From positions 30,001 through 62,000 of the forward strand of contig NC_003276.1 in the NCBI RefSeq assembly GCF_000009705.1: a DNA stretch of 32,000 bases, in the 5' to 3' direction. Position 1 is the stretch's first letter; every line of letters begins with the position of its first letter. Under the pieces are notes generated by a model. The model had not been told where the DNA came from. It searched no databases and saw nothing but the letters and a program-made list of their open reading frames with translations. The DNA is from Nostoc sp. PCC 7120 = FACHB-418 (lineage in GTDB: Bacteria; Cyanobacteriota; Cyanobacteriia; Cyanobacteriales; Nostocaceae). This document shows positions 1-32,000 of the stretch, piece after piece. The position numbers and the translations under genes were made by a program.

Positions 1-919
1 TTGCCGATACTGCCTTGTCAGCCTTCTTGCCTAAAGCCACCACCCAATCATCGATGCCCTTCTCTGGCCCTGGCAATAATGCGATACTACACTCGCAGCC
101 AGCGTCTTGGATGACATGGGCGGTGCGGCGTGTGGCTTGAAAGACTTGCAGTTGTGTCTTGGGTTTAGTTTCGTAATCAAACAGGATGATGAATCTGCGA
201 CCGGGTTGAGCCATCGGTACTAAGTCAGGGTGCAGCCGCTCGAAATCTTCCTTGCCGACGCGACCATTCCATATTCCAGGGAGTGCGATCGCGGCAAATC
301 CCAGAGATAATAGACAAGCCGCCTTCTTCTCACCTTCGGTAAGAGTAATCGTTATTTCGGGATGTGCCAGCACCCAAGCCCAGAATCCTAAAGCTTCACC
401 TTCTGGCGTGATGACGATATTCTCTGGCATCGGCACGTCATAGCGCAAAGATACCAACTGCCAAATGCTCAGGGTAACTCGGAAGTAACCCAGACGGTTC
501 GGGGTTTTGGGGGGAGACTCGTATTTGATTGGCTTCGGCGAAGAAGCAGTGGAAGCAAGGGAGGCAGGGGAGGAATGAATACTAAATTCTCCCCCTGCTC
601 CCCCTGCTGCACCCCTCCCCCTGCTGTGTTGTTCCCATTCCAGTCGCGGACAATCAGGCTTCAACCGTCCCCAGTCCATCGGCAGCCAGTCGTTGAGCGG
701 GTCGAGTCCACTGACCCACCAAGCATTAGTGATGTGGGCGTATAGTCGCAAATACCCAAACCGTAGCCGTCCGTCGTTTCTTCTGGCAGTTTGGGGTAAA
801 GCATACAACAAGTATTCGTATATTTCGTCTCCTAAGAGCGATCGCACGTTGAGCAAAATCAATTTTTCATCAACGCCACTGTTGAGCCATTCTTGCAAAT
901 GATGAGGTTCGAGATTCAT
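1..919 (-). CDS. Replication primase/helicase-like protein, N-terminal part (DUF3854/Toprim-like, CyRepA-type); the 3' end runs off the left edge
   Basis: Not in the ORF track because there is no stop in the window. My minus-strand translation from ATG 919-917 is MNLEPHHLQEWLNSGVDEKLILLNVRSL...RVTLSIWQLVSLRYDVPMPENIVITPEGEALGFWAWVLAHPEITITLTEGEKKAACLLSLGFAAIALPGIWNG...RFIILFDYETKPKT...LLPGPEKGIDDWVV, open to base 1. The TEGEKKA / ALPGIWN / ILFD / GIDDW blocks match the DUF3854 Toprim-like pattern I remember from cyanobacterial plasmid Rep proteins. Confidence 0.7.
   Translation of the reverse strand, partial: MNLEPHHLQEWLNSGVDEKLILLNVRSLLGDEIYEYLLYALPQTARRNDGRLRFGYLRLYAHITNAWWVSGLDPLNDWLPMDWGRLKPDCPRLEWEQHSRGRGAAGGAGGEFSIHSSPASLASTASSPKPIKYESPPKTPNRLGYFRVTLSIWQLVSLRYDVPMPENIVITPEGEALGFWAWVLAHPEITITLTEGEKKAACLLSLGFAAIALPGIWNGRVGKEDFERLHPDLVPMAQPGRRFIILFDYETKPKTQLQVFQATRRTAHVIQDAGCECSIALLPGPEKGIDDWVVALGKKADKAVSA
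550..626. repeat. G/C-rich imperfect palindrome with CCCCCTGCT tandem copies, embedded in frame in the rep gene
   Basis: GCAGGGGAGGAAT (564-576) faces ATTCTCCCCCTGC (586-598). CCCCCTGCT occurs at 591-599 and 600-608, and CCCCCTGCTG at 617-626. The stretch encodes the low-complexity peptide GRGAAGGAGGEFSIHSSPASLAS. Confidence 0.7.
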
Positions 920-948
920 ATTCCCCCCTATAGACGCATGAAAGAGTT

Positions 949-970
949 AGCGGTATGGCCCCATACCGCT
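949..970. promoter_or_regulatory. Perfect 22-bp palindrome between the 251-aa gene and the rep gene start
   Basis: AGCGGTATGGCCCCATACCGCT has 10-bp arms. It lies 30 nt upstream of the rep ATG and 49 nt downstream of the preceding stop. It could be an operator or an intra-operon hairpin. Confidence 0.5.
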
Positions 971-1018
971 AGAGAATGTCCGTAATGAAATTGGTTAGAT
1001 GCTTGAACTAGTTGATGC

Positions 1019-1774
1019 TTAGTTTTGTTCTTGGGAGAAAACCTCAATCAAAATACTTTCGGGGTAGAGTCCGACTCTGCCAAACCTGGGGTCACGAATG
1101 CGTTCTATTTCAATGCCTTTCTTGCGGCACAATGCACTAGCTTTTTTTCCTTTAGCACCAGCCTCTTTGGCTGATATCTCTAAACCCTGAAGATTGGCGA
1201 AACCCACGATGCTGTATTTATGACCACATGGGGCATTAAAGCGATCTTGTTCGACTTCCACTCCTTTAAGTCGATACAATATTTCGTGCTGGCGCTGTTC
1301 TTGCTCTAACAGCCGTTGCTCTTGTTGGGCCATTTGATGTGCGATCGCAGCAAGTAGTTGGATTTGGGTCATGCTGGTTTCGTCAGTTGCAGGTTTTGTC
1401 CAACCTAACTTTTCCTGAATCCAAGCGCGGATACCGATGGTGTTGAATGAACGGCAGACCAACCTTGCTTGCTTAGTACAATACCGCCCGGCATCGAAGC
1501 CGTAATATTCTAAAATGATGGCGATCGCCATATCTGGGATGCCTTCGGTTTTCCACCCTAACAGGTTAACGGCTTCAAACCCAGATTCTAAAAGCATTTG
1601 AGCTAATTTGGATGGCTCTTGGTTAACACTATCTAAGGTTTTGAGAATTGCTGTAGCACTTACCCCAGCCAATCTTGCGGTTGCCCGAAGGCTGGCTTTA
1701 GCTTTACCAGATGCGTCAACTTCAATCTCTTGTTTTATCTGTTCGATGATTTGTGCAATTTCGATTTGTGACAT
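1019..1774 (-). CDS. Hypothetical protein with a probable N-terminal HTH; the C-terminal region is vaguely phage-antirepressor-like
   Basis: 251-aa ORF. The segment ASLRATARLAGVSATAILKTL looks like an HTH. The C-terminus KYSIVGFANLQGLEISAKEAGAKGKKASALCRKKGIEIERIRDPRFGRVGLYP resembles phage Ant/KilAC-type tails from memory. The overlapping plus-strand ORF is shorter and low complexity. Confidence 0.7.
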   Translation of the reverse strand: MSQIEIAQIIEQIKQEIEVDASGKAKASLRATARLAGVSATAILKTLDSVNQEPSKLAQMLLESGFEAVNLLGWKTEGIPDMAIAIILEYYGFDAGRYCTKQARLVCRSFNTIGIRAWIQEKLGWTKPATDETSMTQIQLLAAIAHQMAQQEQRLLEQEQRQHEILYRLKGVEVEQDRFNAPCGHKYSIVGFANLQGLEISAKEAGAKGKKASALCRKKGIEIERIRDPRFGRVGLYPESILIEVFSQEQN

Positions 1775-1832
1775 AGTTTTAGTTGTGTGATGGAGGGAAC
1801 AAGTTAAAATCTGCTGAGGCTGGTGGAGAAAT

Positions 1833-2291
1833 TCAGACCATCACCCGTACCAAGTCTGCTTCCTTCACCAATGAAAATCTGCGGGGCATCATGTCTATTT
1901 GTGGAAGAGTTGGGGAGATAGTTTCGATTAAATAAACCAACTCACCACGAACCAGCGCAACTCCCAAGACTAGCCTCTGTCTTGGGGCGGCACTGCAAGA
2001 GGCAAAGATGACGCGATCGCCTAACGCAAAAGCAGGTTTTTGTAAGTTAGTAGGTTTGAACCGACCAGTACCGATAATTTGATGCTTGGTAGCGTGTACA
2101 GCATCATCAGTAATCTCAATAATGTAATGCCAACAATCCTGATACCACTGGATACCGTAGCAATAACCGAAGGTTTCGAGACTTTTGAGATAGACTTTTT
2201 CCCACAATTGAATTTCAACAGGTGGCATTTCCCCACCCCAAGGTGGAGATAAATACCAACATCTTTCTATTTCTGCGATTTGTTCTGTCAT
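1833..2291 (-). CDS. Hypothetical protein (152 aa)
   Basis: Long ORF on the same strand as its neighbours. The internal 71-aa ORF in another frame is judged spurious. Confidence 0.65.
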   Translation of the reverse strand: MTEQIAEIERCWYLSPPWGGEMPPVEIQLWEKVYLKSLETFGYCYGIQWYQDCWHYIIEITDDAVHATKHQIIGTGRFKPTNLQKPAFALGDRVIFASCSAAPRQRLVLGVALVRGELVYLIETISPTLPQIDMMPRRFSLVKEADLVRVMV

Positions 2292-2395
2292 ACTTTCTTC
2301 CCCAAAAGATAATCAACAGCTTTGGTATCTAAGCTGGCGATGCGTTTGTTAACTTGTTGTGGTGGATTATTTAGAAACTCGTTGAAATGAACCAA
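2288..2395 (-). CDS. Possible small coupled ORF (35 aa, TTG start) filling the gap between the 260-aa and 152-aa genes
   Basis: My translation is LVHFNEFLNNPPQQVNKRIASLDTKAVDYLLGKKV*. Its TGA overlaps the downstream ATG (ATGA). There is no ATG start and no recognisable motif. Confidence 0.25.
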   Translation of the reverse strand: MVHFNEFLNNPPQQVNKRIASLDTKAVDYLLGKKV

Positions 2396-2402
2396 CAAAG
2401 TC

Positions 2403-3185
2403 TCATTCAGCCGCTATTCCCCAAGGCCATCGCTCTTGATCTGGATGATGCGCGTCGAAAAAAATGAAATCGTCTTCTTCCCAGTCGAGATGCAAACACA
2501 GGTGCATTTCGTCAGGATCAACTTTACTAGCGTGTTTGCTTTCCCAGTAGTTTGCGCCCGTTTGTATCCACTCATGGCTTTCGCAATAAATTTCGGCGCG
2601 TACTGCCCTGACTGCTGCCTCTTGCACTGCGGCGGGGTTAGTAGAAATCTTTCGCTCGTCCTGGTCAACCAAGAACAGGTTATATGTCGGAGGCATTTCC
2701 ACCAGTTGCAGAAAATACTCGATAATCCCTGGAACAGCATTTTGAAGTGTTGTGCGATCGCTCTCAAGCAGTAGCAACTGATCGTCGGTGGCGGGGTAAA
2801 AGAACAGGCGATCTCGGTAGGCGACATGGCGGTTAATGATTCCAGATATGCCCAAATCCTGCTGTAGTTCGTGGATGTTGTCGCAGATTTTGCGGAACAG
2901 AAACAGGAAATCAGCCGCTTCCTGCATTGTTTCAGCACCATTTTTCGCCCAGATTCTCGATACGCCAATGCGACGGATAACTTCAGCCTCAGTCGAAGTA
3001 ACGTTCCCTATTTGTGCAAGTTCCAGGTAAATACTTGTGTCCAGCAATGAGGGATAGGTAAATCTGTGGTTTTGGGCGTATTTCAAGCAGATGCAGTCGT
3101 GAAGCAAGGCAGACAAACCCTTAGTAGTTAATAATTCGGGGTTGTCTTGTTGAAGGACTTTGCTGATAACTGGTAAGTTAGACAT
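2403..3185 (-). CDS. Hypothetical protein (260 aa)
   Basis: Longest ORF at this locus. The two overlapping alternatives (184 aa, 112 aa) have Cys/Arg-rich off-frame composition. Confidence 0.7.
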   Translation of the reverse strand: MSNLPVISKVLQQDNPELLTTKGLSALLHDCICLKYAQNHRFTYPSLLDTSIYLELAQIGNVTSTEAEVIRRIGVSRIWAKNGAETMQEAADFLFLFRKICDNIHELQQDLGISGIINRHVAYRDRLFFYPATDDQLLLLESDRTTLQNAVPGIIEYFLQLVEMPPTYNLFLVDQDERKISTNPAAVQEAAVRAVRAEIYCESHEWIQTGANYWESKHASKVDPDEMHLCLHLDWEEDDFIFFDAHHPDQERWPWGIAAE

Positions 3186-3266
3186 AACTATACACTTTGT
3201 GGTGGTTAGTTAGCGATCGCGTGCTTGGCCGGCGGCGATCGCTTTTAAGTATCGTGCTTGGATTGA

Positions 3267-3545
3267 TTAATCATCACTATCTTCTTCGCTCTCCTCCTGA
3301 GTTTCATCGAAGTTAACATCAAAACTTACGCCTAAAGCGGCTTCTATTCTTCTAAGTGTTGCCAGTGGAAGCGTTTTCATCTCTTCATTTTCAATCGCAT
3401 ACCAATTGGGAGTAGACATTCCAGCTAGAGCAGCTATTTCTTGCAGAGATCGTTTATCAATTTTTCTTGCGCGTCTAATTCTTTCTCCTAAACCAGGGAC
3501 TTCTTTACGAATCCGCTTTTCTACTTTCATCAAGCATGAACTCAC
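3267..3545 (-). CDS. XRE-family helix-turn-helix transcriptional regulator
   Basis: LGERIRRARKIDKRSLQEIAALAGMSTPNWYAIENEE...LATLRRIEAALGVSFD is a classic Cro/C1-type HTH. GTG start with GGAGG 7 nt upstream. Acidic C-terminal tail. Confidence 0.9.
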   Translation of the reverse strand: MSSCLMKVEKRIRKEVPGLGERIRRARKIDKRSLQEIAALAGMSTPNWYAIENEEMKTLPLATLRRIEAALGVSFDVNFDETQEESEEDSDD

Positions 3546-3579
3546 TAAACCACCTCCTTTATTTAAGCCTCGGTTTAGT

Positions 3580-3671
3580 CTTTATTTCTATAAAGTAACA
3601 CTTTATCTTCACTAAGTCTAGGTTATAAAAATAAAGTCTAACTTGACAAATGCTAAGTATGACTTTATATT
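3580..3671. promoter_or_regulatory. Divergent promoter/operator region with repeated ATAAAGT / ACTTTAT half-sites
   Basis: Palindrome ATAAAGTaacACTTTAT at 3590-3606. CTTTAT at 3580-3585. ATAAAGTC at 3631-3638 and GACTTTAT at 3661-3668 bracket a plus-strand TTGACA (3643-3648), 17-nt spacer and TATATT (3666-3671). Confidence 0.55.
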
Positions 3672-3677
3672 AATAGA

Positions 3678-3926
3678 TAAGGGATAAGGAACGCAAACCG
3701 CCTGCACCAGAACGCAATCAAGGGTTTGCAAACCAATCAAAGGAATACATATTTCTACCAACCAAAAACGGATAGCCACCGGGACAAGCAGCCGGGAGCC
3801 TAAAACTTGTAATGCTCAAGCCACCGGAGAGGATTCCGATGACCCGCCAAGTCTAAAAACTGGTATTGAATGCAAAAATCCCAGTAAATCAAAGCGATCG
3901 CTTGCTCCTAGTGGCGATCGCTTTTT
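3678..3926 (+). ncRNA. Candidate ~250-nt non-coding transcript (promoter at 3643-3671, intrinsic terminator at 3891-3926)
   Basis: No ORF longer than 14 codons lies between the promoter and the terminator. Ends are predicted from sequence only. Confidence 0.3.
3891..3926 (+). terminator. Rho-independent terminator built on two HIP1 sites
   Basis: AAAGCGATCGC (3891-3901) pairs with GCGATCGCTTT (3914-3924) across a 12-nt loop, followed by a T-run. Confidence 0.55.
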
Positions 3927-4122
3927 AAACAGAAACACATGGCTGCACAGAGGACAAATCCTCTCTACAGCCCTGCGCTGTTGCTTAAAAAAGTTTTATG
4001 AATGCTACGGGACGATCAACTATGCTCTTGCGTTACGCCATCTTTACGAAAGGCTGCACCAACGCAATTCATTGTGGTCGCCATCTCAATTACTGCTACT
4101 GCTTGTGACTAATTAAGAAACG

Positions 4123-4145
4123 GCTACGCCGAAGCGAGAGTGATG
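4123..4145 (+). repeat. Intergenic leader motif, copy 1 (short form)
   Basis: aaacgGCTACGCcgAAGCgagAGTGATG. Confidence 0.8.
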
Positions 4146-4171
4146 CGTTCTCCCCCACAACGTAGAAAAAC

Positions 4172-4213
4172 AAAGGCGATCGCTCTGGCTGAGAAACTTA
4201 GCGATCGCCCTTT
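4172..4213 (+). promoter_or_regulatory. HIP1-based hairpin between motif copy 1 and the 4234 start codon
   Basis: AAAGGCGATCGCT (4172-4184) pairs with AGCGATCGCCCTTT (4200-4213) with one bulge. There is no T-run. Confidence 0.45.
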
Positions 4214-4233
4214 ACTGAAATCAGGTCTATATT

Positions 4234-4722
4234 ATGTCATACGCAACAATAAACAAGCAAGCCCAAAGTCCGTTAACCGAGCAGGACAAACGAATCATCG
4301 CAAACATTATCCAACGCCATCCAGACGAAATCAAAACCATCTGGATAGACTGCGGAATCACGGTCTGGGTGCAACTCCAAGACGGTGGAAGACTACCCTT
4401 CGACAAAAATTGGTTCGCGCAAAGAGTGGCCCAAGAAAAGACTTCTCTAGATGCTCAAGAAAGCCTCCACAGGCACAACCAAAAATTAGAAACTGAATTA
4501 AATCAAGCCTGTTCTGAGTACGGTTTACAGCATGGCGAGATAGACTATTTGATGTTTTCAACGAAGGTTTATCGAGGTCGGGATTTAGTAGGATTCGTCG
4601 GGTTCAACAGATTCGGGAAGATGTGGAGTTATAGCCGCAGAGTGACAGAGCCTGATAAATACGCCCATAGTGCTGCTGATGCGCTCTCCAAGTTAGGCGT
4701 TAGGCAGTTAGCGACGGTGTAG
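4234..4722 (+). CDS. Hypothetical protein (162 aa)
   Basis: Balanced amino-acid composition. Preferred over the overlapping 118-aa ORF (4140-4496), which is extremely Arg/Lys/Pro-rich. Confidence 0.65.
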   Translation: MSYATINKQAQSPLTEQDKRIIANIIQRHPDEIKTIWIDCGITVWVQLQDGGRLPFDKNWFAQRVAQEKTSLDAQESLHRHNQKLETELNQACSEYGLQHGEIDYLMFSTKVYRGRDLVGFVGFNRFGKMWSYSRRVTEPDKYAHSAADALSKLGVRQLATV

Positions 4723-4730
4723 ATAAAAGT

Positions 4731-4762
4731 GCGATCGCTTGGGTTCTCTAACAAGCGATCGC
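4731..4762 (+). terminator. HIP1-based stem-loop downstream of the 162-aa gene
   Basis: GCGATCGCTTG (4731-4741) pairs with CAAGCGATCGC (4752-4762), an 11-bp perfect stem. The downstream U-tract is weak. Confidence 0.45.
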
Positions 4763-4839
4763 CTAAAATAATAGGTAAAGGCTATACAGTGCAGTAGTAA
4801 ACTAGCCACCGATTAACCGATTAATAGAAGGACTCAAAG

Positions 4840-5106
4840 ATGACCGAAGACAGCAGATTTGATGATATTTACCTGCGCCTCAATGAATTGACAGAGGATG
4901 TGACCAACCTGAAAATACAGGCAGGAACCATCGGTACATCTCAGGTAGCGATCGCGAGAACTTTGAGTTTAGCAACTGGATTGGCATCGGATATGCGAGA
5001 AGTCAAAGCAGAAATTCGTGACATGAAGGCTGATATTCGGAATTTGAACGCAGGGATGGAAGAAGTTTTAAGGCTATTGCGGCGTGGTAATAATTCTGAA
5101 GCATAG
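4840..5106 (+). CDS. Hypothetical coiled-coil protein (88 aa)
   Basis: Heptad-like charged repeats (REVKAEIRDMKADIRNLNAGMEEVLRLL). Confidence 0.6.
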   Translation: MTEDSRFDDIYLRLNELTEDVTNLKIQAGTIGTSQVAIARTLSLATGLASDMREVKAEIRDMKADIRNLNAGMEEVLRLLRRGNNSEA

Positions 5107-5122
5107 TTTAAGGTGATCAATA

Positions 5123-5419
5123 ATGATCAATGTTTGCCAAAAAATATTATGTCCGTACTTTGGGGAGAAAGGGCATAATTACGGTTGTCAGAGATATGCT
5201 TTGAGTAGTGGATGCCATCTGAAATTGATTACTCCGCTACAAGATAATGAGTACGTTTTATATACCGATGATGAGGAATTATTAGCATCATTTAAGGTAG
5301 AAAACGATAGGTTCTTTCAAGAAGATCCAAAATATGCAGAGGATTTGGAGTTCCAGCGAGAAAATCCAGAGTTATTTGCTGAACGTTCGTTTAAAGTCAG
5401 AGAAATTCAGACAAATTGA
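5123..5419 (+). CDS. Hypothetical protein with a Cys-rich N-terminus (98 aa)
   Basis: Four Cys (positions 5, 10, 22, 31) plus His in the first ~32 residues suggest a possible zinc-binding knuckle. AAGGTG RBS upstream. Confidence 0.55.
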   Translation: MINVCQKILCPYFGEKGHNYGCQRYALSSGCHLKLITPLQDNEYVLYTDDEELLASFKVENDRFFQEDPKYAEDLEFQRENPELFAERSFKVREIQTN

Positions 5420-5444
5420 TTTCGCTACTACACATAAAAATTAC

Positions 5445-5474
5445 AAGCGGTTTGTCCAGCACAGACCGCTTTTA
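5445..5474 (+). terminator. Rho-independent terminator
   Basis: AAGCGGTTTGT (5445-5455) pairs with ACAGACCGCTT (5461-5471) with one mismatch, followed by TTT. Confidence 0.6.
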
Positions 5475-5485
5475 TATTGGAGCGA

Positions 5486-5713
5486 ATGATAGAACAACCT
5501 CAAAACCAAAGATTATCTTAAGTACTAGCCGTAGATGGTATTTCTCAGCAACAAGCCCGTGCAAAATTAGCAGAAATATCTAGGCTATTAACTAAATTTC
5601 AACAAGTTTACTCCACAATTTATCAATATCTTTGCGCTAATGCAGAGGACGTAACTTTAGCTGATGCTATTCAAGCGGGGCTAACTAAAACGGCTACGCC
5701 AAAGCAGAAGTGA
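5486..5713 (+). pseudogene. Protein-like 75-codon reading frame interrupted by an in-frame TAA at 5519-5521
   Basis: MIEQPQNQRLS*VLAVDGISQQQARAKLAEISRLLTKFQQVYSTIYQYLCANAEDVTLADAIQAGLTKTATPKQK*. There is no ATG/GTG/TTG downstream of the TAA. The 3' end coincides with motif copy 2. Confidence 0.3.
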
Positions 5714-5715
5714 GA
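5693..5715 (+). repeat. Intergenic leader motif, copy 2 (short form)
   Basis: aaacgGCTACGCcaAAGCagaAGTGAGA. Confidence 0.8.
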
Positions 5716-5733
5716 CTCAAACCTCGTTATCTG

Positions 5734-5765
5734 ACAGGAGGGCGAAAAACTCTCCTGTTTTTTTT
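5734..5765 (+). terminator. Rho-independent terminator or attenuator
   Basis: ACAGGAG (5734-5740) pairs with CTCCTGT (5752-5758), followed by eight T. It sits 24 nt upstream of the ATG at 5789. Confidence 0.7.
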
Positions 5766-5788
5766 CAAGAATCAAACTATCAAAATAT

Positions 5789-5992
5789 ATGGCGAAAACT
5801 AAACAGATTCGGCAGGATTCAACGGCTGTATGTCTGCAATTCTTGCGGCGTTCTGGTGGCAAAGCAAGACTAAGTGAAATTAGCTTTAGCAGAAATACAG
5901 TTCAAAAACTGTTGAATCAGGGATTGGTCAAGGTACAGAGAACAGATATTGGTTACTACCTAGAATTAAAGGATGTAGAACTATGCAGTTAA
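5789..5992 (+). CDS. Small protein, possibly winged-helix DNA-binding (67 aa)
   Basis: LQFLRRSGGKARLSEISFSRNTVQKLLNQGLVKV has an HTH-plus-wing-like pattern. This is weak, by-eye evidence only. Confidence 0.5.
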   Translation: MAKTKQIRQDSTAVCLQFLRRSGGKARLSEISFSRNTVQKLLNQGLVKVQRTDIGYYLELKDVELCS

Positions 5993-6246
5993 ATCGAGTG
6001 TATGACAGTACTTTATTATCCTGTAAAAAGGTTTATCAAATTCAAGGTACATTGTACAAATATCTCTACAAAACAGGCACAATTCAGCATCCCAAGTACC
6101 ACTTTAGACCAATGCCAGGACAGCGTAAGAAAGCTGACTTATTGATTAATCACAAGACCTTAATTAATCGGTGTGAGGAAGTTGTAGGGATGCAAGTTAA
6201 CGCCACAGTAATTGATGAAAACGCGACGCAGATGAAGTTGTTTTAA
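5983..6246 (+). CDS. Hypothetical protein (87 aa)
   Basis: The start overlaps the upstream stop by 10 nt, which suggests translational coupling. Confidence 0.5.
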   Translation: MQLNRVYDSTLLSCKKVYQIQGTLYKYLYKTGTIQHPKYHFRPMPGQRKKADLLINHKTLINRCEEVVGMQVNATVIDENATQMKLF

Positions 6247-6250
6247 TAAT

Positions 6251-6439
6251 ATGAGCAAGTACAAACCCCGGATTATAAAACATCCTATCCGGTTGCAAAA
6301 AAATAACGCTCAAAAAATAATTTACCGGACAGTTAGAGATATTCAACAACTCAAAGATAGTTCCCCGATTGGTACAGCCACAATCAACAAACAATCAGTC
6401 ATGGTTCGGAAACAGGGGATGTATTGGGCTGTTGTTTAG
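6251..6439 (+). CDS. Hypothetical basic protein (62 aa)
   Basis: Begins 4 nt after the previous stop, on the same strand. Confidence 0.45.
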   Translation: MSKYKPRIIKHPIRLQKNNAQKIIYRTVRDIQQLKDSSPIGTATINKQSVMVRKQGMYWAVV

Positions 6440-6458
6440 TGAGTGAAATACTGTGAAA

Positions 6459-6488
6459 GCTACGCTTAAGCAAAGCGAAAAAATGAGG
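6459..6488 (+). repeat. Intergenic leader motif, copy 3 (long form)
   Basis: tgaaaGCTACGCttAAGCaaagcgaaaaAATGAGG. The GCTACGC core lies 39 nt upstream of the ATG at 6498. Confidence 0.75.
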
Positions 6489-6497
6489 TACTGAACA

Positions 6498-7559
6498 ATG
6501 GTACAAGCGATCGCTAACGAAACATTTCTAGCAGATGCAGTAGTTGAGCATTACAACTTTTCTAAGCTAAATAAAACTCGGATTCGGTTCAAAATTCAAC
6601 TCAAGAAAACCACTAAAAGCAATGCGCCGAAGTGGACTGATGTTTTGCAAGCGGATAACGAAGAAGAATCAGATTTACTCAAAGTTAAATCCTCGGAAGT
6701 TGGGTTGAAGGGCATCAAAGTCTTCAAAGCACTGGACGAAGCAGCAAGTCAATTGCGCTCTGAGATTGCATCGATTCAAGAGTGGATGAGTAACGACAAC
6801 GGGGATTGGATTTGTCCGATAGACCTCGCGCCCCTGGTGTGGAGTCAGTTGCTCAACATTAGAGATGTAGTTGCTCCTGATTTACGTGCTGGTTTAAAAA
6901 ATGAGTATGAAAAAGGTTTAGCTGATTACGTTGAGCGAATTGACAAATTCATCTCGTTAAATGTCTGGGATTTACCACCAGAAAAACGTGAGGAAGTTAA
7001 AGCGAACTTGCTCAAAGCTTTCCCATTACTGTCAGATTTGGAAGAATATCTGCAAGTAGTTATCGGTCGTCCGGTAATTATCCCGGCACTGTCTGAACAG
7101 TTGAACTCCGAGCAAGCCAAGTGCCTTCAACAGATAACCCAGTTCATTCAGCAGTACGACCAAAACCTAGAACAAAGGTTGAGGGAATCAGCGATCGCTG
7201 GAGGAGAACAACTAGCAGCCCAATTGCTAGATGAACTCGCCAACTGGGAACCAGGACGTAAGCCCGTGCTATTTAAGAAAAAGATGGATCAGCATCTTAA
7301 GCGGGTGCAGGTTTTATTGGCAAATGCCTCACCGGAGGCTGGAGCCAGTCTTGAGCAAATGATGAGTCACCTGGACTCAATCGTCAATGACCCAGGTATT
7401 ACCCAAAAGAACCTGGATTCACAAGGGCGATCTCAACTCCAGACGAAAATGGATACAATCTACTCCAAATTGTTGGACGAGCAACGCAATCTGCAACAGT
7501 TAGCAAGCAGCGATGTTGGGTTAACTCAAGCCACTGTTAAATCGTTTAAGTTCCGTTAG
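6498..7559 (+). CDS. Hypothetical protein (353 aa), possibly DUF3150-like
   Basis: Long clean ORF. Its general layout reminds me of the phage/plasmid DUF3150 family, which accompanies AAA ATPase and WGR genes in other mobile elements. This is unverified. Confidence 0.75.
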   Translation: MVQAIANETFLADAVVEHYNFSKLNKTRIRFKIQLKKTTKSNAPKWTDVLQADNEEESDLLKVKSSEVGLKGIKVFKALDEAASQLRSEIASIQEWMSNDNGDWICPIDLAPLVWSQLLNIRDVVAPDLRAGLKNEYEKGLADYVERIDKFISLNVWDLPPEKREEVKANLLKAFPLLSDLEEYLQVVIGRPVIIPALSEQLNSEQAKCLQQITQFIQQYDQNLEQRLRESAIAGGEQLAAQLLDELANWEPGRKPVLFKKKMDQHLKRVQVLLANASPEAGASLEQMMSHLDSIVNDPGITQKNLDSQGRSQLQTKMDTIYSKLLDEQRNLQQLASSDVGLTQATVKSFKFR

Positions 7560-7565
7560 AAAAAA

Positions 7566-7594
7566 GCGATGCCCTGAGAAATTCGGGGCATTGC
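7566..7594 (+). terminator. Stem-loop after the 353-aa gene
   Basis: GCgATGCCCtGAgaaaTCgGGGCATtGC is an imperfect stem with no clear T-run. Confidence 0.35.
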
Positions 7595-7621
7595 ACTAAT
7601 GCTAGTATTCCAGGTTTTATT

Positions 7622-8071
7622 ATGTCACATTTTACACAACTCAAAACTAAACTCACCAATCGTGATTGCTTAGTTCAAGCTCTAGAGGATTTGAAGCTTC
7701 AGCCCCATGTTTTTGAGCAACCGCAGCCGTTAGCTGGCTATTATATGGATTCGCAGGGGTACAGTGCAGAGATTATTATCTTCGGCAGGACAATCAAAGC
7801 CCGTGCAGACATTGGTTTTCGCTGGAATCAAAGCAGTGGTGTGTACGAGGTTATACACGATGAGTATGAAACATCTCCGCGACTTGGTGAAGATTTCTTC
7901 AGCCACAAGTTAATGCAGACTTACGGGCGGCGGATGGTTTTAGCCAAAACTGAAGAATTACGCGAAAAGTTTGGCGAATGCACGATTAGCGAAGAAACCA
8001 AAGGTCAAGTGCAAACCCTACGGTTGACTTTTGCAGGACATCAAGAAGTTAAACAATACGCCAGGAGATAA
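7622..8071 (+). CDS. DUF1257 (Ycf35-like) domain protein
   Basis: The N-terminus MSHFTQLKTKLTNRDCLVQALEDLKL matches the MSHF(T/S)xhKTxhxD...L..AL..LG opening characteristic of DUF1257, recalled from memory. Confidence 0.75.
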   Translation: MSHFTQLKTKLTNRDCLVQALEDLKLQPHVFEQPQPLAGYYMDSQGYSAEIIIFGRTIKARADIGFRWNQSSGVYEVIHDEYETSPRLGEDFFSHKLMQTYGRRMVLAKTEELREKFGECTISEETKGQVQTLRLTFAGHQEVKQYARR

Positions 8072-8074
8072 TCA

Positions 8075-8284
8075 ATGGAACGTTCTATACTGATACATTT
8101 CGATAACAAAACGGGTTCAGTGCGAGTAGAAGCTCTTGGGTTTGAGGGGTTGTCGTGTTTGGAAGCAACCCAGCCGTTTGAAGAAGCGTTAGGAGTTGTT
8201 GAGGGCGAACGAGAGTTTAAGCCCGAAGCGCAATCTCAGCAACTACGGACTAACAATAATCATCAGACTCGCTTGCGCCAGTAG
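8075..8284 (+). CDS. DUF2997 domain protein
   Basis: ILIHFDNKTGSVRVEALGFEGLSCLEATQPFEEALGVV fits the DUF2997 pattern (I.I..dG.v.iE..G..G.sC...T..lE.aLG). It starts 3 nt after the DUF1257 stop. Confidence 0.7.
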   Translation: MERSILIHFDNKTGSVRVEALGFEGLSCLEATQPFEEALGVVEGEREFKPEAQSQQLRTNNNHQTRLRQ

Positions 8285-8319
8285 TTAAGAAAAAGAGGGG
8301 TGAAAATCCCCTCAACATC

Positions 8320-8577
8320 ATGAACGAATTACCAAAAGAATACCCATTTATCCACGTTTATACACAGCAAAAAGCACATCAGCCGGTGATCATCAAAGGT
8401 AATACCGAAGGCTTATGTGTGCTTCTGAACGCCATAGTTACGGCAATTGCACACCGAGACTGTAACGGTGTAGCTGAAGTATTTGACGGCGATGCCGAAG
8501 TTTTTGAAGTGAGAGTTCAAATAGTTAAGACTCACTCTGAACTTGCACCACTACCGTATAAGGAATTACACCAATGA
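8320..8577 (+). CDS. Hypothetical protein (85 aa), translationally coupled to the AAA+ gene
   Basis: Its stop overlaps the ATPase ATG (ATGA at 8574-8577). It is preceded by the small hairpin GAGGGGtgaaaatCCCCTC. Confidence 0.55.
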   Translation: MNELPKEYPFIHVYTQQKAHQPVIIKGNTEGLCVLLNAIVTAIAHRDCNGVAEVFDGDAEVFEVRVQIVKTHSELAPLPYKELHQ

Positions 8578-10199
8578 ACCTAAATAATATATTCTCCACG
8601 CTGGATTCACAAATACCTATTGTGGCATTAGAAGTTCTCTCGCCAGAAGAAGCCACAATCATCCAGTGGTTAACAGCCAATGCACACGAGAAATTGAAAT
8701 CTGCGGTATTCTTCTGGAATCTGGGAGTATCGGGATTGGAACAGTGTGAGATTGCCTCTGATGGTGGGTTGGTATTTAAACCAGTACCAGAGTACAAAAA
8801 ACCACCCCACGCTGACCCGTTGTTGTACATTTTCGAGTACATTAACAATTTTGATGGTACAGGTGTATTTATCCTCAGTGATGTGCATCCATTTGTGGGC
8901 AAGAACTCGCCTCAACTGAGTTGGGAAATCCTCACACGGGTGAAGAACCTCTATCACCGACTCAAACCCACAGAAAAACGCATTATCTTCTTAGGTCAAA
9001 ATATCGAACTGCACGAGTCGCTAATTCGGCTGATTCCCTATGGTGAAGTGCCATTGCCAACCGTAGAACAAGTGCAAGAGCATATATATTCCTACCTCAA
9101 CTATTTGTCTGAATCTGCCATTGAACAAGACGTACTATTTCGTGTCCTGTTAAGTACTGAAGAAAGAGAAACTTTAGCACGGGCAGCTTTGGGATTAACT
9201 CTGGAGGAAATTAGTGATTTCTTGCGCTTGACTGTCAAAGAGCGTTTGAGTAGCAATGGTATTACTATTGATGCTACTGTTACGCCGATGGTAGTTGAGT
9301 ATAAAACTCGGCTACTCTCTCAAATGGGTATTGAGCTAGGTAAACCTGCACTCTACTCGTTCGGCGGACTTGATTTATTGCGTGAGTGGTTGAATCGGCG
9401 GCGCAAACTGTTCACGCAAGAAGCCAGAAACCTGCAACTGCCACAACCTAAAGGCATACTGCTGGCTGGCCCACCCGGAACGGGAAAAAGTCATTGTGCA
9501 AAGAATATTGCCAATATCCTCAATTTACCACTACTCAAGCTTGATATTGCTTCGATGCTTGGCTCTTTGGTAGGGGAGTCTGAGGGCAATGTCCGCCGCG
9601 CACTCAAGACAGCCGAAGCGATCGCACCCTGCGTTTTGTGGTTAGACGAGTTGGAAAAAGCCTTATCCGGGCAGGGTGATACAAGCGGTGTTTCCCAAAG
9701 AATACTCGGTACTGTCCTCACTTTCATGAGCGAATGTACTTCGGGGGTGTTTGTTGTCGCAACTTGCAATGACGTGACTGCACTCCCAACGGAACTCAAA
9801 CGCAAGGGTCGTTTCGATGAAACCTTCTTTGTAGATTTACCCTCAGAACCAGAGAGAGCGCAAATCCTCAAGATTCACCTGGAGCGATTCGGCATCAATG
9901 TAGAGTCAGAATACCTGGAAGCGATCGCCGCCAACACCTCTAAATTCTCTGGGGCGGAATTAGAAACTCTAGCATCTGAAGCCGCACTACTGGCATTCGA
10001 GCAAGAGCGACCCCAACAGGTGACTTTAGGAGACTTGGAAGAATGCCGTAAAACCATTACCCCACTTGCTGTCCAAGATGCGGCGGCGGTTGAGCGTATG
10101 AGGGAGTGGGCGAAAACTGCAAGGGCGGCATCAACGGCGATTGCGGATACAAAACCCACTCAGTCGATTAAAACTGCGCGGTATCGCAACATGAATTAA
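8574..10199 (+). CDS. AAA+ ATPase, Ycf46-like (N-terminal domain plus one classical AAA module)
   Basis: Walker A is GILLAGPPGTGKSHCAK and Walker B is VLWLDELEKAL. Sensor and arginine-finger region: ATCNDVTALPTELKRKGRFDETFFVDLP. The N-terminus (IPIVALEVLSPEEATIIQWL) resembles cyanobacterial/plastid Ycf46. Confidence 0.9.
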   Translation: MNLNNIFSTLDSQIPIVALEVLSPEEATIIQWLTANAHEKLKSAVFFWNLGVSGLEQCEIASDGGLVFKPVPEYKKPPHADPLLYIFEYINNFDGTGVFILSDVHPFVGKNSPQLSWEILTRVKNLYHRLKPTEKRIIFLGQNIELHESLIRLIPYGEVPLPTVEQVQEHIYSYLNYLSESAIEQDVLFRVLLSTEERETLARAALGLTLEEISDFLRLTVKERLSSNGITIDATVTPMVVEYKTRLLSQMGIELGKPALYSFGGLDLLREWLNRRRKLFTQEARNLQLPQPKGILLAGPPGTGKSHCAKNIANILNLPLLKLDIASMLGSLVGESEGNVRRALKTAEAIAPCVLWLDELEKALSGQGDTSGVSQRILGTVLTFMSECTSGVFVVATCNDVTALPTELKRKGRFDETFFVDLPSEPERAQILKIHLERFGINVESEYLEAIAANTSKFSGAELETLASEAALLAFEQERPQQVTLGDLEECRKTITPLAVQDAAAVERMREWAKTARAASTAIADTKPTQSIKTARYRNMN

Positions 10200-10203
10200 T
10201 AAC

Positions 10204-10242
10204 GAGAGCAATTGCTATTTTTAATAAGATAGCAATCGCTCT
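10204..10242 (+). terminator. Long stem-loop after the AAA+ gene
   Basis: GAGAGCAATTGCTAT (10204-10218) pairs with ATAGCAATCGCTCT (10229-10242). Confidence 0.45.
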
Positions 10243-10321
10243 GATTGCAAAATTCTGAACATCGCCTATAACTTAGAAGCAATTATTTCTTGTTTCAATA
10301 CAAAAATTCAGGAATAGGAAG

Positions 10322-10564
10322 ATGCCCCAAATGCCTGAATTTACCAAAGTGAACTCTCTTGAAACACCAACTGCTGTTTATTCAGTGGGGAAAATTATCA
10401 AGTTCTGGGATATAGGCGAACGAGCTTGGCTCAAAGGTAAGATTACGGCGATAACTCAGTGTGAAGGGTATTTTGTGAGCGCCACAGTTTCACACCAGAG
10501 CTTCAAAAAGAAGCGAGAAATCCAGATAAATCGGGAAGATTGGCTAGATACGAAAACTGAGTAA
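10322..10564 (+). CDS. Hypothetical protein (80 aa)
   Basis: ORF with an AGGAA-type RBS. VGKIIKFWDIGERAWLKGKITAI hints at a small beta-barrel (Tudor/SH3-like) fold. Speculative. Confidence 0.5.
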   Translation: MPQMPEFTKVNSLETPTAVYSVGKIIKFWDIGERAWLKGKITAITQCEGYFVSATVSHQSFKKKREIQINREDWLDTKTE

Positions 10565-10602
10565 TTTATCAATTGCTTCTGCTGTATTTAGGAAAAGTAA
10601 TT

Positions 10603-10625
10603 GCTACGCAAAAGCAAAAGTGATG
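10603..10625 (+). repeat. Intergenic leader motif, copy 4 (short form)
   Basis: taattGCTACGCaaAAGCaaaAGTGATG. The GCTACGC core lies 40 nt upstream of the GTG at 10643. Confidence 0.8.
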
Positions 10626-10642
10626 ATTAGAGGATTAATCTT

Positions 10643-11188
10643 GTGGAAATATATTTAGTTTTTGTTGATGCTGCCAGTAACAGCAATAAGTTTTGGACAG
10701 CTAAAGTTGAACAAAATCAGCTAACTGTCCAATGGGATCGAGTGGGGTACAAAGCCCAAACGAAAGTTCATCAATTCACAAGTCAAGCGCAAGCTGCAAA
10801 TAAATATAATAATCTAGTTTTTGAAAAGAAGGCTAAAGGCTACCAAGAGAGTCAGCCCCAGATAGAATCATGTGGTGTTGTGGATATAAGGAGAGCAATG
10901 CAACTATTAAATGGTTTACGCTCTTACGTAACTAATAGAAATTTCAATGCTGATTACATTAACCTATTGAATCAATATTTAAAAATCATTCCTACACCTT
11001 TAGGAATGCAGCTAGAGCCTTATAGGATTTTCACAAGTGTTGCAGATGTAGACCATCAACGCGAACTGCTCAGTTCTCTAATTCCTGCAACTCCTGTAGC
11101 TGTAACTCAGGCTAAACAAATGCCAGAATCACAAGAGAAGATTGTTAGCCTCAGAGGTATTCACAAAAATCTTTGGCGGCATTTCTAG
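10643..11188 (+). CDS. WGR-domain protein with a PARP-helical-domain-like C-terminal half and no ADP-ribosyltransferase domain
   Basis: SNKFWTAKVEQNQLTVQWDRVGYKAQTKVHQFTSQAQAANKYNNLVFEKKAKGY matches WGR (sNKFY...WGRiG...f.s..eA...f..l...K..KGY), with WDRVG in place of WGRIG. The C-terminus LLNQYLKIIPTPLGMQLEPYRIFTSVADVDHQRELLSSL aligns by eye with human PARP1 [37 protein letters not shown], recalled from memory. GTG start with an AGAGGA RBS. Confidence 0.75.
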   Translation: MEIYLVFVDAASNSNKFWTAKVEQNQLTVQWDRVGYKAQTKVHQFTSQAQAANKYNNLVFEKKAKGYQESQPQIESCGVVDIRRAMQLLNGLRSYVTNRNFNADYINLLNQYLKIIPTPLGMQLEPYRIFTSVADVDHQRELLSSLIPATPVAVTQAKQMPESQEKIVSLRGIHKNLWRHF

Positions 11189-11202
11189 AGGCTACTATTA
11201 AA

Positions 11203-11236
11203 CCCAAAGTGATACTAAATCAGTAACCACTTTGGG
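11203..11236 (+). terminator. Stem-loop after the WGR gene
   Basis: CCCAAAGTG (11203-11211) pairs with CACTTTGGG (11228-11236), a perfect 9-bp stem. An AT-rich 240-bp spacer follows. Confidence 0.5.
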
Positions 11237-11457
11237 CAATCGATTCAACTACAAAATCATTGTGGCACAAATATCATCTTGTTGTGTGCATGACTTCTAA
11301 ATATTAACTAAATATTCACAAACATAAAAGTTGGTAATGGTTTCATTTTAGTTGCTAAAGAGTTATTTTTAAATTATGACAAAGCTTAATCAAGCAAGTA
11401 TTATAATAGTTGATATAAACTTTCTATAAATGACGTTATAGCCACAAATAATAAACA

Positions 11458-11486
11458 GCTACGCTAAAGAAAAACGATAATGAATG
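11458..11486 (+). repeat. Intergenic leader motif, copy 5 (long form, most diverged)
   Basis: aaacaGCTACGCtaAAGAaaaacgatAATGAATGG. The GCTACGC core lies 41 nt upstream of the second in-frame ATG (11499). Confidence 0.65.
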
Positions 11487-12389
11487 GGAGAAAAGCTCAT
11501 GGTAAATGAAGTGAAGTTAGGATTAGGTAATCCACCACATCCTATTTACTTGTATGTCAAAAATGAAGAAATGGGCGGTGAACAGTATGTCTGGTATAAA
11601 TACATTATTAATAGTAAAGAAAAAATCCCTGTCCACCAGAGAGCTTTGACTGGATATATTTGTGAACTCAGGCTCAGAGAGAAAGACTATAAAGGTCAAG
11701 ACAACCTTAAGCTAGATATTGTGATTTCGGCAGACGAACTTTATGTAATTAGAAGCGGCATCAATACCAATTTTGCCAAATCATTTTTACTCGCTGCATC
11801 CGTAGTAGAAGATTTTTCAAAACCTTTAACAATTGTGGTTAATCCTGGTAATGAAACTGTTGTCTTTTGCAGCCTTTATGATGCTCAGTCTAAGACTAAG
11901 ATTCGTAGAGATTGGGATGCTAAGGCTGATTTTGCCGGCATAATTCAAGATATACAATCAAGGTTGTCTTTTGCTATCAAATATGAAATTGATGATGAGG
12001 ATATTTTCGGCTTAGAACAACTAAGTACAGTCAAACTGCACTCAAATTCTGTCCCAAAATCAAAAGCCATTGCTCCGCCAGTACATCCACAAGATACACG
12101 AGTTAGACAAATCCGCACACTGTTGGACTATCCTGTTGACTTGATTAAAGAGTGGCTCCAGTTTCAGGATGCGAAAGCGCCAAGTCAGCTTCCACAAGCA
12201 TCTATTGACGAACTGGTAAAAACCATGTGTTTGGCTTGGGCGGCTCCTAAAGCTGACCCTTACCGTGCTGAAACTACTTATCAGCAGCAGGTATTGGAGG
12301 CGATCGCCAATGGCACTGATGAAGTTACTGCTATCAGGGAATGGATGAACTATGTTGTAGGGCAAAGGGCGGCTGTGGCTGCACGGTAA
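11484..12389 (+). CDS. Hypothetical protein (301 aa; the alternative start at 11499 has the better RBS, GGGAGA)
   Basis: Long clean ORF followed by a strong terminator. No motif I can name. Confidence 0.75.
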   Translation: MGEKLMVNEVKLGLGNPPHPIYLYVKNEEMGGEQYVWYKYIINSKEKIPVHQRALTGYICELRLREKDYKGQDNLKLDIVISADELYVIRSGINTNFAKSFLLAASVVEDFSKPLTIVVNPGNETVVFCSLYDAQSKTKIRRDWDAKADFAGIIQDIQSRLSFAIKYEIDDEDIFGLEQLSTVKLHSNSVPKSKAIAPPVHPQDTRVRQIRTLLDYPVDLIKEWLQFQDAKAPSQLPQASIDELVKTMCLAWAAPKADPYRAETTYQQQVLEAIANGTDEVTAIREWMNYVVGQRAAVAAR

Positions 12390-12403
12390 GAATTTGCATT
12401 GTT

Positions 12404-12432
12404 AAAGACAATCTTCTAGGTTGTCTTTTTTT
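12404..12432 (+). terminator. Rho-independent terminator
   Basis: AAAGACAA (12404-12411) pairs with TTGTCTTT (12421-12428), with a T-run to 12432. Confidence 0.7.
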
Positions 12433-12455
12433 CTTAAACATCAAAAGGAATTGTT

Positions 12456-12611
12456 ATGGCAAAGAAAAAATGGTCTGTAAAGCGCATCACCGTAAATTTG
12501 GCTTCAACTGAAGTAGAGACATTGGAAGATTATTGCACTGCCACTGGTAGACCGGCGGCAGATGTAATTCGTGAGTTGATTAGAAAACTAAAAATAGAAG
12601 CAATAGCCTGA
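12456..12611 (+). CDS. Ribbon-helix-helix (CopG/Arc/MetJ-like) small DNA-binding protein (51 aa)
   Basis: Below the ORF-track size cutoff. My translation is MAKKKWSVKRITVNLASTEVETLEDYCTATGRPAADVIRELIRKLKIEAIA*. The layout is a beta strand (KRITVNL) followed by two helices. AAAGGAA RBS. Confidence 0.6.
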   Translation: MAKKKWSVKRITVNLASTEVETLEDYCTATGRPAADVIRELIRKLKIEAIA

Positions 12612-12620
12612 AATTATACC

Positions 12621-12671
12621 AATTTGCAATTCGCTTCGGGGCTAAACGCCTCGCTACCGCAATTCGCAATT
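12621..12671. repeat. GCAATTCGC direct repeats flanking a 24-bp G/C-rich insert (small dispersed-repeat-like)
   Basis: GCAATTCGC occurs at 12626-12634 and 12659-12667. The repeat is the reverse complement of the GCGAATT heptamer array at 24364-24386. Confidence 0.6.
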
Positions 12672-12804
12672 AAAAAACTTAGATACAGCAAGGTTTTCAG
12701 GATTTACATTTGTATCAGATTTTTCGTTAAATGGTATTAGGCAGTGGGCTGTCAAGCCTCACTTAATTGGATAACAGATAGTTGAGGATGTCTAAAGTAA
12801 TTGC

Positions 12805-12837
12805 ACTCCCGCCACATTGAATTTCATTAGCGGGAGT
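12805..12837. terminator. Stem-loop downstream of the minus-strand 72-aa ORF (could act in both directions)
   Basis: ACTCCCGC (12805-12812) pairs with GCGGGAGT (12830-12837). Confidence 0.4.
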
Positions 12838-12847
12838 TATTCATCCT

Positions 12848-13066
12848 CTACACTGCTTTTTTAAGCTTTCTCAATTCAAGTTGTTGCACTGCAAAATATT
12901 CCCGAATTTCAGATGCCGTCAGCCGCTTAACTGGTGTATATGCTCTAATTGGCTGTAACGTACCATTGAGACTGCAATGTGAATCACTCGATTTTCTGTA
13001 AACGTAACCAGAGCTTATACCTGGAATACGGAAGTAATCGCCTGTACTCAGTTGCTGAAAAGTCAT
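12848..13066 (-). CDS. Hypothetical protein (72 aa)
   Basis: ORF only. The overlapping 60-aa plus-strand ORF looks less protein-like. Confidence 0.4.
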   Translation of the reverse strand: MTFQQLSTGDYFRIPGISSGYVYRKSSDSHCSLNGTLQPIRAYTPVKRLTASEIREYFAVQQLELRKLKKAV

Positions 13067-13339
13067 TCGTTTGGCTTCTCCAATTACTCTCGTTAATTCA
13101 TAGGAATCAGAGTTTGGGAGTCAACATCATCTATTTTTGGCTTTATCTAAGCCGCTATTGATTTACTGACTTCTAACTTTGGGTTCCTCTTTGTAATACA
13201 TTAGCCTACAAGCTCAGTTTCATCAATCCGCACACAATAATTAAAGAGCGATCGCCATAACTTAAGCAATAATAGTTGCTCATTAATAATAGTTATGCAC
13301 TAGTGTAGTTGAAATTGAGTAATCACAAATATTTTTAGT

Positions 13340-13849
13340 ATGACTACCATAGAAACTTCACGTTTATTATTGCGTCCATTGAAGCTCACAGATTTAGAGG
13401 ACTTAGCACAAATATACAGCAATCCTGAAGTGATGAAGTATCGTTTATTTCCTAAACCAACTTCACTTCTGGAAACTCAAGCTTTTTTAGAATCCTACAT
13501 TGCACATTGGCAGCGATATGGGTTTGGTCGATGGGCAACGATTTATAAAGCCAATGAGCAACTAATAGGGCATTGTGGGCTAGAACATATAGAATTTCTT
13601 AACAAAGTGGAAGTGAATTATTTACTCGCAAGCCAATATTGGGGACAGGGGTTAGCAACAGAATCCGCTATTGCCGTTGTCAACTATGGTTTTGAAGTCC
13701 AGCAATTCGAGCGATTAGTAGCACTGGCTAAACCAGATAATCTCGCATCACTTCGAGTCATGGAAAAAATAGGCATGAGCTATCAAACTAAAATCCGACT
13801 CCATAATGTAGAGTGGGTACTCTATGAAATAGAGCGCCAACTGCATTAA
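13340..13849 (+). CDS. GNAT family N-acetyltransferase (RimJ/RimL-like)
   Basis: TSRLLLRPLKLTDLEDLAQIYSNPEVMKY... and QYWGQGLATESAIAVVNYGF (Q/RxxGxG/A acetyl-CoA loop) are typical of the RimJ/RimL subgroup. Confidence 0.85.
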   Translation: MTTIETSRLLLRPLKLTDLEDLAQIYSNPEVMKYRLFPKPTSLLETQAFLESYIAHWQRYGFGRWATIYKANEQLIGHCGLEHIEFLNKVEVNYLLASQYWGQGLATESAIAVVNYGFEVQQFERLVALAKPDNLASLRVMEKIGMSYQTKIRLHNVEWVLYEIERQLH

Positions 13850-14220
13850 GCACTCAACGACTCCGGTTGCGTATCGGCTATTTCTGTAACTCGGTATAAC
13901 CAATTTTGAGTTTGGGAAGCCGCCGATTGCCTTTGTTCGGCATCAGACCAAATTTTGTCCCAATCGAACAACCAATTTGTCATTAAACGTACCAAGTCAA
14001 CCAACTCACAAGCTCTGTCAACGTCCTGAGCCTCCACCATGTCAGGGACAGTCCATTCGATAAAGTACCTACTTTCTTTTACCAGAGGCAGCATCAAATC
14101 CTTCGATGATTCCCTAGTCCACAAAGAATAAATTTGCGATAGGTGATTTGTCAAGCGATGCAGACGAGTGGAGACATCATCTTGCATGAAAATTTGTTGC
14201 TCAGGTGTCGGTTCAATCAT
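13846..14220 (-). CDS. Hypothetical protein (124 aa), last gene of the four-gene operon
   Basis: Starts 3 nt after the upstream stop. Its stop overlaps, convergently by 4 nt, the stop of the GNAT at 13340-13849. Confidence 0.6.
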   Translation of the reverse strand: MIEPTPEQQIFMQDDVSTRLHRLTNHLSQIYSLWTRESSKDLMLPLVKESRYFIEWTVPDMVEAQDVDRACELVDLVRLMTNWLFDWDKIWSDAEQRQSAASQTQNWLYRVTEIADTQPESLSA

Positions 14221-14223
14221 GTT

Positions 14224-14748
14224 TTACGCTGATAATTTCTCAGCGATCGCTTGATGAATGATTTGCTGCTTAAGCGAATCTGCTGCCACTGCGGCAATAG
14301 TCTCCCAATCTTCAGGTGTTAATAGTAACTCTAGTAACTCGCGTAATATTTCTCGGTTAGAAATAAACTCCTCACCATAAAGCTCATCATTTCCAAGAGT
14401 TAAAAGTATATGTTGTCTTAATTCTGGTGTAGGTAATTTTAATTTCTCAAGTATTCTTTCTCTTGCAGTTTTAACAGCTATTTTTGTAGCCGCACCTAAA
14501 TTCCAGTTATTAATTAGCAGCCGGACTTCTTTATTCAGAGAGATACGTAATGTTGTTAAACGCCCCAAAATCTCAAAGTTAAGCATGAGGTTGCCAAATG
14601 CACTTCCCCAATCTAATCCAGCACCAATGTTACCACCTACAGCATCCTCAGCTTGGACAGCTTGTAGTAAATATTCTTCATCAAGTAATAAATTCATGGG
14701 GTTGGCTGGTAGGTTATTTTGATTTTCGTTAAATTCGTGCTGATTCAT
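14224..14748 (-). CDS. Hypothetical protein (174 aa)
   Basis: The ATG directly abuts the upstream stop (14749/14748). Confidence 0.65.
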   Translation of the reverse strand: MNQHEFNENQNNLPANPMNLLLDEEYLLQAVQAEDAVGGNIGAGLDWGSAFGNLMLNFEILGRLTTLRISLNKEVRLLINNWNLGAATKIAVKTARERILEKLKLPTPELRQHILLTLGNDELYGEEFISNREILRELLELLLTPEDWETIAAVAADSLKQQIIHQAIAEKLSA

Positions 14749-15315
14749 TTACCTAACACCTAATTTAGAAGAACGCCATAGCCCATATTCAAAATAAACT
14801 AAGTCGTCATAATCTTCGTCTTCTCCCAAGTCAACCATACCTTGGTTATCGTAGAATTTTTCTACTCCAGGCAGAGAGTGTAATCCTACTCTACCCTCAA
14901 AACCCAGTTCCAGGCTACGGGTTCTAGCAAAAGCTAACAGTGCAGTACCGACTCCTTTATATTTGGGTGGGCGTTGTATTATTTCTCGGTTCCAAGGCGC
15001 AGATGCAATACCATCAACATAGACCAGTCGCCTCCCTGGCACTAACCGTGACCCGTGCATTTGCGTTTCAATAAGCAACAAGCCTTGGGTTTCATCTTCG
15101 TACTCGATAGCGTAGCCTTCCCGGTTTGGTTGTTTATTAATTACGAACTCCAGTTTAAATTCCCAGTCCCAAAATTTGTCTTCTTGAGTGAATAATCTTA
15201 ATTGTTCTTTCCACGTACAGTTGTAGTCATGAGCGTGTTTAGTTTGCAATTCAACTAAATCGGCTTCCACAACTACATTATCCTGAGTACGAATTAGTCT
15301 AACCGTGCTTTGCAT
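14749..15315 (-). CDS. GNAT-fold acetyltransferase-like protein (188 aa)
   Basis: VYVDGIASAPWNR...KYKGVGTALLAFARTRSLELGFEGRVGLHSLPGVEKFYDNQGM has the GNAT beta4-alpha3 acetyl-CoA loop (xxGVGxA) and a C-terminal FY motif. Confidence 0.6.
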   Translation of the reverse strand: MQSTVRLIRTQDNVVVEADLVELQTKHAHDYNCTWKEQLRLFTQEDKFWDWEFKLEFVINKQPNREGYAIEYEDETQGLLLIETQMHGSRLVPGRRLVYVDGIASAPWNREIIQRPPKYKGVGTALLAFARTRSLELGFEGRVGLHSLPGVEKFYDNQGMVDLGEDEDYDDLVYFEYGLWRSSKLGVR

Positions 15316-15337
15316 TGCTTGGTATTTTTGAGTGAAG

Positions 15338-15601
15338 TTATTTAACTTGTTGTACGTGTTTGAGCAAAGCGATCGCTAACTCCAAAATATTATTACTATC
15401 CCAAGAGGGGATTTGGTCAAGTACATATTGGATAACGGCTTCGGGCGGCTCATCAGGAAGTGAGCCAACGCGCAACAAAGCATCGTTAGTGCTTTTAATC
15501 ATGCGCTCTATTTTTTCTGCTCTACTTTTCCCTGGCATAGTATCTAGCACAGCTATAACTTCATTCTTCAGGGAAACATTTTGATAACCATAATTTGGCA
15601 T
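15338..15601 (-). CDS. Small protein (87 aa), possibly RHH-like; first gene of the operon
   Basis: I start it at ATG 15601 (MPNYGYQNVSLKNEVIAVLDTMPGKSRAEKIERMIKS...) rather than the TTG at 15649. It shows a beta strand followed by a helix. Confidence 0.5.
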   Translation of the reverse strand: MPNYGYQNVSLKNEVIAVLDTMPGKSRAEKIERMIKSTNDALLRVGSLPDEPPEAVIQYVLDQIPSWDSNNILELAIALLKHVQQVK

Positions 15602-15946
15602 AAAAAGTAAATTATCACTCAACAAACACAATACATAGGTCAGAATCAAGAACTATTCAAAAGGGTGAGGACGTTTTGCTCATCAAATGACATTCCTTGT
15701 GGAAGTTAAGAGTGCATTGTAGTCCTACGGCTTTTAAATATTGGCTTTTGAGTTCTGTGTTCTAATATTACTGTACAAAGAAAGGATTTCTAAATTAACC
15801 CTACTTACTAGAGTATTACAGTATTATTAATATAATTAGTTGCCAGTAAGTTTCACGCATTGTTTTGATGAGTATCAAATAATAGAAGACGAAGGAGAAA
15901 GCAAAATAATATGGCTTTATTAAAGTTGTTATGCAGATGAATAAGG

Positions 15947-15983
15947 GGAGCGATCGCACTCCGGCAAAGAACTGCGATCGCTC
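15947..15983. promoter_or_regulatory. HIP1-based 11-bp perfect stem-loop in the divergent intergenic region
   Basis: GAGCGATCGCA ... TGCGATCGCTC. Confidence 0.4.
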
Positions 15984-16026
15984 ATTCCGCTCCTAAAGAC
16001 ACTAACTCCATAGGAGGGTACTTAAT

Positions 16027-16368
16027 ATGGTACGAGGATTAGAAAACAAGTTCAATCATCAAGAAGAAGTTTTTCACATAGAAGATGAACAAAAGCCAAA
16101 GAATCAGATTGAGGAAATTGCAGTTAGAGCAGTTAAATTAGCTGGGTTATCAGTAAGACTTGGTGATTATGAGTTTGTCTCTACATCGGTTAGATTGCTT
16201 GAGCCATTTATCAAAGCTTGGTACGCAAAAGCAGGAATTGAACCACCATCGACGGCGACAATATCTCGTTGGTTTTATGATTCGCCGCCAAAGTGGGCAA
16301 TCGCTTTATTAGTGAACGAAAAAGAAAAAATTTTTGAAAAAGTAGCGCGGAAATGCAAAATTCCGTAA
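16027..16368 (+). CDS. Hypothetical protein (113 aa)
   Basis: Strong RBS (TAGGAGGG, 7 nt upstream) and a terminator downstream. Confidence 0.6.
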   Translation: MVRGLENKFNHQEEVFHIEDEQKPKNQIEEIAVRAVKLAGLSVRLGDYEFVSTSVRLLEPFIKAWYAKAGIEPPSTATISRWFYDSPPKWAIALLVNEKEKIFEKVARKCKIP

Positions 16369-16392
16369 AATCCTACAATTTTGCAAAATCCG

Positions 16393-16425
16393 AAAAAGCC
16401 CTTGTTTTTAGCAAGCGGCTTTTTT
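16393..16425 (+). terminator. Rho-independent terminator
   Basis: AAAAAGCC...GGCTTTTTT with an inner TTG/CAA pairing. Confidence 0.6.
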
Positions 16426-16446
16426 ATTGTTAAGAAACAAGTCTAA

Positions 16447-16547
16447 TTAACAGTTAATACACCGTGTGTTAACAGTGAAAGTAATATCAAATTGACACGG
16501 ATATTGACACAGATGTTGACTAACTTAATTTAACTATTGACTACCGA
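16447..16547 (+). promoter_or_regulatory. 21-bp palindrome followed by four phased TTGAC-containing 12-mers immediately upstream of the 16550 ATG
   Basis: GTTAATACACcGTGTGTTAAC at 16453-16473. ATTGACACGGAT 16491-16502, ATTGACACAGAT 16503-16514, GTTGACTAACTT 16515-16526, ATTGACTACCGA 16536-16547. Confidence 0.55.
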
Positions 16548-16549
16548 GA

Positions 16550-16966
16550 ATGAATCAATCATGGAGAGAAGAACTTTTTAATCAAGAAACCACAAATTCG
16601 GCATTAAATCCCCTGGTTTTACCCATGACAAATGCCCAATCCTTGAGAATTTTGGACATCTGCTATCGAACTTGGGGACGTTGGGAAGAAGTGGCTCAGA
16701 CGATAGCTCAGTATAAACTAGCACAAATACAAATGAAGAACTTTGCCCAAGAACACAGCCTTAGAGCGCCACCAATTCTTCCTTATCAAGTTTGGGTGGT
16801 GGGAAAAATAGGAGAAATCTTTTGTGGTTTAGCTCAAGGGACAAATAAGTTGAATCTCGCTAAAGCAATTGTGGGGGCGAATAAATCTCTGTACAGCCGT
16901 AAAGAGTTTGAAGCCGAACAAATTAGATTTACACAACCGTTAACAGGAGAATTACAAAATGTCTAA
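16550..16966 (+). CDS. Hypothetical protein (138 aa)
   Basis: ORF whose stop overlaps the next start by 8 nt. Confidence 0.6.
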   Translation: MNQSWREELFNQETTNSALNPLVLPMTNAQSLRILDICYRTWGRWEEVAQTIAQYKLAQIQMKNFAQEHSLRAPPILPYQVWVVGKIGEIFCGLAQGTNKLNLAKAIVGANKSLYSRKEFEAEQIRFTQPLTGELQNV

Positions 16967-17675
16967 TAAGGATACATTCACCCGTCAAGAATTATTTGAA
17001 CTGTTAAGCGCCAGTTATCCCCCAGAGAAAATCATTGCAGGGTTACAAGAGTTAGCCAAAACAGACCCAAGCATTGATCCAAATGGAGAAGAATTTGATG
17101 TGGAGGTGAGCGATCGCTTGGAGAGGTTATTTAACCTAGCCGAGACAGTGATAGACCAAGCCAAACTATTGGGAGCAGGAGGAAGCCTGACAAATTTAGA
17201 AACTCAAGCCATTAATAAAACAGTTGAGCAATTGAAGGCTCAGGGTATATCAGGAGAAACGTTTCGCGCATTCTTAGAGATTGCGGCGGGGACAACGGTT
17301 GCTCAAGCGTTTGCCGTTCACAACTTCAAATCACAGTTGTTTGACGACATTTCACAAGAACTAGATGTTCAACTGTTGCAAGAGCGTACACAAGCAGGTG
17401 TTGAAGAAATTTCGCTCATCTACCAAATCATTAAAGATCCTCAAACTAAAGAGAAAATCATCTCTGAGTACGGTTTAAAAACGCCCCAACAGCTTAAGAA
17501 TGAAGTTCAAACTTTGACAGGAACTTCTACACCTGAGTTTGACCCATTGAAGTTTTTTGAGGAGGTAGGTTTACCAGTCGAAGCAAAAAAGTCAGTGCAA
17601 CCCAAGACTATACAGGATTTGCGAACGCTAACCCAGCATTTATTCAAACGACAACCAAATCAAGCTACAGCGTAA
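16959..17675 (+). CDS. Hypothetical acidic protein (238 aa)
   Basis: Clean ORF coupled to the upstream gene. Confidence 0.65.
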   Translation: MSNKDTFTRQELFELLSASYPPEKIIAGLQELAKTDPSIDPNGEEFDVEVSDRLERLFNLAETVIDQAKLLGAGGSLTNLETQAINKTVEQLKAQGISGETFRAFLEIAAGTTVAQAFAVHNFKSQLFDDISQELDVQLLQERTQAGVEEISLIYQIIKDPQTKEKIISEYGLKTPQQLKNEVQTLTGTSTPEFDPLKFFEEVGLPVEAKKSVQPKTIQDLRTLTQHLFKRQPNQATA

Positions 17676-17789
17676 ATAAGTTTTGGGAGAAGTACAAATG
17701 GGCTATCTCAATCATTTTCTTCATGAGTTGTATTGGGCTATCTGTAGGCATTCGTGTACTGCAAGCTTCAACACCAACTCAGGTGATAA

Positions 17790-18140
17790 ATGAGCAAACG
17801 CAAGTATTCAAGTGAGTATTTAGCATATATTCACTCGCCACAGTGGAAGTCTAAATCAAAGCAATGTCAACAATTAACGCTGCATCATTGTGTACTTCTG
17901 CCCTGGTACAAATCCAATCAATGACACCATTTAACCTACAACAACCTGGAGTACGAAATACCTGTGCGCGATATTGTGCCATTGTGTGAATTGGCTCATA
18001 AATTAGTTCACTTATGGTTGTTTTGGAATACTCCAGTGAGGTGTGTAGTAAACTGGTTGCTCAGACTTTTGATGGTATTTTCTCTGTTTTTTTGGCGGGT
18101 GATTTGGGTAGTTAAACAACTTACAAAATTAACGAACTAA
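17790..18140 (+). pseudogene. HNH-like small protein with a hydrophobic tail, interrupted by an in-frame TGA at 17922-17924
   Basis: MSKRKYSSEYLAYIHSPQWKSKSKQCQQLTLHHCVLLPWYKSNQ*HHLTYNNLEYEIPVRDIVPLCELAHKLVHLWLFWNTPVRCVVNWLLRLLMVFSLFFWRVIWVV... The YL.S..W and HHxTY...E...D..PLC...H...H spacing resembles small phage/plasmid HNH proteins. Some Cys ligands are replaced. Confidence 0.4.
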
Positions 18141-18145
18141 TCAAT

Positions 18146-18301
18146 ATGGAAAGACAAATTCTAGATGCAATAGGTTTTGGAAATCCACAAATAGAACCAG
18201 ACCCAAAACCTGTAGTTGAACAAGTTGTAGTTCAAAATGAGCAAATCCCAAACACGATTGACAACTTTGGAAAAATTTTAGACCAGTACGAGCCAGCTTG
18301 A
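18146..18301 (+). CDS. Possible small acidic protein (51 aa)
   Basis: MERQILDAIGFGNPQIEPDPKPVVEQVVVQNEQIPNTIDNFGKILDQYEPA*. It fills the gap before 18311. Confidence 0.3.
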   Translation: MERQILDAIGFGNPQIEPDPKPVVEQVVVQNEQIPNTIDNFGKILDQYEPA

Positions 18302-18310
18302 TTTTGAGGC

Positions 18311-18724
18311 ATGAAATACCAAAAACAAGCACTACTAGGATTATTGGGAATGGGTTTAATCGCTAGTCCTTGGTTATCTAAACTGCCAGCGCAATTCCAC
18401 ACTTACAACACCGCCACAACTATTCAACAATCCGAAGAAATAGAGCGGATTAAAGCCGAAGAAAGGGCAGCAACATCCCAAAGAATTAACGAGTTAGGAG
18501 TCAGCCCCAGCTTTAAAAAATTGCGGATGCAAAATTATTTAGATACTCATTCCCGTAATCCTAGACCCAATACTACAGGTTATTTAGAAGATGAACTAGT
18601 TTTTGTCTATGACTCGACAGGCAGGTGCATCGGGCGAATCGAAGAACGTCAATGGAAATGGAAATATCGATTTAGAAATGCCTGCACTGACTCACCACTA
18701 TATTCTGATGCTAAAAACTCATGA
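18311..18724 (+). CDS. Secreted or membrane-anchored protein (137 aa)
   Basis: Signal/anchor-like N-terminus MKYQKQALLGLLGMGLIASPWL. The stop overlaps the next ATG (ATGA). Confidence 0.65.
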   Translation: MKYQKQALLGLLGMGLIASPWLSKLPAQFHTYNTATTIQQSEEIERIKAEERAATSQRINELGVSPSFKKLRMQNYLDTHSRNPRPNTTGYLEDELVFVYDSTGRCIGRIEERQWKWKYRFRNACTDSPLYSDAKNS

Positions 18725-19425
18725 GCAATCCCACACCAACTACTCCTAACCCACAACCAAATCCACAAAATAAACCGCAACGAGGATTGGGTGAGTATTT
18801 AGAACTGTTAGCCCGATGGATTGTTGAGCTAATTTCACTACCAGTTGTGTTTGTCTCACACATCGTTGCTCAATTCGTAACCCCAGGTACACCAGGATAT
18901 AGATTAGTCGGTGCAATTGGTTTTTGGATTGGCACACTGCTTTCTACTGATGGTATTTGGCAAGTTTTATTTCAAGGCAAACCCATTTTCCCCTGGTTTG
19001 AAACTGAATGGATCGGATGGTTGGGGTGGTTACAACTACCATTTAATCCACTGTTTTGGATCAGTTTTGGTATCTCTGCATTGGTACAAGTGATGGAAGC
19101 TCGAACTCTGCGTGGTAAAGACCCAATCCAAGCGAGATCCGAGTTTGAGGAATCCAAGCAATATGCTCTAGGTAGCAAACCCACCGGGAATATTGACCTG
19201 ACTGTGGCTTTGTGGGGTGATTATAAGAGGGCAGGCATGAAAGAACGTAATGCAGGGGGAGCGATCGCACTATTTTTCTGGGTACTGGACATCACCACCA
19301 CATTCGTAGGTCGTTGGCCCTTCCGTTACACTGATCCAGGCACAATCTTAGGTTGTTTTGCGTATAACTGTGCCTCAATGATGGCTGGCGAGATTGGCTA
19401 CAACATTTGGAAAATTACTAAGTAA
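18721..19425 (+). CDS. Polytopic membrane protein (234 aa)
   Basis: Pro/Asn-rich N-terminus followed by at least four hydrophobic Trp-rich segments. Confidence 0.7.
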   Translation: MSNPTPTTPNPQPNPQNKPQRGLGEYLELLARWIVELISLPVVFVSHIVAQFVTPGTPGYRLVGAIGFWIGTLLSTDGIWQVLFQGKPIFPWFETEWIGWLGWLQLPFNPLFWISFGISALVQVMEARTLRGKDPIQARSEFEESKQYALGSKPTGNIDLTVALWGDYKRAGMKERNAGGAIALFFWVLDITTTFVGRWPFRYTDPGTILGCFAYNCASMMAGEIGYNIWKITK

Positions 19426-19436
19426 GAGGGGCGAAG

Positions 19437-21257
19437 ATGCAGCAAACAATACCAATGCTAGGCACAAAAGAAACGGCACTGTTACGTGGCGATTATCCCA
19501 GTATTGAGTATTTGGAAGCTGGCAACATCGCTTCTTGGTTACAGGAGCGTCAAGACCAACTACTCATCCGTGCTAGAGATGAACGTAATGGCATGAACCT
19601 TGCCAAGTTCATCACTTTGGCGACGGCGGCCACTGGTGCTGTTTGCTATGCCACTTCCCCGCTTGCTCCTATCGGTGCGGTAGTGGCTGGAATTGGGTAT
19701 CTCTGGTCAATAGTGCAAGACATCAACGACACTCACCAATTCGCTCCTATCCCCTTTATTCGCGGTAACTTTGTTGAGTTCCTCTCGGCAATGGGTGACA
19801 GCGTTGCTAGGGACGAATATTTTGCTAACAAAAATGAACTGGCTGACTTGATGCTCCACTTAGAGCCAATGGAGAAATATGAGTTCGCCATGCTCAAGCA
19901 ATCATCTCATGTGGTGTGTGAATACTTGAGCGTCGTTGAGCCTGGAAAAAGGTTTTATGCTTACCGTTGGTTACTTGATTGGTTCATTCAGTTGCGTGGG
20001 CAGTTCCCAACCCGTGATCAATTGTCTGGGCATTTAGCGCAAGTGACAATTGACCCACGAGTAAATTACCAACAAGTAACAGTTATTCAAGAAGCTATTA
20101 AACCCCAAAATCTTGGTATTCCACCTGCAAGGTTTGTTGAATTACCTTCTGCTGTGAATCAACCAGTAGAGGACAAGACTGTTACTATAATCCCAAGCGC
20201 CCAAGCGCCTTCTATATCTAACCCGTCCTTGGGGACAGTAGTTTCTAGTTATGAGCCTACCCCAACTGCGATTGTTAACACGGAAATCTCCACCTACACC
20301 AGTAAACCTCAACGACAGTATGACCTCATTGGACATATTGCCAAGAAAGTGACAAATATGCTGTGGGTTGGTGTCCCTGGTTCCGGCAAGGGCATCACTA
20401 TTAGCAATGCTATTGATGCCATCAAGCGATCGCATAGAGGCATACACATTTTTTACATTGACCCCAAAGGTGATGAGAAAGAAACTGGTTATTTCACTGG
20501 TCGCGTTGACACTTTAAAACGTGCCAAGATTCTGGAAATGTCACCCATTGAGGCAGTCAAGTGGGTCAAAGACTGTTTTGCCGAGTTTCAACTTATCACT
20601 GGGGACAAGCTCATTATTCTGGATGAAGGTACGGCGGTTTGTTCCAAATTCAAGAATGCTAAGAATGAAATTGGTTGGCTCAAGGACAAAATCATTTCCT
20701 ACTGTTCTTGTGGTGATAGTTCTGGTTGGCACTTCTGGATAGTCGTGCAGAATCCCCATACTGATGATTTGGGTATTTCTGGGGGACTGCGATCGCAATT
20801 AACTTCTGTCGCATTGGTTCACCCAGATAATGTACCAGCTTACAATGCCATGATTGCCACGCAGTTGATTCCCAGCGATCGCAAAATTACTTCGACGCAA
20901 GTGATGGAGATTGCGGCACAATCACCTGTAGGTCGAGCAGTGTATTACGGCGGGTTGAACGAATGGTTCCCCATGCAGTTGCTACAAAACTTCTCTGGCT
21001 ACGACCGGGATAATAAAAAGTTTCTGGATACACCAAAGATTAATGATTCCTCTCAAGTAGCAGATTTAGATGCAACTGAAACATCCCAAAGTCAGTCTCA
21101 ACGGGTACTAGCACTTTTGGAACGTACTACTGCATCCTCACTCGATGAATTTATCTACAACGAGTTGAAATTAGACGGGACTCAAGCCGATTTAGTACGT
21201 GTGGGGATTGAGAAATTACTTAAGGATTCTCCTTTGAAATACAAATTTGACGGGTGA
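19437..21257 (+). CDS. Membrane-anchored P-loop NTPase, FtsK/SpoIIIE/TraB-like DNA-translocase candidate
   Basis: TM segment FITLATAATGAVCYATSPLAPIGAVVAGIGYLWSIV. Walker A is WVGVPGSGKG and Walker B is KLIILDEG. GWHFWIVVQNPHTDDLGISGGLRSQLTSVAL resembles the FtsK motif G(I)HLI.ATQRP..D.I...IK.N...RIA. Confidence 0.7.
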   Translation: MQQTIPMLGTKETALLRGDYPSIEYLEAGNIASWLQERQDQLLIRARDERNGMNLAKFITLATAATGAVCYATSPLAPIGAVVAGIGYLWSIVQDINDTHQFAPIPFIRGNFVEFLSAMGDSVARDEYFANKNELADLMLHLEPMEKYEFAMLKQSSHVVCEYLSVVEPGKRFYAYRWLLDWFIQLRGQFPTRDQLSGHLAQVTIDPRVNYQQVTVIQEAIKPQNLGIPPARFVELPSAVNQPVEDKTVTIIPSAQAPSISNPSLGTVVSSYEPTPTAIVNTEISTYTSKPQRQYDLIGHIAKKVTNMLWVGVPGSGKGITISNAIDAIKRSHRGIHIFYIDPKGDEKETGYFTGRVDTLKRAKILEMSPIEAVKWVKDCFAEFQLITGDKLIILDEGTAVCSKFKNAKNEIGWLKDKIISYCSCGDSSGWHFWIVVQNPHTDDLGISGGLRSQLTSVALVHPDNVPAYNAMIATQLIPSDRKITSTQVMEIAAQSPVGRAVYYGGLNEWFPMQLLQNFSGYDRDNKKFLDTPKINDSSQVADLDATETSQSQSQRVLALLERTTASSLDEFIYNELKLDGTQADLVRVGIEKLLKDSPLKYKFDG

Positions 21258-21294
21258 GTTGCTTGAGCAGCAAAGTACGATTTGAACGTGGTGA

Positions 21295-22296
21295 CTACAA
21301 GCTTTTGTATTGATTCACCAGTTTCTGGATATAGGGCTTGGATGAACCGTAACTTACAATTGCTACATCAAGCTCAACATTCTTGTAGATATTCAAGGCA
21401 CGTTGAATTGCTGCAACAATCCAATCTATTTGGTTGCCAAATGCTCCCCCACCAAGCAGCGTCAGAAACAATTTATTATTACCGTTTTTTCTCCAATTCA
21501 AAATCGCGCTACAAATAGTTGCTTCGTAGGATGCTTCTAAAACCAATTGTGCAAATTTTGTCCATAAATCTGAAAAACGATCCGAGTAAGCAACTGGTAA
21601 AGCCGAACAATAAGCTTGTGAAACTTTGTGTTTGCAGTCATTAAGTGTCACTTGGGTATGCCATTGAATCCCGATGCGTAGCAACTTTCGCAATTCATCA
21701 AATTCCTTTTCATTTAATGCTTCTAGCCGATTTGAAATTTCGGCTAAACCGCTACGTGATGGCAAAGCATAACCGTTTCGCATTTCCCAAAGACGGTTAT
21801 CTTGATTTCCTAATGCTGCTCCTATATCTTTTAGGCAATCAATTTGGTTTGTTGCCGATTGACCAATTTGCCCATTTACTTTCACAAAATAATTTCGATA
21901 AATCGTACCTGCACCAGCTGCCACAGCACAAGCTGGCCCTTGAGTAAAGTCATTCTCATAAATTCCTACACCATACTCAGGCGTTACATTAGGAGATGTC
22001 ATTTCTAGCAAATTGAACTGGGAAGCTACTTGAAACAAGGAATTAGCATTGACTTCATTGATATGCAAATCCTGCACATTGGCTACTACTTCTTGGAGAG
22101 TTATTTTTCCCTTTGGATATCCACTTTTTAGAACACGTTCTCGCAGTTCGGCTAATGACGGTGTTTCTAGCTGACCACAAATCATGACTTTCCCATTAAC
22201 ATGAGATTTTAGCAACTCACCGTCAACAGTCATATTTTCCCTCACTTGCTGTGGGGATCGTTCCGCAAAACCTGTTAATGTTTCAAACCAAGTCAC
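21295..22296 (-). CDS. Macro-domain / bacterial-PARG-like (TIGR02452-like) protein; putative ADP-ribose-binding or -hydrolysing enzyme
   Basis: The 333-aa ORF is solid. LFQVASQFNLLE...FTQGPACAVAAGAGTIYRNYF and LTLLGGGAFGNQIDWIVAAI parallel the NFAS...AQEE.LcR.S.LY and LVLGAWGCG.FgNDP blocks of microbial PARG-like macro proteins, recalled from memory. The catalytic QEE is not conserved. Confidence 0.45.
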   Translation of the reverse strand: MTWFETLTGFAERSPQQVRENMTVDGELLKSHVNGKVMICGQLETPSLAELRERVLKSGYPKGKITLQEVVANVQDLHINEVNANSLFQVASQFNLLEMTSPNVTPEYGVGIYENDFTQGPACAVAAGAGTIYRNYFVKVNGQIGQSATNQIDCLKDIGAALGNQDNRLWEMRNGYALPSRSGLAEISNRLEALNEKEFDELRKLLRIGIQWHTQVTLNDCKHKVSQAYCSALPVAYSDRFSDLWTKFAQLVLEASYEATICSAILNWRKNGNNKLFLTLLGGGAFGNQIDWIVAAIQRALNIYKNVELDVAIVSYGSSKPYIQKLVNQYKSL

Positions 22297-22401
22297 TTGT
22301 TTGATCCTTTTAGTCCAATTATGCTAATTATGAACCTGAAGCTGTAATTATTTACTTTTTACTCACTTTTTTAACACTTTCCCTCTTTTCTAATATTTAG
22401 A

Positions 22402-22608
22402 AAATCTTGTCCTGACACAGATGGCATTATTCGCTCTCAAGTATTTCCCGGACTGTGGTTAGAAATAAAAGCACTATTAAACAATCAAATGGCGCGAGTA
22501 TTAGAAGTATTACAGTTAAGATTAAATTCTCCTGAGCATGGACGTTTTGTTGAGCAATTAACGAATAAAGAATTATCCCATTACCTACAACAACCTCTGC
22601 CACAGTAG
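22402..22608 (+). pseudogene. C-terminal remnant of a Uma2-family (DUF820) endonuclease gene
   Basis: ...DTDGIIRSQVFPGLWLEIKALLNNQMARVLEVLQLRLNSPEHGRFVEQL... is the typical Uma2 C-terminus (S.vfPGLwLd..aLL). The frame has a stop 9 codons upstream, there is no start, and the N-terminal ~130 aa are missing. Confidence 0.6.
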
Positions 22609-22688
22609 CTTGATAGAGTCTGCGATATTATGGTGGATTTTATCAGAACGCCTCTACAAATTGGTTTGATTGGTGGGGATTTGATTGC

Positions 22689-22840
22689 AAGGATTTTACC
22701 TTTTATCAACACTATTTTCCTAGTTTAACTATTCTTCTCAAACTCCACTTCAGACAAGACTTAGAAGGATTTTACCTTTTATCAACACTATTTTCCTAAT
22801 TTAACTATTCTTCTCAAACTCCACTTCAGACAAGACTTAG
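22689..22840. repeat. 76-bp tandem direct duplication (2 copies, 1 mismatch) covering the 3' end of the 22788-23093 gene
   Basis: aaggattttaccttttatcaacactattttccta[g/a]tttaactattcttctcaaactccacttcagacaagacttag occurs at 22689-22764 and 22765-22840. Confidence 0.9.
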
Positions 22841-23093
22841 TACGAGAATTTAACACAATCCGTCTAGGATTTTTAGATTTATCTAAATATTGTTCAGCAT
22901 AGTCAAAAGCCGCTTTTTTATCATAATTGGCAATCTTCAGAACTCGTAACAATACTTCTACCGGAATCGCTACTTGGGTTAATTCTTCTGCTAATAACAC
23001 TAATTCGTCTTCTGTTGCTGATACTGCCTTTTTTAAAGGTTGAATATTTAACTGCTGGTTTATGCGGATATCAGATATTGTAAAATCAGCCAT
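22788..23093 (-). CDS. Hypothetical protein (101 aa from ATG 23093)
   Basis: The internal ATG has an AAGGTG RBS. The last ~17 codons lie inside copy 2 of the 76-bp duplication. Confidence 0.55.
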   Translation of the reverse strand: MADFTISDIRINQQLNIQPLKKAVSATEDELVLLAEELTQVAIPVEVLLRVLKIANYDKKAAFDYAEQYLDKSKNPRRIVLNSRTKSCLKWSLRRIVKLGK

Positions 23094-23240
23094 ATATGCA
23101 CCTTTATCGCTTGTATAGTGTAGTTTTACCGAAAAGCACAATTTGATAAAACCGTGTTCTCACTACACTTGTTAATTAGTTATCTGAAGTAATTACGCAT
23201 AATTGCGGTTAGATACTTTAGTCTTTACTTTTTAGTTGAT

Positions 23241-23402
23241 ATGATGTTTCTAGAACTAACCATATCATCTGGTGATGGCTTAACATCCGGCATCGGCATT
23301 TATCTGACTATCCCTGATAGTGCAACAATTGAACTGATTGCCATTGTCCAAGGTGACACTTATTCGAGTCTGGACGCTAGTTACTTTAACTATTTGGGCT
23401 GA
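23241..23402 (+). CDS. Possible small ORF or gene fragment (53 aa)
   Basis: MMFLELTISSGDGLTSGIGIYLTIPDSATIELIAIVQGDTYSSLDASYFNYLG*. The tail resembles the C-termini of cyanobacterial Ca-binding/RTX-like exoproteins, so it may be a remnant. Confidence 0.3.
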   Translation: MMFLELTISSGDGLTSGIGIYLTIPDSATIELIAIVQGDTYSSLDASYFNYLG

Positions 23403-23469
23403 TTGTTTGTTAAAAGCTAATCGTATGGTGGTAGCCAAAAATTTATCTACCATGTTTATAAATATTGAT

Positions 23470-24024
23470 ATGAAAATAGTAACCAAGAGATTTTTGCTGC
23501 GTGATTTCGTTGAATTAGATCGATTGCCATTTTTAAACTATCAAGCCGATCCACGCAGTCAAATATTTTCTGAATCTAACCAAGCTAGTCCCGAAAATTC
23601 AGCACGTTTGTTTGAAACATTTTGCACATGGGCTTGTGAGCAGCCTCGACTTAATTACCAACTGGCGATTGTTCAACGGCGTGAACCTTACGCACTTGTT
23701 GGCTGTTGCGGACTGAGGGGAAGAGGGTTTGATGCAGGTGAAATGGAGCTAGGAATTGAACTTGCACCAGATTATTGGGGACGATATGCTTATGCGATCG
23801 AGGTTGGGAGCGCCCTGCTTGACTTCGGATTCAGGGAACTAGGGCTAAATGTCATCTCTGGTTCCACAGTTAGTGCAAATGTGCGGATCGCTCGGTTGGC
23901 AAAGTGGAGCGGAGCAGAAGTAGTTACTATCCGTCCGGGTTCGAGATGGATGTCCCAACGAGGTTGGAGCGAGGTAAACTGGCAAATCACTAGAGCGCAG
24001 TGGAACAGTCGCATCACTGTTTGA
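23470..24024 (+). CDS. GNAT family N-acetyltransferase (RimJ/RimL-like)
   Basis: Starting at Met45 of the track ORF: MKIVTKRFLLRDFVELD...GIELAPDYWGRYAYAIEVGSALLDFGF. Confidence 0.85.
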   Translation: MKIVTKRFLLRDFVELDRLPFLNYQADPRSQIFSESNQASPENSARLFETFCTWACEQPRLNYQLAIVQRREPYALVGCCGLRGRGFDAGEMELGIELAPDYWGRYAYAIEVGSALLDFGFRELGLNVISGSTVSANVRIARLAKWSGAEVVTIRPGSRWMSQRGWSEVNWQITRAQWNSRITV

Positions 24025-24050
24025 CACTCCCCGCTCTAAAGAGCTATCCA

Positions 24051-24247
24051 TTACCCACATCTTTCTTAACATTTCGAGAGTATTAACTCACGTCTCTAGA
24101 ACCCTGATTCGTTCGTTTTTCATTCTCAATAAAACCCCTGTTTTAGCGAGAAGAATAAATGATGATTTGTCAAGTAGACTTAAAGTTTCAGTCATTAAGA
24201 TGCTTATAGAACAAGGGTTTTAAGATTGTAAAGAAAGATGTGGGTAA
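24051..24247. mobile_element. MITE-like 197-bp element with 17-bp perfect terminal inverted repeats
   Basis: TTACCCACATCTTTCTT (24051-24067) faces AAGAAAGATGTGGGTAA (24231-24247). There are further internal inverted matches (AAAACCCCTGTT / AACAAGGGTTTT). No ORF. Confidence 0.6.
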
Positions 24248-24363
24248 CGCATAGGTTGAAACACAGGGGAAATGTCAATACAACTGGTTCTTTAAGTTAT
24301 TTTTGAGAAGATGAAAATAACACCAGTATTTAATTCTCCACTTTTACTTTGAAAGTAATAACT

Positions 24364-24386
24364 GCGAATTGCGAATTGCGAATTGC
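24364..24386. repeat. Heptamer tandem repeat (GCGAATT x3), STRR-like
   Basis: GCGAATTGCGAATTGCGAATTGC. Confidence 0.85.
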
Positions 24387-24426
24387 CTATGTCTATCCCC
24401 TCACCCTGGCAACCTTAGAAACTAGC

Positions 24427-24960
24427 ATGATGATGAATGATCTGCACATTGAGTTGATACATCAGTTATTTGCGGCATCAGACAAAATTAATCTGCCCCT
24501 GTGGTTGCAGGGCGGGTGGGCTATTGATGCGAAATTACATCGGATCACACGGGAACATGAAGATATTGATATTGCTTATCCAGGCGATCGCCACGCTGAA
24601 TTTCTCTGCTTGCTGCACGCTTTCGGCTGTGTTATCACCGAGCAAACCTCTTATGGTTTTTTGGCTCAGAGTCAGGGTATTCTTCTCGACTGTGAACCGT
24701 GCGTTCGGATTGCCGACGATTACGAGTTAGAGGGATTGCCTCCAGGAACTTGCCCACTAGAACCGAATGGCACTCTTGGCGGAAAGTTAGTACGATGCAC
24801 AAGTTGGGAAGCTATTCTCTGGGATTACTTCTATTATCTCGAAGAGGTTCCACAAAGTGAATGGCGACCAAAAGACTTTCACAGTTTTGCTCTAGCTAAA
24901 GACTCATTTGGCGAGGCTGCAACACACAATTTGCATGAGCAATTTAAGCGTCTATATTAA
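24427..24960 (+). CDS. Aminoglycoside 2''-nucleotidyltransferase family protein (ANT(2'')-Ia / AadB homolog)
   Basis: From Met27: LIHQLFAASDKINLPLWLQGGWAIDAKLHRITREHEDIDIAYPGDR...YGFLAQSQGILLDCEP...GTCP...LVRCTSWEAILWDYFYYLEEVP. This tracks AadB as I remember it (LIHKILAAADERNLPLWIGGGWAIDARLGRVTRKHDDIDLTFPGER...YGFLAE...LLDCEP...GSCP...VRCNSWEAIIWDYFYYADEVP). Confidence 0.8.
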   Translation: MMMNDLHIELIHQLFAASDKINLPLWLQGGWAIDAKLHRITREHEDIDIAYPGDRHAEFLCLLHAFGCVITEQTSYGFLAQSQGILLDCEPCVRIADDYELEGLPPGTCPLEPNGTLGGKLVRCTSWEAILWDYFYYLEEVPQSEWRPKDFHSFALAKDSFGEAATHNLHEQFKRLY

Positions 24961-25236
24961 GTATAGTGTTTGATAATACCTGCCAAATTGAAATATTTTT
25001 AGATAGAAAGCGTTTGAGATTACAGTGGAATTTCATCCCAACTGTTCTAGACCTTGGGTTGGATGGTAGGGATTGGATGCTAGACAGAACGTCTGTCGAA
25101 CATTGCCAAAGGCTTTTGCTGCAAGGGTTTTATTTTATTTGCGTAGACAGGGAATAAGAGATAGGGGACAGCAGAGAAGCAGGGATTGAGGTACTGAAAT
25201 TTTTCAAAAATCAAATAGGATTCCTATATATTCATC

Positions 25237-27483
25237 TCATCCCATCGACTGTAACAACCTCTGCCACAACCGCGTGTACCTCTGCTGGTCATCTGTAGTT
25301 CGCACAGCCAGAGCGATCGCCTTCTTAGAGCCAACCACAATCGCCAACTTCCTTGCGCGAGTTAAACCAGTGTAAAACAAATTCCGCGAAAGCATGACAT
25401 AGTGTTGCATGAAAAGTGGAAATATCACCACCGGAAACTCTCCGCCCTGGCTTTTATGCACAGAGATACTAAATGCCAGCGTTATCTCGTTCAAATCAGC
25501 ATAATCATAAACCACAGCCCGACCACCATACTCAACCGTAACCTCTTGTTCCTCCGTGTCGATACTCAGAATAGTCCCCAAATCTCCATTGAACACCTCA
25601 CGGTCATAGTCATTCATTTGTTGAATTACGCGATCGCCCTCCCGCAAAACCATCCCACCCCGGTTAATCTCGACTTTCCCCTGTGCAGGCGGATTGATCA
25701 GCTGCTGTAAAACAGCATTAAGATTTCGCGTCCCGACTAACCCCCGCGACATCGGGGATAGCACCTGCACATCAGTCGAGGGATTGAAGCCCAGCCGGGG
25801 GATAAACTCGCCTACCAATTCGCAGATTGCTTGGACTCCGTGTTCAGGACTGTGGCCACCACCATGCCACAAGCAGTCCGACTGCGGATTATCTGAGATT
25901 GGTTCTATATTTGGATAGTCACCCTGGTTGATTTGATGCGCTGCCGTGACAATCGCACTTTGCTGGGCTTGGCGAAATACTTGCGTTAGCTTGACCACCG
26001 GGACTTGCAGCGAGGTAATCAAATCTGCTAACACTTTACCAGGGCCAACTGAGGGTAATTGGTCGATGTCTCCCACCAGTAATAGTTGCGCTCCTTGTGC
26101 TACTGCTTTCACTAGGGAATGTGCCAGAAACAGATCCAGCATCGAAGCTTCATCAGCAATAATGGCACTGAAGGGTAAGGGATTTTCGTTATCCCGCTTA
26201 AATCCCATAGTTTTAGGGTCAAACTCCAGCAAGCGGTGAATGGTTTTCGCTTCAAGTCCTGTCATTTCCGATAATCGTTGTGCGGCTCTCCCAGTTGGTG
26301 CAGCCAAGGCGATGCTTTTGCTCATCGCTTTCCACAATGAGACAATCGTGTGTGTCGTGAAAGTTTTGCCCACGCCAGGGCCACCAGTCAGAACCATTAC
26401 GGGTGAGTACGCTGCCATCTCCACTGCTTTCTGCTGTTGGGGTGATAGCTCAATCTTGCGGCTGGACATAAAGCGATCTAGCCATGTACGGACACGGGGG
26501 ATGTCTTGTTTGACTTGTTGGCGTAACCGTCGAGATATCAACTGTGCTAAGTTTTGTTCTGTGTGGAAGAAGCTCGGCTTATAACAGAGTAATAATTTTT
26601 CTCCGTAGCTGTCCCTGACAAATTCCCTGATCAGTTCTTCCTTGGTTGACATATCTTTGATGATGTCCGCGATCGCATCCTCTGTTGGCTGGTGGTCATC
26701 TGTTGTTAGTAGTTTGATAACTTTTTCGATTAGTTCCGGCTGGGGGAGATAACAGTGACCATCCTCAGCAGCTTCACTCAATGCGTGGATGATTCCAGCA
26801 CTGTATCGAAACTCTGAGCTTGTTGGTACGCCCAGGTTTCTCGCAATCTTGTCGGCTGTGAGAAAGCCGATACCGTAGATGTCGGTGGCAAGCTGGTACG
26901 GGTTCGCGGTGACGGTGGCGATCGCCTGATCCTGATATTGCTTGTAAATTTTGACTGCATAGGTAGTCGATACGCCGTGGGTTTGCAAGAACACCATCAC
27001 CTCTTTGATGGCTTTTTGCGTCTCCCAGGCATTCTTGATTAGCTTGATGCGCTTCTTGGCGATACCTTGTACTTCGATGAGGCGGTCAATTTGGTTTTCA
27101 ATGATGTCGAGGGTTTCTAAACCGAAATGTGCAACAATGCGTCTTGCTGTGACAGGCCCGACTCCTTTGATTAGTCCACTGCCCAGGTATTTCTCAATCC
27201 CTGTGAGGGTTGCAGGTTTGGTTTCGTGGTAGTTAGTGACATTAAACTGTGGCCCGTACTGGGGGTGATCCTTCCAGAAACCAGTTAGCTGAAGCGTTTG
27301 CCCTGGTTGGATGTTAGCGAAGCTGCCGACGATGGTGGTCAGGTCGGTACTGCGGGAGCGGGTTAGGCGTGCGACTGTGTAGCCTGACTCCTCTGAGTGG
27401 AAAGTCAGGCGCTCGACTACTCCGGTGATGGTTTCGTAGTGGGGTTGTACTGATGATTGTTGTGCTGTGGGTAGAGTGGACAT
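25237..27483 (-). CDS. recD2: RecD2-type SF1 ATP-dependent DNA helicase (RecD-like, with HhH region)
   Basis: N-terminus GVVERLTFHSEESGYTVARL. HhH region: GIEKYLGSGLIKGVGPVTARRIVAHFG. Walker A is VLTGGPGVGKTF. Also IADEASMLD, LLLVGDIDQLPSVGPG, FSISVHKSQGGEFPVV and LFYTGLTRARK. Confidence 0.9.
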   Translation of the reverse strand: MSTLPTAQQSSVQPHYETITGVVERLTFHSEESGYTVARLTRSRSTDLTTIVGSFANIQPGQTLQLTGFWKDHPQYGPQFNVTNYHETKPATLTGIEKYLGSGLIKGVGPVTARRIVAHFGLETLDIIENQIDRLIEVQGIAKKRIKLIKNAWETQKAIKEVMVFLQTHGVSTTYAVKIYKQYQDQAIATVTANPYQLATDIYGIGFLTADKIARNLGVPTSSEFRYSAGIIHALSEAAEDGHCYLPQPELIEKVIKLLTTDDHQPTEDAIADIIKDMSTKEELIREFVRDSYGEKLLLCYKPSFFHTEQNLAQLISRRLRQQVKQDIPRVRTWLDRFMSSRKIELSPQQQKAVEMAAYSPVMVLTGGPGVGKTFTTHTIVSLWKAMSKSIALAAPTGRAAQRLSEMTGLEAKTIHRLLEFDPKTMGFKRDNENPLPFSAIIADEASMLDLFLAHSLVKAVAQGAQLLLVGDIDQLPSVGPGKVLADLITSLQVPVVKLTQVFRQAQQSAIVTAAHQINQGDYPNIEPISDNPQSDCLWHGGGHSPEHGVQAICELVGEFIPRLGFNPSTDVQVLSPMSRGLVGTRNLNAVLQQLINPPAQGKVEINRGGMVLREGDRVIQQMNDYDREVFNGDLGTILSIDTEEQEVTVEYGGRAVVYDYADLNEITLAFSISVHKSQGGEFPVVIFPLFMQHYVMLSRNLFYTGLTRARKLAIVVGSKKAIALAVRTTDDQQRYTRLWQRLLQSMG

Positions 27484-28130
27484 TGATTGTTAAAAATGCC
27501 GCACACTATTATAAACTTGTGAGTAATTTTATTTTAGTATATTTGTACTAATTACTATCAGTGACTATTATTTATTCTCTTAACTCAAAACAAAAACTTC
27601 ATAAAGTCGCTAATTATAAAATAATTATTGTAACTTTTTTTACATAGGGTTTGGTGTTTGGTAAGTAAGTAGGGGAGAAAATTTATTCGGATGCGTCCTG
27701 TTTTTTGAGCTTCAGCAACTTTGTGATTTGAACGATAATTTTAGCCAAACGGTTACGAAATACTTCACTCTGTACTAGGACAACATATAGTTCAAAGCTA
27801 TAAATGGAGTTCAAAAAACTCAAAACTTAATTACAGCAAGGAACCTAGTCAAATAGTTCATTTGTACCGTACCGCGATGAGAGAGAAATAAAAATTCAGA
27901 TTCCAGACGTAGGCGCAGCCCGCCGCAGGCATCGCTTTATCACTCAATTTTTGGCGAAACATATTTTTGAACCATAACGTGGTTCAAAATTTGGTCACGC
28001 AGGGGGTAAAGTCACAGCTTTATTTGTGGCAGCTTGTAAAGAAAGTAGGAAACCAGAGTCGGCACAAGTCAAATCTGCTGTGAAGGATTGGTTTGAGCGT
28101 GAGTGGGCGAGAAAAGACGTTTTAAGGATA

Positions 28131-31100
28131 TCAGAGACATTCACGACTCATTACTAAATCTCCATTGGCTAGCCGATACACCCCTTGAGGTTCCACAATC
28201 AGCTCGCCTTTTTTCCATGAACTCGCTGCACTGTTATTAGTCACACTCTGCACATCACCTGTAGGATAACTAGAAGCCGCCGCCTCACCAGGACGATGAG
28301 GTAAACTACCAGTGCCGGTAATAATAAAAGTGCCTTCTTGCTTAGGGCTGCGAGCAATGCAACTATTAGCAATTAGGGCGTTAGTATCAATGGGATTGTT
28401 TTCTAATTCTGTCAGGCCGTTTTGGATAAAACTTATATCAGGCACACCGATAATATTACCTGAGACTGTACCAGTGGCATTAATGTCTGAGCGATTATTA
28501 TTACTCAATGACTGGAGGCTATTTCTATCAGATGTTGTTTGTCTAGGGCTATAGAGAGAATCACTAAACACAGCACGAGTGTTAAATCTAATATCGCCGC
28601 CTTGCCCCTCTGGTGCAAAGGCGAGAATATCGCTATCTTCTAAAGCGATGATGATATCTGCTGTGAGGGAAATATCACCGCCTTTACCATTACCACCTGA
28701 TAAATCAGTACGGATATCGCTGTTATTCCGCAAGCGGATGTTTCTAGCATTGATGTTAATATGACCTCCACCGGATTGTTCGGAGCTGGCACTTACTAAA
28801 CCATTATTCGCATTAAAATTACCTGTGGCTACAATATTGATATCCCCTGCAACACCTTCTCCCAGACTGCTTGTGGCAACCGCGATGGGATAAGGAAGAT
28901 TAGAGTTAGTGGCGGATAAATTAAAGTCTGTTGTAAATAAGGATATATTCCCACCACCTCCACTAGAAGTAGTACCTGCTAACAAAGCAGTTAAGCCAGT
29001 GTTGCTAAAAATAGTAATGTTATCTGTAGCATTAATCGTAATATCACCCGCTTTACCACTGCTCATAGTTCCTGTCACTAAAACTCCCCCATTTAATACC
29101 TCAACCACACGGGCATTGATAGTAACATTACCTGCATTACTAGAATTGCCTGTCGCTGATGATATCGTAGCTTTGTCTGCTAGACGGAAGTAATCTGTGT
29201 TGACTATGATATCGCCTCCCTGACCAAATGCTCCCTTTTGAGTTTCAGTTAATATTGCACTTGTAATACCATCAGCATTAAGTCCTGAGATGTTTACTGC
29301 ATTTGTAGCATTAATGCGAATACGTCCACCTTTACCTTGTACAGCAGGTAAGTCTTCCAAGGCTCCGAAAACGGAACTACTTATGCGACCGCCATTAATC
29401 AAAGTCAGCTTTGGTGTCTGAATATTAATATCTCCACCATTTCCAACTCCACTAGATCCCACATTACTATCGATCCAACCGTTATCAATTACCACCTCAT
29501 CATTGCTAAAAATAAAGATATTACCTGCATTACCTTGACCATCAGTTCCCGATGATATAACCCCCTTTATTAGCAATAACTTTCCTGTATTTATTGTTAA
29601 TTCACCACCTTTACCCACAGCAACGACATTATCATTAACAGCGAAAACGCTTGTGGAGATTAAACTGCCTTGATTCAGATTTGAACTAATTAATTCAACC
29701 GAATCCGAGGCATTGATAGTAATATTACCAGCTTGTCCTCCTAAATTATTACTGGCATCTACTGTAATTTGACCGCCATCTCTCACAATCAGATTTTTGG
29801 TATTCAGTGTTATATCGCCAGCACGACTGCTACTACCCGTTCTGGCTACAAAACCAGTTGTTGCATCTTTTGCATTTATCAAACCTTTTGGATCTATTTC
29901 AATGAAATCAGTAGCTGTAACATTAATATTGCCACCAGAACCAATGATTTGTCCTGGTGCTGGTTCTCCAGAGCTAGAAGAAATACTTCCTCTATTTGTT
30001 ATAGTAATTCGTTCAGTTTGAATATTGATATTTCCAGCATTCCCTACATTAGAAATACCTAGCCCCATTAGTGAAGTTGTGGAGATATAAGATTGATTTA
30101 GAAAAATGTCGCGCGCATTAATATTTAGATTAGAGCCATTTCCACTACCAGAACTACCAGATGTTATAATAGAATTATTATCAAGATTCAAGCGGTTGGT
30201 AATAATAGATAAATTACCTGCATTACCTTCTCCAGAAGTATCTGAGGTTATAGAAGAATTGTTATCAAGACTCAAGCGGTTGGTAATAATAGATAAATTA
30301 CCTGCATTACCTTCTCCAATAGTCCTTGCAGTAATACTTGATTCATTTAAACTAATGTAATCGGTAGCTTGAATCTTAATTTCTCCAGAATTACCTACAA
30401 ATAAATTATTAGGATTTGTCAAAACACCATCTGCAAGTAACAAATTTCGTATGCTGACACTATTTATGAAAGAACCATCTGCGAGTGACAGATTGCGCGC
30501 TTGAATATTAATGCCACCATCGCTGAAAATCAAACTGCTCGGAAAATCTGCATTTTTTCCAGAAAGAGCAATTGTATCATCAACTATAACATTAATAATT
30601 CCTGAATTACCTTGTTGGCTATTTATAATTAGCCAACCACTGTTAATAAGTTTTAGTGATTGACCAACAATATTGATATTTCCACTATTCCCCAAGCCTA
30701 AAGAAACATTGCCAATAAAACTACTTTCGGCAATAGTAACTATTCCAGTAGCATTAATAGAAATATCACTAGTTTTAGTCTCAGGATTACCTTGATTAGA
30801 AATTAAAAATGTTTGCAAACTGCTAAAATTTAATAAATTGAAGTTATGAGCATGAAATACAATATCATCACCTTCCGTACCGAGAACAAAAGTAGCAACA
30901 TTAGAATTATTAATTAATGAAATATCTGTTCTAGCCACACCATTAGGAAATGCCAAGCTCAAATTATCATCATTAACCTGAAGCCCGACGCTGCCAGGTG
31001 CAGTTAATCCACCAATTTCGACCCTACCACCTAATGCTTCAATGATTCCACCATCCATCAAAATTTGCCCACTAGCGTCAGGTGTAGGTGCAACATTACC

Positions 31101-31700
31101 TCCAAGTAGTATTAAACTTTTATTATCGGAAACTTGTAAAGAACCACGGTTTTCAATTGAGTTTGCGCCTTGATTAGCAATTTGATTAAATAAAAATGCT
31201 GTAGGATTGACACTCAACAAGGTATTACCTGATGGTACTGATGAAGTTAAAGAAAACTCAGCACCACCAGGAAATTGAATTGCATTGGCTGTAGTCGCTA
31301 CAAAAGAACCCCCAACATTTAATTGAGCGTTTCTTCCAAAAATAATGCCATTTGGATTCATTAAAAATAAATTAGTAGTACCTTGAGCGTAAATCAATCC
31401 TTGAATATCAGAAGGTGTACCACCAGTTACTCGTGCAAAGATATTAGTCAGATTGGGGTCATTTAAAAAAATTGCTGCACCACCGTTAGGAATGTTGAAA
31501 CTACCAAAACTATGGAATAGGTTGGTATTGCCAACTGTTGTACCACCTTGAATTACAGAATATAAACCAATATCTGTAACTTGTGTTCCTAGTGTTTGGT
31601 CGGCTGTGACTTGCGCCAAGGCTTTGAGGTTTGTTGTGCAAGTTAAGCCCAGGAATAGTCCTAAGCGCCACCACCACTGGAAATAAAATTGATTAATCAT
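28131..31700 (-). CDS. Two-partner-secretion exoprotein (TpsA; filamentous-haemagglutinin N-terminal domain, beta-helix repeats)
   Basis: Signal peptide MINQFYFQWWWRLGLFLGLTCTTNLKALAQ, starting at ATG 31700 with an AAGGAAAAG RBS. TPS domain: NLFHSFGSFNIPNGGAAIF...NIFARVTGGTPSDIQGLI...NLFLMNPNGIIFG. It is followed by ~1000 aa of GNAGNI/L-type repeats. Confidence 0.9.
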   Translation of the reverse strand: MINQFYFQWWWRLGLFLGLTCTTNLKALAQVTADQTLGTQVTDIGLYSVIQGGTTVGNTNLFHSFGSFNIPNGGAAIFLNDPNLTNIFARVTGGTPSDIQGLIYAQGTTNLFLMNPNGIIFGRNAQLNVGGSFVATTANAIQFPGGAEFSLTSSVPSGNTLLSVNPTAFLFNQIANQGANSIENRGSLQVSDNKSLILLGGNVAPTPDASGQILMDGGIIEALGGRVEIGGLTAPGSVGLQVNDDNLSLAFPNGVARTDISLINNSNVATFVLGTEGDDIVFHAHNFNLLNFSSLQTFLISNQGNPETKTSDISINATGIVTIAESSFIGNVSLGLGNSGNINIVGQSLKLINSGWLIINSQQGNSGIINVIVDDTIALSGKNADFPSSLIFSDGGINIQARNLSLADGSFINSVSIRNLLLADGVLTNPNNLFVGNSGEIKIQATDYISLNESSITARTIGEGNAGNLSIITNRLSLDNNSSITSDTSGEGNAGNLSIITNRLNLDNNSIITSGSSGSGNGSNLNINARDIFLNQSYISTTSLMGLGISNVGNAGNINIQTERITITNRGSISSSSGEPAPGQIIGSGGNINVTATDFIEIDPKGLINAKDATTGFVARTGSSSRAGDITLNTKNLIVRDGGQITVDASNNLGGQAGNITINASDSVELISSNLNQGSLISTSVFAVNDNVVAVGKGGELTINTGKLLLIKGVISSGTDGQGNAGNIFIFSNDEVVIDNGWIDSNVGSSGVGNGGDINIQTPKLTLINGGRISSSVFGALEDLPAVQGKGGRIRINATNAVNISGLNADGITSAILTETQKGAFGQGGDIIVNTDYFRLADKATISSATGNSSNAGNVTINARVVEVLNGGVLVTGTMSSGKAGDITINATDNITIFSNTGLTALLAGTTSSGGGGNISLFTTDFNLSATNSNLPYPIAVATSSLGEGVAGDINIVATGNFNANNGLVSASSEQSGGGHININARNIRLRNNSDIRTDLSGGNGKGGDISLTADIIIALEDSDILAFAPEGQGGDIRFNTRAVFSDSLYSPRQTTSDRNSLQSLSNNNRSDINATGTVSGNIIGVPDISFIQNGLTELENNPIDTNALIANSCIARSPKQEGTFIITGTGSLPHRPGEAAASSYPTGDVQSVTNNSAASSWKKGELIVEPQGVYRLANGDLVMSRECL
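30178..30317. repeat. 84-bp-period internal tandem repeat in the TpsA gene (two 56-bp near-identical cores)
   Basis: ttatcaaga[t/c]tcaagcggttggtaataatagataaattacctgcattaccttctcc occurs at 30178-30233 and 30262-30317. It encodes GEGNAGNLSIITNRL(S/N)LDNN twice. Confidence 0.85.
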
Positions 31701-31924
31701 TGGCTTTTCCTTGCTTCCCCCGATGGGTACATATGTTAGCTGTAGCACCTGCTATTCACTTTGAAGCCTGGGGGCATAAATTGCAACTCCGCATAACTTG
31801 ATAGAAATTGCAATACAGTTTTATCCACTTTTACATACATCATTGTGCTGATATAGATGCTAAAACCTGCATCTAACCTTTCATAAAAGCTGAAGGACTA
31901 AGAGATTATTTATAAAGTAAATCT

Positions 31925-32000
31925 TTAGGAGACAAGACGACGTAGCATAATTCTAGCCATAACAGCATATATAGCCGCTTCGGTCATTTCTGTTAAACGC
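31925..32000 (-). CDS. 3' end of a minus-strand ORF entering from the right edge (possibly a transposase C-terminus)
   Basis: ...RLTEMTEAAIYAVMARIMLRRLVS*. Only 25 codons are visible. The hydrophobic tail is reminiscent of IS transposase C-termini. Very weak evidence. Confidence 0.2.
   Translation of the reverse strand, partial: RLTEMTEAAIYAVMARIMLRRLVS

Follow-up and report, generated by a model that had tools for sequence, protein, structure and literature searches.

In the early promoters of phage N4, inverted repeats flank a GC-rich heptamer with a sheared G:A pair, a run of A serves as the ruler, and position +1 is conserved (PMC4496689). Mini-hairpin DNA, of which two forms have been published, GCGNAGC and GCGNNAGC, has been found in the promoter of N4 mini-vRNAP and where primases start; mini-hairpin sequences are also present in the G4/St-1 oric and in ssiA (PMC13037366). 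The Frpo elements of conjugative plasmids are located upstream of uniformly oriented early genes (PMC11541004). The G4 oric, RSF1010 ssiA and the F plasmid Frpo resemble the motif considered here in being hairpins of one strand; on single-stranded DNA, RNA synthesis begins at them.

The stoperators of mycobacteriophage L5 are asymmetric protein-binding sites in duplex DNA, co-oriented with transcription, and the kor operators of IncP plasmids are palindromes found plasmid-wide at sigma-70 promoters. The PeSLs of T4-type phages are mobile cassettes with a sigma-70 early promoter and a terminator stem-loop. The RfaH ops element is itself a mini-hairpin of the GNNA type.

The window, a stretch of 32,000 nt, belongs to the alpha plasmid of Nostoc/Anabaena sp. 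PCC 7120. The motif serves a module, conserved on Nostocales plasmids, of plus-strand genes of unknown function (4234..12389 on the ORF map), encoding proteins of 162, 88, 98, 67, 87, 62 and 353 aa, followed by DUF1257, DUF2997, an 85-aa protein, an AAA ATPase, an 80-aa protein, a WGR protein and a 296-aa protein. The module head carries, all on the plus strand, a near-consensus sigma-70 promoter (TTGACA-17-TATATT, 3643-3671), a conserved non-coding stretch of about 250 nt within 3643..3926, and an intrinsic terminator at about 3886-3926. The region 3643..3926 has no match in Rfam. A divergent XRE-type helix-turn-helix (HTH) gene (3267..3545, minus strand) is a candidate regulator only; HTH genes also stand beside the copy-1-type motif in the relatives L001–L004 and in a second module of plasmid A of Trichormus variabilis. 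The motif ties these plus-strand genes together, and the comparisons below support this.

The sequence GCTACGCNNAAG occurs exactly five times in the window (4123, 5693, 6459, 10603 and 11458), always on the plus strand and, by the window ORF map, always between genes. The preliminary description held this to be non-random, and rightly so: the chance expectation is 0.06, none of 100 shuffles reached five copies, and the two-block pattern with 10/11-nt spacing, seen in all five copies, is expected 0.08 times. The corrected consensus is a rigid unit of two blocks: an A/T-rich lead-in, N-GC-[T-W-C]-GC-N', a spacer of 10 or 11 nt and (G)[T/C]GA(A/G)A. The second block, similar to GTGAAA, thus comes one helical turn after the first. 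In 145 of 204 non-redundant cores TGA is at offset 17/18. The AAGC extension of the first proposed consensus (GCTACGC-NN-AAGC) is conserved in the closest relatives only. The ATGA boxes of copies 3 and 5 had been taken for a conserved element, wrongly, because it is box 2 that keeps the fixed 10/11-nt spacing in 5/5 copies (TGA at 4141, 5711 and 10621, CGA at 6476 and 11475). Nor is there conservation of the mini-ORFs said to open at the ATGA boxes of copies 3-5: C takes the first position of the box in 10% of sites, and the frames that follow are not the same from site to site. On the minus strand, where no full copy had been seen, GCTACGC does occur at 15116 and 21682, but both sites are coding and lack the second box. 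The partial copy noted near 16223 (GGTACGC... at 16220) indeed lies inside an ORF but has neither hairpin nor second box, and is most likely due to chance.

The positions flanking the first block, -1 and +8, form the pairs GC (37), AU (29), CG (7), UA (4) and GU (2) among 107 sites; they share 0.92 bit of mutual information, and a covariation score as high as that observed arose in 0 of 500 shuffles. Covariation through four pair types identifies block 1 as a mini-hairpin. The lineage-wide hairpin variants GCTTACGC, several sites each in L011, L019 and L021, imply a co-evolving reader. The complement of block 1 is GCGWAGC, or GCGTAAGC in one lineage. Intergenic GC-NNN-GC heptamers with template-strand loops GAA, GTA and GCA number 173, 88 and 26, versus 9, 10 and 8 in the opposite orientation. 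With 3-4 bp, the stems have marginal thermodynamic stability (z about 0), and their extrusion from duplex DNA is unlikely.

Copy 1 (4114..4146, plus strand) lies between the XRE gene and 4234 and has orthologues in 46 non-redundant lineages. It is formed by the A/T-rich lead-in, the mini-hairpin g-GC-TAC-GC-c (4122-4130), a purine-rich spacer of 11 nt and box 2, GTGATG (4140-4145). Its leader (4146..4213, plus strand) keeps a degenerate trace of hairpin 1 (CGTT 4146-4149 / AACG 4159-4162), which has 8-9 bp in relatives; it also holds an A-rich run, hairpin 2 (GGCGATCGCT...AGCGATCGCC, 4175-4209) and a short T run. Covarying stems and loops of variable length (2 to 6 nt) show this to be a hairpin of nucleic acid, not a dimer operator.

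Copy 2 (5684..5716, plus strand; between 5419 and 5789) has the hairpin g-GC-TAC-GC-c (5692-5700), an 11-nt spacer and GTGAGA (5710-5715). It is followed after 22 nt by a strong intrinsic terminator (5733..5767, plus strand; 10-pair stem plus T8), which is kept in L001–L005 and ends 22 nt ahead of the ATG at 5789. The hairpin and the terminator reported after copies 1 and 2 hence exist, and the attenuator-like layout of these copies is real.

Copies 3, 4 and 5, all on the plus strand, stand 39, 40 and 41 nt ahead of start codons, as had been claimed. Copy 3 (6450..6481; between 6439 and 6498) consists of a-GC-TAC-GC-t (6458-6466), a 10-nt spacer and GCGAAA (6475-6480), and precedes the 353-aa gene, whose homologues carry the same site upstream in about 78 of 80 loci. 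Copy 4 (10594..10626; between 10564 and 10643), with t-GC-TAC-GC-a (10602-10610), an 11-nt spacer and GTGATG (10620-10625), precedes the WGR-domain gene. It is degenerate in L003, where extra genes are inserted. Copy 5 (11449..11480; between 11188 and 11499), with a-GC-TAC-GC-t (11457-11465), a 10-nt spacer and ACGATA (11474-11479), precedes the 296-aa gene (ATG at 11499) and is matched by orthologues in both L001 and L005.

In 84 related Nostocales loci, matches to the strict pattern are sense to the genes in 235 cases and antisense in six, a strand bias of about 39-fold, and the intergenic excess of sense over antisense is roughly 14-fold; as related sites are not independent, these statistics are inflated. 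The motif is found mostly 35-50 nt ahead of start codons. Among the intergenic cores, 244 of 261 have a plus-strand gene next, and 136 of these 244 are at 35-50 nt from its start codon; the distance to the preceding stop codon is broad. In operon-like gaps the motif can be found 1-4 nt past such a stop codon. Two-block copies on the other strand were seen only in an inverted module copy. The motif precedes 69 of 83 genes of the 353-aa family, 40 of 49 of the first-gene family and 28 of 37 of the 11484/11499-12389 family. Hence the motif exceeds background, its bias is real and orthologous sites keep it, the opposite of what the preliminary description named as refuting it. On the complete plasmid A of Trichormus variabilis (366 kb) it is restricted to the orthologous module, the head of a paralogous module and one further gene. 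It is thus module-limited, and the plasmid-wide regulon proposed earlier does not hold. Rfam gives no matching family, in agreement with the earlier statement that no motif of this form had been described. The motif is real and conserved and matches no described family.

The motif borders cassettes, conserved or shuffled, on their 5' side. At the head of the module, one and the same conserved motif-plus-leader stands behind four or more unrelated upstream sequences, the junction falling about 6 nt ahead of the hairpin. At copy 2 the synteny breakpoints against five relatives (5679/5686) are 7-14 nt upstream. Intergenic gaps with an intrinsic terminator contain the motif in 42 of 85 cases, those without in 116 of 508 (Fisher p = 1e-6); 43 terminator-containing gaps have no motif. 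Where both are present, the terminator comes ahead of the motif in 39 gaps and after it in three. At the 4.3-kb strawberry-notch gene of plasmid A, 24 nt separate a strong terminator from the motif.

It is most likely that the motif marks the start point of expression of each gene cassette. How it would do so is less certain. We tentatively favour, at a probability of about 0.4, a hairpin-type, promoter-like initiation signal on the template strand, distinct from sigma-70 promoters. Block 1, a GC mini-hairpin of 3-4 bp reading GCG-N-A-GC on the template strand, or GCG-NN-A-GC in one lineage, would adopt the sheared G:A "mini-hairpin DNA" fold; the purine-rich spacer of fixed length (10/11 nt) would serve as a ruler; and block 2, (A)GTGA(A/G)A, would lie at or beside the start point. 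Transcripts would start about 20-35 nt ahead of the start codon, or, at the module head, about 100 nt ahead of it and continue into a structured leader. Starting in or just ahead of box 2 is consistent with the conserved leader hairpin, which begins 5-6 nt past box 2, and with the close Shine-Dalgarno sequence, as near as 9 nt. Indels place the Shine-Dalgarno sequence nearer to or farther from box 2, and fixed spacing within the element combined with a variable leader is a promoter-type pattern. Hairpin and box would be read jointly by a factor co-evolving with the plasmid lineage, possibly a dedicated polymerase, a primase-like enzyme or a specificity factor. Action at the DNA level, initiation at the motif and the identity of the reader protein are what we infer here. 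The element fits no sigma-70 -10/-35 element and no conserved mini-ORF; between -45 and +45, TAnnnT is not concentrated at any position, and immediately upstream of the motif it is depleted; a generic promoter scan yields only the background level.

The template strand of block 1 corresponds to both published mini-hairpin consensus forms, with a chance probability of about 1 in 100 by our estimate; the match is suggestive but not proof. The promoters of the N4 virion RNA polymerase are similar in having a template-strand GC-rich heptamer with a 3-nt G-N-A loop, covarying flanking inverted repeats, an A-rich ruler of fixed length and a conserved start-point base, all in a compact element with nothing conserved upstream. 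However, the stem is 3-4 bp here and 5-7 bp in N4, and the second box is 14-16 nt from the loop centre rather than 11 nt. Further, the host is a cellular plasmid and not a phage, with no hit in IMG/VR, and no N4-like or T7-like polymerase was found. No polymerase, sigma-like or NusG-like factor was recognised among the module or window proteins, and we know of no use of such signals by the host RNA polymerase. Initiation at the motif is also countered by the terminator-like hairpins between motif and gene in two of the five window copies, an arrangement no less suited to a leader or attenuator than to a promoter. Moreover, sigma-70 promoters are situated 450 nt upstream of copy 1 (the near-consensus one) and near copy 5 (upstream at 11376-11404 and overlapping at 11452-11481), so that the motif could merely be transcribed within a leader.

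An element acting at the RNA level, transcribed from upstream promoters as N-GC-UWC-GC-N' with U/G 10-11 nt on, is accordingly a possible reading, if a doubtful one. It could be an operator for a module-encoded RNA-binding regulator, antiterminator or translational. Alternatively, it could be a hairpin-dependent pause signal, since the distance of 10-11 nt between the hairpin base and the U-G step is that of class I pauses. The covariation and the lineage-wide variants of the hairpin would fit, as would the RNA-type hairpins or terminators conserved after copies 1 and 2 ahead of the gene, the sigma-70 promoters just mentioned, the sites 1-4 nt past stop codons and the lack of recognisable promoter elements in the motif. 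Lambda nut boxB, the LoaP hairpin and RfaH ops likewise combine a small hairpin with an adjacent conserved sequence in sense-strand operon leaders, sometimes upstream of terminators, as in copies 1 and 2. However, the G-N-A loop is here on the template and not the non-template strand, and a hairpin 10-11 nt from the T-G step would sit outside the transcription bubble, unlike in antitermination sites. The motif is mostly past terminators (the 39:3 order), and no N-, Q- or NusG-like or RNA-binding protein was found among the module and window proteins. The leader of the 353-aa gene has no larger conserved RNA structure or pairing partner, and the RNA mini-hairpin is unstable by itself. No rationale in RNA is known for the invariant T and C of the loop, which on the opposite strand become G and A. 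Finally, the variable Shine-Dalgarno distance speaks against a classical translational operator.

It is rather improbable that the motif is an asymmetric duplex-DNA operator, intergenic and in one orientation, for a regulator of the module, for instance the neighbouring XRE or CopG/RHH protein. The multiple intergenic copies, asymmetric and co-oriented with transcription, the HTH genes beside the copy-1-type site in every close relative and in the second plasmid A module, and the restriction to the module, resembling a local regulon, would agree with it. The closest parallel, beside a kor-like regulon, is provided by the L5 stoperators: both these and the IncP kor sites are short and occur in many copies in the intergenic gaps of a mobile element. 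They show no hairpin covariation, in contrast to the two-block, hairpin-containing, module-limited motif, and the palindromic kor-like operator proposed earlier is a misfit with this asymmetric element and the covariation in its first block. A protein reading the duplex would not be expected to leave -1/+8 as G..C or A..T and almost never G..T or A..C. The block centres, about 15-16 bp apart, face opposite sides of the helix. The XRE gene varies in orientation and family between plasmids while the motif is constant, and the plasmid A strawberry-notch site has no HTH gene nearby.

Still less probable are single-strand priming signals, with a Toprim-type primase recognising the template-strand mini-hairpins at times when that strand is unpaired, as in strand-displacement replication or following conjugal entry; G4 oric and RSF1010 ssiA would be the parallels. 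The enzyme could be the adjacent CyRepA1 replication protein, which has a Toprim-related DUF3854 domain and a helicase domain (PMC10079941), or the DUF3854 protein of the transfer region. Primase start sites do contain mini-hairpin DNA (PMC13037366), in L002 and L003 the module has CyRepA1 beside it, typing places the plasmids among the conjugative ones, and the copies are all on one strand. However, priming leaves the anchoring at 35-50 nt from start codons and the conserved leaders that begin with the motif unexplained, and in the inverted module copy the motif tracks gene orientation. Known ssi sites are at origins, one per strand and one or two per origin, unlike the 4-8 motif copies per gene block, and the plasmid A module is not beside the relaxase genes but about 100 kb from these and the T4SS genes. 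Frpo, in turn, has long hairpins mimicking -35/-10 boxes, none of which are seen here.

The cassette junction suggested earlier is supported in part, in that synteny breaks down 7-14 nt upstream of the motif. Site-specific recombination, however, would demand a single fixed nucleotide, and the breakpoints are at -6, -7, -14 and about -55 nt. The PeSLs are similar as repeated short regulatory units flanking small unknown ORFs at points of modular shuffling, and differ in that the motif has no sigma-70 promoter or terminator stem-loop of its own. HUH nick sites consist of a hairpin, about 10 nt and a conserved tetranucleotide, much as here. Nevertheless, exchange of cassettes by a site-specific or HUH-type recombinase is highly improbable: synteny breakpoints and gene gain or loss do coincide with motif positions, and cassette order varies between plasmids, but neither an integrase nor an HUH enzyme was seen among the module proteins, the conserved start-codon distance points to expression, and homology between repeated regulatory cassettes would equally give shuffling.

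The pattern GCTACGCNNAAG is found five times in the 32-kb window, at positions 4123, 5693, 6459, 10603 and 11458 (copies 1–5), with 0.06 occurrences expected. All copies are on the plus strand and each lies between ORFs, as claimed in the preliminary description. The proteins encoded in the window match, with full identity, those of a 408-kb plasmid contig of Nostoc/Anabaena sp. PCC 7120, which identifies the window as part of the alpha plasmid. The conserved unit consists of an A/T-rich lead-in, a first block N-GC-[T-W-C]-GC-N' and, after 10 or 11 spacer nucleotides, a second box, (A)G-[T/C]-G-A-(A/G)-A. Counting from the GC-NNN-GC heptamer, A occupies position -3 in 79% of sites, and of 204 non-redundant cores, 145 have TGA at offset 17 or 18. 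The two-block pattern is held by all five window copies, against 0.08 expected. No description of such a motif was found in the Rfam or literature searches, in agreement with the initial impression.

The consensus has to be redrawn in several places. The AAGC included in it at first is kept in the nearest relatives only, and pairing of GCT with AGC through this tetramer is rejected, since it is not conserved beyond the PCC 7120 clade. The ATGA taken for the second box of copies 3 and 5 is replaced by CGA, at 6476 and 11475, respectively. The mini-ORFs thought to open at ATGA do not hold either: 10% of sites have CGA in box 2, the directly adjoining purine run leaves no Shine-Dalgarno spacing, and the frames are not conserved. 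A leader peptide is rejected on the same grounds. Finally, the partial copy GGTACGCAAAAGC (16220–16241, plus strand), listed previously, lies inside ORF 16027–16368, cannot form the GC hairpin and has no correctly spaced box 2; most likely, it is a chance match.

The comparison set was formed by four plasmids about 80% identical to the window (L001–L004) and 80 further loci, picked via homologues of the 353-aa gene (6498–7559, the anchor gene) without reference to the motif. The bases flanking the heptamer covary, being paired in 137 of 165 sites with 93 expected, at mutual information of 0.92 bit. In the alignment of 107 sequences this pair is GC in 37 cases, AU in 29, CG in 7, UA in 4 and GU in 2; the covariation score is reached by none of 500 shuffles and slid controls score lower, although the sites share descent and are not independent, so that the p-values and shuffle tests given here overstate significance. 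Switches between G..C and A..T are seen even within orthologous sites. The stem has two invariant GC pairs, one covarying pair and, in 45% of sites, a fourth pair. In two loci, L008 and L018, the heptamer is replaced by a small GC hairpin CCGC-AAW-GCGG, and in the Fischerella/Pelatocladus loci by GCTTACGC, at several sites per locus. Because the flanking bases covary and some lineages swap in other GC hairpins, block 1 is best described as a mini-hairpin, the reader of which appears to co-evolve with the plasmid lineage. The isolated mini-hairpin is thermodynamically marginal, with folding z-scores about zero, and the wobble-pair asymmetry does not discriminate which of the two strands folds. 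Tandem (AATTGCG)n heptamers, typical cyanobacterial STRR-like repeats, abut the motif upstream of the anchor gene in several Nostoc loci (L013, L020, L030, L043).

In 1.28 Mb of related sequence from 84 loci, with genes called as crude greedy ORFs, the strict pattern occurs 235 times in the sense of the gene and 6 times antisense, and it is present in 81 of the loci. For the core heptamer in intergenic regions, the numbers are 261 and 19. The antisense two-block copies are found only in an inverted second copy of the module, ahead of minus-strand genes. The minus-strand matches at +2 to +4 kb from the anchor gene were discounted, as there the loosened pattern hits the coding sequence of the AAA ATPase. 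The copies cluster between -6 and +7 kb around the anchor gene, with four to eight gene-anchored copies per module. Of the 83 members of the 353-aa family, 69 are preceded by the motif. The same holds for 40 of 49 first genes of the module, for 28 of 37 members of the family to which the 296-aa gene of the window belongs, and for 20 of 67 AAA ATPase genes; the DUF5895 family is among the others preceded by it.

The complete 366-kb plasmid of Trichormus variabilis (plasmid A) has eight matches, with 2.65 expected. The orthologous module accounts for four; another, of the module-head type, precedes a second, paralogous small-gene module beside a divergent HTH gene; one precedes the strawberry-notch (sno) gene; and two are probably due to chance. 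Hence the motif is module-specific rather than plasmid-wide, and the plasmid-wide regulon of the kor kind suggested earlier is not seen; moreover, the element is asymmetric and consists of two blocks. The copies at the paralogous module and at the sno gene are located on the minus strand of plasmid A (NC_007410.1), at 93969 and 124648. One of them, with the leader hairpin, stands at the head of the second small-gene block, which includes DUF1392 and is next to the divergent HTH gene; the other is situated 24 nt past a strong terminator and about 46 nt ahead of the strawberry-notch helicase-like gene. A gene for an RpoD-family sigma factor lies 1.4 kb from the second of these copies.

The large Nostocales plasmids are almost unexplored with respect to regulation, and the motif delimits something like a regulon in them: about a dozen gene families without known function, present in more than 80 replicons of at least eight genera. 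The 30-nt signal could be used in reporter fusions, as a bait for the reader protein and as a probe for further members of the module. Under any mechanism, it would provide cyanobacterial synthetic biology with a compact, orthogonal part for expression or regulation.

The module itself is absent from the IMG/VR viral contigs, and its phage origin is rejected for lack of a match there. In relatives it is repeatedly broken by mobile elements (12.3–15.6 kb in L003, 14183–15511 in L001, 13490–14800 in L004), namely a group II intron within the 353-aa gene, IS701 transposases and a TnpB gene.

The position of the motif is set by the downstream gene. The distance to the start codon is 35–50 nt in 136 of 244 copies, with a second mode at 100–150 nt formed by the module-head type, while the distance from the preceding stop codon is broad. 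The spacing between the hairpin and box 2 is rigid, the distance from box 2 to the Shine-Dalgarno sequence varies through indels, and Shine-Dalgarno sequences come as near as 9 nt to box 2. Conservation starts at the motif: the shared motif and leader of the module head are preceded by upstream sequences of at least four unrelated kinds, with the junction about 6 nt before the hairpin. Between the window and five relatives, synteny is lost near copies 1, 4 and 5 and, at copy 2, 7–14 nt ahead of the motif. All breakpoints taken together are at -6, -7, -14 and about -55 nt. According to a simple terminator finder, 42 of 85 intergenic gaps with an intrinsic terminator contain the motif, compared to 116 of 508 gaps without one (p = 1e-6, the sites not being independent), and in 39 of these 42 cases the terminator comes first.

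The module-head leader is conserved as well. It contains a hairpin that begins 5–6 nt after box 2, followed farther on by an A-rich run and a long HIP1-based stem-loop. Since the stems of the hairpin covary and its loop varies from 2 to 6 nt, we take it to be a nucleic-acid structure, not a dimer operator. Copy 2 has a strong terminator 22 nt downstream, which ends 22 nt before the next ATG; copies 1 and 2 are the only ones in the window that precede terminators. Pairing at long range between the motif and the CGTAG that follows hairpin 1 is rejected, as it shows no covariation, and no larger conserved RNA fold is predicted around copy 3.

Ordinary promoters of the sigma-70 type (groups 1 and 2) were sought as a TAnnnT -10 element some 7 nt ahead of the start, alone or combined with a TTGACA -35 element 17 bp upstream. 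Neither TAnnnT nor TTGnnn has a positional peak between -45 and +45 of 198 sites, and the generic promoter scan stays at the background level. The two blocks are rejected as -35 and -10 elements, as no register leaves both the leader hairpin and the Shine-Dalgarno sequence within the transcript; an extended -10 or a sigma-28-like -10 at box 2 is rejected too, because it would put the start within the leader hairpin or beyond the Shine-Dalgarno sequence.

Our preferred, still tentative, reading of these sequence data, at a rough probability of 0.4, is that the motif may be a compact promoter-like initiation signal of the hairpin type. The hairpin and box 2 would be recognised jointly by the reader, and RNA would begin in, or just ahead of, box 2. 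This reading is preferred because it alone fits together the two-block architecture, the boundary of conservation at the 5' side, the order of terminator and motif, the absence of any canonical promoter, the leader hairpin and the proximity of Shine-Dalgarno sequences. It has serious weaknesses, however: the stems are too short for extrusion from duplex DNA, two of the five copies lead directly into terminator-like hairpins, and scans of the module and the window yielded no candidate reader enzyme.

The main rival, somewhat unlikely but ahead of the other alternatives, is an RNA-level leader element, which would serve either as an operator for a regulator that binds RNA or as a pause site dependent on the hairpin; the latter is suggested because the hairpin base is 10–11 nt from a U-G step. 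The leader terminators after copies 1 and 2 and the sigma-70 promoters upstream of copies 1 and 5 agree with it, whereas the order of terminator and motif speaks against it, and the conservation of the loop is left unexplained. Rfam has no match in the window at the gathering threshold, and none relevant at E <= 5–10 over 3560–11700. The nut, ops and LoaP sites reside in the transcribed leader upstream of suppressed terminators and act with an N-, Q- or NusG-like factor. A site of this type is rejected: terminators come before the motif at 39:3, and no KOW, NGN or N-like domain was found. Were the motif an ordinary leader operator, its value would be smaller yet real, that of a new cis-regulatory motif with an already mapped regulon. 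The hunt for transcript-derived contigs gave eight contigs in a metagenome scan, all ordinary DNA, and two short Logan contigs that begin 172 and 408 nt upstream of the gene.

A further clue comes from the template strand. The invariant loop bases are T and C only, hence A and G on the template strand, where the heptamer reads GCG-N-AGC (reverse complement GCGWAGC) and its lineage variant GCG-TA-AGC. Mini-hairpin DNA, which is unusually stable and has two G-C pairs and a sheared G:A pair, has two consensus forms, GCGNAGC and GCGNNAGC; reported occurrences are the primase start sites of phages G4, St-1 and alpha3, RSF1010 ssiA and the promoter of the N4 mini-vRNAP (PMC13037366). The template-strand readings of the motif and of the lineage variant match exactly both consensus forms, which could be a coincidence, with odds estimated at roughly 1 in 100. 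Among all intergenic GC-NNN-GC heptamers of the sample, over-representation and orientation bias are both strongest for the loops GAA, GTA and GCA on the template strand, with 173, 88 and 26 occurrences, versus 9, 10 and 8 in the other orientation.

In the early promoters of phage N4, a GC-rich heptamer is set within inverted repeats, the non-conserved bases of which need only pair, and there are a sheared G:A pair in the loop, an A-run serving as a ruler and a conserved +1 (PMC4496689). The motif likewise has a 3-nt G-N-A loop on the template strand, closed by C-G, in a GC-rich heptamer, and matches the anatomy of the vRNAP promoters except for the lengths of the stem and the ruler. The N4 stem, of 5–7 bp, is extrudable from supercoiled DNA, but that of the motif is shorter; further, the N4 promoters are served by a cognate single-subunit polymerase of the T7 type, with transcription starting 11 nt from the loop centre. 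No polymerase domain was recognised in the scanned ORFs of the window, many of which have no recognisable fold, or in the PDB searches.

It is conceivable, if unlikely, that the copies act from the template strand, as GNA mini-hairpins serving as promoters or initiation signals whenever this strand is single-stranded, which would be the case just after conjugal entry or during strand-displacement replication. Each cassette of such an "establishment" module would then be expressed immediately, and perhaps priming would occur at it. The Frpo ssDNA promoter is a long hairpin that recreates duplex -35 and -10 elements in the leading region beside oriT. The motif is not of this kind, as it has no -35 and -10 boxes, and the module of plasmid A is about 100 kb from the relaxase and T4SS genes. 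An active template-strand mini-hairpin would be the first counterpart of the N4 hairpin promoter on a cellular plasmid and would give the mini-hairpin fold a biological role beyond a few phage and origin examples. If the single-stranded promoter reading is true, a system of hairpin promoters would for the first time be known from outside phage N4, and the problem solved by Frpo in enterobacterial plasmids would have a second, unrelated answer; a polymerase, primase or specificity factor would also have to be present, so far unrecognised, among the module proteins of unknown function.

That the neighbouring XRE or RHH proteins use the motif as an operator in duplex DNA seems improbable. Stoperator-type sites are bound by the repressor of their own element and are asymmetric, intergenic and in one orientation to transcription. 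The motif resembles them in asymmetry, intergenic position and single orientation, but its covariation is not expected of stoperators and does not fit a duplex operator. KorA/KorB-type operators, being palindromic duplex sites at promoters spread across the replicon, are rejected given an asymmetric two-block element that is not spread over plasmid A.

A primase ssi site is quite improbable. In G4 oric and RSF1010 ssiA, the hairpin is situated at the origin, one per strand, and has a cognate primase. A mini-hairpin is present here too, and the gene of the Toprim-related Rep protein CyRepA1 is adjacent in relatives; however, there are four to eight gene-anchored copies per module, and the proximity to start codons is unaccounted for. 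A recombination site is very improbable, as the breakpoints are not at a single nucleotide, and an integron attC (an imperfect inverted repeat of 57–141 nt at the cassette 3' end, with a fixed exchange nucleotide and an integrase nearby) is rejected for an element of about 30 nt at the 5' end, with scattered breakpoints and no integrase in the scanned ORFs. In sum, the motif would work like hairpin promoters, ssi signals and regulon operators, yet does not show the full set of defining features of any of them.

The search for a trans-acting factor covered the module proteins (Pfam, PHROGs, PADLOC) and, in PDB, the profile of the 353-aa family and a 606-aa window ORF outside the module. It returned only DUF1257, DUF2997, AAA, WGR and DUF5895 and gave no lead to the reader. 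No polymerase, sigma-like, NusG-like, integrase or RNA-binding domain was recognised among the module proteins, almost all of which are of unknown function. The all-helical 353-aa protein (6498–7559, plus strand) has weak profile matches to Vps4 MIT, the H-NS coiled coil and the Rad23 XPC-binding domain (E 0.003–0.05), and one database labels a homologue CdvB/Snf7/ESCRT-III. Three genes downstream, after DUF1257, DUF2997 and an 85-aa ORF, a classic AAA+ ATPase is encoded (8574–10199, plus strand). This may be a very weak hint at an ESCRT-III/Vps4-like pair.

The region upstream of copy 2 (window 5420–5690) is a degenerate remnant that retains a terminator (5445–5471) and about 250 nt of homology. 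At the equivalent place, L001, L003 and L005 have several extra genes, one of them with a further motif copy (at 9080 in L001 and 9639 in L003). If copy 2 is a promoter, it would yield an RNA of about 50 nt (5711–5767, plus strand), in which a conserved single-stranded segment ACUCAAACCUCGUUAUC precedes the terminator hairpin. ACUCAAACCUCGUUAUC includes an anti-Shine-Dalgarno-like CCUC, and the shape of the putative RNA is that of a usual trans-acting sRNA. It is not among the published sRNA predictions for the alpha plasmid, which exclude starts within 200 nt of a gene.

Another feature of the module head is a stretch of about 250 nt that comes after a near-consensus sigma-70 promoter, TTGACA-17-TATATT, and ends in an intrinsic terminator (3643–3926, plus strand). 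It contains no ORF of 40 aa or longer, the terminator stem covaries, and the identity to L002 and L003 is about 90–95%, compared to about 80% in the neighbouring genes. A core of about 110 nt (AGCCACCGGGA...GAGATGATTCCGATGACC...GTCTAAAAACTGG) hardly varies between the 13 or more loci that have it, and in many Nostoc this core is situated about 180 nt upstream of the module-head motif. The stretch has no Rfam match. We list it as a candidate for a non-coding RNA or leader missing from the annotation; a leader for processive antitermination, a riboswitch-like leader and an sRNA are among the options, as is a DNA element, for instance an origin. Between its terminator and copy 1, at 3941–3985 on the plus strand, there is a conserved hairpin CTGCACAGAGGA-loop-TCCTCTCTACAG and then a small ACAGC..GCTGT hairpin. 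The loop of the former is 4 nt in the window and about 22 nt in many Nostoc lineages.

Follow-up and report, generated by a model that had tools for sequence, protein, structure and literature searches.

The locus analysed here can be compared with systems that combine a MoxR-type ATPase and a vWA protein with a third component, as modelled by Kaur et al. 2020 (PMC7159879); such triples have been described as conflict systems that are enriched in multicellular bacteria, cyanobacteria among them (PMC7159879). A second point of reference lies on cyanobacterial chromosomes, where DUF2997 and ycf35 genes are neighbours, clustered with ferredoxin and without an ATPase (PMC4284462). In the window, the whole 32,000-nucleotide stretch of Nostoc (Anabaena) sp. 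PCC 7120 plasmid DNA that was analysed, nine ORFs (g1–g9) occupy positions 6498–12611, every one on the + strand and at the coordinates given in the earlier note. The features of this region are as follows:

8–919, − strand: CyRepA1-type plasmid replication gene, N-terminal part, continuing past the left end of the window
3267–3545, − strand: XRE/Cro-type HTH regulator (Pfam HTH_19 6e-07, HTH_31, HTH_3)
4123–4135, + strand: leader motif copy 1, GCTACGCCGAAGC, exact match
5693–5705, + strand: leader motif copy 2, GCTACGCCAAAGC, exact match
5983–6246, + strand: u5, 87-aa ORF, without family match
6251–6439, + strand: u6, 62-aa ORF between u5 and g1, without family match
6459–6471, + strand: leader motif copy 3, 39 nt before the g1 ATG
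6498–7559, + strand: g1 (alr7042-type), 353 aa, unnamed family, no Pfam domain
7622–8071, + strand: g2, DUF1257 (Ycf35-like), 149 aa (Pfam 2.4e-19; phrog_20456)
8075–8284, + strand: g3, DUF2997, 69 aa (Pfam 1.8e-13; phrog_23133)
8320–8577, + strand: g4, 85 aa, stop overlapping the g5 start (ATGA)
8574–10199, + strand: g5, 'Ycf46'-type AAA+ ATPase, 541 aa (Pfam AAA 1.4e-29 and AAA_lid_3)
10322–10564, + strand: g6, 80 aa, variable slot between the AAA and WGR genes
10603–10615, + strand: leader motif copy 4, 40 nt before the g7 GTG
10643–11188, + strand: g7, WGR-HD, 181 aa (Pfam WGR 8e-21; PARP_reg 1e-3, sub-threshold)
11458–11470, + strand: leader motif copy 5, 26 nt before the g8 ATG
11484–12389, + strand: g8 (alr7049), 301 aa, without Pfam, NCBIfam, PHROGs or PADLOC family
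12404–12428, + strand: terminator-like hairpin and T-run after g8
12456–12611, + strand: g9, CopG/RHH-like, 51 aa (RepB-RCR_reg 1.3e-3, RHH_1 5e-3, below Pfam cut-offs)

The nine ORFs are genuine genes; the region is syntenic in other Nostoc/Trichormus plasmids at 72–81% DNA identity, and also in 80 further Nostocales loci, and a literature search for alr7042–alr7049 returned nothing functional. The left edge of the set at g1 is arbitrary, because the co-directional block begins upstream, near 4100, and u5 is conserved with g1, lying approximately 0.45–0.9 kb upstream of it in 57/70 eligible Nostocales loci. In all likelihood u5 belongs to the conserved unit, despite lying outside 6498–12611; u6 was found in 36/72 loci. 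Homologous blocks contain about 30 co-directional genes. The XRE/Cro-type gene is divergent from the + strand block and encodes a candidate regulator of it; an HTH regulator also heads the block on homologous plasmids. The CyRepA1-type gene at the left end, which matches the CyRepA1 protein of T. variabilis plasmid A at 40% identity over 313 aa (tblastn, E 5e-47), forms part of the surrounding context outside the module.

The motif that the earlier note had seen in three leaders is real, with copies before g1, g7 and g8. Specifically, GCTACGCNNAAGM has five exact copies in the window, all on the + strand; allowing one mismatch raises the number to six, where 0.69 are expected, and 0/100 shuffles reached six. 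Across 1.24 Mb the motif is strand-specific, with 18 + strand copies and none on the − strand. When 72 distinct regions upstream of g1 are aligned, the core GCTWCGCT proves to be conserved at the copy-3 position upstream of g1 across Nostocales, followed on its 3' side by an A-rich tract and then a GAGGT ribosome-binding site, and copy 5 is kept before the g8 orthologue in locus L001. The motif offers a hint of co-regulation.

Linkage was counted over 83 Nostocales loci, with eligible loci per gene as denominators and g4 scored by BLASTP. Together with g1, DUF1257 occurs in 68/69 loci, DUF2997 in 68/69 and the AAA gene in 62/63; the 85-aa gene was detected in 43/68, and the WGR gene lies approximately 4–6.5 kb from g1 in 50 of 58. 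The near-obligate core is therefore g1, DUF1257, DUF2997 and AAA, with the 85-aa and WGR-HD genes frequent, while the 301-aa family is variable, either shifting position or present as its N-domain alone, and the 80-aa and RHH genes are rare. Outside this replicon the core genes co-occur, g6 (4/62) and g9 (3/52) are not conserved members of the set, and the nine genes are a composite, not one unit. Even g1 relatives at 17–25% identity still adjoin a DUF1257 and an AAA gene (L009–L011, L097, L099, L103): in L009 and L010 the g1-like gene is followed by DUF1257, and in L011 by DUF1257-like (3e-13), DUF2997-like and AAA genes.

The constant component, g1, is predicted to consist mostly of long helices with small β elements (AlphaFold2, pLDDT 72). 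Searches of Pfam, NCBIfam, PHROGs and PADLOC assign it to no family, and none of its homologues carries a precomputed Pfam domain; the family is limited to cyanobacterial plasmids and elements and some metagenome contigs, and among 1.84 billion representatives searched no counterpart from a chromosome or plastid was found. Membership of DUF3150, which the earlier note had suggested, is not supported, since 0/19 family members, the most distant included, match PF11348 at E<=1. The sole link to DUF3150 is a weak Foldseek match to phage proteins of approximately 290 aa, one of them so named (E 2.7e-5 to 8.7e-4, TM 0.26–0.33).

Downstream of g1, the domain assignments made beforehand are borne out for DUF1257, DUF2997, the classical AAA+ ATPase, the WGR with its PARP-like helical domain and the weak RHH. 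The g4 product, like g1, belongs to no family of those four collections, and the overlap of its stop with the g5 start suggests translational coupling of the two genes. The ATPase combines an N-terminal domain of approximately 280 aa with one classical-clade AAA+ domain containing a Walker A motif (GPPGTGKS), a DE Walker B motif and an arginine-finger region. It matches phrog_8638 over residues 94–530 (2e-100), its nearest solved structures are Cdc48/p97/VAT (1e-56 to 2e-59), and the Ycf46-type designation agrees with its UniRef name, 'AAA domain-containing protein ycf46'. A possible DUF1257–DUF2997 fusion occurs in locus L103.

The WGR-HD protein g7 places the WGR at residues 1–72 and a PARP-type helical (HD-like) region at about 80–151, ends in a conserved C-terminal tail, VSL[KR]xIxKNxWRH, and contains no catalytic ART domain. 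A family profile of 16 orthologues retrieves from the PDB the WGR of 2ra8 (7.9e-11) and the helical-domain region of PARP1 (1.4e-4), the latter strengthening the sub-threshold PARP_reg call. The g8 protein is predicted to have a β-rich N-terminal domain joined by a disordered linker to a helical C-terminal one (AlphaFold2, pLDDT only 58); its family is Nostocales-restricted and multi-copy, and none of 426 homologues has a Pfam domain. Foldseek returned nothing significant for g8, the weak matches being mostly OB-fold ssDNA binders. The full-length form occurs in 8 loci, and the N-domain (residues 7–132) occurs in 30 loci as a separate protein of approximately 150–185 aa encoded 0.6–3.8 kb, mostly 1.4–2.9 kb, upstream of g1. 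The main Nostocales lineage adds WGR-HD and a g8-family member, or its N-domain alone, to the core. Both WGR and g8 are absent from L011, L099, L101–L103 and the phage loci and are attached in Nostocales only, and a link to DNA may therefore not be an inherent property of the core. The g6 slot is filled by different small ORFs on other plasmids, while Pfam, NCBIfam, PHROGs and PADLOC assign g6 itself to no family, and g9 counterparts are annotated as CopG family in L001 and L002; g6 and g9 are lineage-specific local additions.

The best explanation, at roughly even confidence, is a conserved g1-centred mobile-element module of four to six genes in which ATP-driven remodelling would serve the element. 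Its heart is four to five genes: g1, DUF1257, DUF2997, the optional 85-aa protein and the Ycf46-type AAA+ ATPase, the last being the only recognisable effector or enzymatic domain in the module. In the proposed mechanism, the AAA+ hexamer would use the DUF1257–DUF2997 pair as co-chaperone or adaptor and would spend ATP on building up, taking apart or switching a complex founded on g1, itself a putative helical scaffold or client without enzymatic activity. Through the nucleic-acid-binding WGR-HD, this activity would in Nostocales be coupled to ends, nicks or single-stranded parts of the element's DNA, a role possibly shared by the OB-like g8 domain. The roles of DUF1257, DUF2997 and g1 are assigned here solely from gene order and analogy; since chromosomal Ycf35 and DUF2997 lie beside ferredoxin and not an ATPase, the adaptor idea is not the sole possible reading. 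The module most likely serves the mobile element itself, through establishment, maintenance, or conflict with the host or rival elements, and service to host metabolism is unlikely, because the module occurs once per plasmid, reaches three or four copies in some genomes, and shares its ATPase/adaptor set with phages. Nostoc sp. WHI, for example, has four module loci; N. flagelliforme FACHB-838, KVJ20 and N. foliaceum have three apiece. Full-length homologues of the ATPase are accompanied by DUF1257 and/or DUF2997 in the IMG/VR viral contig L004 (35% identity) and Rhodobacter phage RcTiptonus, and the ATPase alone is found in phages of Mycobacterium (cluster O), Vibrio and Pseudomonas.

That the block is, as the earlier note proposed, a conjugative leading region, with anti-defence and establishment genes switched on early in the recipient, is a tentative possibility. 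It would account for the single orientation of the genes from about 4100 to 12611, the strand-specific leader motif and the phage occurrences, and it is consistent with the DUF3991/Toprim conjugative-type primase, methyltransferase and helicase that follow the module in L011, with small stand-alone WGR genes directly after traG on conjugative plasmids of Rhizobiaceae, and with the typing of several host plasmids as conjugative. However, no relaxase, oriT or T4SS gene was recognised within the window, and ArdA, PsiB, SSB, ArdC, a methylase or any other known anti-defence or leading-region family is absent among the nine genes. The nearest landmark is a replication gene rather than a transfer origin, and lies at 10 kb or less in only 6/83 loci. 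Moreover, some carrier plasmids are typed non-mobilizable, and copies on an 8.7-Mb near-complete genome sequence (L027) and a 1.1-Mb contig (L026) indicate that the module is not restricted to plasmid-sized replicons.

Rather improbable is a defence (conflict) system of the host or plasmid against phages or plasmids, likened to MoxR–vWA ternary systems or AAA+-based IetAS, with g1 as sensor or scaffold. The module is mobile and patchy, with a fixed core and variable accessory genes, the g1 family occurs within MoxR–vWA triples of the kind described as conflict systems (PMC7159879), and the g5 AAA domain resembles IetA (PADLOC 1.7e-25; NCBIfam IteA 2.4e-24). This likeness is nevertheless that of a generic AAA domain only (86 bits against a 510-bit cut-off), the IetS protease is absent, and no nuclease, protease, TIR or pore effector domain is detectable. 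No other PADLOC family was significant, the matches to Cmr5 (g4, E 0.038) and WGR_XIII (g7, E 0.0053) being marginal; lytic phages of unrelated hosts also carry the ATPase/adaptor set, and near-universal, single-copy-per-plasmid conservation in a fixed place resembles a backbone rather than a defence island. Plasmid copies of housekeeping Ycf46/Ycf35, as host-beneficial photosynthesis-related or carbon-uptake cargo, are suggested by the Ycf35 family membership of DUF1257, the UniRef name of g5 and the chromosomal ycf35–DUF2997 neighbourhood (PMC4284462), but are highly improbable given the phage homologues with and without adaptors, the constant joining to a g1 that lacks a chromosomal or plastid counterpart, and the presence of the module on several plasmids of one cell.

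Homologues of g1 also occur beside a different motor. Genes for a MoxR/AAA_5 ATPase and a vWA protein come after them on Chroococcidiopsis pCHRO.01, Acaryochloris pREB2, a Nostoc contig and one metagenome contig; the homology to g1 was confirmed by hhalign (probability 99.6% and 99.2%, E 1.2e-23 and 5.5e-20) and by pairwise BLASTP. The MoxR partners carry bpMoxR, AAA_5 and AAA_lid_8 and are RavA-like (1.9e-38 to RavA), and this arrangement directly supports the previously proposed analogy to AAA+/vWA modules. The constant partner is g1, pairing either with DUF1257/DUF2997 and a classical AAA+ ATPase or with a MoxR-type (AAA_5) ATPase and vWA. Compared with MoxR–vWA ternary systems, the PCC 7120 cluster contains the classical AAA+ and DUF1257/DUF2997 instead, and the DUF1257–DUF2997 pair would take the role that vWA plays for MoxR. 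Given g1 relatives beside a different ATPase, the cluster looks like a new form of the ATP-driven three-part ("ternary") mobile-element systems rather than an ordinary operon.

The 353-aa protein g1, encoded by the first gene of the cluster, is 100% identical to BAB78126, and the window matches the alpha-type plasmid found in Nostoc/Anabaena sp. PCC 7120 and in sister strains, with the cluster syntenic across other Nostoc and Trichormus plasmids. The nine plus-strand ORFs described in the earlier note were all recovered exactly where it had placed them, as follows:

6498–12611, plus strand: nine ORFs, namely g1 (353 aa), g2 (DUF1257), g3 (DUF2997), g4 (85 aa), g5 (AAA ATPase), g6 (80 aa), g7 (181 aa, WGR with a putative HD), g8 (301 aa, alr7049) and g9 (51 aa, RHH-like)
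10196–10227: a 20-nt palindrome (TTAATAACGAGAGCAATTGC / GCAATTGCTATTTTTAATAA) that begins at the g5 stop codon and may mark the end of a g1–g5 transcription unit

Pfam agrees with the domain calls of that note for g2 (DUF1257, or Ycf35; 69.9 bits against a cut-off of 22.2, whole profile covered), g3 (DUF2997; 50.6 bits against 24.1), g5 (PF00004 AAA at 295–421 and AAA_lid_3 at 448–490, forming one AAA module behind a family-specific N-domain) and g7 (WGR; 74.4 bits against 22). The HD call for g7 and the RHH call for g9 held in part: matches to the PARP regulatory domain and to RHH/RepB are present and fall below threshold. For the g1, g4, g6 and g8 proteins, no match exists in Pfam, NCBIfam, PHROGs or PADLOC.

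To define the unit, 80 Nostocales loci encoding g1 relatives, together with three plasmid loci, were searched for the proteins of the window, and only loci long enough to inform were counted in each denominator.

Co-occurrence of window genes with g1 relatives (present/eligible loci)
DUF1257 (g2): 68/69
DUF2997 (g3): 68/69
AAA (g5): 62/63
85-aa gene (g4): 43/68
WGR (g7): 50/58
g8 family: 22/54
g6: 4/62
g9: 3/52
87-aa ORF u5 (5983–6246, outside the cluster as first drawn): 57/70

On the basis of these Nostocales counts, the conserved unit is (u5)–g1–DUF1257–DUF2997–(g4)–AAA. In Nostocales, a WGR-HD gene additionally lies downstream of the unit, and a g8-type domain is encoded at one place or another in the block. 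Three or four such loci are present in several genomes, which is consistent with one per plasmid.

The same association extends to the most remote members of the family. A g1 profile run against 1.84 billion representative proteins returned only 53 relatives, and the most distant full-length ones, at 17–25% identity, adjoin the same partners. Specifically, DUF1257 lies directly downstream of the g1-like gene at two loci (L009, L010), while a third (L011) shows the order g1-like, a 148-aa DUF1257-like protein (3e-13 to g2), DUF2997-like and a 524-aa AAA protein, after which come a DUF3991/Toprim primase, a methyltransferase and a large helicase. Distant g1 relatives also stand beside core partners at L097, L099 and the Nostoc sp. 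C052 plasmid pC052_F (L103). On viral DNA, the AAA, DUF1257 and DUF2997 genes occur together on an IMG/VR contig (L004), DUF2997 lies two genes downstream of the AAA gene in Rhodobacter phage RcTiptonus, and g5-ATPase homologues alone are found in 92 phage records, including those of Mycobacterium cluster O, Vibrio and Pseudomonas phages. No match of g1 to phage records was obtained by tblastn and no g1 relatives were found in IMG/VR; the ATPase/adaptor set is carried by phages without a detectable g1 homologue. Co-occurrence outside this replicon, on which the earlier note had staked its proposal, was therefore observed for the core genes in Nostocales loci, among distant relatives and, for the ATPase and adaptors, on viral DNA. 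Collectively, g1, DUF1257, DUF2997 and the AAA ATPase form a tight module on plasmids and other mobile DNA, and attachment of the WGR-HD gene and the g8 domain is lineage-specific.

Several of these loci carry further variations. At pC052_F, a 188-aa protein annotated DUF2997 (L103 10088–10654) has the N-terminal MSH-I-S-H-I-K signature typical of DUF1257 and a DUF2997 match at residues 136–163; it may be a DUF1257–DUF2997 fusion, in which case the two proteins would be implied to act together. The 149-aa g2 shares its 90%-identity cluster with a 458-aa protein of Anabaena cylindrica (P0305), which bears the name 'AAA family ATPase / ycf46' and is a fusion or else the product of a mis-called gene. 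In the 76-kb metagenome contig L099, which contains a phage lysozyme gene, the g1-like/DUF1257/AAA genes are followed by three large unknowns and a ThiF (E1-like) gene at 20277–21020, a possible link to ubiquitin-like conjugation.

The g1 family is not confined to a single type of motor. With the most divergent g1 relative as query, tblastn identified homologues on Chroococcidiopsis and Acaryochloris plasmids, with profile–profile probabilities of 99.6% (E 1.2e-23, 311 columns) and 99.2% (E 5.5e-20), respectively, and pairwise BLASTP also connects the two g1 sub-families. At these two plasmids, a Nostoc contig and a metagenome contig (L101, L102, L104, L105), the g1 homologue is directly followed by a MoxR-type ATPase gene (1.9e-38 to E. 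coli RavA; Pfam bpMoxR, AAA_5 and AAA_lid_8), and a vWA protein is encoded by the next or next-but-one gene. Because both neighbourhoods are found, the partners of the g1 family are either a classical AAA+ ATPase with DUF1257/DUF2997 or a MoxR ATPase with vWA. The substitution that the earlier note had drawn by analogy, 'a Ycf46-type ATPase instead of CobS, and DUF1257/DUF2997 instead of a vWA partner', is seen directly in cyanobacterial plasmids, where the motor is MoxR-type. Two further features of the window recur at one or other of these loci. To the right of the cluster, the window contains the following genes:

28131–31748, minus strand: TPS/filamentous-haemagglutinin-type gene
13340–13849, plus strand: GNAT acetyltransferase
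23338–24024, plus strand: GNAT acetyltransferase
25237–27483, minus strand: complete RecD2-type helicase (OB, HHH, AAA_30, SH3_13, UvrD_C_2)

Haemagglutinin-type and GNAT genes also stand just after the g1-like/MoxR/vWA locus of Acaryochloris pREB2 (L102 14574–17813), which hints at a common plasmid backbone in which the ATPase cassette alone differs from that of the window, and a RecD2-like gene (L105 1–225) lies near the g1-like/bpMoxR/vWA locus of the metagenome contig.

DUF3150 (PF11348) accompanies genes for a CobS-like AAA_5 and a CobT-like vWA protein on plasmids, ICEs and phages of Proteobacteria. Overall, the cluster observed in the earlier note is borne out and its AAA+ analogy is a good one, but its guess that g1 belongs to DUF3150 is not supported at the level of sequence: g1 has no Pfam match to PF11348 at E<=0.1, and none was obtained at E<=1 in 19 family members (g1 and 18 others, including relatives at 16–25% identity). 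Likewise, no precomputed Pfam domain appears among the g1 homologues listed (157, comprising 127, of which 120 were among the matches listed, and 30 from a second search seeded with a MoxR-linked g1 relative). No DUF3150 link emerged from the 53 proteins of the g1 profile search or from a profile search of PDB sequences, and no DUF3150 gene is present in the annotations of IncC plasmid pAR060302 or in the WGR loci of Agrobacterium, Rhizobium and Ralstonia. As modelled by AlphaFold2 (pLDDT 72), g1 consists of long helices with short beta elements, and the model has no significant match in the PDB. Against BFVD, its best Foldseek matches are phage proteins of 284–346 aa (E 2.7e-5 to 7.5e-3); four of 291–346 aa lie at E<=1e-3 with probability 1.0, TM 0.26–0.33 and rmsd >16 A. 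One match is annotated DUF3150 (E 8.7e-4), again with low TM-scores (0.26–0.33), and at TM ~0.3 the predicted likeness of fold is a lead, not proof.

Three phage-borne neighbours of the ATPase, Dylan gp94, RcTiptonus gp59 and a 432-aa protein of L004, were considered as g1 relatives and rejected, as hhalign shows no similarity. The g1 model also has a weak Foldseek match to a 275-aa protein of Mycobacterium phage Dylan (E 0.02). Dylan gp94 (L013 6418–7245), which adjoins the AAA ATPase gene, is likewise 275 aa long and may be that protein; no other annotated CDS of 275 aa occurs among Dylan genes 1–81 and 87–108. ParB-like and Ku-like genes lie a few genes from gp94 (L013 8779–10287 and 11028–11263).

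Within the g5 translation, the Walker motifs are intact and an arginine-finger region is present, while pore loop 1 reads L-V and is not aromatic. The N-domain is kept from residue 1 in the L099, L103, L011 and RcTiptonus homologues, and g5 matches phrog_8638 at 2e-100. A possible orthology with the chromosomal or plastid Ycf46 is supported only by the UniRef name 'AAA domain-containing protein ycf46'.

The accessory genes are more loosely attached. For g7, the family profile aligns with the 2ra8 WGR domain (7.9e-11). The PARP_reg match reaches 19.6 bits, under the cut-off of 26.8 (E 1e-3), and a 16-sequence profile aligns collinearly with the HD region of PARP1 at 1.4e-4, no single stretch passing alone. 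Behind a variable linker, the C-terminal tail is strongly conserved and could be a docking peptide. Small stand-alone WGR genes directly after traC-traD-traG, followed by a thermonuclease gene, are seen in Agrobacterium (L007 9725–10813) and Rhizobium (L012 11983–12728); given these genes after traG in Rhizobiaceae conjugative plasmids, small WGR proteins recur in plasmid backbones. The g8 family is restricted to Nostocales, with 426 relatives and several per plasmid. Only 8 loci have the full-length form, and 30 loci encode a homologue of its N-domain (residues 7–132) as a separate protein of ~150–185 aa, 0.6–3.8 kb upstream of g1 (mostly 1.4–2.9 kb). Comparison of g8 with solved structures and folds gave no match; its poor model (pLDDT 58) has weak structural neighbours, mostly OB-fold ssDNA binders, none significant. 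Equivalence of g8 with the neighbouring DUF5895 protein of Nostoc pNPM1 was ruled out on comparison. For g9, RHH_1 (17.2 bits against 20.5) and RepB-RCR_reg (19.1 against 21) both remain under their cut-offs, and orthologues are annotated as CopG family.

A common leader element runs through the block. The sequence GCTACGCNNAAGM occurs in five exact copies in the window, on the plus strand without exception, at 4123, at 5693 and ahead of three genes, 39 nt from the start of g1, 40 nt from that of g7 and 26 nt from that of g8. With one mismatch allowed, six matches are found against 0.69 expected; in 1.24 Mb of related loci, 18 exact copies lie on the gene strand and 0 on the opposite one, with ~0.8 expected per strand. 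The shared leader motif claimed previously is thus real and strand-specific; only the longer motif is enriched, the short core AGCTWCGCT alone showing no enrichment in the window. In an alignment of 72 distinct upstream regions, a GCTWCGCT core is kept ~45 nt before the g1 ATG, and behind it come an A-rich tract and a ribosome-binding site, GAGGT. Since the flanks of GC-TAC-GC change compensatorily among the window copies (AAGC..GCTT, CGGC..GCCG, TTGC..GCAA), the element is a small palindrome or hairpin. It would serve as an operator or leader of a common regulon, with a divergent XRE protein (3267–3545) and g9 as candidate regulators. Two of the five copies lie to the left of the cluster boundary, and the co-regulated block therefore exceeds the cluster as first drawn. 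Scanning the window for Rfam families and tRNAs gave no hits.

The 'replication region' proposed as a neighbour is real, because a CyRepA1-type gene occupies the left end of the window; such a rep gene lies <=10 kb from g1 in only 6/83 loci. Genes outside the block include the following:

8–919, minus strand: N-terminal third of the CyRepA1-type replication gene, running off the left edge, 40% identical to the T. variabilis plasmid A protein
1833–2291, minus strand: DUF1392 protein (1e-69), between the rep gene and the block
24349–24960, plus strand: ORF with an aminoglycoside-2''-adenylyltransferase match (Pfam 1.9e-34), beside a GNAT gene

The DUF1392 protein recurs near the module in pNPM1 (L100 1620–2108), where the upstream minus-strand genes include dnaB, an MT-A70 methyltransferase, BRO and DUF5131.

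Functionally, the ATPase, guided by DUF1257/DUF2997, would remodel a g1-based complex, and the module would serve the mobile element, whether for its establishment, its maintenance or in conflict. The most plausible of the rival explanations is that the block is a conjugative leading region with an establishment or anti-defence role, a possibility favoured by the uniform gene orientation, the strand-specific leader motif, the primase, methyltransferase and helicase context of L011 and the phage carriage of the ATPase/adaptor set; the ORFs tested in the window include no relaxase, coupling protein or T4SS family, and the nine genes include no ssb, psiB, ardA/ardC or methylase (Pfam, PHROGs, PADLOC). 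A defence system ranks second in plausibility; the AAA domain of g5 resembles IetA of the anti-phage system IetAS, but the NCBIfam IteA match does not extend beyond the AAA domain (86 bits, where the family cut-off is 510), and Pfam finds neither the IetS protease nor any other protease in the cluster. That the genes are plasmid copies of housekeeping ycf46/ycf35 is unlikely, because phages of non-photosynthetic hosts carry them. The remodelling machine proposed here might also be placed in a wider frame, which we regard as doubtful: g1 and DUF3150 would be divergent branches of one fold family, the invariant client or scaffold of widespread mobile-element machines with interchangeable motor/adaptor cassettes (classical AAA+ with DUF1257 and DUF2997, MoxR/RavA-like with vWA, or CobS-like with CobT-like vWA), controlling an early step, for instance establishment or counter-defence, in the life of plasmid or phage DNA on its arrival and, in Nostocales, coupled to DNA ends or nicks via a PARP-like WGR-HD sensor without a catalytic domain.

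To our knowledge, large cyanobacterial plasmids are functionally almost unexplored, and we found no functional work on DUF1257/DUF2997, DUF3150, Ycf46 or alr7042–7049 in the literature. The results bring DUF1257, DUF2997, the Ycf46-type ATPase and the unnamed g1 family together as one defined, testable unit, a widespread and so far unnamed module that most large Nostoc plasmids carry, among them plasmids of the model strain PCC 7120, in which deletion and testing are feasible. One partner protein served by two unrelated AAA+ motor/adaptor pairs bears on client choice in MoxR-vWA and Cdc48-like systems. If the module is an establishment or counter-defence device, it matters for cyanobacterial plasmid biology and genetic tool-building, and for reading the homologous plastid genes ycf35 and ycf46.

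Among known systems, the Ycf46, Ycf35 and DUF2997 proteins of cyanobacteria and red-lineage plastids belong to the same domain families, with an ATPase built of an N-domain and one AAA module, whereas the three genes of the window form a tight string joined to g1, and such sets reside on plasmids and phages; a chromosomal cluster combines DUF2997 and ycf35 with the ferredoxin gene fed7 (PMC4284462). The closest solved structures to the g5 AAA domain are Cdc48/p97/VAT, and the logic of a hexameric motor steered by small adaptor proteins may be shared, although the AAA ring of g5 is single and its N-domain unrelated, and the window lacks a ubiquitin-like tag, a ThiF/E1-like gene lying near the module at L099. 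As in PARP1-3, the WGR domain of g7 precedes a region matching the regulatory helical domain, in PARP1 order; unlike them, g7 has a sub-threshold HD match, its own conserved C-terminal tail and no ADP-ribosyltransferase domain, the protein stopping at residue 181 and Pfam detecting no ART catalytic domain in any of the nine genes.

With DUF3150 systems the module shares a protein of ~300–350 aa of no assigned function adjoining an AAA+ gene on mobile DNA, and g1 homologues, though not the g1 of the window, pair with an AAA_5 ATPase and vWA. They differ in that HMM-level similarity is absent in all 19 g1-family members and that g1 in the window is partnered by a classical AAA, the AAA_5 and vWA pairing being seen for the homologues at L101, L102, L104 and L105.

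The swap of motors places the module, by analogy, beside the MoxR-vWA ternary systems, including the bpMoxR type, described by Kaur, Burroughs, Iyer & Aravind (2020, eLife; PMC7159879), in which a chaperone/co-chaperone pair is proposed to restructure a third protein and which are enriched in cyanobacteria and on mobile DNA. The differences are that the ATPase of the window belongs to the classical Cdc48/FtsH-like clade rather than MoxR, that DUF1257 and DUF2997 stand in for vWA (Pfam finds no MoxR, as AAA_3/AAA_5, or vWA among the nine genes) and that no component in the window has a fused effector domain. Moreover, g1 has no Pfam domain, and its predicted make-up, mostly long helices, differs from that of VMAP-C, a mixed alpha+beta domain, VMAP and iSTAND being the third components of that paper (PMC7159879). 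The architecture is otherwise alike: adjacent genes encode an AAA+ ATPase, its co-chaperone-like partner and, as the third component, a mostly helical protein specific to the family, and g1 homologues themselves constitute the third gene of bpMoxR/AAA_5 and vWA triples.

Follow-up and report, generated by a model that had tools for sequence, protein, structure and literature searches.

A plasmid-type Ycf46-like AAA+/DUF1257/DUF2997 operon in Nostoc sp. PCC 7120 and its relatives on phages, plasmids and chromosomes

The window analyzed here is a 32,000-nucleotide stretch of DNA from Nostoc sp. PCC 7120. Four closely packed genes on its forward strand encode a 149-aa protein of the DUF1257 (Ycf35) family (positions 7622-8071), a 69-aa DUF2997 protein (8075-8284), an 85-aa protein (8320-8577) and a 541-aa Ycf46-like AAA+ ATPase (8574-10199). 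These coordinates, together with spacings of 3 nt between the first two genes and 35 nt between the second and the third, had been proposed in an earlier note and were all borne out by the ORF listing. The stop codon of the 85-aa gene overlaps the AAA start codon by 4 nt (ATGA), and because DUF2997 starts 3 nt past the DUF1257 stop, these two genes are probably translationally coupled. The 35-nt spacer holds a small GC-rich hairpin (GAGGGG..CCCCTC, 8295-8313). Directly upstream, on the same strand, lies a gene for a 353-aa DUF3150-like protein (6498-7559). An 80-aa ORF (10322-10564) and a gene for a 181-aa WGR-domain protein (10643-11188) follow downstream, also on the forward strand. The membership of the 80-aa ORF in the system is uncertain; its product is 86% identical to a counterpart in locus L001 and had no family match in Pfam.

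Two forward-strand stem-loops, which the earlier note took as the bounds of the unit, are both present in the sequence: one (GCGATGCCC..GGGCATTGC, 7566-7594) lies just past the stop of the DUF3150-like gene, and the other (GAGAGCAATTGCTAT..ATAGCAATCGCTCT, 10204-10242) 5 nt past the AAA stop codon. The first does not serve as a boundary, since the 353-aa gene was found directly upstream in 32 of 32 Nostocales loci. A larger, five-gene operon that starts with the DUF3150-like gene has these four genes as its core, and the hairpin at 7566-7594 is inside this operon and non-canonical as a terminator. The 62-nt spacer that holds it has a folding energy of -22.3 kcal/mol. A hairpin with different stem sequences occupies the same position in most of the about 30 type-A (Nostocales) loci, with compensatory double changes in 6 of 11 pairs, and three related loci that lack it have a spacer of 32-36 nt. 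Most type-A loci have an equivalent of the second hairpin (GCGATTG..CAATCGC) after the AAA gene; in some of these a T-run comes next, and after it a GCTACGC leader motif. Inspection of the window sequence revealed no T-run after 7594 or 10242, and neither hairpin has the form of a canonical intrinsic terminator. A terminator scan called neither of them on the forward strand; its only candidate was a short one on the reverse strand (10232-10248), overlapping the second hairpin. The stem-loop at 10204-10242 is probably the end of the operon.

A leader motif, GCTACGCTTAAG, is located on the forward strand at 6459-6470, 39 nt upstream of the 353-aa gene, and a second, GCTACGCAAAAG, at 10603-10614, 40 nt upstream of the WGR gene. 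The window contains five exact copies of GCTACGCNNAAG, all on the forward strand and all upstream of forward-strand ORFs; with one further copy that has a single mismatch, six matches were observed, a number reached in none of 100 shuffles. In locus L002 the motif is found at the same position before the orthologue of the 353-aa gene. The shared leader motif reported in the earlier note precedes the 353-aa and WGR genes, and no copy in the window precedes DUF1257. The motif at 6459-6470 probably marks the start of a transcription unit, and the order of the operon is leader motif, DUF3150-like gene, hairpin, DUF1257, DUF2997, optional 85-aa gene, AAA+ gene and terminal hairpin.

Pfam searches confirmed both small-domain assignments well above the cut-offs. 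The DUF1257 protein matched PF06868 over profile positions 1-103 of 103 (E 2.4e-19, 69.9 bits, cut-off 22.2) and also phrog_20456, and the DUF2997 protein matched PF11211 over positions 1-46 of 47 (E 1.8e-13, 50.6 bits, cut-off 24.1) and also phrog_23133, with a conserved G-x-x-C core. The signature that we used for DUF1257, an N-terminal M-S-H-F plus a D-x-G-F core, was derived in the present analysis and is not a published one. The window protein has M1, S2, H3, F4, D63, G65 and F66; in an 11-sequence alignment M1, S2, D63 and G65 were invariant and F66 nearly so, and the N-terminal M-S-H-F was invariant in seven closer homologues, with H3 and F4 varying in wider sets. The structure model of this protein was poor (pLDDT 54), and fold comparison with it gave no functional clue. 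DUF2997 adjoins DUF1257 in nearly all loci examined. The 85-aa protein has counterparts with 60-78% identity in L001 and L002, with 29 invariant alignment columns, and had no match in Pfam, PHROG or PADLOC, nor any similarity to the KTSC and DUF2283 proteins that occupy analogous slots elsewhere. Its gene is present in the window as a member of the set but was found in only 15 of 29 type-A loci; it is an optional, Nostocales-specific accessory.

The 353-aa protein had no direct match in Pfam even at E <= 10. However, its profile aligned with those of the ~355-aa partners in L009, L011, L012 and L016 (hhalign probability 89.7%, E 1.9e-6, 222 columns), and among these positional homologues PF11348 was matched by L016 (9e-18), L011 (4e-5) and L012 (7e-3), with no match for L009. 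By these profile comparisons the protein, a helical one, appears to be DUF3150-like. A DUF3150-like gene is also located upstream in unrelated elements. The WGR protein matched PF05406 (E 8e-21, 74.4 bits, cut-off 22) and showed weak PARP_reg similarity, in agreement with its earlier description as WGR/PARP-like. Its gene is a habitual neighbor of the operon, lying downstream in 17 of 22 type-A loci with enough flank; in L012, an unrelated element, a WGR gene separates the DUF3150-like gene from DUF1257.

In the 541-aa protein, Pfam AAA was detected at residues 295-421 (E 1.4e-29), together with AAA_lid_3, and residues 1-285 had no Pfam match. K305, D358/E359, N399, R410 and R413 were invariant or nearly so in an 80-sequence alignment; the protein has the Walker A, Walker B, sensor-1 and two arginine fingers of the classical AAA+ clade. 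Residues 286-500 form a classical AAA module plus lid with intact catalytic motifs and are predicted to be active. The best sequence matches of this module were Cdc48 and p97. Pore loop 1 reads S-L-V-G-E-S-E (GSLVGESE is the family consensus), where Leu replaces the aromatic residue of the aromatic-hydrophobic-Gly pattern, and because of this L-V-G, threading activity is not assured. The AF2 model had a pLDDT of 93.6. In Foldseek searches the full-length protein superposed on D1+D2 of Rix7, p97 and Cdc48 (TM 0.6-0.66), and phage 'ycf46' proteins matched it with TM up to 0.81; it also matched phrog_8638 (E 2e-100). Because the whole model superposes on the D1+D2 tandem, residues 1-285 form a degenerate D1-like module, which has lost its P-loop and is predicted to be catalytically dead. 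Thus, the AAA+ part of the earlier call held, but the supposed Ycf46-type N-domain is a degenerate AAA module and no novel fold.

The window ATPase resembles Ycf46 (Synechocystis slr0374, Synechococcus Synpcc7942_0417, plastid ycf46; COG 'SpoVK/Ycf46/Vps4') in its length of ~500-540 aa, in having a non-ATPase N-terminal half followed by one active classical AAA module and lid, and in being encoded in a small operon with short proteins of no assigned function. Many alignments among the 150 best representatives were full-length (for example, query 1-526), UniRef labels the Nostocales orthologues 'ycf46', and BFVD relatives are named likewise. It differs from Ycf46 in belonging to a sister sequence group, in being of the plasmid type and in having DUF3150-like and WGR genes linked to it. 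The N-terminal motif of the window protein is 'IPIVALEVLSPEE', whereas that of the larger sister group, which includes a chromosomal Calothrix protein, is 'RARYPLIYLVSWEE'; the window ATPase clustered apart from this 'RARYPLIY' group in a comparison that did not contain slr0374 itself. The D1+D2 tandem of the type II AAA+ unfoldases (p97/Cdc48, Rix7, Drg1/Afg2, Pex1/Pex6, NSF) matches its full-length fold, and it would have one inactive ring, as do NSF-D2 and Pex1/6-D1. In contrast to these unfoldases, the window ATPase is half the size, has no separate N-terminal cofactor-binding domain, has lost the D1 P-loop entirely and carries L-V-G in the pore loop, and DUF1257/DUF2997 would serve it where UBX- and Ufd1-type adaptors serve the type II enzymes.

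The gene set is strongly conserved among 34 Nostocales loci, with the DUF3150-like gene upstream in 32/32, DUF2997 in 32/33 and AAA in 29/29. Split AAA ORFs occurred in 7 of 29 copies, which could reflect weak selection. The setting of the cassette is accessory or mobile, as had been proposed, although the window by itself is no proof of a plasmid origin. The closest DNA matches are Nostoc and Trichormus megaplasmids (72-81% identity; 9 of 12 typed as conjugative); near-identical cassettes were also present on 7-9 Mb contigs. On plasmid A of T. variabilis the array directly adjoins the CyRepA1 replication gene, and Dnd and DpdE defence islands are carried elsewhere on the plasmid. No oriT was found near the array, and the PLSDB gene table, which is incomplete, lists neither a relaxase nor a T4SS gene in the 50 kb to each side of it. 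These observations do not place the array in a leading region, beside oriT or the relaxase on the side transferred first.

The chromosomal and plastid ycf35 locus (DUF2997, DUF1257, fed7) has the same two Pfam families adjacent to each other as the window, and the possibility that the cassette is a copy of it was checked in 46 cyanobacterial ycf35-type loci, mostly from picocyanobacteria. This proved not to be so: the order was DUF2997 then DUF1257 in 43 of the 46, the reverse of that in the window, and DUF1257 identity to the window protein was about 30-40% (mostly 35-38%). An AAA gene lay within 8 kb in one locus; the remaining 45 had no ATPase in this range, and 44 of them were DUF2997-DUF1257 pairs or lone DUF1257 genes. 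Neither a DUF3150-like nor a WGR gene turned up in any of the 46. The published ycf35 cluster has a ferredoxin neighbor.

A neighborhood census revealed the AAA/DUF1257/DUF2997 triad recurrently on phages, plasmids and integrated elements, and also in chromosomal copies. Cultured phages of Pseudomonas, Aeromonas, Agrobacterium, Rhizobium and Rhodobacter contain it (RcTiptonus, JP1, HJ05, SM1 and the Rhizobium L338C group); in RcTiptonus, JP1 and SM1 the module is just downstream of lysis genes (holin or endolysin), and in SM1 genes for DnaB helicase and DNA polymerase lie just downstream of it. In IMG/VR, 408 contigs encode the ATPase, and both small genes were present in 30 of the best 74 with usable flanks. 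Further copies, with shuffled gene order, were found on a 38.7-kb contig with Dam methylase, RecR and DnaG, on a Gloeobacter chromosomal island with a DnaN-like gene, on an integrase-bearing element with a WGR gene, and in Crocosphaera and Elusimicrobia; one additional locus is ordered DUF2924, DUF3150, AAA. The triad also recurs in the Calothrix chromosome. Families recurring beside the triad include DUF3150, ParB, RecA, SSB and DnaN. About half of the sampled group-2 ATPases had no detectable small partners. Half of the phage triads also carry an NrdG/PflA-like radical-SAM gene with a CxxxCxxC motif, interleaved with DUF2997 and DUF1257, which was absent from the window and all 34 Nostocales loci. 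Across phyla and mobile-element types, the DUF1257 and DUF2997 genes stay tightly linked with one another and with that of the ATPase. The Ycf46-type AAA+/DUF1257/DUF2997 module is old and widespread, and the Nostoc operon is its form on Nostocales plasmids.

The earlier suggestion of a remodelling ATPase served by two small proteins, as adaptors or sensors, is still the most economical reading. By likeness to its closest structural relatives, the ATPase may form a hexameric protein-unfolding or remodelling ring. Gene linkage suggests that DUF1257 and DUF2997 could form a complex that recruits or gates this ring, acting as an adaptor, a sensor or an obligate first substrate, and the helical DUF3150-like and nucleic-acid-binding WGR proteins might tie the machine to a DNA-protein complex. 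Such a module would serve the establishment or replication of the mobile element itself and would be neither housekeeping nor host defence. We tentatively prefer this reading, an AAA+ machine of the mobile element with a remodelling ring gated by small proteins, at somewhat short of even confidence.

It is also conceivable, if doubtful, that the plasmid copy performs the stress or redox task of chromosomal ycf46/ycf35 as a growth-arrest or acclimation checkpoint through which elements tune host metabolism. Stress strongly induces the chromosomal ycf46 operon, which has ties to growth arrest and CO2 use, the chromosomal DUF2997-ycf35 pair adjoins the ferredoxin gene fed7, and red-algal plastids lose ycf35 and ycf46 together. 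Cyanophages P-SSM2, P-SSM5 and P-SSM7 have DUF1257 without the ATPase, and in P-SSM2 a DUF2997-DUF1257 pair was confirmed amid such auxiliary genes as hsp20, a ferredoxin gene and purM. On the Calothrix chromosome a group-2 ATPase gene is followed by two DUF1257 genes beside GUN4, and because the triads of Elusimicrobia and Calothrix sit among housekeeping genes, a role in cell physiology is possible. However, the triad is common in phages of the non-photosynthetic Pseudomonas, Aeromonas, Rhizobium and Agrobacterium, replication genes adjoin it in SM1, the plasmid type has swapped in partners that are missing from chromosomal loci (DUF3150-like and WGR), and plasmid and chromosomal proteins are only about 35-40% identical. 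A broader and rather improbable proposal is that the triad is an unrecognised machine, very widespread in phages, plasmids and cyanobacteria, in which a pseudo-tandem AAA+ unfoldase is gated by the small pair. The pair itself would be wired to redox or radical chemistry at low potential, through an NrdG-like radical-SAM activase in phages and ferredoxin Fed7 on cyanobacterial chromosomes; the orphan plastid and cyanobacterial genes ycf35 and ycf46 would then be two parts of one system, and the Nostoc plasmid form an oxygen-tolerant derivative with the radical-SAM partner replaced by DUF3150-like and WGR proteins. The resemblance to glycyl-radical activases (NrdG-NrdD, PflA-PflB) is confined to the phage relatives, whose radical-SAM proteins scored 78-105 bits, below the NrdG cut-off of 126, and no glycyl-radical enzyme family occurred among the 25 commonest neighbor families.

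The earlier note had also raised anti-defence and defence. That the small proteins, early after entry, direct the ring against immune or regulatory proteins of the host, which it would unfold or extract, seems decidedly unlikely. Lytic phages carry the triad, and the cassette lies within a long co-directional array of small genes of no assigned function that also contains a DnaQ-like exonuclease and a WGR gene; orphan DNA methyltransferases are directly downstream in L006 and L009, and accessory turnover is fast, with the 85-aa gene, KTSC and DUF2283 in equivalent slots. Yet the cassette contains no known anti-defence domain, its families go unmentioned in the leading-region paper, the complete plasmid examined has neither a relaxase nor an oriT listed close to the array, and copies in housekeeping contexts exist. 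It is highly improbable that the ATPase is the basis of a defence, abortive-infection or toxin-antitoxin system. IetAS (PADLOC 'IetA', NCBIfam 'IteA') and SgiAT, the latter a pair of AAA+ antitoxin and S8 protease, include AAA+ ATPases of the same broad clade on mobile elements, the AAA core matches the IetA models (PADLOC 1.7e-25; NCBIfam 'IteA' 86 bits), and the Dnd and DpdE islands lie elsewhere on the plasmid. But this match is limited to the generic AAA core (residues 285-478) and is far under the family cut-off of 510 bits. The operon has no IetS/S8 protease or other effector domain, and Pfam scanning of the neighboring ORFs at 6498-12389 found no protease domain. PADLOC gave no match for the DUF1257, DUF2997, DUF3150-like and 85-aa proteins or for the 80-aa and 301-aa neighbors, and one weak match for the WGR protein (WGR_XIII, E 0.005), and virulent phages carry the same triad. 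The suggested defence role was not sustained.

The conserved genes ycf35 and ycf46 of cyanobacteria and algal plastids have been 'hypothetical' for decades, with only indirect phenotypes. Our data show that both families and DUF2997 are physically linked at hundreds of loci on phages, plasmids and chromosomes, and this linkage leads to the testable hypothesis that the three proteins are one ATP-driven machine, for which Pseudomonas phage SM1, Aeromonas phage HJ05 and the Anabaena/Nostoc plasmids offer tractable systems. If the module is merely a redundant chaperone, the finding shrinks to an improvement in annotation. The analysis also defines a common backbone block of Nostocales megaplasmids, composed of DUF3150-like, DUF1257, DUF2997 and AAA+ genes with WGR nearby. 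The phage partner resembling glycyl-radical activases was unexpected and, if the link is real, points to new biochemistry.

The earlier note described four tightly packed genes, and an ORF listing of the window confirmed their positions and spacings exactly. All four are on the + strand. The first gene (7622-8071) codes for a 149-aa DUF1257 protein (Pfam E 2.4e-19), followed after 3 nt by a 69-aa DUF2997 protein (8075-8284, E 1.8e-13), after 35 nt by an 85-aa protein with no Pfam match (8320-8577) and, through an ATGA overlap, by a 541-aa AAA+ ATPase (8574-10199). Pfam thus agreed with the domain calls; in the ATPase, the AAA domain was detected at residues 295-421 (E 1.4e-29) together with AAA_lid_3, and residues 1-285 had no Pfam match. 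Two hairpins that had been taken to bound the set (7566-7594 and 10204-10242) are also present in the window sequence. Neither is followed by a T-run, and a terminator scan named neither as a + strand terminator.

The unit itself, however, had been drawn too small. A ~355-aa protein was recurrent beside the triad (Ycf46-like AAA+ ATPase, DUF1257 of the Ycf35 family and DUF2997) in the gene contexts of distant AAA+ relatives. These neighbors were mutually homologous (blastp E 1e-15 to 1e-49), matched Pfam DUF3150 at 9e-18, 4e-5 and 7e-3, and their profile aligned with the 353-aa ORF at 6498-7559 of the window (hhalign probability 89.7%, E 1.9e-6, 222 columns). We also carried out a DUF1257-seeded scan, using one genome per species and a 7-sequence alignment, which gave 436 confirmed loci; the best 80 were kept. 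Thirty-four of these were Nostocales loci with a single fixed gene order. Among those with sufficient flank, the DUF3150-like gene was directly upstream in 32/32, DUF2997 was found in 32/33, the 85-aa gene in 15/29, the AAA gene in 29/29 (7 of them split) and a downstream WGR gene in 17/22. The position of the 7566-7594 hairpin was conserved with compensatory changes, and this hairpin therefore lies inside the operon and is not its boundary. The hairpin after the AAA gene was likewise conserved; in some loci a T-run comes next, and then the following leader motif. Five genes, including the DUF3150-like gene, form a conserved operon.

Certain Nostocales loci showed disrupted genes. The split or truncated AAA+ ORFs in 7 of 29 loci (handles L019, L023, L031-L033, L035, L043 and L045) could reflect pseudogenisation or errors in MAG assembly. 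In plasmid pNSMS102 of Nostoc sp. MS1 (L001:6787-10029), the DUF3150-like gene was interrupted by a group II intron (ltrA) and a TnpB element.

Five exact copies of the leader motif GCTACGCNNAAG occur in the window (4123-4134, 5693-5704, 6459-6470, 10603-10614 and 11458-11469), all on the + strand and each 17-96 nt 5' of a + strand ORF; none of 100 shuffles gave as many matches as were observed. A copy stands before the 353-aa gene and another before the WGR gene, and there is none ahead of DUF1257. Its position before the DUF3150-like gene is the same in T. variabilis plasmid A, and in several Nostoc loci it lies 3' of the post-AAA hairpin. The motif probably serves the plasmid gene array as a promoter or 5'-leader element.

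With a GC content of ~40% and frequent HIP1 palindromes, the window is cyanobacterial accessory DNA. Its best DNA matches were Nostoc and Trichormus megaplasmids (72-81% identity), 9 of 12 of which were typed as conjugative. Synteny with pNSMS102 and with T. variabilis plasmid A covered much of the co-directional small-gene array and, in pNSMS102, additionally the left-hand DUF1392 block. In plasmid A, the array runs from next to the CyRepA1 replication gene to the vicinity of a RecD-like helicase; a RecD2-type helicase gene is found in the window too (25237-27483, - strand). The plasmid A annotation lists no relaxase or T4SS genes less than 50 kb from the array, and a leading-region placement, though conceivable, is therefore unsupported. 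Across CyRepA1 from the array, plasmid A (L266, 302724-340533) has defense islands, namely dpdE and a Dnd-type phosphorothioation cluster. Other cargo of the window includes two GNAT acetyltransferases and one aminoglycoside-2''-adenylyltransferase-like protein (13340-13849, 23338-24024 and 24349-24960) and a 1205-aa TPS-domain (two-partner-secretion) protein (28131-31748, - strand). The WGR protein (10643-11188) weakly resembles the PARP regulatory helical domain (E 1e-3) and lacks a catalytic domain. Orthologs with >76% identity to the AAA+ protein are found throughout Nostocales, often with several per genome, and some are on contigs of 7-9 Mb.

The remaining 46 of the 80 scanned loci were chiefly picocyanobacterial ycf35 loci, with DUF2997 followed by DUF1257 in 43/46, the same arrangement as in the published chromosomal cluster DUF2997-ycf35-fed7. 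The DUF1257 proteins of these loci are ~30-40% (mostly 35-38%) identical to the window protein, and an AAA gene less than 8 kb away was found in only 1/46. Given the reverse order, the low identity and the near lack of an AAA gene, the window cassette is not a copy of the chromosomal ycf35 locus, an outcome that the earlier note had named as refuting its reading. When ATPase cluster representatives were looked up by name, slr0374, Synpcc7942_0417 and plastid ycf46 were not among them, and the only named cyanobacterial matches were Gloeobacter, Crocosphaera and one Microcystaceae MAG. In Calothrix sp. PCC 7103 (L064:5858-8736), a group-2 Ycf46-like ATPase (N-terminal motif 'RARYPLLYL') is directly followed by two DUF1257 paralogs and a DUF2283 gene, beside GUN4; this locus may be of the chromosomal ycf46 operon type.

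The ATPase representatives formed two large full-length groups, with the window protein in the smaller, and both groups were linked to DUF1257 and DUF2997. Examples of this linkage were found in Gloeobacter, an integrase-bearing element, Crocosphaera, an Elusimicrobia chromosome, a phage-like 137-kb contig and the chromosome of Calothrix PCC 7103. Among cultured phages, the triad is present in Rhodobacter phage RcTiptonus (gp60, gp62, gp63), Agrobacterium phage JP1 (048, 051, 052), Aeromonas phage HJ05 (65, 67, 68), Pseudomonas phage SM1 (gp026, gp029, gp030) and the Rhizobium L338C phage group. Lysis genes (holin or endolysin) are directly 5' of the module in RcTiptonus, JP1 and SM1, and in SM1 genes for DnaB helicase and DNA polymerase come after it. 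Extra module genes of 200-320 aa (RcTiptonus gp61, JP1_049, HJ05_66, SM1 gp027/gp028 and Corndog gp95) matched neither one another nor the DUF3150-like protein. A group-2 relative was detected on 408 IMG/VR contigs; among the 74 best whose flanks were usable, 30 had both small genes, and both were found in 10/40 metagenome loci; these are lower bounds because the HMMs were home-made. In Prochlorococcus phages P-SSM2, P-SSM5 and P-SSM7, DUF1257 is present and the ATPase is not (P-SSM2 was confirmed to have the DUF2997-DUF1257 pair), and Corndog-type mycobacteriophages have the ATPase with DUF1257 and DUF2997 undetectable. The ATPase is thus strongly linked to DUF1257 and DUF2997 across phyla, the module is carried by phages, plasmids and integrated elements, and the triad is ancient and widespread. 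Two unrelated contigs of phage- or plasmid-like character have orphan DNA methyltransferases just 3' of the triad (L006:11425-12993 and L006:15790-17247; L009:8294-9097).

Among 149 neighbors of 44 triads, the recurrent Pfam families included Fer4_12 (10), Radical_SAM (8), DUF3150 (5), ParB (4) and RecA (3). The radical-SAM protein contains a CxxxCxxC motif and is similar along its entire length to NrdG and PflA activases (78-105 bits, against an NrdG cut-off of 126). Its gene occurred in 18/40 viral loci with DUF1257 or DUF2997 versus 0/40 AAA-only loci (Fisher p = 6e-7). It frequently stands between the two small genes, the order then being AAA, DUF2997, radical-SAM, DUF1257; examples are L097:4381-4956, L098:8079-8726 and, from the IMG/VR loci L184-L263, L196:7398-8857. 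No glycyl-radical enzyme family was present among the 25 commonest neighbor families of triads. Neither the window nor any of the Nostocales loci has the radical-SAM gene. Taken with the fed7 neighbor of the chromosomal locus, this phage partner hints, speculatively, at a redox or radical connection.

The AF2 model of the ATPase had a pLDDT of 93.6. In Foldseek searches, all 541 residues aligned with the D1+D2 tandem of Rix7, p97, Cdc48, Pex1/6 and Drg1 (TM 0.6-0.66), and the model also aligned with phage proteins named 'ycf46', at TM values of up to 0.81. Judged by this full-length superposition, the N-terminal half is a degenerate AAA module, in which 'LSPEEA' occupies the expected P-loop site; a search of this domain against PDB sequences matched nothing beyond the AAA core. 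The C-terminal module retains K305, D358/E359, N399, R410 and R413, and pore loop 1 is L-V-G. The protein is a pseudo-tandem AAA+ ATPase and is probably active.

In the small proteins, the G-x-x-C core of DUF2997 and the D-x-G-F core of DUF1257 are conserved. The N-terminal M-S-H-F of DUF1257 (7622-7633) was invariant in seven closer homologs, and H3 and F4 varied in wider sets; homologs ranging from those of Nostoc plasmids to those of cyanophages largely keep the motif, and M-S-H reaches Aeromonas and Agrobacterium phages. With the initiator methionine removed, the protein would begin with Ser-His, a feature of possible functional importance. The predicted DUF1257 model was poor (pLDDT 53.8) and gave no Foldseek match at E < 0.4. 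In some plasmids, a divergent second DUF1257 paralog (28% identity) is directly 5' of the main one (L001:11562-11999, L022:7562-7999, L034:7544-7999). The 85-aa protein is restricted to Nostocales; a relationship to the proteins in its slot, KTSC in Crocosphaera or DUF2283 in Calothrix, was rejected (hhalign probabilities 1.6% and 0.1%).

In the reading that we favor, the ATPase would form a remodelling hexamer with the DUF1257-DUF2997 pair as its adaptor, sensor or first substrate, the DUF3150-like and WGR proteins would link the module to a nucleoprotein target, and the module would serve the element's own establishment or replication. Alternatively, it might have an auxiliary function in host stress or redox, as proposed for ycf46. 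An anti-defense role is a further alternative. Defense, which the earlier note had also listed, is the least likely reading and was rejected: PADLOC had no match for the DUF1257, DUF2997, 85-aa, 353-aa, 80-aa and 301-aa proteins and a single weak one for the WGR protein (WGR_XIII, E 0.005), its IetA and TRIP13 matches on the ATPase were confined to the generic AAA core, and NCBIfam 'IteA' scored 86 bits on the ATPase against a cut-off of 510.

In the literature searched, we found no description of the triad, of the DUF3150-like protein beside it or of the occurrence of the triad in phages, and likewise none of DUF3150 itself. The individual families are already named and annotated, and the module is a variant of a known, uncharacterised kind. 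Its interest, moderate to high, lies in making the long-standing question of ycf35 and ycf46 experimentally approachable.

Follow-up and report, generated by a model that had tools for sequence, protein, structure and literature searches.

What is the function of a compact plus-strand operon on a large Nostoc plasmid, very probably pCC7120alpha, that ends in a gene for a membrane-anchored ATPase? The operon occupies positions 16550-21257 of the window, by which we mean the whole 32,000-nt stretch of DNA that was analysed. A preliminary description had proposed a non-canonical DNA-transfer module, and its open reading frames and overlaps, all on the plus strand, were reproduced by an ORF check. 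The operon starts with genes for proteins of 138 aa (16550-16966) and 238 aa (16959-17675), which overlap by 8 nt, and continues with a small hydrophobic ORF, a decayed HNH-endonuclease-like gene and a 51-aa gene (18146-18301). It ends with a trio encoding proteins of 137 aa (18311-18724), 234 aa (18721-19425, with a 4-nt overlap) and 606 aa (19437-21257), the last being the ATPase. Compared with orthologs on other Nostoc plasmids, dN/dS was 0.08-0.20 in five of six genes and 0.02-0.37 in the 138-aa gene, and these ratios indicate purifying selection on all six. The 51/137/234/606 set was also predicted by independent gene callers. Given the low dN/dS and these independent predictions, the six ORFs are not chance occurrences.

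The head of the operon carries an iterated 12-bp motif, ATTGACAC(G/A)GAT (16491-16547, plus strand), of which two good and two degenerate copies stop 2 nt short of the start codon of the 138-aa gene. In two relatives (L017 and L030), seven to eight copies of the same unit, spaced 12 bp apart, lie ahead of the homologous first gene, and several loci of group 0 display GTCAATA/ATGTCAA arrays about 2.5 kb upstream of the ATPase gene. The array of the window is a candidate operator or cis site. Members of the 138-aa family occupy a conserved position in the 7 of 15 lineage groups that have them, and the family alignment displays the signature TK.ELARILGV.R.TL..W. Its members had sub-threshold matches to HTH_8, HTH_17 and HTH_23, and the protein is probably a helix-turn-helix DNA-binding protein or regulator.

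The 238-aa protein is acidic and soluble (pI 4.75), is confined to the lineage group of the window, and has a dN/dS of 0.11-0.15. The small hydrophobic region noted earlier corresponds to an ORF at about 17678-17815 (5' bound approximate), which contains the hydrophobic segment WAISIIFFMSCIGLSVGIRVLQAS and matches in position a 48-aa CDS of Nostoc NIES-3756. Meanwhile, the HNH-like gene (17790-18140) is decayed, as had been supposed: its frame 0 reads HHCVLLPWYKSNQ, an in-frame stop (17922-17924) and then HHLTYNNLEYEIPVRDIVPLCELAHKLVH, and the zinc-binding Cys residues are gone. The orthologous operon of NIES-3756 has no counterpart of this gene, which is an insertion outside the conserved module. 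The 51-aa protein is acidic (pI 4.05), conserved and under selection (dN/dS 0.14-0.20). Strings of small, soluble and very acidic proteins (pI 4.1-4.7) are encoded before the trio; they are poorly conserved between lineages and no transmembrane segments were found in them.

The first two members of the trio are membrane proteins unlike any known ones. The 137-aa protein, described earlier as carrying a signal peptide, does have an N-terminal hydrophobic segment (residues 7-25), which could be either an anchor or a signal; a charged helical stretch and a beta-rich C-terminal domain follow. We infer that it is an anchored periplasmic component. The 234-aa protein had been called polytopic, consistent with its all-helical AF2 model of seven helices and the clearly hydrophobic stretches at residues 26-56 and 178-197. 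It is as conserved as the N-terminal domain of the ATPase. No Pfam domain was detected in either protein or in their homologs, which form 21 clusters for the 137-aa protein, all cyanobacterial, and 97 clusters at 50-90% identity for the 234-aa protein. A Foldseek search of the 234-aa model against the PDB returned no match (best E ~2), and neither partner displayed detectable kinship with Spd, VirB or Tcp proteins.

The ATPase is composed of three parts. Its N-terminal domain (residues 1-222; 19437-20102, plus strand) is helical and contains the predicted membrane hairpin, made of helices 31-73 and 77-99 with an 'SPL' turn and a hydrophobic stretch at residues 68-94. This highly conserved domain is still 65-72% identical in proteins whose ATPase half has fallen below 25% identity or escapes detection; the family is defined by it, and it presumably serves for docking. 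The ASCE P-loop core follows (residues 290-531; 20304-21029, plus strand; pLDDT 80-95). The Walker A, Walker B and post-Walker-B segments noted earlier are present in the translation (GVPGSGKG, LIILDEG and WHFWIVVQNPHTDDLG...GGLRSQL), and the motifs of the core comprise GVPGSGKG, IFYIDPKGDEKE, LIILDE, WIVVQNPH and GGLRSQ. Conserved columns of the family include an hhhhDPKG motif, a Q that ends the post-Walker-B strand and an R 13 residues later. The third part is a hypervariable tail (residues 552-606 and stop; 21090-21257, plus strand), modelled as three helices (553-563, 569-577 and 584-596) followed by a hairpin in a winged-helix-like arrangement (pLDDT 60-70). Tails are 9-19% identical in the alignment, with the helix/hairpin pattern kept. 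The tail is a candidate DNA-recognition domain.

Structural comparison placed the core closest to translocase motors. The top PDB structure in Foldseek was the D2 domain of EccCb1 of M. tuberculosis (2.9e-5), followed by the FtsK motor domain (1e-4 to 5e-4), with modest scores (TM ~0.35-0.45 to target) and Rho, KaiC, VirB4 and RecA close behind. The best BFVD matches were full-length and involved uncharacterised phage proteins, one of them from a Nodularia phage, and then FtsK-like packaging ATPases. As judged from the model, the 606-aa protein is a divergent FtsK-like ATPase: an ASCE P-loop enzyme anchored in the membrane, with FtsK-HerA-type motifs. The FtsK/TraB-like label of the preliminary description holds for the fold, as the EccC and FtsK motors rank first, but not for sequence, by which the protein belongs to neither FtsK/SpoIIIE nor TraB: Pfam searches, which include the FtsK_SpoIIIE profile, were negative, and hhalign gave a probability of 4% to a true FtsK-type sister. 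The ATPase matched neither KAP nor ABC families, the non-translocase assignments that had been raised, and the module proteins had no match in Pfam, NCBIfam, PHROGs, PADLOC or PDB sequences.

That sister lineage is informative. In its proteins P0112 and P0118, the same type of N-domain is followed by a true FtsK_SpoIIIE domain (1e-24) in one fusion protein, in the same context as ATPases of the window type; P0112 is encoded directly after a homolog with 63% identity to the 234-aa protein. The wider ATPase family comprises 567 representatives, and all four contexts examined show the trio architecture. NCBI annotates one distant member (P0285) as a type IV secretory system conjugative DNA transfer family protein.

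The preliminary description had called for a survey of the trio and would have read universal chromosomal presence as housekeeping. We found the three genes in constant order and strand in all 15 sequence groups, on plasmids or small integrated elements, and the trio is a strictly conserved accessory module rather than a housekeeping one. The ATPase gene is present on 61 cyanobacterial plasmid records, and the replicons with the module range from 13 kb to over 400 kb. The trio is restricted to cyanobacteria, almost all of them filamentous, in agreement with the suggested fit to a multicellular filamentous host: the hosts of complete plasmids are exclusively filamentous, as are those of the best 80 of 179 GTDB loci, bar a few MAG contigs labelled otherwise. 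It typically lies beside genes for a primase-helicase Rep, a ParM-like protein and a tyrosine recombinase; the recombinase gene is downstream of it in 7 of 15 groups. On small plasmids the trio, together with a Rep of the Prim-Pol/DUF3987 or DUF3854 type, a ParM-like gene, a tyrosine recombinase and small genes, makes up the whole replicon, and the chromosome of Calothrix NIES-4101 harbours an element of ~11 kb in which the operon has few companions besides an integrase and a D5_N primase. In the window, no par or recombinase gene adjoins the trio. From this distribution, the trio emerges as a hallmark of the plasmids and integrated elements that filamentous cyanobacteria carry.

In 6 of 14 groups (~40% of lineages), the 300 bp after the ATPase stop contain an array in which a 7-9 bp motif, specific to the lineage, occurs 6-16 times and in both orientations. 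Comparable arrays occur in just 2-2.5% of other intergenic gaps. Arrays within genes may reflect nothing more than peptide repeats, for example of SET and RF. In lineages other than that of the window, the tail type tracks the adjacent repeat motif, a co-variation inseparable from the common descent of the whole locus.

We postulate that the module is a DNA-translocation device for transfer or spreading, similar to TraB and Spd, a best explanation to which we assign a probability of about 40%. Additional support comes from the sister FtsK_SpoIIIE lineage, the hypervariable winged-helix-like tail and the repeat arrays, and also from peptidoglycan hydrolase genes close to the module in L093, L095 and L096. 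The region would be a cargo-independent backbone module of a cyanobacterial mobile-element family, embedded in a large Nostoc plasmid that is very probably pCC7120alpha. Its core would be an inner-membrane complex of the anchored periplasmic 137-aa protein, the polytopic 234-aa protein and the ATPase, the hairpin domain of the latter docking onto both partners. The C-terminal half of the ATPase would be a fast-evolving FtsK-HerA-type pump ending in a winged-helix-like specificity domain. Upon oligomerisation at the membrane or septum, and recognition of the element's DNA via the tail or via the first-encoded HTH protein, double-stranded DNA would be pumped into the neighbouring cell through a channel formed by the two partners, so that the element could spread along or between filaments. 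The idea of a DNA-transfer module thus gains from the fold, the invariance of the trio and its mobile context, while transfer itself, along with complex formation, the DNA substrate, and the direction and purpose of transport, is what we infer. We found no experimental data on the module in the literature. Several observations speak against a DNA pump: the ATPase has no sequence-level place in any translocase family, the partners resemble nothing known, and no 3' array accompanies the gene in groups 2 and 4 or in the lineage of the window. In addition, the host plasmid has a type IV secretion system (T4SS), and MOB-suite typing assigns a relaxase to 46 of the 61 plasmids.

The relaxases lead to the foremost alternative, still an unlikely one, in which the ATPase acts as a divergent coupling protein (T4CP) of the FtsK type, like TcpA of pCW3 or Orf21 of Tn916, that hands a relaxase-bound single strand to a T4SS in cis or trans, with the membrane partners as accessory channel or docking components. 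MOB-suite typed 35 of the 61 records as 'mobilizable' and 11 as 'conjugative'; in pNPM6 and p057_M, MobC and a MOBP relaxase are encoded 3-5 kb away from the module, yet no relaxase family was linked within 10 kb across lineage groups, and three complete plasmids of 22-29 kb carry the module with no annotated relaxase or T4SS, as does the ~11-kb integrated element with no annotated relaxase. The P0285 label, TrwK/VirB4 among the Foldseek matches, and sub-threshold P-loop matches to TraD, VirD4-like CD1115, TrbB, VirB4-like and TrwB_AAD_bind models agree with a coupling protein, but no member reached threshold with the T4SS-DNA_transf, TraG-D_C or TrwB models. Outside the window, pCC7120alpha, its apparent source, has a canonical T4SS of the MPF_C type, complete with relaxase, VirB4 and VirD4 (PMC8600333). 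The presence of this system counts for a coupling protein, but it already has its own VirD4; gene-adjacent arrays and a winged-helix-like tail are also foreign to T4CPs. Since this T4SS lies elsewhere on the plasmid, the lack of VirB4, VirD4 and relaxase genes in the window, previously taken as a pointer to a single-translocase system, is no argument for one. Ranking next, and unlikely as well, is plasmid maintenance. Many operons start with a ParM/ALP_N actin-like partition gene, and therefore a septum-anchored FtsK/SpoIIIE analogue might clear or distribute plasmid copies at septa that are closing and/or activate the linked tyrosine recombinase for multimer resolution, the repeats being KOPS- or centromere-like. 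The FtsK-like fold, the downstream recombinases and the repeat arrays typical of centromeres fit this role. However, known partition and resolution systems need neither a periplasm-exposed partner nor a dedicated polytopic membrane protein, the plasmids with the module already have ParM or ParA systems, and the trio of the window stands without an adjoining par or recombinase gene. The 138-aa protein also had a weak, non-significant match to a Xer activation factor, which is explained by its generic HTH.

Two further readings are less probable. Export of the small acidic upstream proteins by an EccC/EssC-like (type VII-like) single-ATPase system is improbable: the EccCb1 match, a weak EccCb NCBIfam match of P0285 and the strings of acidic proteins point to it, but there is one ATPase domain instead of three, no WXG100 or other T7SS components were detected, and the upstream genes vary much between lineages. 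The tail, the arrays and the true FtsK_SpoIIIE domain of the sister lineage argue for DNA instead. Least probable is virus-like morphogenesis, in which the ATPase would serve packaging or extrusion, like inovirus pI or its counterparts in membrane viruses, and the elements would be cryptic non-lytic viruses or plasmids transferred in vesicles. The pI protein of inoviruses belongs to the FtsK-HerA ATPases, and in ~30% of the predicted species it has an N-terminal TMD and is preceded by short genes (PMC6813254). This layout, the BFVD phage matches, and integrases and peptidoglycan hydrolases near the module (hydrolases in L093, L095 and L096) are in line with such a role. Nevertheless, the closest Pfam family was never Zot, neither PHROGs nor tblastn of 50,697 phage genomes gave a match, the upstream short proteins are devoid of transmembrane segments, and a capsid-sized conserved protein is absent. 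The size range of the replicons, with theta-type primase-helicase Rep and partition genes, also disagrees with it.

The preferred DNA-translocation reading has a parallel in Streptomyces, where the C-terminus of TraB recognises the clt sites, which are direct repeats of 8 bp (PMC4447253). The arrays beside the ATPase gene in ~40% of lineages, that of the window excepted, resemble these sites. Although sequence membership is absent, TraB together with Spd may be regarded as the functional analogue of the trio.

The six open reading frames proposed in the preliminary description were recovered exactly by an ORF scan, all of them on the plus strand. These encode proteins of 138 aa (16550-16966), 238 aa (16959-17675, overlapping the 138-aa gene by 8 nt), 51 aa (18146-18301), 137 aa (18311-18724), 234 aa (18721-19425, overlapping the 137-aa gene by 4 nt) and 606 aa (19437-21257). 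The last three, an anchored protein, a polytopic membrane protein and an ATPase, are referred to here as the trio. Between the 238-aa and 51-aa genes lies a short hydrophobic ORF with an ambiguous start. The decayed HNH-like gene reported from the same interval was also found, as a free-standing gene inside the operon at 17790-18140 with a broken frame (...KSNQ*HHLTYNNLEYEIPVRDIVPLCELAHKLVH). In Nostoc sp. NIES-3756, the orthologous operon displays an identical gene set and order without this remnant, indicating that the HNH-like gene is an insertion that does not belong to the module. In comparisons with orthologs from other Nostoc plasmids, dN/dS was 0.02-0.37 for the 138-aa gene and 0.08-0.20 for each of the other five, the 51-aa ORF among them. 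By these values, the six genes are functional and do not form a decaying relic. The 138-aa protein, first in the operon, displayed a clear helix-turn-helix (HTH) signature. A hint that it might be a Xer activator (XafT) was dropped, since a generic HTH explains the match.

The anatomy of the ATPase was derived from an alignment of 36 homologs and from an AlphaFold model (mean pLDDT 72; 80-95 in the ATPase core). The first ~220 residues (the N-domain, residues 1-222) are the most conserved part of the protein, with many invariant columns and an identity of 65-72% even where BLASTP cannot align the C-terminal half, whereas the ATPase half is fast-evolving. In the model, the N-domain is helical, with H31-73 and H77-99 forming a long hairpin about the hydrophobic stretch LATAATGAVCYATSPLAPIGAVVAGIGYLW. 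It is followed by a disordered linker (residues 224-291), a RecA-like alpha/beta core with one P-loop domain (residues 290-531) and a tail of three helices (residues 553-596), modelled with a pLDDT of just 60-70. The motifs first read from the sequence (GVPGSGKG, LIILDEG and WHFWIVVQNPHTDDLG...GGLRSQL) are all present in the translation. In the window's subfamily, the Walker A motif G-x-P-G-x-G-K-G, the strand motif IFYIDPKxDxKE, the Walker B motif hhhhDE, a Q ending the next strand (WIVVQNPH) and an R thirteen residues later (GGLRSQ) are all invariant or near-invariant. Such a motif layout is typical of the FtsK-HerA superfamily.

The top Foldseek match in the PDB was M. tuberculosis EccCb1-D2 (2.9e-5), followed by the motor domains of E. 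coli and P. aeruginosa FtsK (1e-4 to 5e-4) and then by Rho, TrwK/VirB4, KaiC, PilT and RecA; Rho, KaiC and VirB4 scored within one order of magnitude, and TM values for the FtsK and EccC matches were low (0.28-0.45). Together with the motif layout, this ranking, with its modest scores, agrees with the FtsK-like fold class that had been guessed at the outset. Among viral models, uncharacterised proteins of phages, including one of a Nodularia phage, were matched best and over the full length, and the next matches were FtsK-like packaging ATPases of giant viruses and virophages. Searches of phage genomes by tblastn with the window ATPase and with P0285, another protein of the family, found no homolog. 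An apparent phage link of the distant family member P0253 (716 aa) was discarded, as its C-terminal HNH-like extension alone matches cyanophage HNH genes; this extension resembles the HNH genes of Nostoc, Anabaena and Cylindrospermopsis phages.

At the level of sequence families, scans with Pfam, NCBIfam, PHROGs and PADLOC yielded no significant match for any of the module proteins, and neither did phmmer for the ATPase against PDB sequences. A profile of the whole family retrieved generic P-loop matches alone from the PDB (Rho 1e-3, DUF87 4e-3, EccC 0.07), and a clean profile of the ATPase domain gave no match below E = 0.1. The profiles of Zot, VirD4 and FtsK_SpoIIIE did not match the window protein, and the Ftsk_gamma profile did not match the ATPase tail. 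The T4CP models (T4SS-DNA_transf, TrwB_AAD_bind, TraG-D_C and the NCBIfam T4CP models) returned sub-threshold P-loop matches only (TrwB_AAD_bind 0.0082, in the family protein P0063; TraD 0.013-0.016; CD1115 0.021). A KAP- or ABC-type profile match, which the preliminary description took as speaking against a translocase, was absent from the window protein and from the 36 family members, so that this objection falls away. KAP-type NTPases carry transmembrane helices inserted within the P-loop domain; the hydrophobic hairpin of the window ATPase lies N-terminal to its ATPase domain.

Placement of the window ATPase in the FtsK/SpoIIIE family by sequence was rejected, since PF01580 gave no match at E <= 1 and hhalign assigned a probability of 4% to the comparison of its subfamily with the FtsK_SpoIIIE domain of P0112 and P0118. 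The same subfamily aligned with other main subfamilies of the family at 99.9%, 95% and 94%, with a fourth at just 50%. P0112 and P0118 are the genuine cases (1e-24) among the four of 36 family members matched by PF01580; the other two matches covered the P-loop only and were below threshold. P0112 displays the same N-domain as the window protein and is encoded directly after a 63%-identical homolog of the window's 234-aa protein. Thus, a canonical FtsK translocase domain is accepted in the same membrane context, which provides the strongest reason to think that the orphan domain has an FtsK-type function.

The two partner proteins are equally devoid of named relatives, and the homologs of both are all cyanobacterial hypothetical proteins. 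For the 234-aa protein, which lacks a Pfam domain, 97 clusters of homologs were found at 50-90% identity; it was modelled with seven helices, for which Foldseek found no PDB match (best E about 2). In the 137-aa protein, which matched nothing known, a hydrophobic segment at the N-terminus is followed by a charged helical stretch and a C-terminus rich in beta structure. The conservation of the 234-aa protein is similar to that of the ATPase N-domain, which suggests that these two may interact.

The context of the trio was surveyed by clustering the ORFs of 86 loci from 15 sequence groups. Genes for the ~137-aa protein, the ~237-aa protein and the ATPase occurred in the same order and on the same strand in all 15 groups. 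Upstream neighbours were a 97-aa family (8/15 groups), the 138-aa family (7/15), an 88-aa family (6/15) and a ParM/ALP_N-like gene (5/15), while a tyrosine recombinase lay downstream in 7 of the 15. Small complete plasmids displayed an operon made up of the ParM-like gene, a series of small genes and the trio, plus a recombinase and, divergent from the operon, a Prim-Pol/DUF3987 or DUF3854 primase-helicase of ~1000-1100 aa. On the chromosome of Calothrix NIES-4101, the operon resides within an ~11-kb element together with a D5_N primase and an Arm-type integrase, a content (Int, Rep plus a single large operon) that matches actinomycete AICEs. The proteins of the small genes that precede the trio (L003:6858-8693, L004:15135-16743, L090:7302-8882 and L096:5825-7536, L-numbers denoting loci that carry module relatives) are soluble, in many cases very acidic (pI 4.1-4.7), and show little conservation from one lineage to the next; conceivable roles are those of DNA mimics, anti-defence proteins, or factors for secretion or assembly.

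Relaxases accompany the module on part of these elements. MobC and a MOBP relaxase are encoded by pNPM6, p057_M and a 39-kb Tolypothrix plasmid, and are absent from three complete plasmids of 22-29 kb (Scytonema, Fischerella and Allocoleopsis). In existing annotation, neither these three plasmids (L004, L086 and L089) nor the integrated ~11-kb Calothrix element (L090) contain a relaxase. MOB-suite typing of 61 plasmids with the gene found a relaxase in 46 and classified 15 as non-mobilizable. The L090 element is flanked by two identical-looking pairs of ISAZ013 transposase genes (992-2205 and 18170-19383), and their presence on both sides suggests a composite-transposon-like arrangement.

The ATPase domain defines a large, cyanobacterial family. 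Exhaustive HMM searching with its profile retrieved 567 representative clusters, 445 of them at E <= 1e-10 and 239 at E <= 1e-30. The majority are proteins of ~450-530 aa with a shorter, different N-terminus (short-N members), which retain the hydrophobic hairpin with an SPL turn and the GKG P-loop. The few named members are proteins of cyanobacterial MAGs, one of which is labelled by NCBI as a T4SS conjugative DNA transfer family protein, a label without model support. The four short-N contexts examined repeat the arrangement of anchored protein, polytopic protein of ~215-235 aa and ATPase; in the one case in which partner sequences were compared, no homology to the window's partners was detectable. 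The modules in these four contexts adjoin VapE/DUF3854 primases, MreB/ParM-like genes, XisA/C-type or tyrosine integrases, and peptidoglycan hydrolases. XisA/XisC-type recombinases lie beside modules of the wider family at L095:3189-4325 and L096:16934-17500. The XisA/XisC family excises the nifD and hupL elements in heterocysts, a hint of a link between these mobile elements and the heterocyst excision elements. As for the window-type protein, it is encoded by 179 loci of the GTDB species set. The best 80 of these are all cyanobacterial except for two contigs that are probably mis-binned, and mostly belong to Nostocales, Coleofasciculaceae and Leptolyngbya-like filamentous taxa, and several copies in one genome are frequent. 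In PLSDB, both long and short forms of the ATPase were found on plasmids of filamentous genera only.

In its last ~60 residues the ATPase is hypervariable (9-19% identity) and retains a helix-helix-helix-hairpin pattern typical of winged helices. We scanned diverse loci from 14 groups for arrays of short repeats, and in 6 of these groups found 6-16 copies of a lineage-specific motif of 7-9 bp, in both orientations, beginning 12-300 bp after the ATPase stop codon; some form perfect inverted repeats of 17-20 nt. These arrays include GGTGTAAT (L056:11890-12120), CGCCACAC (L053:11890-12070), TGACCA (L060:11826-12016), GCTGACC (L065:11950-12150), AAACAAGGCAGCC (L085:5660-5860) and CCGGAAACCGG (L004:19935-20064). 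Elsewhere in these loci, 6 or more copies were present in just 2.0-2.5% of the intergenic gaps that measure 150 bp or more. The arrays after the ATPase gene are candidate clt-like or centromere-like sites. Three more groups displayed arrays within the 3' end of the ATPase gene, where they coincide with repeated SET and RF peptides. The type of tail tracks the identity of the motif: groups 1 and 12 have a common tail type and the motif CGAAACG, and L045, within group 1, has a different tail and no CGAAACG array. This co-variation was dropped as proof of DNA recognition because related loci inherit both by descent, relatedness accounting for part of it, and because the in-gene arrays fall on the SET and RF peptide repeats.

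In the window's own group, repeat scans found no array at the 3' end of the ATPase gene. CAGTTGC was ruled out, with only 3 copies near this end, and CAATTCGC was rejected as a clt-like site, being a dispersed STRR-like heptamer without enrichment in the window. A short tandem repeat of the heptamer CAATTCG lies at 24364-24385 (minus strand), and the heptamer occurs also at 12627-12667; its arrays lie at variable positions in many related Nostoc loci, and it is therefore regarded as STRR-like and dispersed rather than module-specific. The recurrent array of this group is a 12-bp tandem unit, ATTGA(C/T)ACAGAT, directly upstream of the first operon gene, with 7-8 copies in L017:6270-6365 and L030:7458-7562, and with two good and two degenerate copies only in the window (16491-16547). 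The unit contains TTGACA (-35-like) hexamers, and the array is a candidate target of the 138-aa HTH protein.

The 606-aa protein was found in identical form in 160 blocks of the assembly collection index, as would be expected of a laboratory strain that has been sequenced many times. Trichormus variabilis and several Nostoc strains carry the nearest relatives on large plasmids. The plasmid to which the window apparently belongs, pCC7120alpha, encodes a canonical MPF_C-type conjugation set with relaxase alr7199, VirB4 alr7206 and VirD4 alr7213 (PMC8600333). The preliminary description had noted that relaxase, VirB4 and VirD4 genes are missing from the window; since the set is encoded elsewhere, this is uninformative for the plasmid as a whole. 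A 333-aa ORF without Pfam match (21295-22296, minus strand) converges on the ATPase gene across a gap of 37 bp, and was found beside the module in all three inspected assemblies that carry the identical ATPase. Neighbouring cargo genes lie at 25237-27483 (minus), 28131-31748 (minus), 8574-10199 (plus) and 23338-24024 (plus), and comprise a full RecD2/YrrC-type helicase, a 1205-aa TPS (two-partner secretion)-domain protein, a classic AAA+ ATPase with lid domain and a GNAT acetyltransferase.

Among the functions considered for the module, DNA translocation of the TraB/Spd type, proposed by analogy, stands ahead because it would account for more of the features than any other, and we tentatively give it a probability of about 0.4. 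In its favour are the mobile-element backbone, the dedicated membrane partners and the filamentous hosts, an FtsK-class pump with a true-FtsK sister, a candidate specificity tail with adjacent repeats, and the elements with no annotated relaxase. It is weakest for the window's lineage, which has no 3' array and sits on a T4SS plasmid. A T4CP role of the ATPase, for which its frequent co-occurrence with relaxases argues, is unlikely. TcpA (pCW3), Orf21 (Tn916) and VirD4/TrwB do share with it the N-terminal TM segments, the single P-loop domain and a location on mobile elements, frequently with a MOBP relaxase too. However, none of the models of these families matched, no VirB4-, VirB6- or VirB8-like genes are linked, the module is also found on elements with no annotated relaxase, and the host plasmid has a VirD4 of its own (PMC8600333). 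Septal segregation or multimer resolution, which the linkage to ParM and recombinase genes would fit, comes next in likelihood and is improbable as well.

We consider it quite improbable that the module is an EccC-like device for secretion of the acidic small proteins. EccC/EssC of type VII secretion are membrane-anchored FtsK-like ATPases too, and EccCb1 D2 provided the top structural match, but these enzymes string together three FtsK-like ATPase domains and are linked to WXG100 or Ess/Ecc components. The window ATPase has a single domain and DNA-related features (tail and repeat arrays), and no T7SS family was detected in the operon. The least probable reading, to which we give hardly any weight, is inovirus- or virus-like morphogenesis. 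Like pI (Zot) of inoviruses, the protein appears to be an FtsK-HerA-class ATPase with an N-terminal membrane segment, encoded after short uncharacterised genes on an episomal or integrated element. Published criteria for inoviruses are Zot as the closest Pfam domain and short single-TMD coat proteins nearby (Roux et al. 2019, PMC6813254). The inovirus reading was rejected because Zot was never matched and the upstream short proteins, soluble and acidic, contain no hydrophobic segment that could be a coat-protein TMD; moreover, the cyanobacterial replicons are large theta-type plasmids with partition systems.

Extending the TraB/Spd-like reading, filamentous cyanobacteria might own AICE-like plasmids and integrative elements whose double-stranded DNA would be moved within or between filaments by one membrane-anchored FtsK-HerA-type pump, with two new membrane partners and a lineage-specific clt-like site. 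We regard this fuller proposal as possible, if doubtful. The module proteins are new families, annotated as hypothetical proteins, and we found no paper describing the module; an FtsK-class pump that serves a mobile element is a kind of system already known. To our knowledge, TraB-type conjugation of double-stranded DNA is known so far only from mycelial actinomycetes. If the proposal is true, conjugation of the Streptomyces type, independently evolved or diverged beyond recognition, would occur in a second multicellular phylum with a Gram-negative-type envelope, and multicellular growth would repeatedly favour the spreading of DNA by a single pump, a surprise for specialists in conjugation or cyanobacterial genetics. 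It could also explain the movement of many 'non-mobilizable' cyanobacterial plasmids; 88% of cyanobacterial plasmids are classed as likely immobile by the current model (PMC8600333). At least three widespread families of hypothetical proteins would gain names and testable roles, and the system could explain barriers to the genetic manipulation of Nostoc/Anabaena and possibly supply new tools for it. The compact backbone (Rep, ParM-like gene, trio and recombinase) would allow such elements to be recognised in genomes, and the module is small enough for direct testing.

Compared with known double-stranded DNA pumps, the ATPase combines shared and distinct traits. In FtsK/SpoIIIE, a hexameric ring translocates double-stranded DNA, and a C-terminal winged-helix (gamma) domain reads an 8-bp motif. 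The cyanobacterial ATPase, as modelled, would resemble these proteins in its N-terminal membrane anchor, long disordered linker, RecA-like ASCE motor and small C-terminal helical domain. It has similar motif types (hhhhDPK, hhhhDE and hhh(T/V)Q(R/N)P), FtsK motors rank among its best Foldseek neighbours, and a sister lineage carries a bona fide PF01580 domain on the same N-domain. Unlike them, it matches neither PF01580 (hhalign 4%) nor Ftsk_gamma, has an unusual P-loop ending in GKG and a hairpin in place of the four-TM anchor of FtsK, and is encoded on mobile elements with two dedicated partners rather than as a housekeeping gene.

The TraB/Spd systems (pSVH1, pIJ101 and AICEs such as pSAM2) differ from the cyanobacterial module in several respects. 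The cyanobacterial ATPase and partners have no detectable homology to the FtsK_SpoIIIE profile or to Spd-like proteins, the partners being set apart by profiles (no Pfam, NCBIfam or PHROG match). The gene order is reversed, with the partners upstream of the ATPase, and it is in the N-domain that the ATPase is conserved best. The host cells have an envelope of the Gram-negative type, including an outer membrane, and septal junctions. Relaxases are also encoded by many host plasmids, and in the window's lineage the 3' end of the ATPase gene is devoid of an array. As to likenesses, both systems place a membrane-associated FtsK-like ATPase, with a C-terminal domain of the DNA-recognition type (a candidate in the cyanobacterial protein), on small plasmids or integrative elements that consist of Int, Rep and a transfer operon (a putative one in the cyanobacteria) and that live in a multicellular filamentous host. 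Both include small, translationally coupled genes, among them one for a conserved polytopic membrane protein (cf. SpdB2; PMC4447253). Transfer of the TraB/Spd type requires neither a relaxase nor a T4SS; the cyanobacterial elements with no annotated relaxase would fit this, but 46 of the 61 typed plasmids have a relaxase and pCC7120alpha has a T4SS. In Streptomyces, clt is formed by 8-bp repeats (TRS) that are read by the C-terminus of TraB (PMC4447253), and in many cyanobacterial lineages short repeats likewise lie beside the ATPase gene.
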